Below are positions 1 to 53,800 of a DNA stretch of 53,800 nt, piece after piece. The DNA is from Clostridia bacterium (lineage in GTDB: Bacteria; Bacillota; Clostridia; Christensenellales; CAG-917): assembly GCA_024405515.1 (NCBI GenBank), contig JAKSOR010000004.1:1-53800 (forward strand), read 5' to 3'. Each line of letters begins with the position of its first letter. The stretch's first letter is position 1. The notes under the pieces were generated by a model. That model saw only the letters and a list, made by a program, of their open reading frames with translations, searched no databases and was not told the DNA's origin. Position numbers and translations under genes: made by a program.

Positions 1-51
1 AAACCGTTTGGGTGCAAGCCCACGGGGGTTCGAATCCCTCTTCTTCCGCCA
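1..51 (+). tRNA. 3' half of tRNA-Ser (truncated by window edge; anticodon not visible)
   Basis: Long variable arm TGGGT-GCAA-GCCCA, T-arm GGGGG-TTCGAAT-CCCTC, discriminator G48 and encoded CCA at 49-51. Long arm plus G discriminator fits Ser. Confidence 0.85.
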
Positions 52-90
52 AAAGGATCAGTTAGATTCGTCTGACTGGTCTTTTTCTTT
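52..90 (+). terminator. Rho-independent terminator after tRNA
   Basis: Hairpin GATCAGTTAGA-TTCG-TCTGACTGGTC (with G-U pairs) followed by TTTTTCTTT. Confidence 0.8.
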
Positions 91-108
91 GTTTTTATCA
101 TTTTTTGT

Positions 109-137
109 TTTACTTAGTTTGAAAAGGAATATATAAT
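109..137 (+). promoter_or_regulatory. sigma-A promoter for ABC operon
   Basis: TTTACT(109-114)-17 bp-TATAAT(132-137); GAGGA RBS before ATG 155. Confidence 0.6.
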
Positions 138-154
138 CCTTAATAGAGGATTAT

Positions 155-1660
155 ATGAAGAAAGTTTTACTAGTTACTTTTACTTTGATAATTTTGATTT
201 TGCTTCTCTGCTCCTGCAATTCATCCAGGGCACATATCAACAGCATTTCAGACTTAAACGGCAAAAATGTCACAATCGAAAACGGGTCAATTCAGGGCGA
301 TATAATATCTTCCGAGCCTTCACTTAACGGAGTAGAGGTTGAAACATCCCCTACAATTCAGGATGCAGTTGCAAAGCTGTTACTGAAAAAAACCGATGCT
401 GTTGCTCTTGACTACCAACTGGCTCTGAAAATTGTAGAACAGTACGACGGACTGAAAATTATTGATGATAAACTAAATGATTCCGAATACGGATATGCAT
501 TTAAAATAGGGAGTCCTCTTGTAGATAAGTTTAATTCCGTATTAAGCGAGATGGAATCAAGTGGCAAACTTGAACAAATCAGACAGAAGTGGCTTAATGG
601 TGATACTTCATTTGATAATACTCAGGACTGGGATGCTCCGAACGGAGTATTAAAATGCTCTGTCCAGTCACATTTTGAACCTATATGTTATAAGAGTGAT
701 GACAAAATTATAGGAATGGACCCTGAAATTGTCCTCAATATAGCTGAAAAACTCGGATATAAAATAGAATTTGTTGAAGATGATTTTGAAAATCTTCTGG
801 CATCAGTAGTTTCAGGAAAAACCGATATGGCAGCATCAGCTATCACAATTACCGAAGCACGAAGGAAATACGTTGATTTTACCCAGGGTTATTTTGAAGA
901 GAGCAGTGTTTTTATTGTTATTGACTACAATGCTGATAAAATTTCAAGCGGAGTCGGCGTAAAAATCAAGGATGCATGGAACAGATCCATGATAGAAAAC
1001 AACAGATGGAAGGATATTCTTAAGGGTCTTGGCGTGACACTTCTTATGATTTTCACATCAATTCCTATCGGCTTTGTTCTTATATTCCTTCTTTTCCTGC
1101 TTTACTACTATGCAAACGATAAATTCAGAAGCATAATAAGTGGCATAAATAAATTCTTTATCTTAATGCCTCTTTCAACATGGCTTCTTATATGTTACTA
1201 TCTGATATTCCCTGACCGGTCTGTTTCATCATATTTTATCGGAATATTCGCACTTTCAGTTCAGTTCCTAACTGGATATTTCGGAACAGTTGCCGGAGCA
1301 TTTGAAGCAATTAATCCGGAACAGTTTGAGGCTGTAATCACAATGGGATATTCAAAAACCAAGGCATTATTTAAGATATTCTTACCACAGATGATGCCGG
1401 CAATTTTTGCCGGAATGGAAATAAATGTCATTTTCCAGGTAAGAGATACTTCTATTGTAGGATTTATTGCTATTCAGGATATACAGGCAGTTGCGGACGG
1501 AATCAGTTCAAAAGTTATTGATCCTTTCATTCCACTTGCAATTACTGCCGTTTCATATATTTCACTTGCAGCACTGACAACATTTATTGTCAAACTGATA
1601 GGAAAAGCAATTGCTTTTCATTCAAAAAAATCCAATACAGTGATTAAGGAGGCGGAATAA
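155..1660 (+). CDS. Polar amino-acid ABC transporter, fused substrate-binding (SBP_bac_3-like) and permease, with lipoprotein-type signal
   Basis: Lipobox-like LLCSC; SBP3 motifs (GMDPEI, AITITEARRKYVDFT, YGYAF...GKLEQIRQKW); hydrophobic C-terminus with EAA-like loop EQFEAVITMGYS...IFLPQ. Confidence 0.9.
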   Translation: MKKVLLVTFTLIILILLLCSCNSSRAHINSISDLNGKNVTIENGSIQGDIISSEPSLNGVEVETSPTIQDAVAKLLLKKTDAVALDYQLALKIVEQYDGLKIIDDKLNDSEYGYAFKIGSPLVDKFNSVLSEMESSGKLEQIRQKWLNGDTSFDNTQDWDAPNGVLKCSVQSHFEPICYKSDDKIIGMDPEIVLNIAEKLGYKIEFVEDDFENLLASVVSGKTDMAASAITITEARRKYVDFTQGYFEESSVFIVIDYNADKISSGVGVKIKDAWNRSMIENNRWKDILKGLGVTLLMIFTSIPIGFVLIFLLFLLYYYANDKFRSIISGINKFFILMPLSTWLLICYYLIFPDRSVSSYFIGIFALSVQFLTGYFGTVAGAFEAINPEQFEAVITMGYSKTKALFKIFLPQMMPAIFAGMEINVIFQVRDTSIVGFIAIQDIQAVADGISSKVIDPFIPLAITAVSYISLAALTTFIVKLIGKAIAFHSKKSNTVIKEAE

Positions 1661-2748
1661 TGCTAAGAATTGAAAATCTGTGCAATAAATATAATTCCCG
1701 TGTTGTCTTTAACAACCTTAATCTTACTGTTAACAAAGGTGAAGTAATCGGTATTATAGGCGCATCAGGATCAGGCAAATCTACCCTGTTAAAATCAATA
1801 CTTCTTCTTCGTGAATTTGAAAGCGGACACATATATTTTAAAGATACTGAAATTACAAAAAAATCCATCTGTTCCCCTGCTATCAGCGGTAAAATAGGTC
1901 TTATATTCCAGAATGCCAACAGTCTTTTTTACCATCTTTCTGTTATTAACAATATCACATGTGGTCTTATTGACATTAAGCATATGAAGAAAAAAGATGC
2001 TTATGAAAAAGCAGAAGGACTTTTAAAATTAGTCGGTCTTAATGATAAAGCAAATGATTATCCTGGAACACTTTCAGGAGGACAGCAGCAGAGGTTATCC
2101 ATAGCAAGAGCCTATGCCCTCGACCCTGAATTAATTCTTATGGATGAACCGACATCAGCACTCGATCCTCTTGCCAAAAAAGAAGTTGAAACAGTAATCA
2201 AACTTATGGCAGACAAAGGTGAAACCATTATTATTGTAAGTCATGAACTTGAACTGATAAAAAATGTCTGCTCAAAAGTTGTTTTTCTTAATGACGGTTA
2301 TGTTTATGAAGAAGGCACACCTTCTGAAGTACTGGATAGCCCTAAAAAAGATGCAACCAGGAGATTTGTAAAAGCTTTAAGAGTCCTTGAACTCAGCATT
2401 AACTCTTCAGACTTTGACTTCATCGGCCTCAGCACAACTCTTTCCGAATACGCTTACAGGACGTCGATGCCGCACTCCCATATGCTTAAAATGCATTCTG
2501 TTCTTGAAGAATTGTTCCATGTATTCATTATAGACAGCAAAGAGAACAATAAACTAAAAATACTGCTTGAGTATAATGATAAAGAAGATGTGGTATACGG
2601 CACAGTATTTGCAACAGGAGATGAAATAGATACAGACAATCCATATTTCTATGTATCTTGGAAAATTATTGAGAAACGTACACAGGATCTTGAAATAACA
2701 AGATGCGACACGGACGGATTCACCAACCTTTTAAAATTCAGAATCTGA
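1660..2748 (+). CDS. Amino-acid ABC transporter ATP-binding protein (GlnQ-like) with ~120-aa C-terminal extension
   Basis: Walker A GASGSGKS, LSGGQQQR signature, Walker B ILMDEPTSALDP, H-loop VSHE; TAATG overlap with the upstream gene. Confidence 0.92.
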   Translation: MLRIENLCNKYNSRVVFNNLNLTVNKGEVIGIIGASGSGKSTLLKSILLLREFESGHIYFKDTEITKKSICSPAISGKIGLIFQNANSLFYHLSVINNITCGLIDIKHMKKKDAYEKAEGLLKLVGLNDKANDYPGTLSGGQQQRLSIARAYALDPELILMDEPTSALDPLAKKEVETVIKLMADKGETIIIVSHELELIKNVCSKVVFLNDGYVYEEGTPSEVLDSPKKDATRRFVKALRVLELSINSSDFDFIGLSTTLSEYAYRTSMPHSHMLKMHSVLEELFHVFIIDSKENNKLKILLEYNDKEDVVYGTVFATGDEIDTDNPYFYVSWKIIEKRTQDLEITRCDTDGFTNLLKFRI

Positions 2749-2754
2749 TAATAC

Positions 2755-2780
2755 AAATGCCTGGCAGGTGCCAGGCATTT
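2755..2780. terminator. Bidirectional terminator between convergent genes
   Basis: Perfect inverted repeat AAATGCCTGGCA-GG-TGCCAGGCATTT. Confidence 0.8.
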
Positions 2781-2799
2781 TAGTTATAGAGACTTTGAT

Positions 2800-3483
2800 T
2801 TATGCTTCTATCTCGGGAGCATTTTTATCTTTGATCATATTGTTCAGGAACGTAAATATGGTCGCTGCAGCACTGTATGAAGAGAGCATTAATATCTGAG
2901 AAACAGCAGATGTTACGCAGTAACTGTCTTTATCGTTTGCCTGAGTTATTGCATATACGCAGATAATAAGCATAAATGCAAGTATACCTGTCTCAGTAAG
3001 TCCCTGCATCAGGTTCCTCTTATATGAAGTTACAGCAACGAATATAAGCACAAAGAACGGCATAAAGAAACCTGGTGCGCAAAGAGATGTATGAGCGGTT
3101 CTTAAAGCTGTTAAGTGTGCATCATCAGGTTCGTAGTATGCTGGAATTGAAAGCCCAACTGTAATAATCAGTACTCCGAATCCTGCTATTGCATATAAGA
3201 GTTTTTTAAACCACTTTGCATAACGGCCGCTTTCAAGTATATGATAAAGACCATAAAGGAATAATCCAAAGTTCAGCCCGCCGGCAAAAAGAGCAAGCGG
3301 GAAAAGTCCCTGTGGCCAGGCTATTCTTGAAAGAGACGTTGAAATCGGTCTCTCTCCTCCTGCAAAAGTCACTCCGACATTGATAATAGGGACTATAACA
3401 AAGGATAAAATTGCCAGGATTACATACTGAGTATTCTGGTTCTTTATCTTTACTTCTTTGCTGTAATCGAATATCTGTCTCAT
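2800..3483 (-). CDS. Multi-pass membrane protein of unknown function
   Basis: 227 aa, about 6 hydrophobic segments; GGGGAG RBS upstream. Confidence 0.8.
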   Translation of the reverse strand: MRQIFDYSKEVKIKNQNTQYVILAILSFVIVPIINVGVTFAGGERPISTSLSRIAWPQGLFPLALFAGGLNFGLFLYGLYHILESGRYAKWFKKLLYAIAGFGVLIITVGLSIPAYYEPDDAHLTALRTAHTSLCAPGFFMPFFVLIFVAVTSYKRNLMQGLTETGILAFMLIICVYAITQANDKDSYCVTSAVSQILMLSSYSAAATIFTFLNNMIKDKNAPEIEA

Positions 3484-3540
3484 AAAAACTCCCCTTTTGT
3501 TATTATTATTGTAGACTGACTAGAATTGTCAGCATCAGTT

Positions 3541-6500
3541 TTATTGATAATTCTTGCTTACCTTTATCAACGGAGCCACAGCAGAAAGATTGTCACGTGC
3601 TGAGAATGAATTTACCGATGCTCTATCGTTGCAGATGCAATATGTATTGAATGCTCTATCAGCATAATCAGCAGCACCTGGTGTTTGCGAAACAGCATTG
3701 GCGTCACAATCATTAAAACCTGAAGCATAGGCATAAGCCGAGCCTTTACCAGGAACCCCGAATGAGTTGACGTACGCCTGTAACTGGTCTCTTGTAGGAA
3801 GGGCAATAGTGTCAGGCATACCGGATGACGGCGGTAAAATCCATGAGCTTTCAGAATTAATAAACAACGCATTATACATATCAGCATTAATCCACTTTCT
3901 TATTTCAGAATGATAATAATCAGTCAATAGTAACTGAAGCCCATCATAGTAATAATAAATATAATGCATATCATACATATGAACATCAAGCACGCTGCAC
4001 GACATAAGTGTAAGATCAGTATCTGTTTCTCCTATAATAGCCCACAAAACAGGTTCGAATTTAAACCAGTACACGTTGTGAAGTTCATATCCGGAAGGCA
4101 TATCATGCGTATATCCCAAACTATAGATAGTGGTTTCAGGAACTTTATTTATCAGATAAAGAGCTCTGTATAATTCTCCGTTATATTCAAAATCAGCATG
4201 CCATCTCCATGGTTCCACTCTATCACCGCCATGTGAAGAATTTATTACGTATGCATTACCATGATATGCAGTTCTTGAATTGTATTTTGCTATAAGTCCA
4301 CTATCCGAAGTCTTATATGGACCTGCGACAAGAGAGTCTTCTCCATATGGATATAAGGTCACCTTATTTGCCAGGTCACAGAGACAAATATCTCCGTTTA
4401 CGAGGTCAACATACGGAAGCAATGTATAAGTCGTACCATTATTTGTTATCACAACTTTCGAAATTTTTGCCTTTGCAAAATTAGATGGCATATTATCGTC
4501 GTTATTCATTGCAAAGATATACAACGGGCGGGCATCTCTCCATCCTCCATCTGATAAAATTGAGTTCTCCGGAAAACCTCCTGGATATTCAGTAGAAGCA
4601 GAGAATCTGACTTGTGATGTACCGATTATTGTCTCTAACTGGGTTGATGTACCTGTGTATGAGAAAGCTACATCAATCTGAGTATCTGAATCCCAGAAAA
4701 AGTCAGTAGTATAACAGCATTGACCGGTATTTTCAACATATTCTATTGCAGCAAATCTCTTATTAAAATCTGCAATAAGAAGATTATTAAGATTGTTAAT
4801 TAAAGATGAATCTGTAACACGGGATGTAGGATAAGAGCCATACATAACATATTTGCCATCCTTATCCTGTTCTCCTTTCTCATTAACCCTAACCCAAGTC
4901 TTGAATCCGCATCTAGAGCAAAGTTCCCCTTCAAAATTATGACCTAAAGGTTCACCCACTGAGAATGTTTCAGTTGTACTGTGTTCTTTTCCGCACTTAC
5001 ATGACAGATAGTATTTTTTCGGTTCAGTACACGTTGCCGAGGAGGCTACATAACTCTCATTTATGTATTCGCCTAAATTATGTACCGGGTCTCCGTATGT
5101 AAACGTATCATCATGATCCGAGCAAACTGTTTCACAGTTAGCACAGGACTTGTAATAAATTGCAGGGCTTGTGCAGTTTGCAGGAGATTTCAGTGCTGAA
5201 TTCTTAACAATTTCTTTAGTAGGATCATGCGGTGCGTAATCTCCGTATGAGAATGTTTCAGTATCACTGCATGAACCACAGGTACATGATACATAGTATC
5301 TTGCAAGCTGTGTACATGTAGCAACTGACTTAAGATATCTGTCTTCAGCTATATGAAGTCCGTTTTCTCTTGAATAATCGCAGATATGGTTCTTATCAAG
5401 GACTACGGATACCATAGGTATAAGTCCGTATACAGGCTCATGGAGATTCGATATATTCTTCGCCCCGTCCTTAGTCCAGAGACGCATATCACCATCAGGT
5501 TCGACATAATAGTAAGATGCACCATCAGAATTTGTCTTAAGGCCTTTAATCCTTGAATATGTTGAATATTCTGTTAAACCTTCATCAAATACATAAGCCT
5601 CCTTGACCGGAGTGATTTCGGTTACCATTTCTTTCTGGAGGTTATTAAGTGCCATTCCCATGAAAATGCCATTCAGGTAATCCTTCAGGAATGAATTTTC
5701 ATAATTCAGGTTATTATTTGAGATAAACGGCACAGTCATAGAATCAATGGAACTGACGCAAACAAGATTTGCCCTTCCGTCTTTAAGGTCATGTATCTTC
5801 CAAAGAAGCGGTTCATACTTAAACCAGTACACTTTATTCAGTGCGAATCCGTTGACAGTTCCTCCTGTGTAATCTACACCATCAGGCAGAGAACTGTAAT
5901 AAATCGCCCTGTATCTGACTGTTTCGTTAGGGAGTTTCATTGCATAGTCATAATATGCACCCTCCCCGGTATTATAGTCACCGCTGAATTTCAGGTTCTC
6001 AATAAGTGTCCAGCCGTTGAGATTGTCCTTTGTCGGAAGATGCGATACTGCATCAAGTGAATTAAGTTTTGTTTCAACAGAAAGATTACGTACAAGTTCA
6101 AGCGGATATTCGCCGAACTGTATGTAGTCACCTTTCTTATTAGGTGTACCATCCGCATCACACCTTATATAAGACCATTCGCCGCACTTTAAGCATTTCC
6201 CGTTTTCATCAGGATTATGTCCTAAAGGATCCCCTACCGTGAATGTATATTTCTCATCACAACTTACTGCACCGCATTCACATGTCTTGTAGTAAGTAAG
6301 GGCATGAGTACAGTCCTGTTCACAGTAAAGATACCTTTCATCCTGTATCTGTTTATTAAATGTGCAGATGTGAATTACCGCTTCAGGATGAGGTGCAAAA
6401 CTGACATAATCAGGATATTCACGGCCTAATGTTATAGATGAAGTGCCACCGGCTGCAGCATCTGTATTAATTAATCTATCTGTGTTTTCCGGATAATAAG

Positions 6501-9500
6501 TCCTTGTCGGGATGTAAGATTTGTCGGCGCTCATCAAATAAGCATATGTGTTAGAAGTCAAAGCGGTAGTCTTACATGTTTTTAATATATTCCACAGTTC
6601 ATCCTTATCCGGAAGATACAGATAGTCTTTTGTTATAACCGTACCACGTCCAAGAGTTTCCGATCTTAAATTTGTCTGAAGAACATTTTCTAATTCAAGG
6701 GCACTAAATGCTTCATTATAAAAAACTTCGTTAAGCCATTCCCTTACATAAGAGAAATCCCAGTCTGTAGGATAATACTCAGTCTTCCCGTCAGGAGTTG
6801 TAGATTTTGCATTGTCAATGGAATACTGGAGTATGTCAGTATGGTCAATGGCCCAAATAGTATAAGTACTTTCGCTTGACCTTACAATTTTCCACAAGAT
6901 AGGCTCAAACTTAAAGACAACAACCTCTTTTGTCGGCATATCACTCATAGTGGGAGTGGCGTACAAAAATTTCTGTCTGTTATGAAGGAAGTATACTGCA
7001 CGGTATTTCTCCCCTTCATATTCAAAATCTTTATACCAGGCAAATTCTTCAGGATGGATACCACGTTCCGCAGCAGAATATACATAGAAATCGTATGGTG
7101 TCCAGCCTTTTCTGTCATATGTAAGTGCTGCCACCTCAACCGGAACAGCTCCAGCTATATTTTTAAGATTTGTCAAAAGTGTTCCGTCAGTTATCCTTGT
7201 CCTTGGATAATTGCCGAAAAGTACATAGTCTCCGTTTTCATTCGGAGTTCTGTCACTATTACATCTCATAGCTGTTGTCTGTCCGCAGTCCCTACACTTT
7301 CCGTTTTCAATTCTGTGTCCGGACTTAAGACCATACTCAAATGTATCTGATTCGTATCTGCTGCTCTTACCGCATGTACAGGACTTATAGTAGATAGCAG
7401 GACTTGTACAGGTGGCAACAGACTTTAATGCCTTACTGTTTACTACTTCCTGATCAAATTTGCAGACGTGTGTTGTTACAAGTGTTACCCAGCACTCAGG
7501 TACTATTCCCATTGAAGAATACTCAATCGGGTTTGATACAATTCCGTAGAAGTTTGCGGAACTTAAGACTTTCTTACCGTCTGTTGCAAAATTGTCCTCA
7601 CTGCCGGTATTCTCAGGGTTATACAGATACCACTGGTTATCATACTTGTCCACTCCGTCGAATCCCTGCTGACAGAGTGCATAATCACTTGCAACCTTAA
7701 AGTTGTTATAGTCGCTGCCGATTCCGTACTGTTCATACTGTGCTTTGCTTAAAAGTGTTACCTTATCGGCAAAAGCTTTTTTACCTGATACTGAATCCAC
7801 ACTGATTTTTTCGGATTTTAATCTTTCTCTCTGAAGCTGTGAGAATGCGGTAGTATAGAAATCATTAAGGAGCCAGTTTCTGAGATATGAGTACTCATAG
7901 TCATTAGCCATTGTTCCTTCAGGGATTTCATCTCCGACATTGTAGTAATTTCCTCCGTTTAAAGTAAACTGGTCAAAGAACGGCTGGAAATCAATAATGG
8001 ATGTACAGAGCACATGTGCTTCTCCGTTCATTTCTGACAGAATCTGCCATATTAGTCTTTCATACTTGAACCAGTATACAGTACCTGTCTTATATCCGTT
8101 CAGTTCCTGATATGATTCAGCATTAGACGGTGATAATGCCCTGTATTCATCAAAATACACTGCTCTGTATTTTTCATATTTATCATAATCTGCTTCGGTT
8201 GCTGCAGGTATTGTCAGTGTGTAGTCAAAGTACCACATATGTACTTCGCCGCTGACCACTGAAGTTCCGCTGACGAAATTGTTATATGAATATGGTGTCC
8301 AGTTATAGTAGTTATCTGCAGTCGGAAGAAGCGGGATATTTTTGTTAAGTGTACTGAGAAGAACGTTATCAGTTACTCTTGTCTGAGGATATTCACCAAA
8401 GAGAATATATCCTTCATCAGTTTCTGTTTCTCCGCCGAACTGATTACATCTGAGTGCAGACCAGAGGCCGCATCTTGAACATACGCCCTTCTTATCAAGA
8501 ACGTGTCCTAACGGGTCCTGTCTGTCTCTTACGATTTCATAATCGCAGTTAAGGCACTTATAAGTTGTATATCCGCCCTCTGAACATGTCGGGGCTTTTA
8601 CTGTTGCGGAAAGTGTATGACCAAGCGGCAGAGTCGGTTTAGCCTGTTCCATATGGCCGCAGTCCTTACATGTTCTGATTGTGTAACCGCCGGTTAAGCA
8701 TGTCGGGTCAATAACAACGTCATCGAAGTCATGATTTGCAGAATCAATTTCACCATATTCGGCTCCGCATCTCACACATTTTGCGAGTTTTGCACATGTC
8801 GGTGTACCGCCGGAGTGTCCGAGCGGTTCATATGATGCTGTTCTAGCGTTTGTTCCGTTGAAATAATATGTATGCTGATATCCGCTCTCTAAACATGTTG
8901 CAGGCTGCTCATCAACCTTATATGCACAGTCTGAAAGTGAATCGTTGTTTGGTTCAATTAAAATATTGTCAAGTCTTGCGTCATATTTTGCAGACTTAAG
9001 CATCGGGCATCTTGCAAATGCCCACTCCTCTACCAAGAGTGCAACGTTACCGAGTTCAACAGACTCAAGAACAGAACAGTCATAGAATGCCTGCTCACCG
9101 ATGTACTCAAGTCCGCCGGTTACTGTCATGTAGGAAAGTGAATAACAGTGGTTGAATGCAAGCTTATCAATCTCTATTACGTTTTCAGGAATTTCAATTC
9201 TTGTTAAGCCTCTGCAGTATTCGAATGTGCTTTCCTCAATCTTTGTGTAATTGCTGTTTTCCGGCAATGCAACAAGTCTTAAGTTCGATGCATAGCAGAA
9301 TGCATTCTTACCGATTGATTCAACGGTTGACGGAATAGTAAGTGTCGAGATTCCTCCTTCTTTGAATGCTCCCTCACCGATTGATTTAAGTCCGTCAGGA
9401 AGTTCCACTGTTGAAAGAACGGATGTTCCCTCAAATGCACTGGCTCCTATTGTTTCAACTGTTGCAGGAATCGAAATTCTCTGGAGAGCAGAACAGTATG

Positions 9501-10575
9501 CGAACATTTCTCTAGGAATATCAGTTAAAAGTAACGGGAGTGTTACAGAACGTAAGGACTCACATCTCTTGAATATTCCTGAACCCATCGTAACTATTGT
9601 CGACGGAATTACAACTTTTTCAATATAAACATTACCCCTGAAGGCACCTGTTGCTATATCAGTAACAGGAAGGTCTTTATAAGTTGCAGGGATTATTACC
9701 TCACTTTCAGAGCCTGAGTATGCTACAAGAGAATATTCCTCTTTTCCGTCTATCTTTTCGTATGTGAAAAGTTCAATCGGTTTAGGAATTACTGTTACAT
9801 AGCACTTTGCAAAAATACCGTTTGAAGCCTTGCTTCTAACAGTAACTATAATAGAACCTTTTGCTTTTGCTTCAAGAAGTCCGTTTTTATCTACGGATAA
9901 GAGTTCTCCTCTGTCTGTTTCCCATGTGACTTCTTTGTCAAAAGTATCATGAGGGAATACTTCAGCACTGAGCTGATATGTGTCTCCTATATACATCGTA
10001 AGCTCTGTGTCACTGAGTTCGATGTTGCTTGCAAATATGTTCTTTACCTTATCAAACTTGGCTGTATAAGTTACATCCTCTGTACATTTCTTTATTTCCG
10101 GCTCCCAACCGACGAAGACATAGGAGTATGTGTCGTCTCCTTCTCTTGTGGGAAGTTCACCCTTAAATGACGGAACTGTATCAATGACAACATCCTTGTC
10201 AGTTCTCAGGAGTGTTCCGTCGTAGTTGACCCATGTGATGATGAATGTATTGATATCACGTTTGCTCGGGTCTATTTTTTCAATAACACCGGTTTCGGAA
10301 TAACCACAGGTTTCACAGGTATGTTCTCTGAGACCTTCTTCCTCAACTGTTGCAGGTACGAGGATTTCCCATTCCCCGTAGTTATGCTCTTCGTAATTTT
10401 TTACTTCATCACAGTAAATACATGTCTGCCAGTGATATGTATCGTTGAAGGCATACACTTTTCTGTAACTGTGAGTATGAATAGATGCGTCCTCATTTTC
10501 GCCACAGGCAACCAGGCATGTGAATAATGCCATGATGACACATATTGCCAGTGCGATTCTAACGAATTTTTTCAT
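3541..10575 (-). CDS. Giant modular surface lipoprotein: Cys/His repeats, InlB B-repeat-like, Big_2, BspA-type LRR_5, four DUF6273-like modules
   Basis: Lipobox LVAC (Cys24); LRRs of type LxSVxLPxxLxxIGxxAF; repeated PTC...G...CxxCG...PLGH; four copies of Y[IV]x[FY]GxYP...FK[YF]Ex[LI]xW...[YF]xxSx[LVI][RK]x[WY][LI]. GGAGA RBS. Confidence 0.85.
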   Translation of the reverse strand: MKKFVRIALAICVIMALFTCLVACGENEDASIHTHSYRKVYAFNDTYHWQTCIYCDEVKNYEEHNYGEWEILVPATVEEEGLREHTCETCGYSETGVIEKIDPSKRDINTFIITWVNYDGTLLRTDKDVVIDTVPSFKGELPTREGDDTYSYVFVGWEPEIKKCTEDVTYTAKFDKVKNIFASNIELSDTELTMYIGDTYQLSAEVFPHDTFDKEVTWETDRGELLSVDKNGLLEAKAKGSIIVTVRSKASNGIFAKCYVTVIPKPIELFTYEKIDGKEEYSLVAYSGSESEVIIPATYKDLPVTDIATGAFRGNVYIEKVVIPSTIVTMGSGIFKRCESLRSVTLPLLLTDIPREMFAYCSALQRISIPATVETIGASAFEGTSVLSTVELPDGLKSIGEGAFKEGGISTLTIPSTVESIGKNAFCYASNLRLVALPENSNYTKIEESTFEYCRGLTRIEIPENVIEIDKLAFNHCYSLSYMTVTGGLEYIGEQAFYDCSVLESVELGNVALLVEEWAFARCPMLKSAKYDARLDNILIEPNNDSLSDCAYKVDEQPATCLESGYQHTYYFNGTNARTASYEPLGHSGGTPTCAKLAKCVRCGAEYGEIDSANHDFDDVVIDPTCLTGGYTIRTCKDCGHMEQAKPTLPLGHTLSATVKAPTCSEGGYTTYKCLNCDYEIVRDRQDPLGHVLDKKGVCSRCGLWSALRCNQFGGETETDEGYILFGEYPQTRVTDNVLLSTLNKNIPLLPTADNYYNWTPYSYNNFVSGTSVVSGEVHMWYFDYTLTIPAATEADYDKYEKYRAVYFDEYRALSPSNAESYQELNGYKTGTVYWFKYERLIWQILSEMNGEAHVLCTSIIDFQPFFDQFTLNGGNYYNVGDEIPEGTMANDYEYSYLRNWLLNDFYTTAFSQLQRERLKSEKISVDSVSGKKAFADKVTLLSKAQYEQYGIGSDYNNFKVASDYALCQQGFDGVDKYDNQWYLYNPENTGSEDNFATDGKKVLSSANFYGIVSNPIEYSSMGIVPECWVTLVTTHVCKFDQEVVNSKALKSVATCTSPAIYYKSCTCGKSSRYESDTFEYGLKSGHRIENGKCRDCGQTTAMRCNSDRTPNENGDYVLFGNYPRTRITDGTLLTNLKNIAGAVPVEVAALTYDRKGWTPYDFYVYSAAERGIHPEEFAWYKDFEYEGEKYRAVYFLHNRQKFLYATPTMSDMPTKEVVVFKFEPILWKIVRSSESTYTIWAIDHTDILQYSIDNAKSTTPDGKTEYYPTDWDFSYVREWLNEVFYNEAFSALELENVLQTNLRSETLGRGTVITKDYLYLPDKDELWNILKTCKTTALTSNTYAYLMSADKSYIPTRTYYPENTDRLINTDAAAGGTSSITLGREYPDYVSFAPHPEAVIHICTFNKQIQDERYLYCEQDCTHALTYYKTCECGAVSCDEKYTFTVGDPLGHNPDENGKCLKCGEWSYIRCDADGTPNKKGDYIQFGEYPLELVRNLSVETKLNSLDAVSHLPTKDNLNGWTLIENLKFSGDYNTGEGAYYDYAMKLPNETVRYRAIYYSSLPDGVDYTGGTVNGFALNKVYWFKYEPLLWKIHDLKDGRANLVCVSSIDSMTVPFISNNNLNYENSFLKDYLNGIFMGMALNNLQKEMVTEITPVKEAYVFDEGLTEYSTYSRIKGLKTNSDGASYYYVEPDGDMRLWTKDGAKNISNLHEPVYGLIPMVSVVLDKNHICDYSRENGLHIAEDRYLKSVATCTQLARYYVSCTCGSCSDTETFSYGDYAPHDPTKEIVKNSALKSPANCTSPAIYYKSCANCETVCSDHDDTFTYGDPVHNLGEYINESYVASSATCTEPKKYYLSCKCGKEHSTTETFSVGEPLGHNFEGELCSRCGFKTWVRVNEKGEQDKDGKYVMYGSYPTSRVTDSSLINNLNNLLIADFNKRFAAIEYVENTGQCCYTTDFFWDSDTQIDVAFSYTGTSTQLETIIGTSQVRFSASTEYPGGFPENSILSDGGWRDARPLYIFAMNNDDNMPSNFAKAKISKVVITNNGTTYTLLPYVDLVNGDICLCDLANKVTLYPYGEDSLVAGPYKTSDSGLIAKYNSRTAYHGNAYVINSSHGGDRVEPWRWHADFEYNGELYRALYLINKVPETTIYSLGYTHDMPSGYELHNVYWFKFEPVLWAIIGETDTDLTLMSCSVLDVHMYDMHYIYYYYDGLQLLLTDYYHSEIRKWINADMYNALFINSESSWILPPSSGMPDTIALPTRDQLQAYVNSFGVPGKGSAYAYASGFNDCDANAVSQTPGAADYADRAFNTYCICNDRASVNSFSARDNLSAVAPLIKVSKNYQ

Positions 10576-10606
10576 ATTTATTTCTCCAAATCAATTTACG
10601 CAGGTC

Positions 10607-10628
10607 AATTATCTCTATATAGATAATT
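10607..10628. promoter_or_regulatory. Inverted repeat in 5' leader of the giant lipoprotein gene (candidate operator)
   Basis: AATTATCT-CTATAT-AGATAATT just downstream of the predicted promoter. Confidence 0.4.
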
Positions 10629-10641
10629 ATAATTAAATTCA

Positions 10642-10670
10642 ATTTTAGGTTATAAAACGGCAAATGTCAA
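10642..10670 (-). promoter_or_regulatory. sigma-A promoter for the giant lipoprotein
   Basis: Minus strand TTGACA-17 bp-TAAAAT. Confidence 0.75.
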
Positions 10671-10724
10671 TAAAAACAGGCACGTTAATTTTTATTAAAA
10701 TTAAATCTTCACAGCTAAAACGCA

Positions 10725-10755
10725 CAAAAAAGAAAAGACCTCGGTCAAGGTCTTT
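10725..10755 (-). terminator. Terminator after DUF975 gene
   Basis: AAAGACCT-6 nt-AGGTCTTT stem followed on the minus strand by a T-rich tract. Confidence 0.75.
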
Positions 10756-10780
10756 CCGGTATTCTAAACGTGTGAATTGG

Positions 10781-11452
10781 CTATTCTGTCTTCTCAGACT
10801 CAGCTGCATCAATGGCGCTGTGATAAATTTTCGATCTGAGTTCCTCGTAGTACACTGACTCGGCTGTTTTTACATACGGAGCAATGTAAATGAGAGCAAT
10901 TCCGAAAGTTATGACAGCAAGGAAATACCAGCCTATAAATGAAAGAATAAATACAAAATAATCCATTTTCATGCAGTCCATCATGGAAGCTGCTTTTTTT
11001 CTTGCTTCATCCCATTTAATCCCCGGATTATCGGCAATAACATAGTCAAGCTGTGAATACTTACACTGCCATATGATTCCAGGGACAATCAAAAGACAGT
11101 ATCCGAGTGCAATCTGAAGATCTGTAACAAGTTTACAGATAAATATCTGTACAAATTCATCAAACTTTGAGAAAAGATATCCGATATCATCTTCTTTGTA
11201 CCTTACGACATTGAGCATATAAAGTGCAAGACCAACCGATAACGGCATCAGAAGTACCGCTGCGATAACCGAAAGAACTCCGCCTATTGCTCCGAGTATT
11301 GCACCTGTCTCCCCTTCTATGGTCCCGAGTCCGTCAAACATTGACGGAATTCCAAGAATAAGCGCGTAAATAATCAGCGCCAGAAGAACTTTCCATTTCA
11401 GAGAATCTTTAATTGTGGTTTTTGCTATGCTTTTTATTTTACTTCTGTCCAT
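10781..11452 (-). CDS. DUF975-family membrane protein
   Basis: Motifs RSKIKSIAK, LLIVPGII...YSQLDY...DNP, SFIGW...TFGIA...PY...YYEEL. ATG at 11452 has a GGAGG RBS (the ORF track's 11476 start is upstream of it). Confidence 0.85.
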   Translation of the reverse strand: MDRSKIKSIAKTTIKDSLKWKVLLALIIYALILGIPSMFDGLGTIEGETGAILGAIGGVLSVIAAVLLMPLSVGLALYMLNVVRYKEDDIGYLFSKFDEFVQIFICKLVTDLQIALGYCLLIVPGIIWQCKYSQLDYVIADNPGIKWDEARKKAASMMDCMKMDYFVFILSFIGWYFLAVITFGIALIYIAPYVKTAESVYYEELRSKIYHSAIDAAESEKTE

Positions 11453-11530
11453 AACGTCCTCCAAAGCTGCTATCAACTATTATATATGTAAAACCTTGTA
11501 AACGGAATAATTATTCAGTAAATTAATTAT

Positions 11531-11588
11531 TTCTGTCATTGTCTTGTCCTAGATCACATGATAACATATAAGCACAAAAGAAGAAGAG
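11531..11588 (+). promoter_or_regulatory. Conserved upstream element, copy 1 (diverged)
   Basis: CTGTCATTGTCTTGTCC...TGATAACAT..AAGCACAA resembles copies 2 and 3; TTGTCT-17 bp-TAACAT with a TG extension. Confidence 0.6.
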
Positions 11589-11714
11589 CTAACTATAAAT
11601 AAGTCAAGTGATTTGTGATAAAAATTTAGGTTAGCAAATAAAATATAAAGGGTAATACATTAACTTGGATTTTATAATCAAGTTAAATCAAAATGTATTA
11701 TACAAGGGTTAAAA

Positions 11715-13364
11715 ATGCCAAACGAAAACGAAGTCATAAACAATGAAAATCCTAATAAACTCAGTGTCATAGAAGAAGTTATGAACGACGGTGATGAAAA
11801 CATTTATGCTAATGAGGATTTAAGAAAGGAAGTTGCTCTGGCTTTAGCTGAACAGATGAACAATACAGCGGCAGAACAGAAGATTCCTGATTATGACCCT
11901 ATTACTGAGGAAGACATCGATAAATTAATTGCAGACGAGGAAAAGTTAAGTCTCCATCTCGAGTGCAAAAAACTTCAGGAAAGATCAGTAAAGCAGCATG
12001 AGATTCTGCATCAGTACACAAGCGCAAACGCAAAACTTCCGAAAGATCAGCAGTTCAAAATTCAAAACACAAACACGTTTCTCTACGCATTTATTGATCC
12101 AGCAGACACAAAAGAAGCAAAAGCCAAAAATGATGCATTATTTGAAAAAATCCGTAAACAGGGAGATTTTTTCATAGCTGACCAGGCTATGGAAATTGCA
12201 AGAAACTTTGAAACAAAGAACTACTTCCCTAAAGATAATAGGGATGCCATGAAAATATATGCCGAACATTCTGATGAACTGAACATTCTTTTTGCACTAA
12301 ACAGAAACATTTCAAATAATATCACACCTGGAATGAGTGAAGAATGGAAAAAGGTTTATTCAGATAATATAAAACTATATGAAGCAACGGCTAATGCCAA
12401 ACTGATTGTTGAAGCAATCGGCTCTACTACTTACCTGTTATTACCTGAAGAAAAGTGCAATACGTTAGTAAGTCTGATGGCCGCAAGAGACGTACAGAAA
12501 AACGTAATTGACGTTTATTCAAAAAAAGGTGTTGATTTCGGTCCTGATCCGACCAACAAAATATCAAACCTGAATGACTTGAAAAGAGTCAGAACCGAAT
12601 GTGAGAAAGCAAACAAAGTAATGGATCAGCTTCCTGAAAAAATGTCGTTTGTCACCGCAGAAGTTCTGGATGAAAAAACGAACGAATACAAGCACATTAA
12701 GAACTCTGATGCCATTACCGCACTTTCAGAAGGCAAACAGGTTAAATTCACTGAACTTGATAAAAATGTTGTCGACATGTACAAAGGTGCAGAGGCAAAA
12801 ACCATAAATGACAAAATCACGGCAAAGAATAAACTTATCGAAGTAGATAAATATAAGGAATATCTTCAGAGATTACAGGATACACACACAATATTCCATA
12901 ATACATTCCTCTCCACTGATTCAGATGCATTCAAAAACATGGAAAATGCGCTGACAGATTATATAGAAGCAGCTGAGTCTGCTATTGATAAAGCCAAAAA
13001 GATCAGTAAAAACAATCCTGCAAACAATATCTCAGCAGAAGATTTCAAACTGCTTGCTGACAAAATGGAAAAAATTGAAAGAACTTCCGAGGCATACTAT
13101 CAAAAGAACAAATCCGTCAGCAGAAACCCGCGAAAAGAAGAACGTTTCCAGATTGCTAAAGAAATATTTGAAAACACCGATGGTCAGCAGCTCAAATTAG
13201 ATATAATGGGTGAAACTCAGTCAAAGATTATCCACAGACGCCATATGTCAATAATGGAAGCCGCGGATATTAAACCTATTAACGGACAGGTAAGCAAAGC
13301 TGTTGTGGCACCGTCAAAAGATATTGGCAAAAATGGACCGAGCATGGGACCTGAAAAGAAATAA
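11715..13364 (+). CDS. Unknown-function protein, paralogue 1 of tandem array
   Basis: 549-aa charged, probably helical ORF with no signal peptide or TM segment; shares motifs with the next two ORFs. Confidence 0.85.
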   Translation: MPNENEVINNENPNKLSVIEEVMNDGDENIYANEDLRKEVALALAEQMNNTAAEQKIPDYDPITEEDIDKLIADEEKLSLHLECKKLQERSVKQHEILHQYTSANAKLPKDQQFKIQNTNTFLYAFIDPADTKEAKAKNDALFEKIRKQGDFFIADQAMEIARNFETKNYFPKDNRDAMKIYAEHSDELNILFALNRNISNNITPGMSEEWKKVYSDNIKLYEATANAKLIVEAIGSTTYLLLPEEKCNTLVSLMAARDVQKNVIDVYSKKGVDFGPDPTNKISNLNDLKRVRTECEKANKVMDQLPEKMSFVTAEVLDEKTNEYKHIKNSDAITALSEGKQVKFTELDKNVVDMYKGAEAKTINDKITAKNKLIEVDKYKEYLQRLQDTHTIFHNTFLSTDSDAFKNMENALTDYIEAAESAIDKAKKISKNNPANNISAEDFKLLADKMEKIERTSEAYYQKNKSVSRNPRKEERFQIAKEIFENTDGQQLKLDIMGETQSKIIHRRHMSIMEAADIKPINGQVSKAVVAPSKDIGKNGPSMGPEKK

Positions 13365-13394
13365 GAACGTTATCATAACAAAATCCAAGATTAT

Positions 13395-13432
13395 TAAGAA
13401 CTGTGGTTAGTTATACTCACGGTTCTTATTTT
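13395..13432 (+). terminator. Terminator after paralogue 1
   Basis: TAAGAACTGTG...CACGGTTCTTA stem followed by TTTT. Confidence 0.65.
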
Positions 13433-13497
13433 GTCATAGTCTTGTCTTTATCTTTTTGATAAAATGTAAGCATAATAGAAAAAGAGAGGTAAAAATA
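13429..13497 (+). promoter_or_regulatory. Conserved upstream element, copy 2 (extended -10 promoter plus RBS)
   Basis: TTTTGTCATAGTCTTGTCTTTATC...TGATAAAAT...GAGGT; 55 of 58 nt identical to copy 3. Confidence 0.8.
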
Positions 13498-15096
13498 ATG
13501 CCACCTGAAAAATATGATAATCCGGATATTTTAACAAATCCAGAATTAAGAAATGAACTTGCACATGTCTTTGCCGAAAATTTAAACGGCACTATGTCCC
13601 AGTTGCCTTTTGAACAGACAGGATTTACGCCAATTACCGAACAGGAAATCAATGATATGCTTGCCGATCAGAGCATGATTGATACTCACCTTCAGGCAAA
13701 AGAACTTACGGAAAGGACAAAAAAGCAGCATGAAATCCTTGATAAGTATGATGATATAAACATGCTGAAACTTCCGGAAGACAAATGGTATTACACGAAT
13801 GTAAAGACAATTATGTTTACTTTCCTGGACCCATCTGGCACACCGGAAGCAAAGGAGAAAAATGACAAGCTTTTTGAAAGAATTAAAAACGAAGGCGATG
13901 GGTTCCTGGTAAAAAAAGCATTGGATATATGTACAAATTTTGACTATAACCTGCTTTTTGAAACAGACCCTGTAAAGAAAATGCAGATATATAAAGAGCA
14001 TCAGGATGAACTCAATGTAATGTTTGCAATTAACCGAAACATAGGTCCGCTCATCAATGACCTTCCTGAAGAAGCCCAGAATGTCTATAAGAACAATCTG
14101 AAAATAATCGAATCAGCTTCTAACATAAATCAGTTCGTAGAATCAGCAGCATCGCCTGTTTACCTGCTTATTCCTCAGAATAAACTTAAATCAGCAATTG
14201 CTGCAGCAACCGTAGTGCCTGTTATAAATCCGACTATCCAGGAATATGCTAAAGCCGGCGTAAATCTCGGAAATTACTCAAACAAACTGATGCTGTTGTC
14301 TAACGTTGCCAACTCCGATGAAGAATGCAAAAAGATTAAAGAAGCAATGAAATCCCTTCCGGACAAAGATATTCTTAAAGTCAAAGCAAAAGTTAAAGCC
14401 GCAGATTCAGATGAATATAAGGAACTCACTAATGCTGAAGCACTTATTGCGATAACAGAAGGCAAAGATGTTCAGTTCACTGTAGATGAAACCGGAGCCA
14501 AGAAAATAAGAGAGGCCGAGTTTAAGCCTTTGACACCGGAGAAAAAATTTGCTCTGGCAAAATTAGATGTAAAAGAAGAGACATACCATGTCGCAGAAAC
14601 AGCAAGATTCAGCGCATTACTTGAAAAACTTAAAGGAACACACACAATTGTTTCCTGGACACGTTTTTCAACAGATTCGGAGGCGTTTGAAAATCTTGAG
14701 GAATCACTTGAGACATTTGTGGACCTAACATCAAAAATCAAGTCAAGGACTTTAGATGATATGGATAATGTAAAAGTGTATCTTGATGCATACAAAGATC
14801 TTGAAGAAAAAGCGGGAAAGTATTATCACGAAAAACTCAGTCAGAGCAAGAACAGCAGAAGACAGCAGAGATTTGATATCGCAAAGGAAATATTTGAAGC
14901 TATGGACTCAAGGAGTATGGAAGGCCTTCTGAATCCTACAAAAGCTGAACTTGCACACAAACAGCATATCGAGGTTATGGAAGCAAGCGATGTGACAAAC
15001 AACAAAGCAAAAGACACGAGCAAAGCTGTAGAAAAATTAAACAAGGGATTTGATATACCTGCCCCTGCCCAACAGCCGAATGCCCCGAAAAAATAA
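13498..15096 (+). CDS. Unknown-function protein, paralogue 2 of tandem array
   Basis: 532 aa from ATG 13498 (GAGGT RBS; MPP start as in paralogue 3); shared motifs DPSGTPEAK, HQDELN, THTI...STDS. Confidence 0.85.
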   Translation: MPPEKYDNPDILTNPELRNELAHVFAENLNGTMSQLPFEQTGFTPITEQEINDMLADQSMIDTHLQAKELTERTKKQHEILDKYDDINMLKLPEDKWYYTNVKTIMFTFLDPSGTPEAKEKNDKLFERIKNEGDGFLVKKALDICTNFDYNLLFETDPVKKMQIYKEHQDELNVMFAINRNIGPLINDLPEEAQNVYKNNLKIIESASNINQFVESAASPVYLLIPQNKLKSAIAAATVVPVINPTIQEYAKAGVNLGNYSNKLMLLSNVANSDEECKKIKEAMKSLPDKDILKVKAKVKAADSDEYKELTNAEALIAITEGKDVQFTVDETGAKKIREAEFKPLTPEKKFALAKLDVKEETYHVAETARFSALLEKLKGTHTIVSWTRFSTDSEAFENLEESLETFVDLTSKIKSRTLDDMDNVKVYLDAYKDLEEKAGKYYHEKLSQSKNSRRQQRFDIAKEIFEAMDSRSMEGLLNPTKAELAHKQHIEVMEASDVTNNKAKDTSKAVEKLNKGFDIPAPAQQPNAPKK

Positions 15097-15118
15097 TCAG
15101 AAAAATCCAAGAAACAGT

Positions 15119-15157
15119 GGTGTTAAGAATTTAAATTCTTAGCACCTTTCTTTTTTT
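15119..15157 (+). terminator. Terminator after paralogue 2
   Basis: GGTGTTAAGAATTT/AAATTCTTAGCACC hairpin followed by TTTCTTTTTTT. Confidence 0.75.
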
Positions 15158-15220
15158 GTCATAGTCTTGTCTTTATCCTTGTGATAAAATGTAGGCATAA
15201 TAGAAAAAGAGGTAGAAATA
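15154..15220 (+). promoter_or_regulatory. Conserved upstream element, copy 3 (extended -10 promoter plus RBS)
   Basis: Near-identical to 13429-13486; TG-A-TAAAAT at 15182-15190; GAGGT RBS. Confidence 0.8.
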
Positions 15221-16843
15221 ATGCCACCAACAGGAAATAATATCAACATTTACGAAGATGTCGAAACAAGAAAAAAAATTGCATTAGAAATGGCAAATGC
15301 TCTTAACGAAGATGTCGGCAAATTCCCTTCAGAAATAACGGGCTATACTAATATCACCGAAAAAGACATTGATGATATGATTAACGACAAAGAGCATATG
15401 AACAGACATCTGCGTGCAAAAGCACTTGTTGACAGATCCAACAAGCAGACGGAAATTTTGGGTGAATGGAAAAAAGAAAACGCAGCTAAGCCACTGCAGG
15501 ACAGAGTATTTTATCCGAATGTTAGCACAATAATGTACTCGTTCATTGACCCATCTGGCACTCCGGAAGCTAAAAAGAAAAATGATGAACTTTTTGAAAG
15601 AGTAAAGAACGAAGGGGATACTTTTTTACTGAAAAAAGCATTTGAGGTTATCAGCAATTTTGATTATCAACAGTTGTTTGAGCCTGATGAAAACAAAAAA
15701 TTTGACATATATGAAAAGCACCAGGATGAACTGAATATAATGTTCGCAATTCACAGAAGCCTGGCTAATAATGGTATGCTTGAAAAATTACCGAAATCTA
15801 CTTTAGAAGTATATGAAAACAACAAAAAAATAATAGAATCCGCATCAAATATTAAATCGACAGTAGAAGGTATGGGTTCAACTATGTTCCTTTTGATACC
15901 GGAAAACAAAATGACAAAACTGACATCAGTCTCTATGGGTGGAAAAGCGATTCATGATACTTTGAAGCCTTATGTCGAAAACGGATTTAATCCAGGGAAA
16001 GATCCAATTAATGATGTCAATAATATAGTAACCCCTTGCTCACTAGAAGAAGAAAACAAAAAAATAGCGGATGCTTTTAAAACTGTCAAGCCAAAAAATG
16101 TTCTTAATATGACTGCAAAAATTTACGATTCTGAAAAAAAGCAATATGTAAATGTTACTAACTATGAAGGACTTCTGGCACATGCAGAGGGTAAACAAGT
16201 AATTTTTACCGAAGATAAGAATGGGAAGGATATTTTTAAAGAGACAGAATTCCCAGACCTACATAAAGAAGATAGGCTATCTATAATTAAATCAACATTA
16301 ATATCTACAGAATACAACAAAAAAGAAGGCGAACGTCTTAAAGGTCTACTCAAAAAGTTACAAGACACACATACTATATTTTCAAATACACGTTTTTCAA
16401 CAGATTCGGAAGAATTTGAGAACTTAGAAGATTCATTAGAACGTTTTATTCATGTAACCGAACAGATTAATAAGGATACATTTAAAGGTCCTGACGGAAA
16501 AGACAACATGAAAGTATATCTGGATGCATACAAAAATTTAGAAGATAGCGCCGGGAAATATTATAATGCTAAAATAAATCAATCAAAAAATGACAGAAGA
16601 CAGAAAAGATTTGATATAGCTGAAGAAATTTTCAAATCAATGGACAGCAGGCAAATAGATGAAGCTGTAAATGGCCCGTCAAAAGCTTTAATTGCACATA
16701 GGCAGCACATATCTGTCATGGAAGCAAGTGATATAACTAACAGTGGCAAATCAAAAGATGTAAGCAAAGCAGTAAATCAACTTGCCAAAGGTCTTGATTA
16801 TAAAGAACCACAGAAAGGTCAAAAATTAAACGTCTCTAAATAA
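15221..16843 (+). CDS. Unknown-function protein, paralogue 3 of tandem array
   Basis: 540 aa, collinear similarity with paralogues 1 and 2. Confidence 0.85.
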   Translation: MPPTGNNINIYEDVETRKKIALEMANALNEDVGKFPSEITGYTNITEKDIDDMINDKEHMNRHLRAKALVDRSNKQTEILGEWKKENAAKPLQDRVFYPNVSTIMYSFIDPSGTPEAKKKNDELFERVKNEGDTFLLKKAFEVISNFDYQQLFEPDENKKFDIYEKHQDELNIMFAIHRSLANNGMLEKLPKSTLEVYENNKKIIESASNIKSTVEGMGSTMFLLIPENKMTKLTSVSMGGKAIHDTLKPYVENGFNPGKDPINDVNNIVTPCSLEEENKKIADAFKTVKPKNVLNMTAKIYDSEKKQYVNVTNYEGLLAHAEGKQVIFTEDKNGKDIFKETEFPDLHKEDRLSIIKSTLISTEYNKKEGERLKGLLKKLQDTHTIFSNTRFSTDSEEFENLEDSLERFIHVTEQINKDTFKGPDGKDNMKVYLDAYKNLEDSAGKYYNAKINQSKNDRRQKRFDIAEEIFKSMDSRQIDEAVNGPSKALIAHRQHISVMEASDITNSGKSKDVSKAVNQLAKGLDYKEPQKGQKLNVSK

Positions 16844-16844
16844 C

Positions 16845-16868
16845 AAATGCCGCTCACGAGCGGCATTT
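16845..16868. terminator. Bidirectional terminator
   Basis: AAATGCCGCTC-AC-GAGCGGCATTT between convergent genes. Confidence 0.8.
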
Positions 16869-16871
16869 CAA

Positions 16872-17522
16872 TTAGTCTTTTAATATAAGATCCGCGACAT
16901 CCATCGGAGTATCTACGATGAAGTCAGCGGAGTATTTTTCAAACTCTTCCCTACTCCCGTATCCCCATAATCCAGCCACACATTTTATGCCAGCCTGATG
17001 TGCTCCTTCAATATCATAGAGTCTATCACCAACCATCAGAACACGGCTTTTATCTGTAATATTTAATGCATTAAACACTATGTTTATGACATCTTTCTTA
17101 GTTTCAGCCGATTTGTCATCACTGGCGCCTCCAACAAAATCAAAGTACTTTCTGAGCCCGAATCCATCGATAATATCATTGGAAAATTTCAGTGGTTTTG
17201 AGGTTGCGACTGCAAGGTGAAGGCCGGCATTTTTCAGCCTATCCAGAGACTCACAGATGCCCGGATAGACAGATGCTTCCTTCCATCCTCTTTCCTTATA
17301 TTCTCCCCTGTAGATTCTTATGAAATCCTCTATGTTATCGATATCGACATCGAACAGTTCTTTCATTGAGGTTCTGAAAGGAGGTCCTATCATTGAATTA
17401 AGCTGAGCCTCTGTGTAAGTGATTCCCTTTGCATCAAGAGATAATCTGATGCACCTTTTAACCCCAGGAGCTGAGTCCATAAGTGTTCCGTCTAAATCGT
17501 ACAGGATATAATCGTATTTCAT
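16872..17522 (-). CDS. HAD-family hydrolase (phosphoglycolate phosphatase / 5'-nucleotidase-like)
   Basis: Motif I DLDGTL, motif II ATSK, motif IV MVGDRLYDIEGA. Confidence 0.9.
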   Translation of the reverse strand: MKYDYILYDLDGTLMDSAPGVKRCIRLSLDAKGITYTEAQLNSMIGPPFRTSMKELFDVDIDNIEDFIRIYRGEYKERGWKEASVYPGICESLDRLKNAGLHLAVATSKPLKFSNDIIDGFGLRKYFDFVGGASDDKSAETKKDVINIVFNALNITDKSRVLMVGDRLYDIEGAHQAGIKCVAGLWGYGSREEFEKYSADFIVDTPMDVADLILKD

Positions 17523-17530
17523 CGTTTCCT

Positions 17531-18805
17531 CTATTTTTTGAACAATTTAAGAATGTCAGGTTTTGTATCTCTGGATACAAGTGATGTAACAAGGCAGTCA
17601 TAGTCAAATACCTGAATTGCCATCTCATCAACCTCTTTTTTTGTTATGCTGTCAATTATTTTCAGTCTTTCATCAGGATTATACAGTTTGTCCTCCATAA
17701 TGGCTTTCTGACCGAATGTATTCATAACACTTCTTGTTCTTTCTTCGGCAAGTACAAATGCTGTTTTTACCTGTTCCTTGGCTTTGGAGAGTTCTTCCTC
17801 TGTCACTCCCTTTTCCTTAAGGACATCAAGTTCATGTCTTATTGCACTGACAGTTTTCTCCACCTTATCAGGACTTGTGGATGTATAAATAACCATCCTG
17901 CCGTTATTCTTATAGGATGATCTCATACAGCCTACTGAATAACATACACCGAGTTTTTCCCTGATATTCTGGAAAAGTCTTGAGGACATTCCGCCATCAA
18001 GAATAAGTGAAAGCACACCGAGTACCTCTCTTCCCCGTTCATCTTCTGGTGAAAGTTTGTCCGGGAAATAGAATGCCATATGGGACTGTGCTATATCTTT
18101 CTTTTTCTTTACAGAAGCCGAAACATAAGGAGCTGCCGGATAATCAACTATCACCTTTTCCGATTTCTGCATTTTTGATTCAAAATACTTATTTACAAGT
18201 TTTTCAGCTTTCTCAGGAGAAATATTTCCTGCAATGCTTATAACCGTATTTGAAGGCACATAAAGCCTTGAATGATAGCTCTTGAGCATATCTGAATCAA
18301 TTGCCATTAATGAAGCCTTAGTACCCAGGATTTCATTTTCAAACTGTGAACCGCCGCAGGACAGCTTTGTTCCATTGCTCATAAGAACATCAAACGGATC
18401 ATCCTCACTTTCATGTATTTCTTCTATAACTACTTTCCTTTCTTTTTTAAGGTCCTTTGAATCAAATTTAGGATTAAAATACATATCGGAAAGTATATCC
18501 ATACACTTTTCAACGTGTTCATCAAGAGACTCTGTATAAAAATAAGTAAACGACTTGGCTGTGGCAGCATTTATATTTGCACCGATTTCATCCATTTCAT
18601 TTACAATATCAAATGAAGTCCTTTTCTCTGTTCCTTTGAAAACCATATGCTCAATAAAGTGGGATATTCCCGCTTCATTTTCTTTTTCGGTAATTACACC
18701 GGCGCCTACAAAAACGCCCATTGACAATGAACGCACACTTGTGTTTTCACATACGATTAGTCTTAATCCGCTGTTAAATTTAATTAATTTTTTATTCATC
18801 TTCAC
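17531..18805 (-). CDS. M16 (pitrilysin-family) zinc peptidase, YmxG/MlpA-like
   Basis: HFIEH (HxxEH), GGMSSRLFQNIREKLG; conserved position after pnp. Start is GTG 18805 or ATG 18799. Confidence 0.92.
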   Translation of the reverse strand: MKMNKKLIKFNSGLRLIVCENTSVRSLSMGVFVGAGVITEKENEAGISHFIEHMVFKGTEKRTSFDIVNEMDEIGANINAATAKSFTYFYTESLDEHVEKCMDILSDMYFNPKFDSKDLKKERKVVIEEIHESEDDPFDVLMSNGTKLSCGGSQFENEILGTKASLMAIDSDMLKSYHSRLYVPSNTVISIAGNISPEKAEKLVNKYFESKMQKSEKVIVDYPAAPYVSASVKKKKDIAQSHMAFYFPDKLSPEDERGREVLGVLSLILDGGMSSRLFQNIREKLGVCYSVGCMRSSYKNNGRMVIYTSTSPDKVEKTVSAIRHELDVLKEKGVTEEELSKAKEQVKTAFVLAEERTRSVMNTFGQKAIMEDKLYNPDERLKIIDSITKKEVDEMAIQVFDYDCLVTSLVSRDTKPDILKLFKK

Positions 18806-18810
18806 TCTTA

Positions 18811-18846
18811 AATTAAAGGCGCCTCATTTAGTGAAGCGCCTTAATT
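18811..18846 (-). terminator. Terminator-like hairpin after pnp
   Basis: Minus strand AGGCGCTTCA...TGAGGCGCCT then TTAATTT. Confidence 0.6.
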
Positions 18847-18861
18847 GTGTTTACTAAATGA

Positions 18862-20976
18862 TTATGCTTTCTTGATGACTTCTTTGAGTTTGAGGTCTAC
18901 ACGGTGTTTCTCGTCAATCTTGATTACTTTTACAAGTACGATATCTCCGACATTAACAACGTCTGTTACTTTCTCTACTCTTTCATCTGAAAGTTTGGAA
19001 ATATGAATCATTCCGTCTTTTCCTGGTGCAAAGTTTACGTTTGCTCCGAACTGGCCTTTTTCATTTTCCATAATCTTTGTTACTTTGCCTTCATATACAT
19101 CACCGACTTCAACGTCACGGCAGATTGCTTCAATCATAGCTTTTGCTTTGTTGATTGCTGCCTGGTCTGCTGATGCTACAAAGATTGTTCCTTCATCATT
19201 GATGTCTACCTTTACACCTGTTTCTTCGATAATCTTATTGATTGTCTTACCACCTGTTCCGATAACATCCTTAATCTTGTCTACATCGATTGAGAATGAA
19301 GAAATCTTTGGTGCCCATTTGCTGAGTTCTGCTCTTGGGCCTGGAAGAACTGCTGTCATCTTTGATAAGATTTCGAGACGTCCCTGTCTTGCCTGCTCAA
19401 GGGCACGTGTTAAGATAGCTTTGTCAATACCTTTGATCTTGATATCCATCTGGATAGCTGTGATACCTTCTGTTGTACCTGCTACCTTGAAGTCCATGTC
19501 GCCGAGGAAGTCCTCTAAGCCCTGGATATCTGTAAGAACAGCAACTTTACCGCTCTCAACGTCTTTCATTAATCCCATTGCAACACCTGCTACAGGAGCT
19601 TTGATAGGAACACCTGCGTCCATAAGTGAAAGTGTTGAACCGCAGACTGAAGCCATTGATGTGGAACCGTTTGAAGATAAGATATCTGATACTGTTCTGA
19701 TTGCATACGGGAATTCTTCCTCGCTCGGGAGAACTGGTTCAAGTGATCTTTCTGCAAGAGCGCCATGTCCGATTTCACGTCTGCCTGGGCTCTTTAATGC
19801 CTTTGCTTCACCTGTTGTGTAACCTGGCATATTGTACTGATGCATATATCTCTTATAGAAGTCTTCATCAAGTCCTTCGAGTTTCTGTGCTTCTGAAATT
19901 GTTCCGAGAGTACATGTTGTTAAAGCCTGTGTCTGACCTCTTGTAAATACTGCTGAGCCGTGAACTCTTGGTAAAATACCTGCTTCACACCAGATAGGAC
20001 GGATTTCTGTTAACTTTCTTCCATCCGGACGGATTCCTTCGTTAATAACTTTTGCACGTACTTTTTCTTTCTTTAAGTAATAAAGTGAATCAAGGATGAA
20101 TTTTACTTTCTTCGGTTCATCATTGAAATCATCTACAAAGTGTGCGAGAACATCTTCATTTAATGCATCTTCTCTTGCTTCTCTTTCATAACGGTCGAAA
20201 GCTTCAAGAACATAATCCATCTTCTTGTCTGCATATGCTCTTACTGCTGCATCGATATCTTCCGGGATATGTTCAAGATCAATATCTGCCTTTTCTTTTC
20301 CAACTTCTTTTGCAATTCCTTCGATGAATTCAACAAGTTTCTTGATTTCTTCATGACCGAACATGATTGCATCAAGCATTTCCTGTTCTGAAATGATATC
20401 TGAACCTGCTTCTACCATTAAGATAGCTTCCTTTGTTCCTGAAAGGTTAAGAGTAAGTCTTGATTTTGCTCTCTCTGCTGAATTCGGGTTGATGATATAC
20501 TTTCCGTCTACCATGCCGACAACTACTGAACCTGTCGGTCCTGCCCATGGAATATCTGAAATTGCAAGTGCTACAGAAGAACCGATCATTCCGTAAACTT
20601 CTGGCGGAATATCAGGATCTACTGATAAAACTGTTGCGATAACTGTAACATCATTGTAAATGCCCTTCGGGAAAAGTGGTCTGATAGGACGGTCAATAAG
20701 ACGTGATGTCAAAATAGCCTTGTCGCTTGCCTTTCCTTCTCTCTTCTTGAATCCGCCTGGGATTTTACCAATAGCGTACATCTTTTCTTCATAGTCTACG
20801 CTGAGCGGGAAGAAATCCATTCCTTCTCTTGCTTCTTTTGCCATAGTAGCATTTACCATGACAACTGTGTCTCCGCAGCGTACGATACAAGAACCGTTAG
20901 CCTGTCCGCAATATGCTCCTGTCTCGATGGTTAATTCTCTGCCACCGGTTGTTGTTTTGAAAATTTTTCTTTCCAT
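18862..20976 (-). CDS. pnp: Polyribonucleotide nucleotidyltransferase (PNPase)
   Basis: FFPLSVDYEE, RREIGHG, SNGSTSMASVC, DMDFKVAGT, KH and S1 domains; ATG 20976 with AGGAG RBS. Confidence 0.98.
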   Translation of the reverse strand: MERKIFKTTTGGRELTIETGAYCGQANGSCIVRCGDTVVMVNATMAKEAREGMDFFPLSVDYEEKMYAIGKIPGGFKKREGKASDKAILTSRLIDRPIRPLFPKGIYNDVTVIATVLSVDPDIPPEVYGMIGSSVALAISDIPWAGPTGSVVVGMVDGKYIINPNSAERAKSRLTLNLSGTKEAILMVEAGSDIISEQEMLDAIMFGHEEIKKLVEFIEGIAKEVGKEKADIDLEHIPEDIDAAVRAYADKKMDYVLEAFDRYEREAREDALNEDVLAHFVDDFNDEPKKVKFILDSLYYLKKEKVRAKVINEGIRPDGRKLTEIRPIWCEAGILPRVHGSAVFTRGQTQALTTCTLGTISEAQKLEGLDEDFYKRYMHQYNMPGYTTGEAKALKSPGRREIGHGALAERSLEPVLPSEEEFPYAIRTVSDILSSNGSTSMASVCGSTLSLMDAGVPIKAPVAGVAMGLMKDVESGKVAVLTDIQGLEDFLGDMDFKVAGTTEGITAIQMDIKIKGIDKAILTRALEQARQGRLEILSKMTAVLPGPRAELSKWAPKISSFSIDVDKIKDVIGTGGKTINKIIEETGVKVDINDEGTIFVASADQAAINKAKAMIEAICRDVEVGDVYEGKVTKIMENEKGQFGANVNFAPGKDGMIHISKLSDERVEKVTDVVNVGDIVLVKVIKIDEKHRVDLKLKEVIKKA

Positions 20977-21019
20977 ATTTATCTCCTCTTTGGGAACCTC
21001 ATCGTCCCTAATTATTATC

Positions 21020-21047
21020 AAAAATAAGGGTGCGTAAAAACGCACCC
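21020..21047 (-). terminator. Terminator after rpsO
   Basis: GGGTGCGT-4 nt-ACGCACCC followed by TTATTTTT on the minus strand. Confidence 0.8.
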
Positions 21048-21054
21048 GGAATTA

Positions 21055-21318
21055 TTACTTTCTTAAGCCTAATGAGCTTACAAGAGCACGATAGCGTTCG
21101 ATGTCTAAATCTTTGAGATAGTTCTGGAGATTTCTTCTCTGACCTACTAACATTAACAGACCTCTTCTGCTGTGGTGATCCTTCGGGTGATTCTTTAAGT
21201 GTTCTGTGAGTTCTGCAATTCTAGCTGTGAGTAATGCAATCTGAACTTCCGGTGAACCTGTGTCTCCCTCTTTACGTGCGTACTTAGCAATAATTTCCTG
21301 TTTTTTTGCTTTATCCAT
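21055..21318 (-). CDS. rpsO: 30S ribosomal protein S15
   Basis: [28 protein letters not shown]. Confidence 0.99.
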
Positions 21319-21324
21319 TGTTTA

Positions 21325-21400
21325 GCCTCCTTCTGTGGATAAATGATACGTCTCGGCCAAGTAAGGACTCGGAGTAATTGTCCAAACCTCGCCGGACTCC
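21325..21400 (-). promoter_or_regulatory. Probable S15 autoregulatory leader RNA
   Basis: Minus-strand leader folds as CGGCGAGG...CTTGGCCG around GGAC-AATTACTCCGA-GTCC; the loop CTCC could pair with the GGAGG RBS. Firmicute rpsO leaders are established. Confidence 0.6.
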
Positions 21401-21490
21401 GTTGCATATATTATCATATTAATAATATTAAAGTAAAGTAAATCGGCATTAATTTTTGTCAATGTTAACAATTCGTCAGTATGCCATTGA

Positions 21491-23836
21491 TTATTTTAAT
21501 GTAAAGATCAGACTGCCGCCTTCGTTTTCGGCTTTAACAGCATCGTTTTCAATAAAACTGCCGTCATAAACGGCTGTGCCGTTAATGGTCAAAGAAGTGA
21601 TGCTTTCAGGAAGAATAATTTTACCGCCTGAAAATGCAGTAACACTTACCGAACCACCGTTCCATGCCACATTTATGCTGCCGTTTATGGTCTGAACGCT
21701 CAGTGAAACACTGTCAAGAAGCGTTAAATCCGGCTCTATAATGTAGGAAGAATAGCCGGCACCGGTATACTGGATTCCTGCAATATATTCGGCAAATAAT
21801 ATGACAGAGCCTCCGCCCCAAGCATGGTTAATCCCGCTGAATGCTTTGCTCCAAAGTTCCCAGAGCGTAGTACAGTCAGAATCAAGCATTTTTGAATATC
21901 TTTCTTTTATGCGTTCTATTGCTTCTTTTCCCCTTCCTGACTTAAAAAGCGCCTCATCCACATATTTTTCCATATAAGGACTTGAATTTTTAACATTAGT
22001 CAGGACATTTATCACACCTTCAGTTTTATCTTCACCGGCAAGTCCTGAAAGAAGTGCGATTGCATTGCCCCTATCATCAAACTTTTTCTTTGAAGAATAA
22101 CCGCTGCCTTTCCAGAAATGCCTGTTGTATCCTTCGTATAATACAGTGCGTCTTTCTGCTGCCCAGTCATATGTTTCTTCATCCTCAAAGAGTTTTGCCG
22201 CATCGGATAATGCTCCGAGAGCGTAATAGTACCAGGCATTTTCGAGCACAGGCATATCGATTTTATTTCCCCAGTCGCCCCAGTCCCAGGATCCTTTACG
22301 ATGTTCAATAATCCCGTCATTTATCTGCCATAAATCAAGGTACGGTTTCATAAGAGGATATACAAGTTTTAATGTTTCAATGTCACCTGAATACATATAG
22401 TAATCATACATTGAAACTATAGCTGCAAGGTTCTGACACGGAAGTTCAAATATTTCTATGCCGTTCGGGGCAACAGTTGCGAATATACCGTCTTTATCAC
22501 TCCAGCCGACCAGAGATTTATACAGCTGAGATGACAGGTCATATGATTTATCTCCTATAAGATAGTGCGCGATTTTGGCGCTCAGCACGCCGTCTCCCAG
22601 CCATTGTGCCCTTTCTCTGTCAGGACAGTCCATATATGTATCACGCATATTTATGAGAACGGAGTTCGCCGATTTCTCCCACAAAAGATTCAGCCTTTCA
22701 TCACTGCTTGAAAATGCACCGGTAAGATCATAGCAGGCATACCCGGAAAGACGGTATCCGATATCCAGAATCTCAATACCTGCAGGAAGTGTGAGCACAA
22801 GTGCGCTTCCGCTCATCCAGTACGGACATTCAAATTCCTGCACGCCATCCTTTGTTTTATACACGTTTTCCTGAGATCTCTGATAACCGCCCTCAAATGT
22901 ATCCGTAATAAAGGTTATCCTCTTACCTGATTTTGCATTTATTTTGAAATATGGTGTGAACTGCACGTTTTTACCAATACGTAATTCTATTTTTTTAATG
23001 ACACTTGTCTTCATGCCGACAAAATCGGAATTGTTTTCAAAACTCTTTATATCATCAAAAGGAATCGTGCCGGTTTCGGACAGATAGAGTTTGTTCCAAG
23101 GTGCAGCTCCGCCTTTACCGAATGTTTTTGCGCTGCTCCAAGAATTATCATCAAAATCCTCTTTGATAAAATCAAAACTGCCTTTTCTTGCATCAAAATA
23201 GATATTGCTTTCCGGGAGTCTGTAATTAGGCTGGTCAAATATTCTGAAATCGTCATCTATAAATGCAGTCTGTCTCTGCACCTTAAACGAATTATCAGAG
23301 CAGATAAGCTTGCCTTCCACTAAGCTCTCAAATAAGAACCCGCCCTGCCCTGATGAATTATATGAATAGCCGTTTTCACCGAAATACCAGACAAGAACAC
23401 TTAATACATTTTTGCCTTTTTTGAGGCCTTTAAGCGGCACTTCCTGATAATATGTACCCGTCGGGGTAAGTCCCCTTTTCGGACTTCCGTCAAGGACAGC
23501 TAGTTCTCCGTTAATCCACATCGTGTATTTGCTGTCTGCGGATATATATGCTGTTTCATTTCCTGTCGGTTCATTGTCAAGAACAAAGGTTTTTCTGAAA
23601 GCAACGTGTGTGTTTCCTTCACAGTTCTCTTCCCATATCCATTCGGCATTCCAGTCTGATTTCACAAGATATTCAAGGCTTTCTGCATCAGCAAATCTCG
23701 AATAATCAATTTTGCAGGTCTTTTTTACGGAGGTATAAATAAAATGCCCGCCGAAGCAACAGACAAAAAGGGATACAATAACTATCCCGACCACAATAAT
23801 TATACGGACTTTTCTGCTTAAGTTTCTCGCTTTCAT
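21491..23836 (-). CDS. GH78 alpha-L-rhamnosidase-like glycoside hydrolase with N-terminal membrane anchor
   Basis: DCPDRERAQWLGD, ISADSKY...NG, TTLWELW, NHAWGG; basic N-terminus plus hydrophobic helix. Confidence 0.88.
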   Translation of the reverse strand: MKARNLSRKVRIIIVVGIVIVSLFVCCFGGHFIYTSVKKTCKIDYSRFADAESLEYLVKSDWNAEWIWEENCEGNTHVAFRKTFVLDNEPTGNETAYISADSKYTMWINGELAVLDGSPKRGLTPTGTYYQEVPLKGLKKGKNVLSVLVWYFGENGYSYNSSGQGGFLFESLVEGKLICSDNSFKVQRQTAFIDDDFRIFDQPNYRLPESNIYFDARKGSFDFIKEDFDDNSWSSAKTFGKGGAAPWNKLYLSETGTIPFDDIKSFENNSDFVGMKTSVIKKIELRIGKNVQFTPYFKINAKSGKRITFITDTFEGGYQRSQENVYKTKDGVQEFECPYWMSGSALVLTLPAGIEILDIGYRLSGYACYDLTGAFSSSDERLNLLWEKSANSVLINMRDTYMDCPDRERAQWLGDGVLSAKIAHYLIGDKSYDLSSQLYKSLVGWSDKDGIFATVAPNGIEIFELPCQNLAAIVSMYDYYMYSGDIETLKLVYPLMKPYLDLWQINDGIIEHRKGSWDWGDWGNKIDMPVLENAWYYYALGALSDAAKLFEDEETYDWAAERRTVLYEGYNRHFWKGSGYSSKKKFDDRGNAIALLSGLAGEDKTEGVINVLTNVKNSSPYMEKYVDEALFKSGRGKEAIERIKERYSKMLDSDCTTLWELWSKAFSGINHAWGGGSVILFAEYIAGIQYTGAGYSSYIIEPDLTLLDSVSLSVQTINGSINVAWNGGSVSVTAFSGGKIILPESITSLTINGTAVYDGSFIENDAVKAENEGGSLIFTLK

Positions 23837-23887
23837 ATATACAGGTTAATTATATCATAATTACGGCCGTAATAAAGATTGGGAATT

Positions 23888-25375
23888 TCAGAGTTTAACC
23901 TGAATTTCAAGAGTCAGATAAATAAAATCAAAGCCGCCTTTTTTCTTCCTGGCTGTTTCTTTAAAACCGAGTTTTTCAAGATTTTTAAGGGACGGAATAT
24001 TGTCAAACTGAACAACTGCGCAAAGAACACATGGTGCCATGGTTTTACTAACAAAATTAATCACATACTGGCAAAGGTAATTCGAAAGTCCTTTTTTCTG
24101 ATGATACGGGCATGTCATGATTCCGCTGAATTCAAAGTATTTTATGTCTCTTTCATCCCCGCAGATATTTTTAAGTTCCAGCCCGTACGCCTCATCTTCA
24201 TCCGCGCAGCATGTGCACACGAGGTGATTTTTATAAAAGAGACCGAACATATGGCCGTTTTCAAGAACGCCCTCGAGTTCGTCATCAGTAAAATTCATGA
24301 ACCATTTTTTATCACTGAGTTTGGAAATTCCGCACTTATAAAATGACATTGCCCTGTTAAAATCCTGACTTGCTAATTCCCTGAGTTCATAATCCTCAAA
24401 ACCTGCTGTCTTAATTTCGTCCGTGAGCCAGCTGCTTTCAGAAATATTTGAGATATTTACGGAAGGATTGAAGAAAGGATCATCGTCAAAACAAGGAACC
24501 GGCATTCTCTCCTGGGCATCATTATGGATAAGGACATATTTATCAATTAAAAATGCAGGATTATAGCTGAGTTTTGATTTCCTAAGTCCCTCAATTCCCA
24601 TATCTTCCTGTCGGTTTATATACCTGCATCCTGAAAAATGTCTTACGGCAAATTCATGTGAAAGGAACGAATAGATACCCTCAAATGACGTATCTGCCTT
24701 CTCTACGGTAACCACCGCATTGCCGGATGCCATTATCTCACCGATGGTAAAGCCTGCAAGTTTTCCGTCTATTCTTAAGACATCGCATATGGTGTTCCCT
24801 TTAAGAGATGCCTCAGCCTCGCGTACTATAATCCCGGACTCTTCCTCAGCACTTATTTTCTGATATTCAGTATCAAAGACCTTCCCTTCAAGCCAGGCTT
24901 TTTCAAATTTTAAAATGTCCTCCCTGTCACTTTCAGAGAACGGTCTCATCTCAAAACTGTATAAAGATCTGAACTTTTTTATGTGGTTTCTCTTGCCTGA
25001 ATATTTGCTCCCTTCCTGCCTTATAAAATCTCCGGCATCGTATATATATTCAGACCAGTCTCTTTTTGTAAAAATCTGGAACCTGTCAGAAAGAAGATCC
25101 GCCTTATCCTTTGTAAAAGATGTGAAAGTGCAGTCTTCAGGGAGCCTGCTTAATGCCTCTAAAAAGCTCACACTTCCTTTTGTTAAAGGCGGCCAGTATC
25201 TTAATTTGTCTCCGAAAAATGCCCTGATAAAAAGGCAGTCATCCTCTTCCGCATATTCGGTATCAAACCATATAAGATACCCGTAATATGAAAAATCACT
25301 GCCTGCGTATCCTGAATCTTTCAGGTATGCTGACAGCAATTCTATGTTTTCTTCTGTAAATGGTTTAAAATTCAT
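23888..25375 (-). CDS. DUF2156 (aaPGS C-terminal-like) domain fused to a C-terminal GNAT domain
   Basis: EYIY...GSKYSGKRNHIKKF, VEKAD...GIY, YINRQEDMGIEGLRKSKLSYNP; C-terminal acetyl-CoA motif HQKKGLS...NIPSLKNLEKLGF. Confidence 0.88.
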   Translation of the reverse strand: MNFKPFTEENIELLSAYLKDSGYAGSDFSYYGYLIWFDTEYAEEDDCLFIRAFFGDKLRYWPPLTKGSVSFLEALSRLPEDCTFTSFTKDKADLLSDRFQIFTKRDWSEYIYDAGDFIRQEGSKYSGKRNHIKKFRSLYSFEMRPFSESDREDILKFEKAWLEGKVFDTEYQKISAEEESGIIVREAEASLKGNTICDVLRIDGKLAGFTIGEIMASGNAVVTVEKADTSFEGIYSFLSHEFAVRHFSGCRYINRQEDMGIEGLRKSKLSYNPAFLIDKYVLIHNDAQERMPVPCFDDDPFFNPSVNISNISESSWLTDEIKTAGFEDYELRELASQDFNRAMSFYKCGISKLSDKKWFMNFTDDELEGVLENGHMFGLFYKNHLVCTCCADEDEAYGLELKNICGDERDIKYFEFSGIMTCPYHQKKGLSNYLCQYVINFVSKTMAPCVLCAVVQFDNIPSLKNLEKLGFKETARKKKGGFDFIYLTLEIQVKL

Positions 25376-25845
25376 TATTTGTTCTTTTTCTTTTTAGGTT
25401 CGAATGTCTCAACAGCAAGAGACGGATTCTTCTCCTTTAAAAGTTTAAGAAATTCTTCTTCCCTGCCTTTTTTAAGATTCATCCTGAATGCCATAGGTGG
25501 CTGGGATGGTTTGAAAGCACGGATAATAAGATAGATATCATTTGTTTCGGAATTCTGTTTGATACCGATGATATCCTCATATCTTATTTTATCGACAAAG
25601 AATGCAAGACAGGAATAAAGATCCTTTTCTCTGAACTTGTAAAAGCTGTTTAATACCATCAGAAGTGCAAAGACTGTGATAAGAACTGCAGCTACCATTG
25701 AGACAATGGCAACAGCCGGTGTGGCGGTAATATATTCCTTGCCGACAAGAAGTGCAATATCCACTCCGATAATTGCAACGGATGCTGCTGCAATCAAAGA
25801 AATAAGCACTGTTTTTACTGTTCCGAAAAATTGTCTGAATTTCAT
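25375..25845 (-). CDS. Hypothetical 2-TM membrane protein
   Basis: Two N-terminal hydrophobic helices and a soluble tail; TAATG overlaps on both sides. Confidence 0.8.
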   Translation of the reverse strand: MKFRQFFGTVKTVLISLIAAASVAIIGVDIALLVGKEYITATPAVAIVSMVAAVLITVFALLMVLNSFYKFREKDLYSCLAFFVDKIRYEDIIGIKQNSETNDIYLIIRAFKPSQPPMAFRMNLKKGREEEFLKLLKEKNPSLAVETFEPKKKKNK

Positions 25846-26795
25846 TATTCTATACCCTGATTATGTTTTCTGTATCCGTATTCGGTTGTATCAATAACCG
25901 TGTTCGAATCGATGTAAAAATTCATTCCGTTCATCTTGTAATATCCGACAAGTTCAATAGCTCTTATCATGATGTAATAGACAGGCGGCATAACAATTGA
26001 AAGCAGTCCGAATGTCGGAAAAGCAAATACAACCGCACAGATATAAACAAGTGAGAATGTTATGATGTATGCCTTAAACAGGCACTTTATGTTTGCTTTT
26101 ACGCTTGATAAACTCCTGAAAAAGTTAGTATAAACATTTTCGTCAGGATAGTAAATCATCCTCGGAAGCCACCCTGCAAAAAGCACAGCTCTCGATGCAA
26201 CATAAAGGATTGCGATTAAAAGAGCCAGCGTAAATGCCCATATACCTATCTTCGGGAAAACACCGAAAACAAAGCATGCCTCAATAACAAGGAATACAAT
26301 ATCAAGCGGGAAAGATATAGACAATCTTGCAAGTGAAAACCTTACTGATTTTTTTGCATTCATTGCCATATTTGATGCAAACCCGAAGCTCATATTTGAT
26401 GCCATCTTGTTATTAAGCATATCTGCAACCGGATAGAAAGAAAGCCCTATAAGGAAGCAGTAAAGAGCATAAAGGAATACTCCGGAGAAAGCAACCCCTA
26501 CCATCGTTCCTGCATTGGCAGAAGCGGCTGTAAACACACCTGAGATTTCACTTATAAAATCTCTTAATGCATGCATCGCCGGAAGACCTTCGTAAACAAA
26601 ATCATTCCATGTACCGCTTATTGCCGACACGTAATCAAGAACGTCTGTTGTTGCTGCAAAAGAATTCCAGCAAGGTATCAGAAGCGCACACCCTATACCG
26701 AATGTGATAGCAAGAGATATAAAGTTCCAGACAAGAATTTTCAGTGTCTGGCCCATATTTGTGAAAAGTAGTTCAACAGCGTGCTTGAATTCCAT
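25845..26795 (-). CDS. Hypothetical multi-pass membrane protein
   Basis: 316 aa, about 6 hydrophobic segments; TAATG-coupled to valS. Confidence 0.82.
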   Translation of the reverse strand: MEFKHAVELLFTNMGQTLKILVWNFISLAITFGIGCALLIPCWNSFAATTDVLDYVSAISGTWNDFVYEGLPAMHALRDFISEISGVFTAASANAGTMVGVAFSGVFLYALYCFLIGLSFYPVADMLNNKMASNMSFGFASNMAMNAKKSVRFSLARLSISFPLDIVFLVIEACFVFGVFPKIGIWAFTLALLIAILYVASRAVLFAGWLPRMIYYPDENVYTNFFRSLSSVKANIKCLFKAYIITFSLVYICAVVFAFPTFGLLSIVMPPVYYIMIRAIELVGYYKMNGMNFYIDSNTVIDTTEYGYRKHNQGIE

Positions 26796-29413
26796 TATTC
26801 GAACATTTTAAGCTTATCCTGAAGCTTGATGAGTTTTTCTTTTGCTGCAGCGAGTTTCTCTTTTTCACCATCAACAAGTTTCTGAGGTGCTTTTGCTACG
26901 AATCCCTTATTTGCAAGAAGATTTTCCGTCTTTAAGATAACTGCCTCAGTCTGTGCAATTTCATCTTTGATTCTTGCAATTTCCTTATCTTTATCAATAA
27001 GGTCGCCTAAAGGAATATAAAGTTCTGCGCCTGCTGTGACAAGTGCTGATACCTGTTCTTGAATGGAATCCTTATTTTCGATAATCATTACATTGTTGAT
27101 TCCGCAGAGTTTTTCAAAGAAAGGAGTTACGGATTTAATATATGCCGGATCCTTTGCAATGATGTATGCGGAGATTCTCTTGGATGGCTGGAGATTCATT
27201 TCATTTCTCATATTACGTACTGCAATAACAATCTCCTGAAGTTCCTCAAAGTTCTTTGCTTCCTTTCTGAAGACAAGACGCTTGTTATATGACGGCCATT
27301 CCTGAATCATAAGCACACTGCCCTTCGGTGCAAACTTGGAATAGATTTCCTCAGTGATAAACGGAATAAACGGATGCAGAAGCTTTAAGATTTCAGTGAG
27401 AACGTAAACAAGCATTGCAATTGCATGCTGATGCTGTTTCTTATCTTCTGAATAAAGCTGCGGCTTTGAGATTTCAATGAACCAGTCACAGAATTCAGTC
27501 CAAACAAAATCATATAAAGTTGCTGCTGCAATTCCGATTTCATATTTATTAAGATTGATTGTGACTTCCTTGATTACATCATTGAGTCTTGTTAATATCC
27601 ACTTGTCATTTCCGTTAAGTCTTGACGGGAACTCGAGGCTGTCATCATCTTTTATGTTCATGATAACAAATCTTGATGCATTCCAGAGTTTGTTTACGAA
27701 GTTTCTGCAGCTCTCAATCTTTCCTTCCGAGAAACGTGTGTCACTTCCAGGAGCAATACCCTGTGCAAGTGAGAAACGGAGAGCATCTGCGCCGTATTTA
27801 TCGATAATCTCAAGAGGATCAACGCCGTTTCCTAATGATTTGGACATCTTTCTTCCCTGTGAGTCTCTTACGATACCGTGAATGAGGACCTGTGAGAACG
27901 GTGGCTCTTCCATGAACTCAATTCCGCTGAACATCATTCTTGCTACCCAGAAGAAAATAATATCGTATGCTGTTACAAGAACGTTTGTAGGATAGAAATA
28001 ACTTAAGTTCTTGTTTTTCTTCGGATAACCGAGTGTGCTGAACGGCCAGAGTGCTGATGAGAACCATGTATCAAGAACGTCTTCATCCTGATGCATCTTT
28101 CCGCCACACTTCGGACATGTATCCACCTTTGTCTTGGAAACTACCATCTCACCGCAGTCATCGCAGTAATATGCAGGAATTCTGTGTCCCCACCAGAGCT
28201 GACGTGAAATACACCAGTCTTTGATATTTTCCATCCAGTTGAAATATGTCTTTTCAAATCTCTGAGGAACAAATACTGTCTTTTTGCTCTTTACAGCCTT
28301 GATAGCAGGTTCAGCAAGAGGCTTCATCTTAACAAACCACTGTTTTGAAACAATTGCTTCAACTGTCTCATGGCAGCGGTAACATGTTCCTACGTTATGT
28401 GCATAAGGTTCAATCTTAACGAGAAGGCCGAGTTTATCAAGATCTTCGACAACAGCCTGTCTGCATGAGAGTCTGTCCATCCCCTTGTATTTGCCGGCAT
28501 TCTCGTTCATAAGGCCGTCTTCGCCTATACAGCTGATGACTTCAAGATTGTGTCTTAAACCGAGTTCAAAGTCGTTAGGGTCATGGGCCGGAGTGATTTT
28601 TACAGCACCGGTACCGAAACCGATTTCGCAGTAATCATCGCCTACTACAGGAATTACTCTGTCTGTTAACGGAAGCTGAACCATCTTTCCGATGAATCTG
28701 TTCATCTTCTCATCTTTCGGGTTAACAGCAACTGCTGTGTCTCCGAGCATTGTTTCAGGTCTTGTTGTTGCGATAACGATTGCATCATCCTCGCCGACTA
28801 CCGGATATTTATAATACCAGAGATTACTTGGCTGCTCTTCGTATTCGACTTCTGCATCTGATAAAGCTGTTCTGCAGTGAGGACACCAGTTGATAATTCT
28901 GTTTCCTCTGTAAATAAGACCTTTTTTGTAATATCTTACGAATGATTCAAGAACTGAATTAGAGCAGTTCTCATCCATTGTGAATGCTTCTTTTGACCAG
29001 TCACAGCTTGTGCCTAATCTCTTTAACTGTTCAACTATTCTTCCGCCGTACTGTTTTTTCCAGTCCCATGCTCTTACTAAGAATTCATCACGGCCGATAT
29101 CCTCTTTCTTAAGTCCTTCGGCTTTTAATTTGTCGACAATTTTGACCTCTGTTGCAATTGATGCATGGTCTGTTCCAGGGACCCATAAAGTCTCAAAGCC
29201 GCTCATTCTCTTGAAACGGATGATGATATCCTGAAGAGTATTATTGAGAGCATGACCCATATGAAGCTGTCCCGTAATATTCGGAGGCGGCATAACAATT
29301 GTGAAAGGTTCTTTGTCCGGATTCGGATGAGCCTCAAAATATTTGCCTTTAATCCACATGTTGTAGATTTTCTGTTCAAACTCTGGATTATAAGTTTTTT
29401 CCATATTGTCCAT
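26795..29413 (-). CDS. valS: Valine--tRNA ligase
   Basis: PPPNITGQLHMGH, DWCISRQLWWGH, KMSKS, C-terminal coiled coil. Confidence 0.98.
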   Translation of the reverse strand: MDNMEKTYNPEFEQKIYNMWIKGKYFEAHPNPDKEPFTIVMPPPNITGQLHMGHALNNTLQDIIIRFKRMSGFETLWVPGTDHASIATEVKIVDKLKAEGLKKEDIGRDEFLVRAWDWKKQYGGRIVEQLKRLGTSCDWSKEAFTMDENCSNSVLESFVRYYKKGLIYRGNRIINWCPHCRTALSDAEVEYEEQPSNLWYYKYPVVGEDDAIVIATTRPETMLGDTAVAVNPKDEKMNRFIGKMVQLPLTDRVIPVVGDDYCEIGFGTGAVKITPAHDPNDFELGLRHNLEVISCIGEDGLMNENAGKYKGMDRLSCRQAVVEDLDKLGLLVKIEPYAHNVGTCYRCHETVEAIVSKQWFVKMKPLAEPAIKAVKSKKTVFVPQRFEKTYFNWMENIKDWCISRQLWWGHRIPAYYCDDCGEMVVSKTKVDTCPKCGGKMHQDEDVLDTWFSSALWPFSTLGYPKKNKNLSYFYPTNVLVTAYDIIFFWVARMMFSGIEFMEEPPFSQVLIHGIVRDSQGRKMSKSLGNGVDPLEIIDKYGADALRFSLAQGIAPGSDTRFSEGKIESCRNFVNKLWNASRFVIMNIKDDDSLEFPSRLNGNDKWILTRLNDVIKEVTINLNKYEIGIAAATLYDFVWTEFCDWFIEISKPQLYSEDKKQHQHAIAMLVYVLTEILKLLHPFIPFITEEIYSKFAPKGSVLMIQEWPSYNKRLVFRKEAKNFEELQEIVIAVRNMRNEMNLQPSKRISAYIIAKDPAYIKSVTPFFEKLCGINNVMIIENKDSIQEQVSALVTAGAELYIPLGDLIDKDKEIARIKDEIAQTEAVILKTENLLANKGFVAKAPQKLVDGEKEKLAAAKEKLIKLQDKLKMFE

Positions 29414-29450
29414 AATATATTTACTCCTAAGCGCCTAATGCGTTATGAAA

Positions 29451-30212
29451 TTAGTCTTTGTTTTCTTCAGCCTGAACGTTGAGTTCAAGTTCTTTGCCTT
29501 CGGCAACATTCTGCTGATCCTGCATTTTTACTGCTTCTGATGTTGCAGCTTCCATCTTGCCTTCTTTTACGAGTTTAACTGCCCTGAAAGTCTGTTTAGC
29601 ATAACTTATTGCAGCTGCATAGTTCATTACAATACCCCATGCAAGGATACCCCAGTCTGCATAACCGACATACTGATGGAAGAATCCGAGAATTACACCG
29701 ATAGATACTGTGAATGATGAGACTTTACCGAGCCAGTTTGCTTTAACTGTTGCACCTTTTCTCATTACGATAATGGCAATGATTATCTGAATAAGTTCCT
29801 TTGTTACAATGGCAATAACAAATCCGTAGTGAACGAACCAAGGGCTTGTGACCGTAACACCAGGTATAAATGACTGTCCGACCATATTCTGGCCAAGAGG
29901 TGTGAGACCGGTACAGAGTGAGAGACAGAAGAGTACTGATACGTGCATAAGTTTGTCTGCTACAGGATCAAGTGCCATACCTATACCGCTCTGCATATTG
30001 AATCTTCTTGCAATCCATCCGTCCAGGATATCTGAACCTGATGCAAAAAGGAATACTCCGAATGCCCAGTAGAAAAGTGTGATATCATCCCTGACTCCGC
30101 CAAGTCCCATAAGAACGCAGAATGCAGGAACGCATAAAATACGGAAGTATGTGATGATGTTAGGAATTGTGAATAATTCTTTTGAATCGAGCTGTCCGAT
30201 TTTAATTGCCAT
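29451..30212 (-). CDS. CDP-alcohol phosphatidyltransferase (PgsA-like or CMP-forming cardiolipin-synthase-like)
   Basis: TIPNIIT..R and DILDGWIARRFNMQSGIGMALDPVADK signature; ATG 30212 with AAGGAG RBS. Confidence 0.9.
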   Translation of the reverse strand: MAIKIGQLDSKELFTIPNIITYFRILCVPAFCVLMGLGGVRDDITLFYWAFGVFLFASGSDILDGWIARRFNMQSGIGMALDPVADKLMHVSVLFCLSLCTGLTPLGQNMVGQSFIPGVTVTSPWFVHYGFVIAIVTKELIQIIIAIIVMRKGATVKANWLGKVSSFTVSIGVILGFFHQYVGYADWGILAWGIVMNYAAAISYAKQTFRAVKLVKEGKMEAATSEAVKMQDQQNVAEGKELELNVQAEENKD

Positions 30213-30263
30213 AATGTTTCTCCTTATGTGCGTGCGCCTACCCGAGCGCATAATACAAAGATT

Positions 30264-30292
30264 AGTTTACCATAAATTATAAATAAAGTAAA
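30264..30292 (-). promoter_or_regulatory. Promoter for the pgsA-like/valS operon
   Basis: TTTACT-17 bp-TAAACT with a TG extension. Confidence 0.5.
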
Positions 30293-30313
30293 ATTAAAAC
30301 TTGGGTATCTATA

Positions 30314-30343
30314 CAAAAATAAGAACCCGGAATCGGGTTCTTA
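30314..30343 (-). terminator. Terminator after SGNH esterase
   Basis: TAAGAACCCG-4 nt-CGGGTTCTTA plus a T-tract. Confidence 0.85.
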
Positions 30344-30362
30344 AATATAAGATTTGGTTAGT

Positions 30363-31094
30363 TTACTTAATGACGTTATAAACTGTTTCTGCAATAAGTG
30401 CAGCACCTTTATCATTCGGGTGGATTTTATCCATATAATACATATTGCCTTCAGCTGCCTCAAATACAGGATAAAGATCAATAACTGTTGCACCTGTTGC
30501 TGCTGCGACTCTAATTACTCCGTTATGGATTTCGTTTTTGACTATATCATTTCTTAAAAGGGCTGCATCAGCTGTTCTTGGAGGGCACATGATATAAACC
30601 GTCGGATTAGATGGCAGGTTTTTATATGAATTAATCATTTCTATATATTCATTCACATATGTATCCTCATCAATCCAGTTCATAGGTTTTGTATCATTTG
30701 TTCCGAGCATGATAACTAAAATATCCGGATTGAAATCAAGGCTCTGCTGATATAATTTTTCATCTCTGTACGGCTTATTTCCTGTAGATAATAAGGTACG
30801 GTCTGAATAACCATAGTTATTTACGCAGTACTCATCGCCTAAAAGTTTATTAAGTACAACAGGATACTGATTATCGACCCAGCCTTTTACACCGTGTCCG
30901 TATGTGATACTGTCCCCTACGCATGCCACTTTAATCTGACCTTCTTTTGCAGGTCTTTCATAGTGCGCAAAAAGAAGAATTCCGTTTGCAAACATTGCCG
31001 GAACAACTATGCAGAAAAATACTGCAATAAACTCAACTATTCCGAGAATTATACCTATTAATGCTTTCTCTTTTTTAATGCTCATTTCTTTCAT
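30363..31094 (-). CDS. Membrane-anchored GDSL/SGNH esterase
   Basis: GDSITYG, LGTND, DKIHPN; N-terminal TM helix. Confidence 0.9.
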   Translation of the reverse strand: MKEMSIKKEKALIGIILGIVEFIAVFFCIVVPAMFANGILLFAHYERPAKEGQIKVACVGDSITYGHGVKGWVDNQYPVVLNKLLGDEYCVNNYGYSDRTLLSTGNKPYRDEKLYQQSLDFNPDILVIMLGTNDTKPMNWIDEDTYVNEYIEMINSYKNLPSNPTVYIMCPPRTADAALLRNDIVKNEIHNGVIRVAAATGATVIDLYPVFEAAEGNMYYMDKIHPNDKGAALIAETVYNVIK

Positions 31095-31993
31095 AATTCA
31101 AATGGTGTTACCTGGTATACATAGTAGTTCAGCCAGTTATAGAACAAAAGATTAGCTGTTGACTTCCATGACATATTGATATTATCCAAATCTCCGTTAA
31201 CGAAATAATTAACCGGTTCCTCAATATCTAGACCTTTGTTTTTATCTCTTAAATATTCCTTCTTTAATGTTTCCCTGTCATATTCACTGTGCCCGGTAAA
31301 GAAGAATGACTTATTATCGTGGGTTTTGCAGATGGCTATACCTGAGATATCAGACTCAGCGAGAATTATTATGTCCTTGCATTTTCTCACTGCATCCTCA
31401 TCCACTCTTGTATGACGTGAGTTAGGAATATAAAAAACATCATCCATTCCCTTTAAAAGCATGTCATGTTCAACTACTGTATGAACCGGGAAAATACCGA
31501 ACATCTTTTTAGGAAGAACTTCCTTACCGATACCGAACTTATGGTACAGTGCAGCCTGGGCTCCCCAGCATATATAAATAGTGGATGTAACATTCGTTTC
31601 AGCAAAATCCATTATTTCAGTAAGCTCTTTCCAGTACTTAACATCCTCAAATGGTATTGTTTCGACAGGAGCGCCTGTAACAATCATTCCGTCGAACTTA
31701 AGCTTTTTGACATCATCAATATCTTTGTAGAACCTGTTAAGATGATCCTCGGATGTATGAGTAGGAGCATAGGATGCCGTTTTGATAAATGTGATATTTA
31801 CCTGCAAAGGAGAATTGCCGAGCAGTCTTAAGAGCTGAGTCTCGGTTTCTTCTTTGGTAGGCATAAGATTGAGGATTGCTATCTCTATAGGACGGATGTC
31901 CTGGTTAGCAGCCCTTGTCTTATCCATTATGAATATTTTTTCATTTGTCAGATTTGCATAAGCCGGCAAATCTTTCGGAATAATAATTGGCAT
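31091..31993 (-). CDS. metA: Homoserine O-acyltransferase (MetA family, probably the acetyltransferase type)
   Basis: DIRP.EIAILNLMP, TGAPVE, ICWGAQA, GHSEY, NWLNYYVYQ.TP. Confidence 0.96.
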   Translation of the reverse strand: MPIIIPKDLPAYANLTNEKIFIMDKTRAANQDIRPIEIAILNLMPTKEETETQLLRLLGNSPLQVNITFIKTASYAPTHTSEDHLNRFYKDIDDVKKLKFDGMIVTGAPVETIPFEDVKYWKELTEIMDFAETNVTSTIYICWGAQAALYHKFGIGKEVLPKKMFGIFPVHTVVEHDMLLKGMDDVFYIPNSRHTRVDEDAVRKCKDIIILAESDISGIAICKTHDNKSFFFTGHSEYDRETLKKEYLRDKNKGLDIEEPVNYFVNGDLDNINMSWKSTANLLFYNWLNYYVYQVTPFEL

Positions 31994-32002
31994 GTTGTTT
32001 CC

Positions 32003-33286
32003 TTATTTATTGATTATTGTTAATGCATTATCGATATCTGCAATTAAGTCATCAGCATTTTCAAGACCGCATGAAAGTCTTACAAGATCCGGAGATACGC
32101 CTGCTGCGTATAATTCCTCATCAGACATCTGACGGTGTGTTGCGCTTGCCGGATGCAGACAGCATGATTTTGCATCTGCTACGTGTGTTTCAATTGCTAC
32201 GAGTTTCAGCTCTTTCATGAATGCCTCAGCAGCTGCTCTTCCGCCCTTTACTCCGAATGAAACGACGCCGCATGTGCCGTTAGGACAGTATTTCTGTGCA
32301 AGGCCATAGTTCTTGTCTCCTTCAAGACCCGGATATGTTACCCAAGAGATTCTAGGATCATTTTTAAGGAATGTAGCAACTTTGAGTCCGTTCTCACAGT
32401 GACGTGCTACTCTTACATGAAGACTCTCAAGTCCTAAATTTACATAGAATGCATTCTGAGGACTCTGAATTGAACCGAAGTCTCTCATAAGCTGGGATGT
32501 TGCCTTTGTGATAAATGCCTTGTTTCCAAATTTTGTTGCATATGTTATTCCGTGATAACTTTCATCCGGTGTTGTGAGACCAGGATACTTGTCGGCATAT
32601 TTCATCCAGTCAAAGTTTCCGCTGTCAATAATGGCACCGCCTACTGATGTTCCGTGGCCGTCGATATATTTTGTTGTTGAATGTGTGACAATATCTGCAC
32701 CCCATTCAATCGGTCTGCAGTTAATCGGTGTTGCGAATGTATTATCAACAATGAGCGGTACACCGTGTTTGTGTGCAACCTTTGCAAAGAGTTCGATATC
32801 AAACATTGTAAGTGCCGGATTTGCGATTGTCTCACCGAAAACAGCTTTTGTATTAGGTCTGAATGCAGCCTCTATTTCCTCCTCTGTTGAGTTTGGGGAA
32901 ATAAATGTGAAATCAATACCCATTTTCTTCATTGTTACGGAGAAAAGATTGAATGTTCCGCCATAAATTGTGGAAGTTGAGATTACATGGTCACCGCAGT
33001 TGGCAATATTAAATACTGCGAAGAAATTTGCTGCCTGACCTGAAGAAGTGAGCATTCCGGATGTACCGCCCTCAAGTTCTGCGAGTTTTGCAGCTACCAT
33101 ATCATTTGTCGGATTCTGAAGTCTTGTGTAAAAATAACCTTCAGCCTCAAGATCAAATAACTTTGCCATATCAGCAGATGTATCATACTTGAATGTTGTA
33201 CTCTGGATGATAGGAACCTGTCTCGGTTCACCGTTCTTCGGGGTGTATCCGCCCTGAACACATATTGTTTCAATTCTTTTTTTCAT
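32003..33286 (-). CDS. metY: O-acetylhomoserine aminocarboxypropyltransferase (sulfhydrylase)
   Basis: YTRLQNPT, SSGQAA, DNTFATP, PLP-lysine HSTTKY, HPASATHRQ; adjacent to metA. Confidence 0.93.
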   Translation of the reverse strand: MKKRIETICVQGGYTPKNGEPRQVPIIQSTTFKYDTSADMAKLFDLEAEGYFYTRLQNPTNDMVAAKLAELEGGTSGMLTSSGQAANFFAVFNIANCGDHVISTSTIYGGTFNLFSVTMKKMGIDFTFISPNSTEEEIEAAFRPNTKAVFGETIANPALTMFDIELFAKVAHKHGVPLIVDNTFATPINCRPIEWGADIVTHSTTKYIDGHGTSVGGAIIDSGNFDWMKYADKYPGLTTPDESYHGITYATKFGNKAFITKATSQLMRDFGSIQSPQNAFYVNLGLESLHVRVARHCENGLKVATFLKNDPRISWVTYPGLEGDKNYGLAQKYCPNGTCGVVSFGVKGGRAAAEAFMKELKLVAIETHVADAKSCCLHPASATHRQMSDEELYAAGVSPDLVRLSCGLENADDLIADIDNALTIINK

Positions 33287-33300
33287 AATCTATCTCCTGA

Positions 33301-33750
33301 TTATTTGTATTCTTTCATAATTCGCTGAACATTTCTCTGGTTTTCCTTGTCCTTAATAGCCTGTCTCTTGTCATGAAGTTCTTTTCCTTTGCAGAGTCCG
33401 AGTTCTACTTTGACAAGTGCATCTTTGAAATAAACCTTCAGTGGTACAAGAGTGTACCCTTTCTGTTCAGTCTTTGCTCTGAGTTTTCTTATCTCAGCTT
33501 TGTTTAGAAGAAGTTTTCTTGTTCTTTTGGAATCCACATTATTGTAACTTCCCATCTTATACGGTGAAATGTGGACATTAAGCATAAAAACCTCACCGTT
33601 TTTTATTATGGCAAAACTGTCCTTGAGATTGATATTGCCGAGTCTGATTGATTTGACTTCGCAGCCTACAAGAACAATACCTGCTTCATAGGTATCCTCA
33701 ACAAAGTATTCATGGTATGCCTGTTTATTTGTTGCGATAAGTTTTTCCAT
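33301..33750 (-). CDS. smpB: SsrA-binding protein
   Basis: NKQAYHEY, EAGIVLVGCEVKSIR, RTRKLLL, GKELHDKR. ATG 33750 (alternative TTG 33756). Confidence 0.98.
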   Translation of the reverse strand: MEKLIATNKQAYHEYFVEDTYEAGIVLVGCEVKSIRLGNINLKDSFAIIKNGEVFMLNVHISPYKMGSYNNVDSKRTRKLLLNKAEIRKLRAKTEQKGYTLVPLKVYFKDALVKVELGLCKGKELHDKRQAIKDKENQRNVQRIMKEYK

Positions 33751-33758
33751 ATTCAAAT

Positions 33759-33788
33759 ATTATATAATAATATACCCCTCATATACAA
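33759..33788 (-). promoter_or_regulatory. Promoter immediately upstream of smpB
   Basis: TTGTAT-18 bp-TATAAT ending 8 nt before the ATG. Confidence 0.5.
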
Positions 33789-33817
33789 GTGATTATTAAA
33801 TTCTTATTTTCTCGCTG

Positions 33818-33846
33818 AGAAAATAAAAGCGGCCCTTCCGGACCGC
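33818..33846 (-). terminator. Terminator after secG
   Basis: GCGGTCC-GGAA-GGGCCGC then TTTTATTTT. Confidence 0.75.
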
Positions 33847-33866
33847 CTCAGTTTTCATTTTTATAA

Positions 33867-34148
33867 TTAGTCAACAACTCCAACAACGAATGCGATAATT
33901 GCACAAATCATAATGAATATGAAGAGTCCGATTGTTACCTTCTTTAAGACACCCTCTTTGTTTTTATCTTTATTTCTTCCGTAGAATGTATCTGAAGCTC
34001 CGGTAATTACTCCGACGTTATCATTAGTTCCGCTCTGCATCATAACAACTACGATGATTGCGATAGATGCGATAGCCATCAAAATTGTGAATGCCTCGAG
34101 CACTCCCATTCTTACGCTGTATTCAATTGCTGACATTAAGATTCCCAT
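33867..34148 (-). CDS. secG: Preprotein translocase subunit SecG
   Basis: Two TM helices with linker MMQSG...GVITGASDTFYG. Confidence 0.92.
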   Translation of the reverse strand: MGILMSAIEYSVRMGVLEAFTILMAIASIAIIVVVMMQSGTNDNVGVITGASDTFYGRNKDKNKEGVLKKVTIGLFIFIMICAIIAFVVGVVD

Positions 34149-34175
34149 ATCTAATCCTCCTGGAATTACTTTAAG

Positions 34176-34204
34176 ATTCTAGCATAGCAGTATATATTTT
34201 GCAA
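34176..34204 (-). promoter_or_regulatory. sigma-A promoter of secG
   Basis: TTGCAA-17 bp-TAGAAT with a TG extension. Confidence 0.7.
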
Positions 34205-34375
34205 CTAAATTAATATGAGTATATATACTGTCCTGAGAGCAGCGGTGACTGATTATCCTGCAGCTCTTCCCTCACGCTTTAGCTTCTCATATAAGTGTTA
34301 TGTTTATGTGTTTGGTTTATTTGACACTTTAAGCTGTTTATATAAACGATTTGACAGGTTAAAGTGTATATTCTG

Positions 34376-34813
34376 TTACTGATGCTTCACAGCATACTCC
34401 ATTATGTCAGGCAGTATCCGGGCAAAAATTTTATATGTTTCCCTATATGCCACGATGCCTTTTCCGTACGGATCTGGAACATCTTTTCCGTAAAAAACTG
34501 AAAGCGGCACAATCTTTCTGCTTTTTCCGAAAGCCGATTCTATCCTCTTTTTATGGTCTTCCGTCATAGGAAAAACAAGGTCTGCTTTATCAAAGAGTTC
34601 ACGGCTTAAAGGCTTTGATATATTCCTTGAGTGAGGCACTCTGTTTTCTTTAAGTACCATCTCGGTTTCAGGGCTCATGTCTTTATAGTGGTCCATCATA
34701 CCCGCGCTGTCAGACTCAATATCAAGTCCTAAAGATGATGCATATTCATCCGCCATGAATTTAATCATCGGACTTCTGCACATGTTTCCGGTACACACAA
34801 AAAGCAGCTTCAT
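34376..34813 (-). CDS. Low-molecular-weight protein phosphatase (YwlE-like arginine/tyrosine phosphatase)
   Basis: P-loop CTGNMCRS, DPYG; follows sua5 as in the ywlC-ywlE arrangement. ATG 34813 with GAGGT RBS. Confidence 0.9.
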   Translation of the reverse strand: MKLLFVCTGNMCRSPMIKFMADEYASSLGLDIESDSAGMMDHYKDMSPETEMVLKENRVPHSRNISKPLSRELFDKADLVFPMTEDHKKRIESAFGKSRKIVPLSVFYGKDVPDPYGKGIVAYRETYKIFARILPDIMEYAVKHQ

Positions 34814-35793
34814 ACCTCTTTTCCGCCACACGCCTTCTCAACCCTGTTCATTACGGAAGCTTCAATCCCTGCACCTGTTAGTTTTTCAACTATTATATAT
34901 CCGTACTTCTTTTCCGCCTCATGAAGGGCTGAATAAATATTTCTTGTATAATCTTCAGCTGTGATACCAAGAGAAATTATATTTCTTTCTTTTATAACAT
35001 CCCTGAATATATCCCTTGTGACTATAACAGGATTTAGGCCTTCCTTTTCTTTTATGTCATATTCTTCAACGGATTTTTCCGCAGATGCAGACATGACACA
35101 AGGTACTTTAGGGGCATAATGCGTGTATTTCATACCCGGGGCCTTAGCTATTTTTATTACTTTGCCGTTCTGAAGAACCTCACCTAAATCTTCCGAAAGC
35201 ATTTCGGCAGTCACTGCGCCCGGTCTTAATATAGTCGGGGTATCGCATGTCAGATCCAGAACCGTGGATTCGATTCCGACCATGCAAGGTCCATCATCAA
35301 GAATCAGTTCAAGCTCTCCCTGAAGATCCTCGAAAACGTGCTGGGCAGTTGTAGGTGAAATGTGTTTGGATTTATTAGCAGAAGGTGCAGCAAGAGGAAA
35401 ACTTTTTGAAATAAGTTCTCTTGTGTACACGTTTTTAGGCATACGTATTCCTACCGTCTCCCCTCCAGCAGTCACAACGTACGGAACCTTATCGCTCTTC
35501 TTCAGAATTACCGTAAGAGGTCCCGGCATATATTTGTCAGCAAGCATATAAAAAGCATCCGGTATATCCACCGCAAGGTCCTTAACCTGCTCAATAGAGG
35601 ATATATGAACAATAAGCGGATTATCCTGAGGTCTGCCCTTTGCTGTGAATATTTTCTTTACAGCTTCTTCAGACAGAGCATTCGCCCCGAGTCCGTAAAC
35701 GGTTTCCGTAGGAAAAACCACAAGACCGTCTTCCTTTATTATTCTGGCTCCTTCTTCAATGCCTTCTTTTGCGCTGACAATTTTTGTTTCCAT
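34810..35793 (-). CDS. sua5: L-threonylcarbamoyladenylate synthase (Sua5/YwlC)
   Basis: PTETVYGLGA, KGRPQDNPLIVH, APSAN, APGMKYTHYAP. Confidence 0.96.
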   Translation of the reverse strand: METKIVSAKEGIEEGARIIKEDGLVVFPTETVYGLGANALSEEAVKKIFTAKGRPQDNPLIVHISSIEQVKDLAVDIPDAFYMLADKYMPGPLTVILKKSDKVPYVVTAGGETVGIRMPKNVYTRELISKSFPLAAPSANKSKHISPTTAQHVFEDLQGELELILDDGPCMVGIESTVLDLTCDTPTILRPGAVTAEMLSEDLGEVLQNGKVIKIAKAPGMKYTHYAPKVPCVMSASAEKSVEEYDIKEKEGLNPVIVTRDIFRDVIKERNIISLGITAEDYTRNIYSALHEAEKKYGYIIVEKLTGAGIEASVMNRVEKACGGKEV

Positions 35794-37682
35794 TATTTTA
35801 ATCTATATATGACGTAAGTTACTGTGCTGTCTGTTGATGTGATTTTCTCAAATACAAATACGTCTTTTGTTGATGTTACCGGAGAATAAAGGGTTGCACC
35901 CTGAACCATATTTGCTGACATAAGAATATTTTTCTGTGCATTCGGGTTAAATGTCTTTATGCCGTAATATGTTGTTCCGCCCTTTGTTTCCCTGTACATA
36001 TAAGCACCGATTTTATAGATATAGTTACCTGCTGAAGTTGTTGCTATATCAGAGAGAGATTCTGATAAATCCGACATAATAGGATATTCCTTTCCGTCTC
36101 TTCCGAGTATAACGACTGCAGTCTTTCCTTCATTATCCTTTTCCGCAATTGTATAGAAACCTCTGAAAGATGCAATGGATGTGTATTTAAAATCAGCAAC
36201 TACGTTGCCTTTTGTATCAATAAGACCATAAAGATACTCATCCTCATCATCCGGGTCCTGAATCTGGGCTACTGCTATACCATCTGAAACACTGAGACCG
36301 AGAATATTATAATCTTCATTTATACCGATCTGATTTCCGTCTTTATCATAGAATTTTGCAACACTTGGAAGATATGGCACGTAGTATACACCGTCTGTTG
36401 AATTCATGAGAAGATCAAGTGCTGTGATGTTCTCTCTGTCATCCTGAGTTAATTCCTCACCGTAGTTTCCGGTAAGTGACATTACAATATTAAGGTCTGA
36501 ATCAAGGATATACTGGTCATAGAATCCCATCTTCTTTCCTTCTTCTGTCTTGAAGAGATTGAGACCGTATGAGGCATATGTGTAGCCAGGTTTAAGATAG
36601 ATGCCGGCTACAATGCCTGATGAAGAATTATCGTATGAGTTTGAAAGGTTCATGAAGATTTTGTCTGCGTTGTCTTTATAGACTGAAAGATTATCGCTGT
36701 CTGCATAATATATGAATCTTTCGCACTTATAGTATTCCTTACCATCCGTGAACGTGTAATCCTCGCCTTCACCTACTGTCCAGTCTTTATAGACATAGAA
36801 TCTTCCGCCGCCGATATAAACGATTTCGTAGTAATAATCATTTTTGGTTGATGTTGCCTCAATAACTCCGTTACCTGTTGAAAGTTTTGCAACAGGATCT
36901 GAAGCACTCTCAGGAATTACAAACATATAAGCTGAGTCTGTATTTCCGATAACCGAGATATATCTGTTATCAAAGCCTTTGAAGAAACTGATATCTCCTG
37001 ACGGATTTTTGACATAAGCAACAAGTTTTCCTCTTTCACTGAGTTCACCATCTGAAGTCGGGCGGTAAATTGATGTGTATCCTGCAGTCCCCTGAGTGTC
37101 ATATGCAGAATTTACAGCAATGAGTTCTGTATCAAGAAGTTTGACTGCCTTATCAATCGAAACTGATTTTGCTCCTGTGATTTTCGTTCTTGAAAGGAGA
37201 AGATTTGCATTTTCACCGTATACTGCACAGTCTCCGTTTTTATACTTGACTGCCATTACGTTTCCTTTAACCCTTATTGCGGTGATACCGACTGTAACCG
37301 GGAAGAGCATTCCCTGTGCGCCACCTTCAAAATATACCTTTTCATCATTTAACTTGATTACGGAAAGGCATGTCTGATTTGATGCATCGGTTGTTTTTAT
37401 AATGAATGCATCAAGGGATTTAATGTATCCGACGTCAGAATTTGCATTGGCTTCCTCTGTAGTTGTGGTTGATGAGTCTGTATATACCTGCCATCCGACC
37501 GGAAGCACGGTAACTCTCTCACATCCTGTAAACTCTGCATATGAGTCATTAGCCACATATACGTCAGAAAGTGTAACCTTTGCTTTTTTATCCTTGTTAC
37601 AGGATGCAAAAGTACACACGATTCCTGCTGTGAGTGCAAGAACCACAATAAGTGCTGTTATCCTTTTCACATACTTTTTCAT
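35793..37682 (-). CDS. Hypothetical lipoprotein, beta-rich, with one WG-repeat-like segment
   Basis: Lipobox FASC; YGLIDTKGNVVADFKYTSIASF; TAATG-coupled to both neighbours. Confidence 0.8.
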   Translation of the reverse strand: MKKYVKRITALIVVLALTAGIVCTFASCNKDKKAKVTLSDVYVANDSYAEFTGCERVTVLPVGWQVYTDSSTTTTEEANANSDVGYIKSLDAFIIKTTDASNQTCLSVIKLNDEKVYFEGGAQGMLFPVTVGITAIRVKGNVMAVKYKNGDCAVYGENANLLLSRTKITGAKSVSIDKAVKLLDTELIAVNSAYDTQGTAGYTSIYRPTSDGELSERGKLVAYVKNPSGDISFFKGFDNRYISVIGNTDSAYMFVIPESASDPVAKLSTGNGVIEATSTKNDYYYEIVYIGGGRFYVYKDWTVGEGEDYTFTDGKEYYKCERFIYYADSDNLSVYKDNADKIFMNLSNSYDNSSSGIVAGIYLKPGYTYASYGLNLFKTEEGKKMGFYDQYILDSDLNIVMSLTGNYGEELTQDDRENITALDLLMNSTDGVYYVPYLPSVAKFYDKDGNQIGINEDYNILGLSVSDGIAVAQIQDPDDEDEYLYGLIDTKGNVVADFKYTSIASFRGFYTIAEKDNEGKTAVVILGRDGKEYPIMSDLSESLSDIATTSAGNYIYKIGAYMYRETKGGTTYYGIKTFNPNAQKNILMSANMVQGATLYSPVTSTKDVFVFEKITSTDSTVTYVIYRLK

Positions 37683-38374
37683 TAGAGTATCTCCGTGAAA
37701 TATTGTGTATCTATTTTTATTCCGAGTGAGTCGCGGATTATGTCCGAAAGAAGCATATCCGCTCTCTTTTTCATTTCAAGAGGCACATCCTGTCCCCTGA
37801 AAAATTTTACCGATGTCGCATCTATAAGATAACCGTTCTGTCCGCGGCAGTCCCTGCAGACAATTCCGTCGGCTTCTTTATAGAAGCAGTCTCCCTCTAT
37901 GTCACATCCGCATACGTTGCAGTGTGAGAAATCAAGGTTAAGACCGTTCGTTGAAAGGATTCCTAAAAGGAAATCCCTGATTACATCCGCCGTCTCTTCC
38001 TCATGTGCAAGACGGTTTAAAGATTCAAGGGCCGAGACAAACGCCTTCGGGTTTGGTTCCTGTGACACTTTCTGAAGAGCATCCAGAATAAGTGCTGCCC
38101 CGTAAAACCTTCCTATGTCATAAGTGATTTTTATGAACGGCTCTATCTGTGAGCATTCCGTTATCACATACCTTCCTGATTTTTCCGAAAGCATATAGTC
38201 ACCGAAATTAAGTATCTCGGATGCATATCTGAGTTTTGCCTTCGGTTTAAGGCATCCCCTGGCTACTGCGGTTATTCTGCCTTTGTCCGGGGAGACAAGT
38301 GTCACAAGCATATCAGCTTCGTGATACGGAACTGTTTTTGTGACTATTGCCTTTGTCTTAATCTCATTACCCAT
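37682..38374 (-). CDS. recO: DNA repair protein RecO
   Basis: OB-fold start (KAIV...YHEAD...GRI.AVARG), Zn finger CNVC...CRDC; directly after era. Confidence 0.92.
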   Translation of the reverse strand: MGNEIKTKAIVTKTVPYHEADMLVTLVSPDKGRITAVARGCLKPKAKLRYASEILNFGDYMLSEKSGRYVITECSQIEPFIKITYDIGRFYGAALILDALQKVSQEPNPKAFVSALESLNRLAHEEETADVIRDFLLGILSTNGLNLDFSHCNVCGCDIEGDCFYKEADGIVCRDCRGQNGYLIDATSVKFFRGQDVPLEMKKRADMLLSDIIRDSLGIKIDTQYFTEIL

Positions 38375-39282
38375 CAGTTTTTAAGGTCTTTTATGTTATA
38401 GCCGAGATCTCTTAAAACTAGGTCATTATCTCTCCATTCATCCTTGACTCTTACATAAAGTGTCAGAAATACCTGGCATCCTATCATTTCCTCGAGATCT
38501 TTTCTTGCTCTTGTTGCTATCTGTTTAAGCATACTTCCGCCCTTACCGATAACAATTGCCTTATGGGACTGTTTCTCACAGATGATGTCAGCATCTATAT
38601 CGACAATCTCCTGGTCTTCCCTTTCCTCAAATTTATTGATATACACCCCGATTCCGTAAGGAATTTCCTTATCAAGAAGGTAGAGTGCTTTTTCTCTTAT
38701 GATTTCGGTTGCAATGAACCTCATGGATGAATCTGTGTACTGATCTTCCGGGTACATCGGAGGTCCGAGCGGGATTAATTTTTCAAGTTCTTTAAGAAGC
38801 GGCTCGATATTATCCTGTTTTTTTGCTGACATAGGGATAACTGCCTCAAGTCCCTCTATGTCTTTGAGTTTGTTAAGAGAGAAGAAGAGTGTTTCCTTTG
38901 TAACTGCATCCTCTTTGTTTAAAACAACCACTACAGGAATTTTAGGTGCGTTTTTCTGAAGGAACTCATAATCTTCCTTCTGAAGTCCTTTTACTGCATC
39001 TATTACATAGATGACTCCGTCAACGTCTTTAAGTGATACCTCAACTGCTTTCATCATATATTCGCCAAGGTGATTTCTGACCTGATGGATTCCCGGTGTG
39101 TCTATAAGGATCATCTGATAGTTATCCTTATTGATTATGCCGAGAAGCTTGTTCCTTGTGGTCTGAGGTCTCCATGAAACAATGGAAACCTTCTCACCGA
39201 CGAGCGCATTTGTGAGAGTTGACTTTCCGGCATTAGCCAGACCTGCTATGCAAATAAAACCGCACTTAAAATTATTATCCAT
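38374..39282 (-). CDS. era: GTPase Era
   Basis: GLANAGKSTL, PQTTRN, DTPG, NKED, EIIREK, KH domain VIGKGG. Confidence 0.97.
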   Translation of the reverse strand: MDNNFKCGFICIAGLANAGKSTLTNALVGEKVSIVSWRPQTTRNKLLGIINKDNYQMILIDTPGIHQVRNHLGEYMMKAVEVSLKDVDGVIYVIDAVKGLQKEDYEFLQKNAPKIPVVVVLNKEDAVTKETLFFSLNKLKDIEGLEAVIPMSAKKQDNIEPLLKELEKLIPLGPPMYPEDQYTDSSMRFIATEIIREKALYLLDKEIPYGIGVYINKFEEREDQEIVDIDADIICEKQSHKAIVIGKGGSMLKQIATRARKDLEEMIGCQVFLTLYVRVKDEWRDNDLVLRDLGYNIKDLKN

Positions 39283-39752
39283 TACTGCCTCTTTAATCCC
39301 ACCATATCCATTACGGCTTTCTGGTGACCAATCATTATTTTTTCATCATCAGGTTCGATATGATCAAATCCGAGTATGTGAAGGAACCCGTGGCATGCAA
39401 GAAATCCAAGTTCCCTTTCAAAAGAGTGACCGTATTCCGCTGCCTGCTCCTCCGCTCTTTTTCTGCATATCATTATTGAACCGAGAAACACCCTTTTCCC
39501 GTCCATGTCTTTGACATGAAAACCATCATAAGACACCGGAAGAGAAAGTCTTTCAAAGGAAGGGAAAGAAAGAACATCAGTAACTCTGTCCACTCCCCTT
39601 GCTTCTTTATTGAGTTCATGAATTGTTTCCTCATCAACAACCGTGAGGTCTATCATGAAGAAATTGTCCTGTCCTAAATGTTTGAAACAGGCTTTCTCAA
39701 CTTTTTTTATTAATGACTTTTCTTTAAAGGATGCTCCTGAAAACCTGATCAT
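39282..39752 (-). CDS. ybeY: rRNA maturation endoribonuclease YbeY
   Basis: TDVLSFP, HGFLHILGFDH; start ATG 39752 overlaps the upstream stop (TAATG). Confidence 0.95.
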   Translation of the reverse strand: MIRFSGASFKEKSLIKKVEKACFKHLGQDNFFMIDLTVVDEETIHELNKEARGVDRVTDVLSFPSFERLSLPVSYDGFHVKDMDGKRVFLGSIMICRKRAEEQAAEYGHSFERELGFLACHGFLHILGFDHIEPDDEKIMIGHQKAVMDMVGLKRQ

Positions 39753-41224
39753 TATTTTTTCTTCTTGTTGTAGTCTATTCTTGAATGGTGAATGCTCGGG
39801 AGAACCTCGATTATTGTCTTTTTGATAATATCGATATCGCCCATTGTAATCGGACATTCATCAAACTGGCGAAGAGAAATTTTCTCATCAATAAGTGATG
39901 TGATTCTCTGCTCGTATTCTTCTCTTGTATCAGGCATATAAGCCCTCATTGCTGCCTCGATTGTATCTGCAATCATGATAAGAGCTGCTACCTTTGTCTG
40001 TGGTTTCGGTCCTGCATATTTGTACTGATCCATTGCAAGATCACCCTCTTCCTTAAGGTTAATGGCCTTTCTGTAGAAATAACTTACCGGGCTTGTTCCG
40101 TGATGCTGACGGCAGATATCAACGATTTCCTTCGGAAGTTTGTTCTGTTTTGCAAGAATTTCACCAAAGAGTGTGTGTGATGTGATCATTGATACTGAGA
40201 CCTCAGGAATAAGTTCATCATGAGGGTTATATGTGGACTGGTTCTCTGAGAAATAGATAGGTGCTTTTAATTTTCCGATATCGTGATAATATGCGGCGCA
40301 TCTTGCCATATGAGGATTTTCACCGATTGCCGAAGCACATGCTTCTGCAAGATTTCCAACGACTAGTGAATGGTTGAATGTACCAGGAGCCTCGGAGGCA
40401 AGTCTCTTTAAAAGCGGATGTGATAACTGACAGAGTTCATTAAGTCTGAAGTCATCAGCTATGTTGAAGATGCTTTCAAAGATATAAACAATAGGCATAA
40501 ACACGAGTGCAGCACCTACTGATGCAGCATATGCGTAGAGCACATGGAAGAGAATGTTGATTGAATAATCTTCCATCATAAGTGTCAGAAATACGTTCAT
40601 CGGCTGAACAATAAGCGGTGTGAAAAGAGAAACAAGAAGGTACTTAATTCTTGAGAAATGCTTCTTTTCAAGGAAGTTTACAAGAACTGCACTCATTGCT
40701 CCGATTACTACCGAGCTTACTGCTTCCTGAAGAACTATATCCTCCGGTCTGTTTGTGAATGCAAATGTCACAATGAACATTACAAGCATTGCAGCCGTGG
40801 TAAGTGTTGCTGTTCTTCTGTCTATAAGTTCAATAAGGACAAACGTTGCAAGGCTCAGTGGCATGATATAGATATTCACAAATCCGGAAAGTGATGCACT
40901 TATTACATAAGTAATAAGCATCATTATTGCGGTAAGCCAGTAATCTCTTACGCTTGTGTTCTTTGAACGTGTATATTCATATACACCGCCGAAAAGAATT
41001 GCCATAAGTCCGATTCCTAAAAGCATTCTTCCTATTGTTCCTGCGAGCTGTTCTTCTTCAAAATACTCAGTAAAGTTACCGAATACAAACAGTCCGTAAA
41101 CGGCCATACCCACACCTACGACTACCATAGGGAACAGGCACTTCAGAATTGCATTTCTGAGTTTCTTTCTCTCAAGCTGTTTTATTCTTTCGGCTCTCGA
41201 TAAATCTTTTACGTTATCTATCAT
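39752..41224 (-). CDS. 7TM-HD (HDIG) phosphohydrolase, PgpH/YqfF-like
   Basis: Multiple TM helices, then EAPGTFNHS, YYHDIGK, QHHGT, IADTIEAA; phoH-ybeY context. Confidence 0.9.
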   Translation of the reverse strand: MIDNVKDLSRAERIKQLERKKLRNAILKCLFPMVVVGVGMAVYGLFVFGNFTEYFEEEQLAGTIGRMLLGIGLMAILFGGVYEYTRSKNTSVRDYWLTAIMMLITYVISASLSGFVNIYIMPLSLATFVLIELIDRRTATLTTAAMLVMFIVTFAFTNRPEDIVLQEAVSSVVIGAMSAVLVNFLEKKHFSRIKYLLVSLFTPLIVQPMNVFLTLMMEDYSINILFHVLYAYAASVGAALVFMPIVYIFESIFNIADDFRLNELCQLSHPLLKRLASEAPGTFNHSLVVGNLAEACASAIGENPHMARCAAYYHDIGKLKAPIYFSENQSTYNPHDELIPEVSVSMITSHTLFGEILAKQNKLPKEIVDICRQHHGTSPVSYFYRKAINLKEEGDLAMDQYKYAGPKPQTKVAALIMIADTIEAAMRAYMPDTREEYEQRITSLIDEKISLRQFDECPITMGDIDIIKKTIIEVLPSIHHSRIDYNKKKK

Positions 41225-42207
41225 ATTTCCTCCGCTCCGGCATCAGCATCCTTGATGCGTGCCTTTTCGGCTTTTTCATAAGCTTTGATTATTTTTGTTA
41301 CAAGTTCATGTCTCACAACATCTTTAGATGAAAATTCGACTATTTTTATTCCGTCCACATCCGAAAGGACTTCGGTTGCATCTTTAAGTCCTGATTTAAT
41401 GTGACGCGGAAGGTCTATCTGTGTTATGTCTCCGTTAACGACAATCTTTGAGTTTTCTCCCATTCTTGTAAGGAACATTTTCATCTGTTCACAGGTTGTG
41501 TTCTGTGCCTCATCAAGAATAATGAATGCATTTGAAAGCGTTCTTCCTCTCATATATGCAAGAGGTGCGATTTCAATTGTGCCCTTCTCTATCTGCTTTA
41601 AATAGGCATCTTCACCCATCATTTCCTGAAGTGCATCAAAAAGAGGCCTTAAATACGGGTCAACTTTTTCCTGAAGGTCTCCAGGTAAAAATCCGAGTTT
41701 TTCACCGGCCTCGACAGCAGGTCTTGTGAGAATAATTCTGTCTATCTGTTTGTTTTTGAAAGCACTGACTGCCATTGCAACTGCAAGATATGTCTTACCT
41801 GTTCCAGCAGGTCCGACTCCGAAAACAATTGAATTATTCTGGATGGCATCAACATATTCCTTCTGTCCGAACGACTTCGGTCTGATGATTTTGCCACGGG
41901 ATGTGATGCAGACTGTGGAAAGAAGATCATTTGCATCAAAGGATTTTCCTGCAAGTGTGTACTCAATGACCATATTCACCATATTTGCCTTAAGAGGTTC
42001 CCTGGATGAAAGTGTCTCAAGTGCATCAAGTGCCCTGACTGCATTCATTACATTAATCTCTTCACCGCAGATATTAAAAGACTGTGAACCTGTGAACACA
42101 ACTACCGAAAACGCTTCTTCAATACGCTTAACGGTCGAATCAAGTTCGCCGAATACCGTAATCATTGAATCGTATGATTTGAAAAATTTTTCCTTTGTAA
42201 CCTTCAT
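41221..42207 (-). CDS. phoH: PhoH-family ATPase
   Basis: GPAGTGKT, RPAVEAGEKLGFLPG, YMRGRT, DEAQN, GDITQIDLP. Confidence 0.96.
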   Translation of the reverse strand: MKVTKEKFFKSYDSMITVFGELDSTVKRIEEAFSVVVFTGSQSFNICGEEINVMNAVRALDALETLSSREPLKANMVNMVIEYTLAGKSFDANDLLSTVCITSRGKIIRPKSFGQKEYVDAIQNNSIVFGVGPAGTGKTYLAVAMAVSAFKNKQIDRIILTRPAVEAGEKLGFLPGDLQEKVDPYLRPLFDALQEMMGEDAYLKQIEKGTIEIAPLAYMRGRTLSNAFIILDEAQNTTCEQMKMFLTRMGENSKIVVNGDITQIDLPRHIKSGLKDATEVLSDVDGIKIVEFSSKDVVRHELVTKIIKAYEKAEKARIKDADAGAEEI

Positions 42208-42258
42208 TTTTACCCTTTCTAGACCAAAGTCTAGAATGCTGCATTATAGTATTTTATT

Positions 42259-42287
42259 ATATTAGCACAAATTGCCATTCATGGCAA
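42259..42287 (-). promoter_or_regulatory. Promoter of the phoH operon
   Basis: TTGCCA-17 bp-TAATAT with a TG extension. Confidence 0.55.
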
Positions 42288-42379
42288 ACGGGTATAATAT
42301 GCATTTGATTCCAGTCAAAGAAAAGAGGCACACTTCCGTATACCTCCCGACGAATTTTCCGTATTTCTAAACGCGCGAA

Positions 42380-43915
42380 TCAGATTTCCAAATCTCCTGA
42401 ATCACTGTATGAAACAGATGCTTCGAACTCATCTTCAAACGGATTTTCATCCGAACTGATTTCAACAAGTTCAGAAGACTCATCACTTATAGGTTTAAGC
42501 TCGTGTGTCTCACTGTTATATACGACCGGCTCAATCTTAGGAATGTTATCCATTGAATCAGTTCTGACAATTTCCTTGAATGTTGTTGTATCTGCCTGCC
42601 AGTGGAGTTTGATGTCGCCTGTCTTACCATGTCTGTTTTTCTTTACATATAAAATGACCTCATCCTTAGGAAGTGTGCTGTCCCACTTGCTCGGATTATC
42701 AAGGAACATAACAATATCGGCATCCTGTTCAATGGATCCTGATTCCCTGAGGTCTGCCAGGCTAGGTTCGGTATGTCCCTGCTGTGCTCTTGATTCAAAG
42801 TTACGTGACATCTGAGAAAGAAGAATGATAGGTACACCGAGGTCTCTGGCATAGATTTTCATTTTTCTTGACATATCACCGACGTCGTTTGCTCTTGAAT
42901 CATTGGTTTTTCTGTTTTCGGAGTTCATAAGCTGCAGATAGTCTACAATTATCAAATCAAGTCCGTGTTCCTTTTTCAGTCTTCTGCACTTTGAAAGAAT
43001 TGCAGATGGTGTATTCATTGAATCATCATCAACATAAATCGGTGAATCTGTAAGGTATGTATAGGCATCAACTATTTTAGCTGAATCCTGACCCTGAAGA
43101 CCGCCCCTTGAATTCATCTTTTCATAAGGAACCTGTGAGAAATATGCAAAGAGTCGTTTGGCAATTGTATCAGCACCCATTTCAAGAGAGAAGAATGCAA
43201 CATGCTTTTTGTACTTTTTGGCAACATTTCCGGCGATATTGAGAGCATAAGCGGATTTACCGACAGCAGGTCTGGCAGCAAGGATAACAATTTCACCCGG
43301 TTTGAATCCGTGGGTAAACTCATCGAGCTGTTTATAACCTGTATAGCAAGAATTGTTGTCAATTTCTCCAATCTGGATTTTATCAATCTGGGAAGAAACA
43401 AGAGTTGCGGCATAACCGATCTGACGGAGATCCGATTTAGTCTCTTTCTGGGAAACATCATAAATAAGTTTCTGAGCGTACTCGAGACATTCCTTACCTT
43501 CCTCTACCTCATATGCCTTATTGGTGACTTCGTTTCCGACTTCAATAACTTTTCTTCTTAAAGATTCCCTCTTAAGGATTTCGACATAATTTTCAATATT
43601 TGCAGCAGAAGGAACGATATCTACAAGAGACGTAATATAATCAAAACCACCGGCTTCTTCGGTCTTGGAAGAAAAGTCGAGTTCATCACTGACACTTATC
43701 TGATCGATTGGTTTGTTCTTCGCATTGAGTCTGCACATAGCATCATAGATAATGCGGTGCTGTTCTGAATAAAAGTCCTCAGTGTTAAGAACCGGGAATA
43801 CCTTATCATCAACAGAATTATCAAGAAGCACAGAACCAAGCACTGCCTGTTCTGCCTCGATATTATAAGGAACAGTTCTTGTATCAGATATTTTTCTGTT
43901 AGTTTTGTTTGCCAT
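42380..43915 (-). CDS. dnaB: Replicative DNA helicase
   Basis: PYNIEAEQAVLG, ARPAVGKS, FSLEM, DYLQLM, DLRESGSIEQDAD, KNRHG; ATG 43915 with GGAGG RBS. Confidence 0.96.
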   Translation of the reverse strand: MANKTNRKISDTRTVPYNIEAEQAVLGSVLLDNSVDDKVFPVLNTEDFYSEQHRIIYDAMCRLNAKNKPIDQISVSDELDFSSKTEEAGGFDYITSLVDIVPSAANIENYVEILKRESLRRKVIEVGNEVTNKAYEVEEGKECLEYAQKLIYDVSQKETKSDLRQIGYAATLVSSQIDKIQIGEIDNNSCYTGYKQLDEFTHGFKPGEIVILAARPAVGKSAYALNIAGNVAKKYKKHVAFFSLEMGADTIAKRLFAYFSQVPYEKMNSRGGLQGQDSAKIVDAYTYLTDSPIYVDDDSMNTPSAILSKCRRLKKEHGLDLIIVDYLQLMNSENRKTNDSRANDVGDMSRKMKIYARDLGVPIILLSQMSRNFESRAQQGHTEPSLADLRESGSIEQDADIVMFLDNPSKWDSTLPKDEVILYVKKNRHGKTGDIKLHWQADTTTFKEIVRTDSMDNIPKIEPVVYNSETHELKPISDESSELVEISSDENPFEDEFEASVSYSDSGDLEI

Positions 43916-44528
43916 TTTTCCTCCTGATAATAACACACACCATACTTACTATGAGCATTACTGCCACAGCGCATCCGGCAAGTGTGCCATACCATGCTGC
44001 TGAATTCTGCTGTCTCTGGACAAGTGATATTGTCTGATCCGAAGCAGTTTCATCAATCATAAATCTGTGTACATAGTACTTTCCCTGCTTAGAGATTATA
44101 CCTTTACTTATAATTGATTTATAGATTGTAGCATACTGAAACTCAACTTTCAAACACGAATATTCCATTCCGTTATAAATTTTTTCATCTTGTGTTAACA
44201 TATTGTTAACAGCACTAAATATGGAAGTACCATTGACTGTGATTTCGGTTTCCGACTCTTTATAAAACGCCCCATCGCTGAAAACCTCGGAATAAATCCT
44301 GGCAGACACTTCATCAGGAAGTTTCTTCTCTTCCTGCCCTGCAAAACCGATGACTACGGTCATAATCTGTTCATCCTCATTAAAAGATTTGTCCACGATA
44401 TAAAGGTCTTTTAAATATTCTCCAGGATTTTCTGTCTCTCTGTTACAGGAAACAAACAGCAAAAAAATGCTTATAATTAAAAGCACCACAAAGATAATAT
44501 TAAGTTTATTTGCAGTGCCGTTTCTCAT
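43899..44528 (-). CDS. Hypothetical lipoprotein with C-terminal TM helix
   Basis: Lipobox FVSC; C-terminal hydrophobic helix followed by RRKNGK. Confidence 0.75.
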   Translation of the reverse strand: MRNGTANKLNIIFVVLLIISIFLLFVSCNRETENPGEYLKDLYIVDKSFNEDEQIMTVVIGFAGQEEKKLPDEVSARIYSEVFSDGAFYKESETEITVNGTSIFSAVNNMLTQDEKIYNGMEYSCLKVEFQYATIYKSIISKGIISKQGKYYVHRFMIDETASDQTISLVQRQQNSAAWYGTLAGCAVAVMLIVSMVCVIIRRKNGKQN

Positions 44529-46309
44529 CAGTATAATTTTTTAAGTTCATCAAGTGTTTCCCTGAACTCTTTCATTGCCGTCTCATACGGCTCATCTTTT
44601 TCAAGATCCACACCGGCAAGTCTTAAAATATCAAGAGGCGGAAGTGAACCACCGGCTGATAAAAACTTCTTATATGAGGCAAAATATTTCTCGCCTTTTT
44701 CAAGTATATTATTAGCTATTGATACGGCTGCAATCATACCGGTTGCATACTTATAGACATAGAACGAATTATAGAAATGCGGTATTCTTGCCCATTCATA
44801 TTTAATCATTTCATTATGTTTTACGGCTTTGCCGTAATATTTTTTATTAAGTTCAAGATATTTATCTGAAAGTATATCAGCTGAAACCGGTTCCCCTTTT
44901 TCAATAAGTGAATGGGAATATTCCTCAAATTCAGAAAACATAGTCTGACGGAAAATCGTTGTTCTGAACATATCAAGATAATATGACAACAGATATTTTC
45001 TTGTTTCACCTTCTGCAGTTTTGAGAAGATGCTTTAAAAGAAGAACTTCATTACATGTTGATGCTATTTCAGCAACAAATATCTCGTAATCGGCCTTCTG
45101 TGACGGCTGTTTTTCAGAGCTGAAATATGTATGCAGTGCGTGACCGAGTTCATGGGCAATTGTAAATATCTCATGAGTCGATTCATTATAATTAAGGAGC
45201 ACAAACGGATGACATACCACTCCGCCCCATGAATAAGCGCCTGTTCTCTTGCCGTTATTTTCAAAAACGTCAACCCAACCCTCGTTAAATGCTTTATCAA
45301 GAATACTTAAGTATTCTTTGCCGTTGACGCTGAGGGCATTCTTAACAAGTTTTACTGCCTCTTCATAACTAAGTTTTATATCTCCGCCGTTAACAATCGG
45401 TACATACAGATCATACATATTAAGAGTCTTGAGATTTAAAACTTTTTTCCTGAAAGCAATATATTCATGCAGAGGTTTTGTATTACTGCCGACTGCTTCT
45501 AAAAGCTTTTTATAGCACGTAGGCGGTACATCCTCAGCATACATTGCATAATCAAGTGAGGAAGAGAAACCCCTGATTTTGGCATAGAACCAGTCCTTCT
45601 TTACGTTTCCTACATAATTCTGAGAAAGCGTGTTTATCATATCCTTGTAGGATGTGAACATTGATTCCCATGCATCTTTTCTGACTTTCTGAGACGGGTT
45701 TGACATAAGAACGCCGTAGAGTCCCTGTGTCATTTCTACCTTATGTCCTTCCTCATCTTTTACAGGGCGAAATTTAATATCCGCATCATCAAACATATGG
45801 AAAACATCCTGAGAATTACCGGAGAACATACCTACTTCGGACAGAAGTTTTTCCTCTTTATCAGAAAGAATGATTTCTTTGTCTCTTATAAGGGTTCGGA
45901 AATACACAGAATAATCTTCAAATTTAACAGATGCCTCAAGGCTTTTCAGTTTATCCAGGCTGAGCCTTGAAAGCTGTGGAGTAATGTATGAAACAAAGGA
46001 AGAAAACTTTACCATGAGCATCTCTGTTTTGCTTACCATTCCCTGGTACACAGATTTTCTCACGTCCTCATCTAATTTCATTTTTGCATAGTAATAAAGC
46101 TTGGCTATGTTATTTGAGGTGTTATTTTCCTTCTCTAAACACTCGTAGATAATATCATCTTCAGTGAGTCTGCCATCATATTTTGAAAGAGACGGAATAA
46201 ATTCATCCACCTTAAAATATAAGTCTTCCCATGCCTCATCGGATGGGAAGATATCTTCTAAATGCCACTTGTATTTCTGGTCTATTTCAGATCTTTCTAT
46301 CTTAGCCAA
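44528..46309 (-). CDS. pepF: Oligoendopeptidase F (M3B)
   Basis: KWHLEDIF, GKRTGAYS, HELGH, AEIAS, WARIPHFY; TTG start with GGAG RBS. Confidence 0.95.
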   Translation of the reverse strand: MAKIERSEIDQKYKWHLEDIFPSDEAWEDLYFKVDEFIPSLSKYDGRLTEDDIIYECLEKENNTSNNIAKLYYYAKMKLDEDVRKSVYQGMVSKTEMLMVKFSSFVSYITPQLSRLSLDKLKSLEASVKFEDYSVYFRTLIRDKEIILSDKEEKLLSEVGMFSGNSQDVFHMFDDADIKFRPVKDEEGHKVEMTQGLYGVLMSNPSQKVRKDAWESMFTSYKDMINTLSQNYVGNVKKDWFYAKIRGFSSSLDYAMYAEDVPPTCYKKLLEAVGSNTKPLHEYIAFRKKVLNLKTLNMYDLYVPIVNGGDIKLSYEEAVKLVKNALSVNGKEYLSILDKAFNEGWVDVFENNGKRTGAYSWGGVVCHPFVLLNYNESTHEIFTIAHELGHALHTYFSSEKQPSQKADYEIFVAEIASTCNEVLLLKHLLKTAEGETRKYLLSYYLDMFRTTIFRQTMFSEFEEYSHSLIEKGEPVSADILSDKYLELNKKYYGKAVKHNEMIKYEWARIPHFYNSFYVYKYATGMIAAVSIANNILEKGEKYFASYKKFLSAGGSLPPLDILRLAGVDLEKDEPYETAMKEFRETLDELKKLY

Positions 46310-46317
46310 TTTTACTC

Positions 46318-47805
46318 CTAATCAAAGAACAATGTGTTTCCGAGATAAACAGGATCACATGTAAGTCTTATACCAAGTTTTCTGAACGGATTTTCATCTG
46401 CCTTATAAAGAAGATGCGTTGAATGTGCTTCACAGCCATTAAGTCTTTCCAGCTGTTCAATTGCTGTTGCTGCCTTTGCATCAGATGCCGCACAGATTGA
46501 AAGTGCAAGGAGTGCCTCATCCAATGACAGTGTATGAGTGTGTTCTTTTAATATTTTTGTCTTTAAATCAAGGATAGGTCCGATAACATACGGTGAGATA
46601 AGTTTCTGAACATCGTTCATTCCGGCCATAACCTTAACAGCATTGAATATACATGCCGCAGAAGCAGACATCATTTCAGAACTCTTTCCCGTAACAATCC
46701 TTCCGTCCGGGAGTTCAATTGCCACACTGGCCTTTCCGCCTTCTTTTTCTGATCTGTCATGCGCAGCCTTAATAACTGGTCTGTCTGCTGCTGTTATCTG
46801 AAGTTTGGACATTAAAAATTCAAGGCTTGATACTGTATCCTGGTTTCCTGCACCGAGTTTAAGGTCACAGAGTGCTTTATAATATCTTCTTAAAATTTCC
46901 TGTTTTGCGGCTTCCCTGCATGCATCATCATCAGAGATACAGAAACCTGCCATATTCACTCCCATATCAGTAGGAGATTTATATACGCATTCTTTTCCTG
47001 TAATCTTGGACATAATGGCAGAAACTACCGGGAATACTTCAATATCCCTGTTATAGTTTACTGTCACTTCGCCGTATGCCTCAAGATGGAAGTTATCGAC
47101 TTTGTTTACATCCTTAAGGTCTGCTGTTGCTGCTTCATATGCAACGTTTACAGGATGATTGAGTGGAAGGTTCCAAATCGGGAATGTTTCAAATTTTGCA
47201 TAACCTGCAGATATTCCTCTCTTGTTTTCATGGTAAAGCTGAGATAAACATGTCGCAAGTTTTCCTGAACCAGGGCCAGGAGCTGTAAGAACAACAAGCT
47301 TCCTTGATGTCTCAATATAAGGATTGGCGCCGTATCCCTCATCAGAAACAATCACATCTATTTCATGAGGATATCCTTTTGTAGGTCTGTGGATATAAAC
47401 CTTAAGTCCTTTATTTTCAAGTCTCTGTTTATATTTGACTGCTCCCTGCTGATCCTCGAACATTGTAATAACAATTGATGAAACATAAATTCCCATCTCA
47501 GAGATATTGTCTATCATTCTTTCGACTTCGGAACCGTATGAGATACCATAGTCTGCCCTGATTCTGTTTCTTTCAATATCATTTGCATTTATGCATATGA
47601 TTACTTCCGCCTGGTCTTTTAATTTCTGGAGAAGTTTGATTTTGGCTGCTTTATCAAAACCAGGAAGAACTCTGGCTGCGTGGAGGTCATCAAAAAGTTT
47701 TCCCCCGAACTCAAGATAAAGTTTGTCAAAATGGGAAATACGCTCGAGAATATGCTCGGACTGTTTCTGCATATAAAGTTCACTGTCAAATCCTACTTTA
47801 AACAT
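46318..47805 (-). CDS. DUF1846 (UPF0371) protein
   Basis: KLYLEFGGKLFDDLHAARVLPGF, APGPGSGKLATCLSQ, YKSPTDMGVNM. Confidence 0.92.
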   Translation of the reverse strand: MFKVGFDSELYMQKQSEHILERISHFDKLYLEFGGKLFDDLHAARVLPGFDKAAKIKLLQKLKDQAEVIICINANDIERNRIRADYGISYGSEVERMIDNISEMGIYVSSIVITMFEDQQGAVKYKQRLENKGLKVYIHRPTKGYPHEIDVIVSDEGYGANPYIETSRKLVVLTAPGPGSGKLATCLSQLYHENKRGISAGYAKFETFPIWNLPLNHPVNVAYEAATADLKDVNKVDNFHLEAYGEVTVNYNRDIEVFPVVSAIMSKITGKECVYKSPTDMGVNMAGFCISDDDACREAAKQEILRRYYKALCDLKLGAGNQDTVSSLEFLMSKLQITAADRPVIKAAHDRSEKEGGKASVAIELPDGRIVTGKSSEMMSASAACIFNAVKVMAGMNDVQKLISPYVIGPILDLKTKILKEHTHTLSLDEALLALSICAASDAKAATAIEQLERLNGCEAHSTHLLYKADENPFRKLGIRLTCDPVYLGNTLFFD

Positions 47806-47819
47806 ATATGTTACCTCAG

Positions 47820-50261
47820 TTAATTTTCCTTGTTTACCGGGACTATGATTTCAATCTTGCCTTTTGCAAGAGGTTTGCCCTTTGTTGTTCTTGTTTCTAT
47901 TCTGATATCTTCCGTGTTTATTAATGCTGTCTTTCCGTTTGATACATATGCAAGATCATATGGGTCTGTAACTGTACCTACGTACTGGACCTTAGCTTTT
48001 TCAAGTTCAATAATCTTTACGCCCTTAAGATATCTGGAAGTCATCTCAATTGTTGATGTGATTACTTTCTTAATAGATCCTTCCGTGGACATGACAATAA
48101 GTTCGCCCTCTTCCTGAACCTGACCGGCAAATGCAACAGCATCCCCGTCATTAAGTTTTATGCCCTTTACGCCGGCTGCTCTCCTTCCCTGGAGAGGTAT
48201 CTCAAGAGTTGAATATGCAAGCACCTGACCGTCTTTGGTAATCTCAACAGTATAAAGTTCATCAGACACAGGTTCGGCATTAATTAGTCTGTCATTCTTA
48301 TCAAGGACAATAGCCTGAAGATATGACTTGCCGACTGATGTGAACTCATTAATATCAACTCTCTTTGCATTACCCTGTTCTGTATAAAGTACGAATTCAC
48401 CTACCGGAGTTCCGTCAAAGAATACGAGTTTGACAACATATTCACCAGTCACCACATCCGGGCATACAGCACCGGCTTTAAACGGCTTCTCCTTGAATTT
48501 CTTTTCAGGAAGATTGGTTATATCAAGCTTGATAAGGTTACCGAAATTAGTGAATGCAAACAGGCTTCCTTTATTATTACAGAGCAGTGCCTGAACCGGT
48601 AAAGAATCAGAATCAAGAGTTGACATGTCTTTTTGAGCAACTGAATATGCCCTTTGTGACATAAACCTTAACTGTCCGTCTTTATTAAGAGTTACAACGC
48701 CATCCTTGTATGCTGCTTCTTCCTGAGCTGTAGGAATTCTGGATGCATCAAGTGCCTCGCCGTTTTCATCAGTCAGTATCACAGTCTTTCTTGAAGACGG
48801 CATTGCCTTCTTAATCTCCTGCATTTCTTCTTTAACGACATTAAGCTGTTTCTTCTTAGAGTCAACGATTGCTTTGAGTTTTGCAATGGTCTTTTCGAGA
48901 TTTGCAAGTTCTTCCTCAAGTTTGCCGACTTCAAGTTTTGCAATTTTCTTTAACTGCATATCAAGGATTGCCTGAGCCTGAGGATCAGTGAGATTAAATG
49001 TTTCTTTTAACTTTTCCTTTGCCTTCTGAGTTGACTCAGATTCCTTAATAATCTTGATAACCGCATCAATGTCTCTGATAGCGATTAAGAGTCCGGATAC
49101 TATTTCAGCTCTGGCCTCAGCGGCCTTAAGATCAAATATCGAGCGGTTAAGAACAACCTGTCTCTGATATTCGATATAATACGTGAGATAATTCTTAAGA
49201 CTTAAAATTTCCGGTTTGCCGTTTGCAATGGCAACCATGTTGTATGAATAACTGATTTCAAGATCAGTCTTTTTCATCAGGTAATCAAGAATCTTCTTGG
49301 CATCGGCATCTTTTTTAAGTTTGATAACGCCTCTTACACCTGTTTTATCGGATTCATCTACGACATCAACGATTCCTGCAAGAGTATCCTTTTCTTTTTC
49401 CTTAAGGTCAGCAATTGCTCTTAAGAGTTTTGCCTTGTTTACATCATAAGGGATTTCAGTGATAACGATGTTCTTTTTACCGTTATCTTCCTTTTCAATG
49501 TGCACTTTTGACCTGATTTTGATTTTACCACGGCCTGCATCATAAATTGATTCAAGGCTGTCTACCGGAATCACATATCCGCCTGATGGAAAATCAGGGC
49601 CCTTCATAATCTGAAGAAGTTCTTTTGTGGTAATTGAAGGATTATCTATCTGCGCACAGCATGCATCTATACATTCACCCATGTTATGGGTTGGGATATT
49701 TGTTGCAAGACCGATAGCGATACCGTATGCTCCGTTTACAAGAAGGTTCGGGAAACGTCCTGGAAGAGTATTTGGTTCTTCCATTGTGTCATCGAAGTTT
49801 GCTGTCCACTGAACAGTGTCTTTATCAAGGTCCCTTAAAAGTTCAAGGGTAAGAGCAGACATTCTGGCTTCAGTGTAACGATAGGCAGCCGCTCCGTCTC
49901 CGTCGATTGAACCGAAGTTTCCGTGTCCGTCGATAAGAGGCATTCTCATAGAGAATGGCTGTGCCATTATAACGAGTGCACCGTATACTGAACTGTCTCC
50001 GTGAGGATGATACTTACCAAGGCAGTCGCCTACGATTTTTGCACATTTTTTATGTGGTTTGTCAGGAGTGAGTCCCATCTCATGCATTGAATAAAGAACC
50101 CTTCTCTGAACAGGTTTGAGACCGTCTTCGACTCTTGGGATTGCACGGTCCAAAATTACATCCTCTGCATAAGGAATCATTGCATTATGCATGACCTCTT
50201 CAAGGACTGTATCAAGAACAACCGAATTATATTCAATATGTGCTTCCTGTTTCTTTGCCAT
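47820..50261 (-). CDS. parC: DNA topoisomerase IV subunit A (type IIA; no canonical GyrA-box)
   Basis: [23 protein letters not shown]; beta-pinwheel C-terminal domain lacks QRRGGKG at its start. Confidence 0.85.
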
Positions 50262-50264
50262 CGG

Positions 50265-52310
50265 TTAGTCCTCCTTTATTTCTTCAGCCGGATGTAATCT
50301 TCCTGCTGTCTTCTGCGTCTTGACAAAATCATCGATTTTATTAAAGTCCGCATACTGGTAAATGTAATCTTTTCTGAGTGACGGATCATCGCCCATCAGA
50401 ATTGTTATTCTCTTATCTGCCATAGCAGCATCTTCAATCGTAACTCTTGTAAGGGTTCTCTTTGCAGGATCCATTGTTGTATCCCAAAGCTGCTGAGGGT
50501 CCATTTCGCCAAGTCCTTTGAATCTCTGAATGAGAGCTCCCTTGCCCATCTTTTTCTGTCCTTCTATGAGGGCTTTGTCATCATAGCAGTAGAGAATCTC
50601 ATCTTTTTTCTGGAGCCTGTAAAGCGGAGGCATACCGATATAGATGTGGCCTGCCGTTACAAGAGGCTTCATATATCTGAAGAAGAATGTTAGAAGAAGT
50701 GCTCTTATGTGCCCGCCGTCAGTATCAGCATCGGCAAGAATGATAATCTTGTCATATTTGAGTGAATCAATATCAAAATCAGGTTCAATTCCTGTTCCGA
50801 GAGCGGAAATAAGTGTAGCAAATTCTTCGTTTTTGAGAATTGCCTCAACAGATGCTTTTTCAACATTAAGAGGTTTACCACGGAGTGGTAATATTGCCTG
50901 GAACATTCTGTCTCTTGCGGATTTTGCACTTCCGCCTGCAGAATCTCCCTCAACTATATAGAGCTCATTAATGGCAGCATTCTTTCCTGAGCATGATGCA
51001 AGTTTTCCTACAAGATTAAGACTGTTAACAGAGTTTTTCTGTCTCGAAAGATCCTTAGCTTTCTTTGTTGCCTCTCTTGTTTTTGCAGCGCCCATAGCTT
51101 TTGCGATAATTGCTTCTGCGACTGACTTATTCCCTCTCTGGAGAAGAAGATCTGCAAGCCTTTCATTTACAATATTCTCAACCTTCGGTCTGACATCCGG
51201 GTTTCCGAGTTTGCCTTTAGTCTGTCCTTCAAACTGGACATTCTGCATTTTTACGGTAATAACAGCGACCATTCCTTCCCTGAAATCCTCACCGAGAAGG
51301 TTTGCCTGTTTTTCCTTAAGGATATTGTTGTCCCTTGCGTAGTTATTGAAGACCCTAGTGATTGCACTCTTGAAACCGACTTCATGCGTTCCGCCTTCGG
51401 TTGTAGGAATGCTGTTGACATATGAGTAAATGCTTTCCGAATATTCTGTTGTATGCTGGATTGCGACCTCAAGTTCAAACGGTGGTTCAATCATCTTGCC
51501 CTTATTATCATACTGGGCATCTATCTTTTCCTCGATATAAAGAGGTTTTTCGTAAAGGACTTTCTTTCCTTCATTAAGATACACGACATAATCTGCGATA
51601 CCGCCTTTATACTGGAACACATCTTTTCTTCCTGTTCCGCCTGCAAGCGGCATACGTGCATCCTCTAAAACGACAATGAGATTTTTATTAAGATATGCGA
51701 CATCTCTCATTCTTTCGGCAATTGTGTCGTACTTATATTCTTCCTTGCCGAAGACTCTTTCATCCGCCTTGAATGTAACTGTTGTGCCTGTTCCCTTTGC
51801 TTTGCCGACTACTTCGAGCGGTGTCTTAACAATACCGGATTTAATAGATCTGGCTGTTGTTCCGAGCTGCGGGGAATAGAACTCTTCCCTGTATAAATTT
51901 CCGTCTCTTTTTACCTCAACCGTGAGCCATTCGGATAAAGCATTGGTAACTGCTGCACCTACTCCGTGAAGTCCGCCTGAGAACTTATATTCATCGTTGT
52001 CGAATTTAGCTCCGGCATGAAGTTTTCCGTATACCATATCGACACCGGTTAAGTGATATTTTTTGTTTTTGTCTACAGGAACACCACGTCCGTTATCCGA
52101 TACTCTCATTACATTGTTCTCAAGCATCTGGATTGTTACGGTGTCTCCGTAACCATTGGAAATCTCATCGACTGCGTTATCGATGATTTCCCAAAGAATG
52201 TGGTGCATTCCTTTTGCTCCAGTTCCTCCGATATACATACCAGGACGGAGTCTGACTGCCTCAAGACCTTCTAGAAGTTCAATATTACCAGCTGTGTATT
52301 CTTGTGCCAT
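50265..52310 (-). CDS. parE: DNA topoisomerase IV subunit B
   Basis: LEAVRLRPGMYIG, EIIDNAVDE, SGGLHGVG, EGDSAGG, PLRGK, DADTDG, KGLGEM; paired with the ParC-type A subunit. Confidence 0.85.
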   Translation of the reverse strand: MAQEYTAGNIELLEGLEAVRLRPGMYIGGTGAKGMHHILWEIIDNAVDEISNGYGDTVTIQMLENNVMRVSDNGRGVPVDKNKKYHLTGVDMVYGKLHAGAKFDNDEYKFSGGLHGVGAAVTNALSEWLTVEVKRDGNLYREEFYSPQLGTTARSIKSGIVKTPLEVVGKAKGTGTTVTFKADERVFGKEEYKYDTIAERMRDVAYLNKNLIVVLEDARMPLAGGTGRKDVFQYKGGIADYVVYLNEGKKVLYEKPLYIEEKIDAQYDNKGKMIEPPFELEVAIQHTTEYSESIYSYVNSIPTTEGGTHEVGFKSAITRVFNNYARDNNILKEKQANLLGEDFREGMVAVITVKMQNVQFEGQTKGKLGNPDVRPKVENIVNERLADLLLQRGNKSVAEAIIAKAMGAAKTREATKKAKDLSRQKNSVNSLNLVGKLASCSGKNAAINELYIVEGDSAGGSAKSARDRMFQAILPLRGKPLNVEKASVEAILKNEEFATLISALGTGIEPDFDIDSLKYDKIIILADADTDGGHIRALLLTFFFRYMKPLVTAGHIYIGMPPLYRLQKKDEILYCYDDKALIEGQKKMGKGALIQRFKGLGEMDPQQLWDTTMDPAKRTLTRVTIEDAAMADKRITILMGDDPSLRKDYIYQYADFNKIDDFVKTQKTAGRLHPAEEIKED

Positions 52311-52402
52311 CTTTACTTCCTTAATAAAAATAATATAACTATGTTATCACAACATATAGTAAGTTTCAAGTATAAAATGGTACCATATTTAGCGTTTGAG
52401 CC

Positions 52403-52435
52403 AAAAGAAAACGGGTTACTAAACCACCCGTTTTC
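52403..52435. terminator. Terminator-like hairpin upstream of parE
   Basis: GAAAACGGGT-9 nt-ACCCGTTTTC. Confidence 0.6.
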
Positions 52436-52534
52436 AGATTAATCCGTTTAGATTTACAGAAAAATTATCCGTATAAATTTATTTATTAAATTTGTTGTTT
52501 CAACTGCTTTAACTGGAGATTTGACGCCGGAAGG

Positions 52535-52562
52535 AAAACAAAAGGCAGTCCTGAGACTGCCT
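52535..52562 (-). terminator. Terminator after alpha/beta hydrolase
   Basis: AGGCAGTC-4 nt-GACTGCCT then TTTGTTTT. Confidence 0.8.
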
Positions 52563-52583
52563 CGGATATAAAGCATAAACTAC

Positions 52584-53510
52584 TTACTTAAGCATATCAT
52601 TAATTCTTGCAAGTATATCTGCGTATACTTCCTGATTATTGATTTCGTTAATGATTTCATGTCTTGCACCTTCATAAAGTTTGAATGTAAGATCTTTTAC
52701 TCCGAGTGCCTTATACTGGTCATTAAGTTTCGAGATAAGTTTGCCGTTTCCGCCAACAGGATCTTCTGCACCGGAGAAGATGGCAATAGGTTTATTTAAG
52801 TCAATCTTCTTTAAGTTTTCATCAAGATAACTTTCCTTAAGTCCGTTGAGGAAATATTTGAAGAATGCAATTGACATAACATATCCGCACTGTTCATCAA
52901 GGATGTATTTCTTAACCTGTTCAGGGTCTCTTGAGAGCCATCCGAAATCACCTTTGTCTTTCTCTTTTTTATAAGGTTTATTGTAAGAACCAAAGCTCAT
53001 TGTGTTTAAAAGATTTGCAACTTTGTCTCCGCCAAGAAGCTTGTACTGAAGATTTGCGATTGCAGCTCCTGTGTTTAAAAGACCGCCTTTCATACATGCT
53101 GAACCTGAGAGGATTGCACCTGCTCTTTCCTGGTCTTCCTGAATATATCTCTGACCTACCATTGAGCCATAGCTGTGTCCTAAATAAATAACCGGTTTTC
53201 CGTATTTGTCTTTCAGATATTTTGTAATTGCAACTTCATCCTGTACTGTATCGAAATATATATTGCCCTTATGATATCCGTATTTCATAACTTTGGACTG
53301 TTTTGAGCAAGTCATACCGTGTGCACGATGGTCGTCTGCAAAAACAATATATCCGTTTGCATTTAAAAACTGAGCAAAATTATCATAACGGCGGGCATGT
53401 TCTGCCATACCATGTGAAATCTGAACAACGCCTTTTGCATTTTTAACATTGTCCCATAAATAACACTGAAGAACTGTTCCATCAAAACTTTTAAATTTTT
53501 CTGTTTTCAT
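52584..53510 (-). CDS. Alpha/beta hydrolase (lysophospholipase / monoacylglycerol lipase family)
   Basis: HGMAEH, DHRAHG, nucleophile elbow GHSYG, GAEDPV, ARHEIINE. Confidence 0.92.
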   Translation of the reverse strand: MKTEKFKSFDGTVLQCYLWDNVKNAKGVVQISHGMAEHARRYDNFAQFLNANGYIVFADDHRAHGMTCSKQSKVMKYGYHKGNIYFDTVQDEVAITKYLKDKYGKPVIYLGHSYGSMVGQRYIQEDQERAGAILSGSACMKGGLLNTGAAIANLQYKLLGGDKVANLLNTMSFGSYNKPYKKEKDKGDFGWLSRDPEQVKKYILDEQCGYVMSIAFFKYFLNGLKESYLDENLKKIDLNKPIAIFSGAEDPVGGNGKLISKLNDQYKALGVKDLTFKLYEGARHEIINEINNQEVYADILARINDMLK

Positions 53511-53630
53511 AGTCTACCTCTGTGCACGTACACGTGCTTGATTATATGTATAGTAATGTTAGCACAACAAAACCTCAATTGCAATATTGACATAATGCCA
53601 AGAACCAATCTGTTATTAGGAAAGACAATT

Positions 53631-53800
53631 CTACCAATTTTCCTGCAACAGAAAATCTGCTATGTGCACAACTTTTATTCCGTTTACAGTCTGAACATCA
53701 TTCCTATCAGTTGTAACAACATACTTATGGTTAAAATCTTTTATTTCCTCAAGATTTCCAATTTCTCTATTTGAATCTTTTGGAAGCTTGCATGTTGCTT
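53631..53800 (-). CDS. C-terminal fragment of a probable AAA_14/DUF4143 ATP-binding protein (runs off the window)
   Basis: Not in the ORF track; minus frame from 53798 reads ATCKLPKDSNREIGNLEEIKDFNHKYVVTTDRNDVQTVNGIKVVHIADFLLQENW*, resembling the RE.G.L..IKD...KYV.T.D...GI...HI.DFLL tail of that family. Confidence 0.7.
   Translation of the reverse strand, partial: ATCKLPKDSNREIGNLEEIKDFNHKYVVTTDRNDVQTVNGIKVVHIADFLLQENW

Follow-up and report, generated by a model that had tools for sequence, protein, structure and literature searches.

A predicted Clostridia surface lipoprotein with four divergent DUF6273-subfamily heads, possibly retired DGR targets

In the passages of the literature that deal with it, DUF6273 is described either among the DGR targets of phages or as a function-less N-terminal domain of IgA peptidase. 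The DGR targets of gut phages, namely tentaclins, the Mtd-like proteins of nd4/nd12, and those of Faecalibacterium prophages and Toutatisvirus, carry this Pfam domain with a predicted C-type lectin fold, and in the sections describing them the DGR variable region maps to the C-terminus of the domain (PMC10743442, PMC11792537, bioRxiv 10.1101/2024.10.15.618418). In the IgA peptidase of Thomasclavelia ramosa (IgAse/ThomasA, 9QA6), residues 31-322 are DUF6273 (PMC12402451); the domain has a C-type-lectin-like core that lacks the long sugar-binding loop, is dispensable for catalysis and IgA cleavage (PMC12237041), and is described as having no known function (PMC12415215). The same peptidase also contains His/Cys spacer rods (PMC12237041, PMC12402451, PMC12415215). 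Outside DUF6273, Treponema TvpA (PDB 2Y3C) and other cellular DGR variable proteins likewise are surface proteins with a C-type lectin fold and can be remote targets, which are common (PMC5758913), and the general view of cellular DGR targets is that they are membrane-anchored binders (PMC8144416). A precedent for tandem heads in another family is the DGR target with three tandem FGE-sulfatase domains that Wu et al. 2018 describe (PMC5758913). Finally, the Legionella protein Lcl presents a stalked C-type-lectin-like head that binds host glycosaminoglycans without calcium/sugar motifs (PMC11162425). DUF6273, its fold, its targeting by DGRs and tandem heads in a DGR target of another family are thus already known.

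The gene described here lies in a window of 53,800 nucleotides, the whole stretch of DNA analysed, from a Clostridia bacterium (GCA_024405515.1, JAKSOR010000004.1:1-53800). It occupies 3541..10575 on the minus strand, as do all features given below, and the window translation yields a single ORF of 2344 aa without internal stop. In contrast to the phage DUF6273 targets, whose domain it shares, it encodes a predicted cellular lipoprotein with four copies of the domain on Cys/His linkers, each copy bearing an extra N-terminal part of ~120 aa, and neither a template nor a reverse transcriptase was found in its assembly, which is 87% complete. The heads diverge most where the phage targets carry their variable region; unlike tentaclins, they follow one Ig domain and an LRR on the C-terminal side, in a housekeeping-gene context. 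Whereas the IgA peptidase combines one DUF6273 copy with an M64 protease and a sortase anchor, the present protein has four copies, no protease and a putative lipid anchor, at 18-24% identity. TvpA-type proteins belong to the FGE-sulfatase family and are active targets, whereas the heads here belong to another domain family and fail the target tests described below. The C-terminal domain of Lcl (DUF1566, PDB 8Q4E) is half the size, trimeric and mounted on a collagen stalk, at 13% identity.

The source assembly (G000) comprises 1.24 Mb, and G+C is near 40% for both gene and genome; the neighbours of the ORF are housekeeping genes, which indicates a chromosomal context. The gene's DNA was not found in the 51 congener genomes searched, and a search of long proteins returned no full-length orthologue, giving mostly Cys/His-linker matches that span ~9% of the query, together with a single two-headed protein. 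Upstream, a terminator-like hairpin (10732..10757, a pattern match) follows a DUF975 gene, which suggests that the lipoprotein gene may have its own transcript. The best-scoring sigma-70-like promoter of the region, TTGACA-17-TAAAAT at 10642..10670, matches the consensus at 11 out of 12 positions, in a region where 30 such sites were found against 29.3 in shuffles.

From the N-terminus, the protein runs through a lipobox, His/Cys repeats, a spacer, Big_2, BspA LRR and a Cys/His stalk to four heads joined by Cys/His linkers. A putative signal peptide II (10504..10575), recognised by its pattern, ends in the lipobox LVAC (residues 21-24, with Cys24) behind a hydrophobic stretch. It is followed by the His/Cys repeats (10276..10500; 4 Cys and 5 His in 75 aa), by a B-repeat-like spacer (residues 108-180; 10036..10254), by the Big_2 Ig-like domain (9823..10026; PF02368, E 6e-10) and by the BspA-type leucine-rich repeats (8962..9783; PF13306, LRR_5, E about 6e-50 to 2e-52, 177 bits with a cut-off of 27.7). 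The sequence-only reading of this DNA, which had seen a lipoprotein with a lipobox, Big_2 and BspA LRR, is borne out by the lipobox pattern and the two Pfam matches; of its finer labels, the His/Cys repeats stand by count, while the B-repeat-like stretch is a resemblance by eye that drew zero Pfam matches at E 0.5. BspA LRR proteins have a role in host binding and adhesion. The protein shares with them LRR_5 and an Ig-like domain on a surface protein; here, however, the LRR is a minor part, ~270 of 2344 aa, and the lectin-fold heads form the bulk.

The Cys/His stalk (8452..8940) holds 13 Cys and 6 His in 163 aa, and similar stretches separate the heads: linker 1-2 (7270..7470; 6 Cys and 2 His), linker 2-3 (6169..6372; 8 Cys and 3 His) and a triple linker 3-4 (4894..5388; 14 Cys and 7 His in 165 aa). 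These counts, taken on their own, are compatible with His2Cys2 sites bridging small beta-sheets. By analogy, the stalk and linkers are likely to be zinc-bridged rods, as proposed for ZBD/CTD2 of the IgA peptidase, although linker 1-2 is mostly of low confidence in the model of heads 1 and 2.

Head 1 (residues 709-1035; 7471..8451) is a full-length match to the DUF6273 subfamily, covering columns 6-311 of a family profile at 195 bits. Head 2 spans residues 1103-1401 (6373..7269); head 3, the shortest, spans residues 1470-1729 (5389..6168) and is short of ~50 aa in its C-terminal third; head 4 (residues 1895-2344; 3544..4893) is split by an insert of ~160 aa, which alone accounts for its length of 450 aa. 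Each head otherwise comprises ~300 aa, consisting of the DUF6273 core and ~120 aa beyond the Pfam model. That the four are homologous, as had been claimed, is supported by BLASTP, which aligns all six pairs (best segment per pair E 7e-9 to 2e-22, 23-37% identity), and by a profile built from 98 relatives, which finds heads 1 to 4 at E 2e-61, 1e-42, 7e-30 and 4e-34. The start motif Y[IV]x[FY]GxYP has exactly four matches, which lie at window positions 8409, 7227, 6126 and 4851, and Sx[LVI][RK]x[WY][LI] also occurs four times, both in agreement with the earlier claims; FK[YF]Ex[LI]xW, said to be in every head, is present in only three out of the four, because head 4 has FKFEPVLW.

The heads have diverged strongly, and more so toward the C-terminus, where the earlier reading had placed the divergence: mean pairwise identity over five successive zones is 28%, 19%, 11%, 8% and 22%, so that the divergence extends across the whole head and not the variable region alone. 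The DGR variable-region position falls within this divergent C-terminal third, at 7510-7617 in head 1, 6403-6498 in head 2, 5428-5499 in head 3 and 3583-3681 in head 4. On the family profile, heads 2, 3 and 4 score 127, 86 and 82 bits, whereas only two out of 283 comparison heads score 134 bits or less and none 92 or less, and HMMER aligns the C-terminal part to the family in one out of the four heads here versus 326 out of the 338 heads of the top 150 proteins. Heads 2-4 are thus among the most degenerate members of the subfamily seen. A FastTree tree (155 rows, columns 6-192, head-4 insert excluded) groups heads 2-4 apart from head 1 with support 0.84; however, the terminal branches of the four heads are 1.2-2.0 long versus a median of 0.39, and because all four are long, we draw no conclusion on the origin of the heads from the tree.

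PF19789, the Pfam model of DUF6273, matches the protein at E 3e-13. Its gathering score of 23.5 bits is exceeded by heads 1 and 2 (29.9 and 24.8 bits) but not by head 3 (13.4 bits) or head 4 (no match). By profile, however, heads 3 and 4 are homologous to relatives that score 73-87 bits with Pfam; hhalign aligns heads 2-4 to the family at 99.3-99.9% (99.5% over 242 columns for head 3, 99.3% for head 4), and head 3 matches DUF6273 in the Atlas at 0.96, with weak recognition. The heads had been called DUF6273-like from the start, and that assignment is correct; the link to DGRs and the commonness of multi-head proteins were no part of it. Head 1 matches 3256 clusters (50% identity) among 1.84 billion representatives. 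At least two heads are present in 129 out of the best 150 of these, and at least four in 13, figures that are not frequencies because the ranking favours multi-head proteins, but which show that four heads per protein are not unique in the subfamily. A genome scan gave 263 related stretches, of which 76 loci were kept, whose titles mostly name uncultured Clostridia, Christensenellales, Eubacteriales or Anaeroplasmataceae. Within the genus, 18 out of 51 other genomes have head homologues, which are single-head; most of those listed are lipoproteins in which His/Cys repeats accompany a single head at the C-terminus. With the patterns used, heads of the extended subfamily were not found in viral contigs. 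Loose forms of the W-x-R-S and G-V-x-P motifs are present in 85 and 84 out of 98 relatives, respectively, and the invariant columns of the family comprise Gly, Pro, Leu, Trp, Tyr, Phe, Ile and a single Arg, and neither Cys nor His is among them. DUF6273 in this form is a large cellular subfamily of surface proteins of gut Clostridia and other gut Bacillota, often multi-head.

The heads are predicted to have a C-type lectin fold. This prediction draws on models for heads 1, 2 and 4, which were built on family alignments and hence lean towards the family fold, and on the sequence profile for head 3. The model of heads 1 and 2 (72 alignment rows) has a mean pLDDT of 76, with both cores mostly at 75-95 and low variable-region loops; in that of head 4 (99 rows), most of the head lies at 70-97. 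The full core, including the last strand, is kept in the models of heads 2 and 4, at pLDDT 77-95. With Foldseek against the PDB, the model of heads 1 and 2 had 9QA6 as its sole match at E<=0.001 (E 4e-4), head 4 had none at that threshold, and by sequence the PDB gave no match below E 0.6. In the fold comparison, head 2 superimposes on residues 32-282 of 9QA6 with Z 14.0 (rmsd 3.3, 177 aligned), the next row having Z 2.6, and head 4, compared with 48,161 chains, matches 9QA6 at Z 11.0, followed by Lcl (7.9), TvpA (7.0), Bd2740 (6.2) and Mtd (4.9). The IgA peptidase's N-terminal domain is thus the best structural match of both heads. Further down the list for head 4, many animal C-type lectin domains follow one another, the C-type lectin fold making up most of the best 50 rows, and a viral library returned mainly DUF6273 proteins. 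Head 1 shows the same order of elements in its model, although the range aligned to 9QA6 was that of head 2. Since the matched domain of 9QA6 has no known function, the match gives a fold and not a function. The models of heads 2 and 4 indicate a shared fold, with which the alignment of head 3 to the family is compatible, and no match to a characterised enzyme family was found. EPN/QPD and WND are the calcium/sugar motifs of animal-type C-type lectins. In contrast to these calcium-dependent lectins, the heads contain none of them, the single EPN of the protein, at residue 541, being outside the heads.

The ~160-aa insert in head 4 (4291..4773), which the sequence-only reading did not point out, is possibly a phage-type ConA/LamG-like domain. 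This lead comes from the Atlas, where the insert falls near unnamed phage clusters (0.94-0.96), the nearest named domain being Laminin_G_3 (0.89); recognition is weak (1971, under 2300), and the pLDDT of the insert is mostly <50. Sequence searches, including PHROGs, returned no significant relative of it.

Direct evidence of DGR targeting comes from relatives. A reverse transcriptase was found within the 10 kb flank of three out of the 76 relative loci (L089, L125 and L157), each with an Avd-like gene (E 1e-7 to 7e-15, short of the equivalog cut-off). When template and head end are compared, 24 out of 25 mismatches in L089, 20 out of 20 in L125 and 20 out of 20 in L157, which also has a 3-base gap, fall at template adenines, which shows that in relatives DGRs target the extended subfamily itself. 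Set against 11 heads from its own assembly, the L125 template has 0, 1, 6, 7, 26, 28, 31, 31, 32, 37 and 46 mismatches among 84 non-adenine positions, a series that we read as running from current to lapsed targets; the heads of four-headed L094 differ from it at 7, 31, 26 and 6 of these positions. Across the family, codons ending in C/T make up 0.76 of variable regions versus 0.57 elsewhere (64 out of 98 heads parsed with strict motifs), and 0.86-0.93 in the three confirmed targets. A value of at least 0.75 is reached by 38 out of the 64 variable regions and by none of the rest-of-head sequences, and targeting is therefore widespread in the subfamily, multi-head proteins included. Moreover, in normal four-headed relatives, identity is 20-26% in the variable region versus 43-83% in other zones. 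Congeners have cellular DGRs with remote targets, and a search of five genomes yielded no template for the congener head L060.

On template, flanking motifs and codon endings, by contrast, the present gene fails the tests for an active target. In G000, 87% complete, no reverse transcriptase, Avd or template exceeded threshold, nor were any adenine-tolerant template matches, AAY-rich tracts or DNA repeats of the gene found; the best non-self template match reached 49-54% at non-adenine positions. WLRS and G[VI][VR]PA are absent from the whole protein, head 1 keeping a partial GIVP and the flanking motifs of the four heads being otherwise lost or altered. Codons ending in C/T make up 0.58, 0.62, 0.58 and 0.67 of the variable-region positions of heads 1-4, versus a background of 0.53-0.58. 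One stretch may be a residual hint of a DGR history, the only one in this gene: out of 2312 windows of 33 residues, eight overlapping ones are free of K/E/Q/M/W and all fall on the variable-region position of head 4, a pattern noticed post hoc, to which the unremarkable C/T codon endings at the same place lend no support. That the lineage's own heads were once DGR targets is something we infer from the family.

Part of the window is contained in 14 runs of seven studies; three of these runs cover half or more of it, one possibly being the source, and no RNA run is listed among them that would show expression. Strains were compared in the contigs of four other runs from three studies. X2 and X3, from two studies, cover the gene with its frame intact, at about 1-2% difference and with zero indels within it, and in X4 small indels occur where the depth is under 3 and may be errors. 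Among the variants listed (40 of 229 and 40 of 49), 64 codons are changed, with 38 replacement and 20 silent changes in the heads versus 0 and 6 in the linkers (Fisher p 0.003). The replacement/silent ratio per site, taken without a genome-wide control, is about 0.5 in the listed changes and not above 1, which indicates relaxed or mixed selection. Five residue changes cluster at residues 2150-2155, in a loop of the N-terminal part of head 4 outside the variable region. At the variable-region positions of heads 2-4, the listed differences comprise eight changed codons, five replacement and three silent; in head 4, they affect two alanine codons, with the identical two replacements in three runs and silent third-position changes alongside. 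These listed differences are not hypermutation.

Taken together, we consider it probable that the gene encodes a lipid-anchored multivalent adhesin built from retired DGR-type heads that are now frozen and drifting. The sequence-only reading had proposed a multivalent adhesin or receptor presenting four different specificities. A fold that serves as a ligand-display scaffold, together with divergence in the part where DGRs vary specificity, fits a multivalent adhesin; four distinct specificities are plausible, and some heads may have decayed. If decay had gone further, only head 1, the LRR or the head-4 insert would bind, and the other heads would be spacers or an antigenic shield. This seems rather unlikely to us, even though it would fit the scores of heads 2-4, below those of nearly all comparison heads, the loss of ~50 aa from head 3, the lost or altered W-x-R-S and G-V-x-P motifs, the frequent replacements in heads among the listed strain differences, and also the long terminal branches and the failure of HMMER over the C-terminal part of three out of the four heads. 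Against it, the models of heads 2 and 4 keep the full core, the frame is intact across strains with a per-site ratio below 1, and the clustering of strain changes at residues 2150-2155 is more suggestive of selection acting on a surface loop than of uniform decay.

The role of DGRs can be questioned from two sides. The heads might have diverged by ordinary duplication and selection, with the DGR link no closer than family ancestry; the gene and its assembly carry no DGR trace, the divergence spans the whole head, and a DGR lies within 10 kb at only 3 out of 76 relative loci. We regard this as improbable given the strong codon signature in 38 out of the 64 parsed family heads, multi-head proteins included, and the cellular DGRs with remote targets of congeners. 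Conversely, it would be tempting to place the reverse transcriptase and template in the missing 13% of the genome, with the terminal head 4 as their target, as remote targets are common (PMC5758913) and the variable-region position of head 4 is both free of K/E/Q/M/W and different between strains at two alanine codons. However, the conserved flanks that would match a template are gone, C/T codon endings are at background, and three runs share the same two replacements with silent changes, as opposed to ~20 adenine-specific changes in true targets (heads 2-4, listed differences); an active target is thus quite improbable. There is, lastly, only a very slight chance that the heads are enzymes of C-type lectin fold, comparable to formylglycine-generating enzyme, EgtB or CarF. 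Such enzymes do occur low in the fold list of head 4 (PvdO 5.8, CarF 5.5, EgtB 4.8), but they score no better than ordinary lectins, no Cys or His is invariant, HExxH is absent from the protein, and the PDB search by sequence mentioned above gave no match below E 0.6.

If the gene encodes an adhesin of retired heads, Cys24 would be lipidated and the N-terminus would anchor the protein, with Big_2, the LRR and the Cys/His repeats keeping the heads at a distance from the cell. In every head, the loops that connect the last helix with the last strand would be offered to a macromolecular ligand, for which a host glycoprotein, mucus or another microbe are candidates, and which would be bound without the calcium site of animal lectins, as in Lcl. 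Its history might have begun with a DGR that diversified a single head; heads would then have been duplicated or collected into one gene, DGR targeting would have lapsed, and ordinary mutation would have driven the heads apart, with a further domain acquired by head 4. More tentatively, we speculate that DGRs may act as temporary tuners in gut Clostridia, in that a head is hypermutated, copied into a multi-head protein and released, giving a fixed antibody-like repertoire. The present gene would then be an end state, with four working specificities and, in head 4, a fifth, phage-derived lectin domain, gripping a host surface or a partner microbe; we think it doubtful that all of this holds.

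No description of cellular multi-head DUF6273 lipoproteins was found in the main texts of the literature searched, and members of the subfamily may already stand in the target tables that accompany the DGR surveys (PMC8144416, PMC5758913). The gene is an eroded example, and L089, L094 and L125 show the system more clearly. Within this subfamily, variable regions in the active, recently lapsed and fully eroded state can be compared side by side, which makes it testable what becomes of a target after its DGR has left, and whether duplication serves cells to bank hypermutated binders. The subfamily also provides candidate adhesins for uncultured gut bacteria with small genomes.

In three related genomes, the template of a diversity-generating retroelement (DGR) could be matched to a target, and almost all mismatches lie at template adenines. 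The template of G024 (locus L071 on G024:C11, with L017 on G024:C6) matches a large surface protein on another contig, and 12 of 13 mismatches lie at adenine; that of G031 (L033/L018, G031:C5) matches a neighbouring large surface protein with 11 of 12 mismatches at adenine, and in a prophage-like DGR of G017 (L069, G017:C17) all 13 mismatches between the template and its own target are at adenine. These targets belong to a DUF6273-like subfamily different from that of the lipoprotein heads. No reverse transcriptase was found in a further related genome, G034, despite its 30 DUF6273-like matches. In L125, which carries a complete DGR, the template has a Cys codon at the site of the family's conserved Arg (L125:10790-10915 and 11891-12016). 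The adjacent target shares this change and the remote targets in L094, the locus of a four-headed protein in the same assembly, retain Arg; a non-adenine change appears to have been copied from template to target.

Head 4 of the lipoprotein varies between strains. At window positions 4112-4128, eight base differences in runs X2 and X3 cause five residue changes (residues 2150-2155), and seven of the eight recur in run X5. This stretch is an allelic hot spot, located in a head-4 loop outside the classical variable region. Erosion of the C-terminal third of heads is recurrent: in the multi-head proteins P0038, P0052, P0059 and P0071, too, some heads fail to match the family alignment over this third.

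Another lipoprotein of ~910 aa (G000:C20, about 1500-4270, forward strand) has at its N-terminus the Cys/His linker unit that also occurs in the 2344-aa lipoprotein, but the body behind it differs and is without annotation. Upstream of the lipoprotein gene lie three tandem paralogues of 540-549 aa (window 11715-13364, 13456-15096 and 15221-16843, forward strand), which share 35-48% identity and a conserved C-terminal block, in DNA with strong A skew and lower GC. They gave no match in Pfam or PHROGs and none above cut-off in NCBIfam, and have no obvious signal peptide; the assembly holds no fourth copy. Directly 3' of the lipoprotein gene, a 227-aa multi-pass membrane protein (2800-3483, reverse strand) had no match in Pfam, PHROGs or NCBIfam.

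Sequence searches found no significant relative of the insert in head 4 (window 4291-4773, reverse strand). Language-model features place it close to unnamed phage proteins and, more weakly, to ConA/LamG domains. If this placement is true, the insert would be a lectin domain inside a lectin-fold head.

Follow-up and report, generated by a model that had tools for sequence, protein, structure and literature searches.

To our knowledge, nearly all T4SSs that translocate proteins, and the effectors they carry, have been described in diderm pathogens, and a monoderm T4SS is usually treated as a conjugation machine. In the Icm/Dot regulons of Legionella and Coxiella, effectors have been found through the PmrA box, a direct repeat next to the -10 element. 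The X-Tfes of Xanthomonadales carry a C-terminal XVIPCD domain and depend on a VirB/VirD4 system. For Patescibacteria, the accessible part of a recent paper describes T4SS clusters of monoderm (MPF-FATA-like) type that have VirB2-like pilins and lack a relaxase, and suggests co-option for a non-conjugative role in these small-genome bacteria (PMC12102498). That part of the paper, which deals with the apparatus, contains no substrate family like the one described below.

In this study, we analysed a stretch of 53,800 nucleotides from a Clostridia bacterium (contig JAKSOR010000004.1; hereafter the window) that carries a tandem array of three genes. We tentatively read this array, at slightly under an even chance, as an accessory repertoire that is co-regulated with a T4SS and whose proteins are probably translocated substrates.

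11715-13364, + strand: par1 (P0001), ORF of 549 aa; closest relative P0005 (40% identity)
13498-15096, + strand: par2 (P0002), ORF of 532 aa from ATG
15221-16843, + strand: par3 (P0003), ORF of 540 aa; protein used for the structure model; missing in some strains

The three genes are collinear on one strand and each protein begins MP. The ATG of par2 is preceded by a GAGAGG ribosome-binding site; an alternative TTG at 13456 would give 546 aa. Judged by protein alignment, the ORFs are genuine paralogues: identity is 36-37% for par1 against either of the others and 48% between par2 and par3, and 133 columns are invariant. These include ITE, HL, KQ.EIL, DP..T.EAK.KND.LFE, IY..H.DELN and LL.P, and further THTI....STDS..F.N.E, YY...S.N.R...RF.IA.EIF, H..H...MEA.D and SKAV. 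The first-pass annotation had described three unrecognised paralogues of about 540 aa, each in its own cassette; this description holds, and all of its motif blocks lie within the invariant columns. Its statement that the array opposes the dominant gene orientation is likewise correct, with 31 of the 35 non-nested ORFs of at least 120 aa outside the array on the - strand (hand count); the exceptions are two ORFs at 155-2748 and those at 23879-24346 and 41726-42265, which only partly overlap - strand genes. No transmembrane helix or hydrophobic stretch was found in the three proteins (highest 19-residue Kyte-Doolittle mean at most 1.09), and their N-termini are polar. Their pI is 5.3-6.0 and their last 40 residues carry a net charge of +2 to +3. 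Over the whole family, the tail charge ranges from -11 to +3 without conservation, and no common C-terminal signal is evident among the members.

The three proteins are diverged members of an undescribed and very rare family, soluble and with two predicted helical domains. No family in Pfam, NCBIfam, PHROGs or PADLOC matched par1-3 at E <= 0.001, and none of the searches returned a confident match to a characterised family. The best Pfam and NCBIfam scores were 11-19 bits against cut-offs of at least 27 bits, the best PHROGs scores, for which there is no curated cut-off, were 13-16 bits (E 0.018 or worse), and the relatives P0005-P0011 were likewise without a curated match in Pfam-A, NCBIfam and PHROGs. 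A count of family members, as proposed in the first-pass annotation, gave 10 matches in a profile search of 1.84 billion representatives, of which four are proteins of the window itself or near-copies of these, and whole-genome profile searches within the genus did not find the family in 35 of 36 genomes. Genomes with a family-profile match numbered 2 of 61 (E limit 0.01), 2 of 401 (0.001) and 1 of 28 (0.001). A weak match was seen in G007 (E 0.005 over 72 residues). The ESM Atlas gave no usable match, and the look-up of family clusters gave no named member. Contig scans with the family alignment were negative in genome, viral and metagenome collections, as was P0006 as a query against genome contigs. 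Full-text searching found no description of such a family in the literature accessible in that form.

The structure of par3 was predicted with AlphaFold:

Residues 1-345 of par3: N-domain
Residues about 348-486 of par3: four-helix bundle, the C-terminal module
Residues 500-540 of par3: disordered tail

The predicted architecture is an all-alpha N-domain of about 290 residues with a small beta insert, modelled with confidence (pLDDT 90.6), followed by the four-helix bundle and the lysine-rich tail. Foldseek gave no PDB match (best E 0.08 for the whole model and 0.46 for the N-domain), solved structures searched by sequence reached only E 0.2, viral structures (BFVD) E 0.09, and the wide VIA-align search with the N-domain Z 6.2 over 110 of 345 residues. 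For residues 348-486, the wide VIA-align search returned only generic four-helix bundles (top Z 10.7). The C-terminal module aligns, as a four-helix bundle, with the four-helix-bundle membrane-localisation (4HBM) domains of MARTX, TcdA and similar toxins (5xn7_B, Z 8.6, rmsd 3.2, 93 aligned; 5uqk_A, Z 7.6, rmsd 4.0, 87 aligned), but unrelated bundles score higher (Z 9-10.7), chance matches of helical bundles typically come to about Z 14 according to the alignment tool's own remark, and the toxin domains have no sequence relation to it.

The C-terminal module is modular: it also terminates proteins with other N-terminal parts, namely P0015, P0010, P0011 and P0018, of which P0011 and P0018 hold three N-domain repeats each. 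As in the X-Tfes, a conserved C-terminal module (about 120 residues) is joined to varied N-terminal parts. Unlike the X-Tfes, the array is without adjacent immunity genes and without a toxin domain, the T4SS is of the monoderm type, and interaction with VirD4 is only putative; no relation in sequence to the X-Tfes was seen. A complex prediction of VirD4 (160-760) with P0003 (345-540) scored 0.00, which weighs neither way on binding.

The regions between the genes contain the following features:

11534..11567, + strand: par1 promoter box, TGTCATTGTCTTGTC, 10 nt, then TGATAACAT; exact 15-mer match, PWM score 41.3, from aligned upstream regions
11591..11714, + strand: par1 extra leader, an insert of about 113 nt relative to par2 and par3 between the common leader and the ATG, from the upstream alignment
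13396..13432, + strand: terminator-like hairpin after par1, AAGAACTGTGG...CACGGTTCTT, then ATTTT; seen by eye, uncalled in the terminator scan
13432..13465, + strand: par2 promoter box, TGTCATAGTCTTGTC, N10, TGATAAAAT; 15-mer, composite-pattern and PWM match
15119..15156, + strand: intrinsic terminator after par2, hairpin and T-run at 15119-15146; 12-bp stem, then TTTCTTTTTT
15157..15190, + strand: par3 promoter box, TGTCATAGTCTTGTC, N10, TGATAAAAT; 15-mer, composite-pattern and PWM match
16845..16868, no strand assigned: G+C-rich hairpin, bidirectional terminator common to par3 and the convergent HAD gene

Ahead of each paralogue, TGTCAYWGTSTTGTC is followed by N10 and an extended -10 (TGaTAAAAT), with a weak -35; a TGTC-N7-TGTC box takes the place of the -35 region in this putative promoter. 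Within the extra leader of par1 lies an inverted repeat of 8 bp (TTAACTTG...CAAGTTAA), and a promoter scan showed a second promoter-like site there, at 11615-11644. The proposal of a separate promoter for each gene is supported in that a conserved element precedes each, but a generic sigma-70 scan did not call the boxes at 11534, 13432 and 15157 and showed no promoter excess (22 found vs 24.5 expected). Separate terminators were also proposed; those after par2 and par3 stand, the latter being shared with the HAD gene, whereas the one after par1 was recognised by eye only. The promoter-leader element is far better kept than the genes: between par2 and par3 it is identical at 60 of 66 nt (90.9%), the coding sequences at only 60.4%. 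Together with the paralogy, this supports the earlier description of a duplicated, diverging and co-regulated family.

With at most one mismatch, the 15-mer TGTCATWGTCTTGTC occurs six times in the 1.24 Mb genome, namely before par1-3, 49 nt before a pilin ATG, before a 465-aa gene on contig C58 and once on C32, where the setting is ambiguous. The composite pattern of box, N9-11 and -10, the box being derived from the paralogues' own upstream regions, has six matches, all directly ahead of a start codon, and 0 in each of 20 shuffled genomes. A PWM built from seven sites, including the pilin site as the weakest of them (37.4 bits), added two sites on C18 and C45 and gave 0 in 5 shuffles. The box stands at the front of the pilin-VirB6-like-VirB4 operon of the T4SS and before at least five further orphan genes for hydrophilic proteins, with genes on C18, C26, C45 and C58 among them, and 7 of the 8 non-pilin box genes start MP. 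None of the five box genes outside the array has a Pfam match, and the other box-driven proteins show no detectable relation to the array family (hhalign probability 0.1-1%, including 0.1% and 0.2% in two comparisons of alignments). A C-terminal look-alike motif, W..hhP...IN.hK..L..G, noticed by eye between P0006, P0007, P0009 and the box-driven proteins outside the array, is not significant (E 0.05, probability 1%) and is unrelated to the C-terminal module of the array.

As in the Icm/Dot regulons, a direct-repeat box beside the -10 is common to genes of the secretion apparatus and to scattered genes, many of them paralogous, whose function is unknown and whose products show no apparent signal. 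The Icm/Dot regulons differ in that they involve another T4SS class, a diderm intracellular pathogen and another box sequence, and there is no sequence similarity; par1-3 are candidate substrates, and their regulator is putative.

The T4SS lies on contig C2 of the same genome, which encodes VirD4 (PF02534), a 2680-aa protein, the pilin, a 459-aa membrane protein and a VirB4 that is 68% identical to VirB4 of genome G316. C2 ends 355 nt past virB4, and the array, on a different contig, does not adjoin the T4SS. Searches for two relaxase families, PF03432 and PF02486, gave no match in the assembly, which is 87% complete. The combination of VirB4, a PF18895 pilin and a membrane protein with no relaxase detected resembles the Patescibacteria clusters, as far as the accessible part of PMC12102498 shows; compared with that case, the window's genome belongs to another phylum, has VirD4 and is a small Firmicute-like gut genome.

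G316 belongs to another family of the same order. Its contig C21 carries, on a single strand and with gaps of 18-21 nt, a surface protein, a T4SS pilin (PF18895), a 238-aa protein, a 459-aa membrane protein and a VirB4-like ATPase (matching PF19044, DUF87 and AAA_10), directly followed by P0013 (545 aa), P0014 (506 aa) and P0015 (356 aa). P0013 and P0014 are distant tandem relatives of the array: P0014 matches the family profile with E 3e-15, and both match over their full length (1e-145 and 3e-174) a wider profile that itself contains both. The same gene order, with P0020 and P0019, was found on the metagenome contig L030. As these loci, with L031 as a further one, come from a single lineage, the operon synteny amounts to about one independent observation. 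The family appears to be linked to a T4SS genetically or by co-regulation, because relatives stand directly after virB4 and the box is common to the pilin operon and par1-3 (0 in shuffles); co-occurrence with T4SS loci, which the first-pass annotation had proposed to look for, is thus observed both in the distant relatives and in the window's genome. Neither a family member nor the box was seen in the five genomes of the genus whose T4SS is closest (VirB4 64-66%), the virB4-downstream regions among them being examined for L013-L016 and partly L017. Therefore, the T4SS can do without the family's proteins, and the link does not hold everywhere. The box pattern is also absent at the G316 and L030 loci. 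A family member downstream of virB4 was found in none of 12 regions, which come from 10 of the 11 genomes of the genus that have this VirB4 type and from G043 and G046, two genomes of other families, and a role as a VirB-like structural component was rejected, since the family is not conserved with the apparatus (these 12 regions and 35 of 36 genomes negative). A sigma-like 173-aa gene follows virB4 in L013-L016; it has no good match in the window's genome (23% identity, E 8e-4).

The array sits in an accessory stretch of the genome, because, of 46 genomes of the genus, 1 has its DUF975 neighbour, and the gene order breaks at the HAD gene. Some strains are without par3, which implies gain or loss at strain level: a contig joining 15120 directly to 16866 omits the gene. 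X3, X4 and X5 have little or no cover over 15240-16898, and the evidence for this strain form is taken from joining contigs only, with low cover excluded.

We propose that par1-3 would belong to the regulon of the VirB4/VirD4 T4SS, each driven by its own copy of the TGTC-N7-TGTC box promoter. One regulator, an activator or a dedicated sigma factor, would turn on the apparatus and the protein set together; the proteins, putatively without a Sec signal, would then be recognised by and passed to the T4SS and delivered, either to the outside or into another cell in contact, where any activity would be that of effectors. It is tempting to favour such substrates because distant relatives reside in a T4SS operon, the genome holds the same T4SS type, the promoter box is common to the array and the pilin operon, and box and leader were kept while the coding sequences drifted. 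The modular C-terminal module points the same way, as do the lack of transmembrane segments, the pI and the positive tails of par1-3. The population genetics would be effector-like, given the patchy distribution, paralogue expansion, par3-less variant and accessory setting. The earlier suggestion of secreted effectors thereby gains circumstantial support, par1-3 being candidates only. Against it, the presence of VirD4 means that the T4SS may serve conjugation alone.

Possible, though doubtful, is that par1-3 act inside the cell as cargo of a mobile element that bears the T4SS, expressed with the transfer genes and not transported, with roles as anti-defence, establishment, regulatory or scaffold proteins. 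The patchiness of the VirB4 type (11 of 36 same-genus genomes) would fit, as would the serine recombinases, ParA and methylase-like genes downstream of virB4 in those genomes, as on integrative elements, and the relatives in G316 and L030 fill a variable slot after conserved transfer genes. The multi-domain relatives P0010, P0011 and P0018 (962-1449 aa) presumably resemble large polyvalent proteins of conjugative elements. However, no anti-restriction, defence or regulator family was matched, the structure searches found no nucleic-acid-binding or enzymatic fold, and the box genes, those of the array included, are dispersed among housekeeping genes, not within one element.

It is improbable that par1-3 are orphan cytosolic proteins unrelated to secretion, with the box marking a general condition-specific regulon and the position in G316 being coincidental. 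Such genomes commonly encode helical proteins restricted to a lineage, secretion of par1-3 is putative, and the family is missing from the five genomes with the closest T4SS; yet none of the 9 detected box sites precedes a housekeeping gene, the detectable set being only the T4SS operon and orphan hydrophilic proteins, and in another family of the order tandem members lie at most 21 nt from virB4 on the same strand. An anti-phage or decoy system of three specificity variants, also suggested in the first-pass annotation, would suit paralogues that diverge in tandem within an accessory region and are present or absent depending on the strain, but is very improbable, as PADLOC-DB 2.0 (library from 2023) gave 0 families at E <= 1 for all three paralogues, Pfam and NCBIfam showed no nuclease, NTPase, protease or sensor domain, the neighbours include no defence genes, and tblastn of P0003 found no homologue in plasmids and phages.

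Returning to par1-3 as T4SS substrates, a gut bacterium of about 1.2-1.9 Mb has a VirB4/VirD4/pilin cluster tied by one promoter box to orphan signal-less proteins. If these are substrates, the box would be a simple computational handle to list effectors in uncultured gut anaerobes, the family would supply a confidently modelled domain without a structural match, and the strain-variable array would be a natural experiment on effector gain and loss. More speculatively, and rather unlikely as it stands, the monoderm-type T4SS could be recast as a protein-delivery machine with a box regulon of at least 8 scattered substrates from several undescribed families. The array would then be one effector family, with a predicted N-domain fold unmatched among solved or viral structures and a strain-variable copy number, and a Firmicute-like commensal would have a box-defined T4SS effector repertoire. 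If the proteins are not secreted, the analysis would still have defined a regulon of a T4SS element and two protein families, all of them new.

The first-pass annotation had described a tandem array of three paralogues, and this was confirmed. par1, par2 and par3 are collinear ORFs whose products align over their whole length.

11715-13364, plus strand: par1, encoding P0001 (549 aa)
13498-15096, plus strand: par2, encoding P0002 (532 aa); an alternative TTG at 13456 adds 14 residues
15221-16843, plus strand: par3, encoding P0003 (540 aa)

P0002 and P0003 are 48% identical, and P0001 shares 36-37% identity with either. The motif blocks picked out earlier by eye are indeed present among the 133 invariant columns of the alignment, and the array does run against the dominant gene orientation: 31 of the 35 outside ORFs (non-nested, at least 120 aa), the immediate neighbours included, lie on the minus strand. 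With pI values of 5.3-6.0 the proteins range from acidic to neutral; their hydrophilicity is strong (GRAVY -0.63 to -0.83), and no hydrophobic stretch was found in them (highest 19-residue hydropathy mean 1.09). Nearly all family members, and genes driven by the promoter box described below, start with Met-Pro; position 2 is Pro in at least 90% of 14 aligned family members. The three genes make up a genuine, well-formed array from an undescribed protein family.

For P0001-P0003, no match was obtained in Pfam-A, NCBIfam, PHROGs or PADLOC at E <= 0.001, and nothing was found in PDB sequences, the ESM Atlas or, by tblastn, plasmid and phage collections. Searched against 1.84 billion cluster representatives, the P0001-P0003 profile matched 10 proteins at E <= 0.001, including the window's own three, P0004 (99% identical to P0003) and P0005 (563 aa), whose relationship is clear (E 3e-135). 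Four distant, similar-sized proteins (P0006-P0009) match mainly over the N-terminal 250 residues. Of two longer proteins, P0010 (962 aa) shares just the C-terminal module, to which P0011 (1443 aa) adds three repeats of the N-domain. Ten clusters were checked for a name, and none has one. A word-indexed search found two matches among 5.8 billion clusters, and the C-terminal module used as query gave eight among longer proteins. Three family copies, and no more, were found in the own assembly, which is 87% complete with 1.24 Mb in 80 contigs. Matches occur in 2 of 61 relatives, own genome counted (the second, in G007, is weak: 72 residues, E 0.005), in 2 of 401 genomes of the order and in 1 of 28 genomes of the family of G316, a genome discussed below. 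A full-text literature search, with most subscription literature outside its coverage, listed no comparable family. par1-3 are shown to be old paralogues from a family that is very rare.

A full-length AlphaFold2 model of P0003 (8-sequence alignment; pLDDT 80.5, pTM 0.64) is predicted to comprise:

14 to 289: helices
297-331: small three-stranded insert
about 348-505: helical bundle
500-540: disordered tail

Modelled alone (residues 1-345, 14 sequences), the N-domain reached pLDDT 90.6 and pTM 0.86. Foldseek gave a best E of 0.46 in the PDB and 0.09 in BFVD, and the VIA all-against-all comparison a best Z of 6.2 spanning 110 of 345 residues. The N-domain therefore has no recognisable structural relative in the libraries searched. 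Its confident prediction has no structural match, which does not by itself establish a new fold. With the whole P0003 model, all strong VIA rows fell on residues 348-486, whose four-helix bundle is of a generic kind (top Z 10.7). Toxin membrane-localisation bundles, at Z 8.6 and 7.6, scored in the midst of unrelated bundles.

The flanks of the array are chromosomal. On one side lie:

10781-11476: DUF975 membrane protein
3541-10575, minus strand: BspA-LRR/DUF6273/Big_2 protein of 2344 aa, a lipoprotein-like surface protein
2800-3483, minus strand: polytopic membrane protein of 227 aa, after the 2344-aa protein

The 227-aa protein has a sub-threshold T4SS_pilin match (15.9 bits, E 0.015), and its pairing with the 2344-aa protein recalls the giant-protein-plus-pilin order of the T4SS (type IV secretion system) cluster. 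The other flank carries HAD phosphatase, M16 peptidase, PNPase, ValRS, SmpB and more housekeeping genes. HAD belongs to the genus core, being present in 44 of 46 genomes (own counted; identity 51-60%). The DUF975 gene occurs in the own genome only (1 of 46), and its absence from the 45 others makes the left flank accessory too. Gene order was compared with five relatives picked out of the 43 having HAD. In all five, ValRS follows HAD by 1.4-2.5 kb on the same strand, whereas the own genome has ValRS 9 kb upstream of HAD, whose 3' end borders on the array. The array therefore stands at a gene-order break, in an accessory stretch.

The metagenome runs in which the stretch was found come from the gut and faeces of animals, and no RNA runs were listed among them. 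Contigs of run X2 cover it entirely. A contig of X4, from a different study, and a minor X2 contig join 15120 to 16866; the 1745 nt left out comprise the whole of par3, in whose place stand 34 other letters. Forms with par1 and par2 only therefore exist, and the array has two or three copies by strain. Contigs also stop matching at 11421 and 13884 (both X2-X4), with the same foreign continuation across contigs, and at 11707 (X2 and X4), where the continuations differ between the two runs. These recurring loose ends hint at further variants and suggest that the left end of the array and par2 have alleles that are recombinant or alternative. The array genes are thus shown to be accessory and variable among strains.

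A conserved element lies 5' of par1, par2 and par3: TGTCATWGTCTTGTC, 10 nt, then TGATAAAAT (in par1, TGATAACAT), and a leader with a purine-rich ribosome-binding site. By its sequence, it looks like an extended -10 promoter with a TGTC-N7-TGTC direct repeat in the -35 place. Between par2 and par3 the element is identical at 60 of 66 nt (90.9%), the CDSs at only 60.4%. par1 alone has about 113 nt extra between the common leader and the ATG (window 11591-11714). This insert, with its 8-bp inverted repeat and its second promoter-like site at 11615-11644, may act as a control element in its own right. A generic sigma-70 scan did not call the element sites of par1-3 and found no promoter excess. 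Terminator-like hairpins follow all three genes, that of par1 recognised by eye.

A genome-wide search for the 15-mer that tolerated at most two mismatches found exact copies upstream of par1, par2 and par3 and one on contig C32. On contig C2, a copy with one mismatch lies 49 nt upstream of the pilin ATG, with the same 10-nt spacing to TAATAAAAT, and one-mismatch and two-mismatch copies on C58 and C26 precede three further genes. The C32 copy (G000:C32 4923-4937) lies in apparent coding sequence upstream of a histidine-kinase-like ORF, lacks a -10 part and may have arisen by chance or serve as a binding site. A composite of the box, a 9-11 nt spacer and a -10-like part matched six times, always directly 5' of a start codon, and never in 20 shuffled genomes. 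A PWM from seven sites added two, on C18 and C45, and scored none above the same threshold in five shuffles. The genes concerned are:

C2: pilin operon, box-driven
window: par1-3, box-driven
465-aa and 422-aa MPDYKQEM... proteins, box-driven
very start of C58: third MPDYK gene, upstream region missing
510-aa MPGFDYKK... protein, box-driven
553-aa protein, box-driven
353-aa MPVSIEEF... protein, box-driven

All products behind the box are hydrophilic, and 7 of the 8 non-pilin genes have an MP start. Outside the array and pilin operon, none of the five box-driven proteins matched Pfam. They form at least one further family (A9), which hhalign did not relate to the array family. A C-terminal motif seemingly common by eye to P0006, P0007, P0009 and box proteins was not significant. 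The MPDYKQEM... family has three copies (C58 18-1271; C58 1407-2801, L041; C26 1375-2640, L040) and the 510-aa relative. The tandem C58 copies have an identical C-terminal block of ~70 residues vs 42% identity overall, a pattern that suggests gene conversion. In the own genome, the box 5' of par1-3 is thus shown to stand before the T4SS operon as well, and before a few more orphan genes.

The T4SS cluster on C2 encodes:

VirD4 coupling protein (PF02534, E 3e-54)
2680-aa protein
pilin (42.9 bits, above cut-off)
296-aa protein
459-aa membrane protein
VirB4, 68% identical to that of G316

C2 ends 355 nt past virB4, within an acidic low-complexity ORF. This ORF, P0012 (L012, C2 17845-18180), is extremely acidic and basic and is clipped by the contig end. 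The apparatus resembles the monoderm T4SS clusters of Patescibacteria, which have VirB2-like pilins and no relaxase (PMC12102498).

Apart from the own genome, just one of the genomes searched in the order, G316 from another taxonomic family, has a match to the array family. Its locus, on one strand throughout, reads:

gene 1: 957-aa surface protein
gene 2: T4SS pilin (PF18895, E 5e-10)
gene 3: 238-aa protein
gene 4: 459-aa polytopic membrane protein
gene 5: 888-aa VirB4-like ATPase (PF19044, DUF87, AAA_10)
genes 6 and 7: P0013 (545 aa) and P0014 (506 aa), preceded by gaps of 18 and 21 nt
gene 8: P0015 (356 aa), with only the C-terminal module in common with the family

P0014, which is 24% identical to P0013, scores E 3e-15 against the family profile. 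The G316 order recurs on L030, a metagenome contig of 133 kb, where virB4 is followed by P0020 and P0019 and these by an Opp transporter. The two loci are related to each other, so they amount to roughly one independent case. Distant relatives of the array family are thereby shown to be operon partners of virB4. The box pattern was not found at either locus; the pilin's intergenic region there is short.

It is tempting to propose that a single regulator would turn on the T4SS and the array/box-gene set together, and that the array proteins, which apparently lack a Sec signal, would be T4SS substrates. The likeliest recognition part would be the C-terminal module plus tail; the module also ends P0010, P0011, P0015 and P0018, whose N-terminal parts differ. 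We advance this joint reading tentatively, as the likeliest of those considered, falling short of probable. Neither the family nor the box was found in the five genomes of the genus whose T4SS is most similar, the synteny comes from a single lineage and the tail charge is not conserved, all of which weigh against substrates. The T4SS may also be simply conjugative, VirD4 being present; two relaxase families were not found in the own, incomplete assembly.

The main rival, that the array proteins are intracellular cargo of the T4SS element, is less likely while still deserving attention. The own VirB4 type is patchy (11 of 36 same-genus genomes), and the gene content of 12 virB4-downstream regions, with a sigma-like 173-aa gene and a ~1370-aa protein, serine recombinases, ParA and similar genes, fits a mobile element; hmmsearch and phmmer found no family members there. 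In L013-L016 (G020, G013, G012, G004), the post-virB4 slot holds the sigma-70-like 173-aa gene and the uncharacterised ~1370-aa protein. A dedicated sigma factor of this kind would be a candidate reader of box-type promoters. An unrelated regulon is unlikely, and a defence system, with nothing found in PADLOC, is very improbable.

The new evidence ties the array to a T4SS regulon circumstantially. In Legionella and Coxiella, the effector regulon has the PmrA box in common with the secretion apparatus, and Xanthomonadales effectors have a common C-terminal recognition domain, XVIPCD. The logic here is similar to both, in the common box and in the common C-terminal part; we saw no sequence relation and claim no membership. 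Array and T4SS would represent a putative secretion apparatus with co-regulated accessory or effector genes, of known logic in an unusual type of host.
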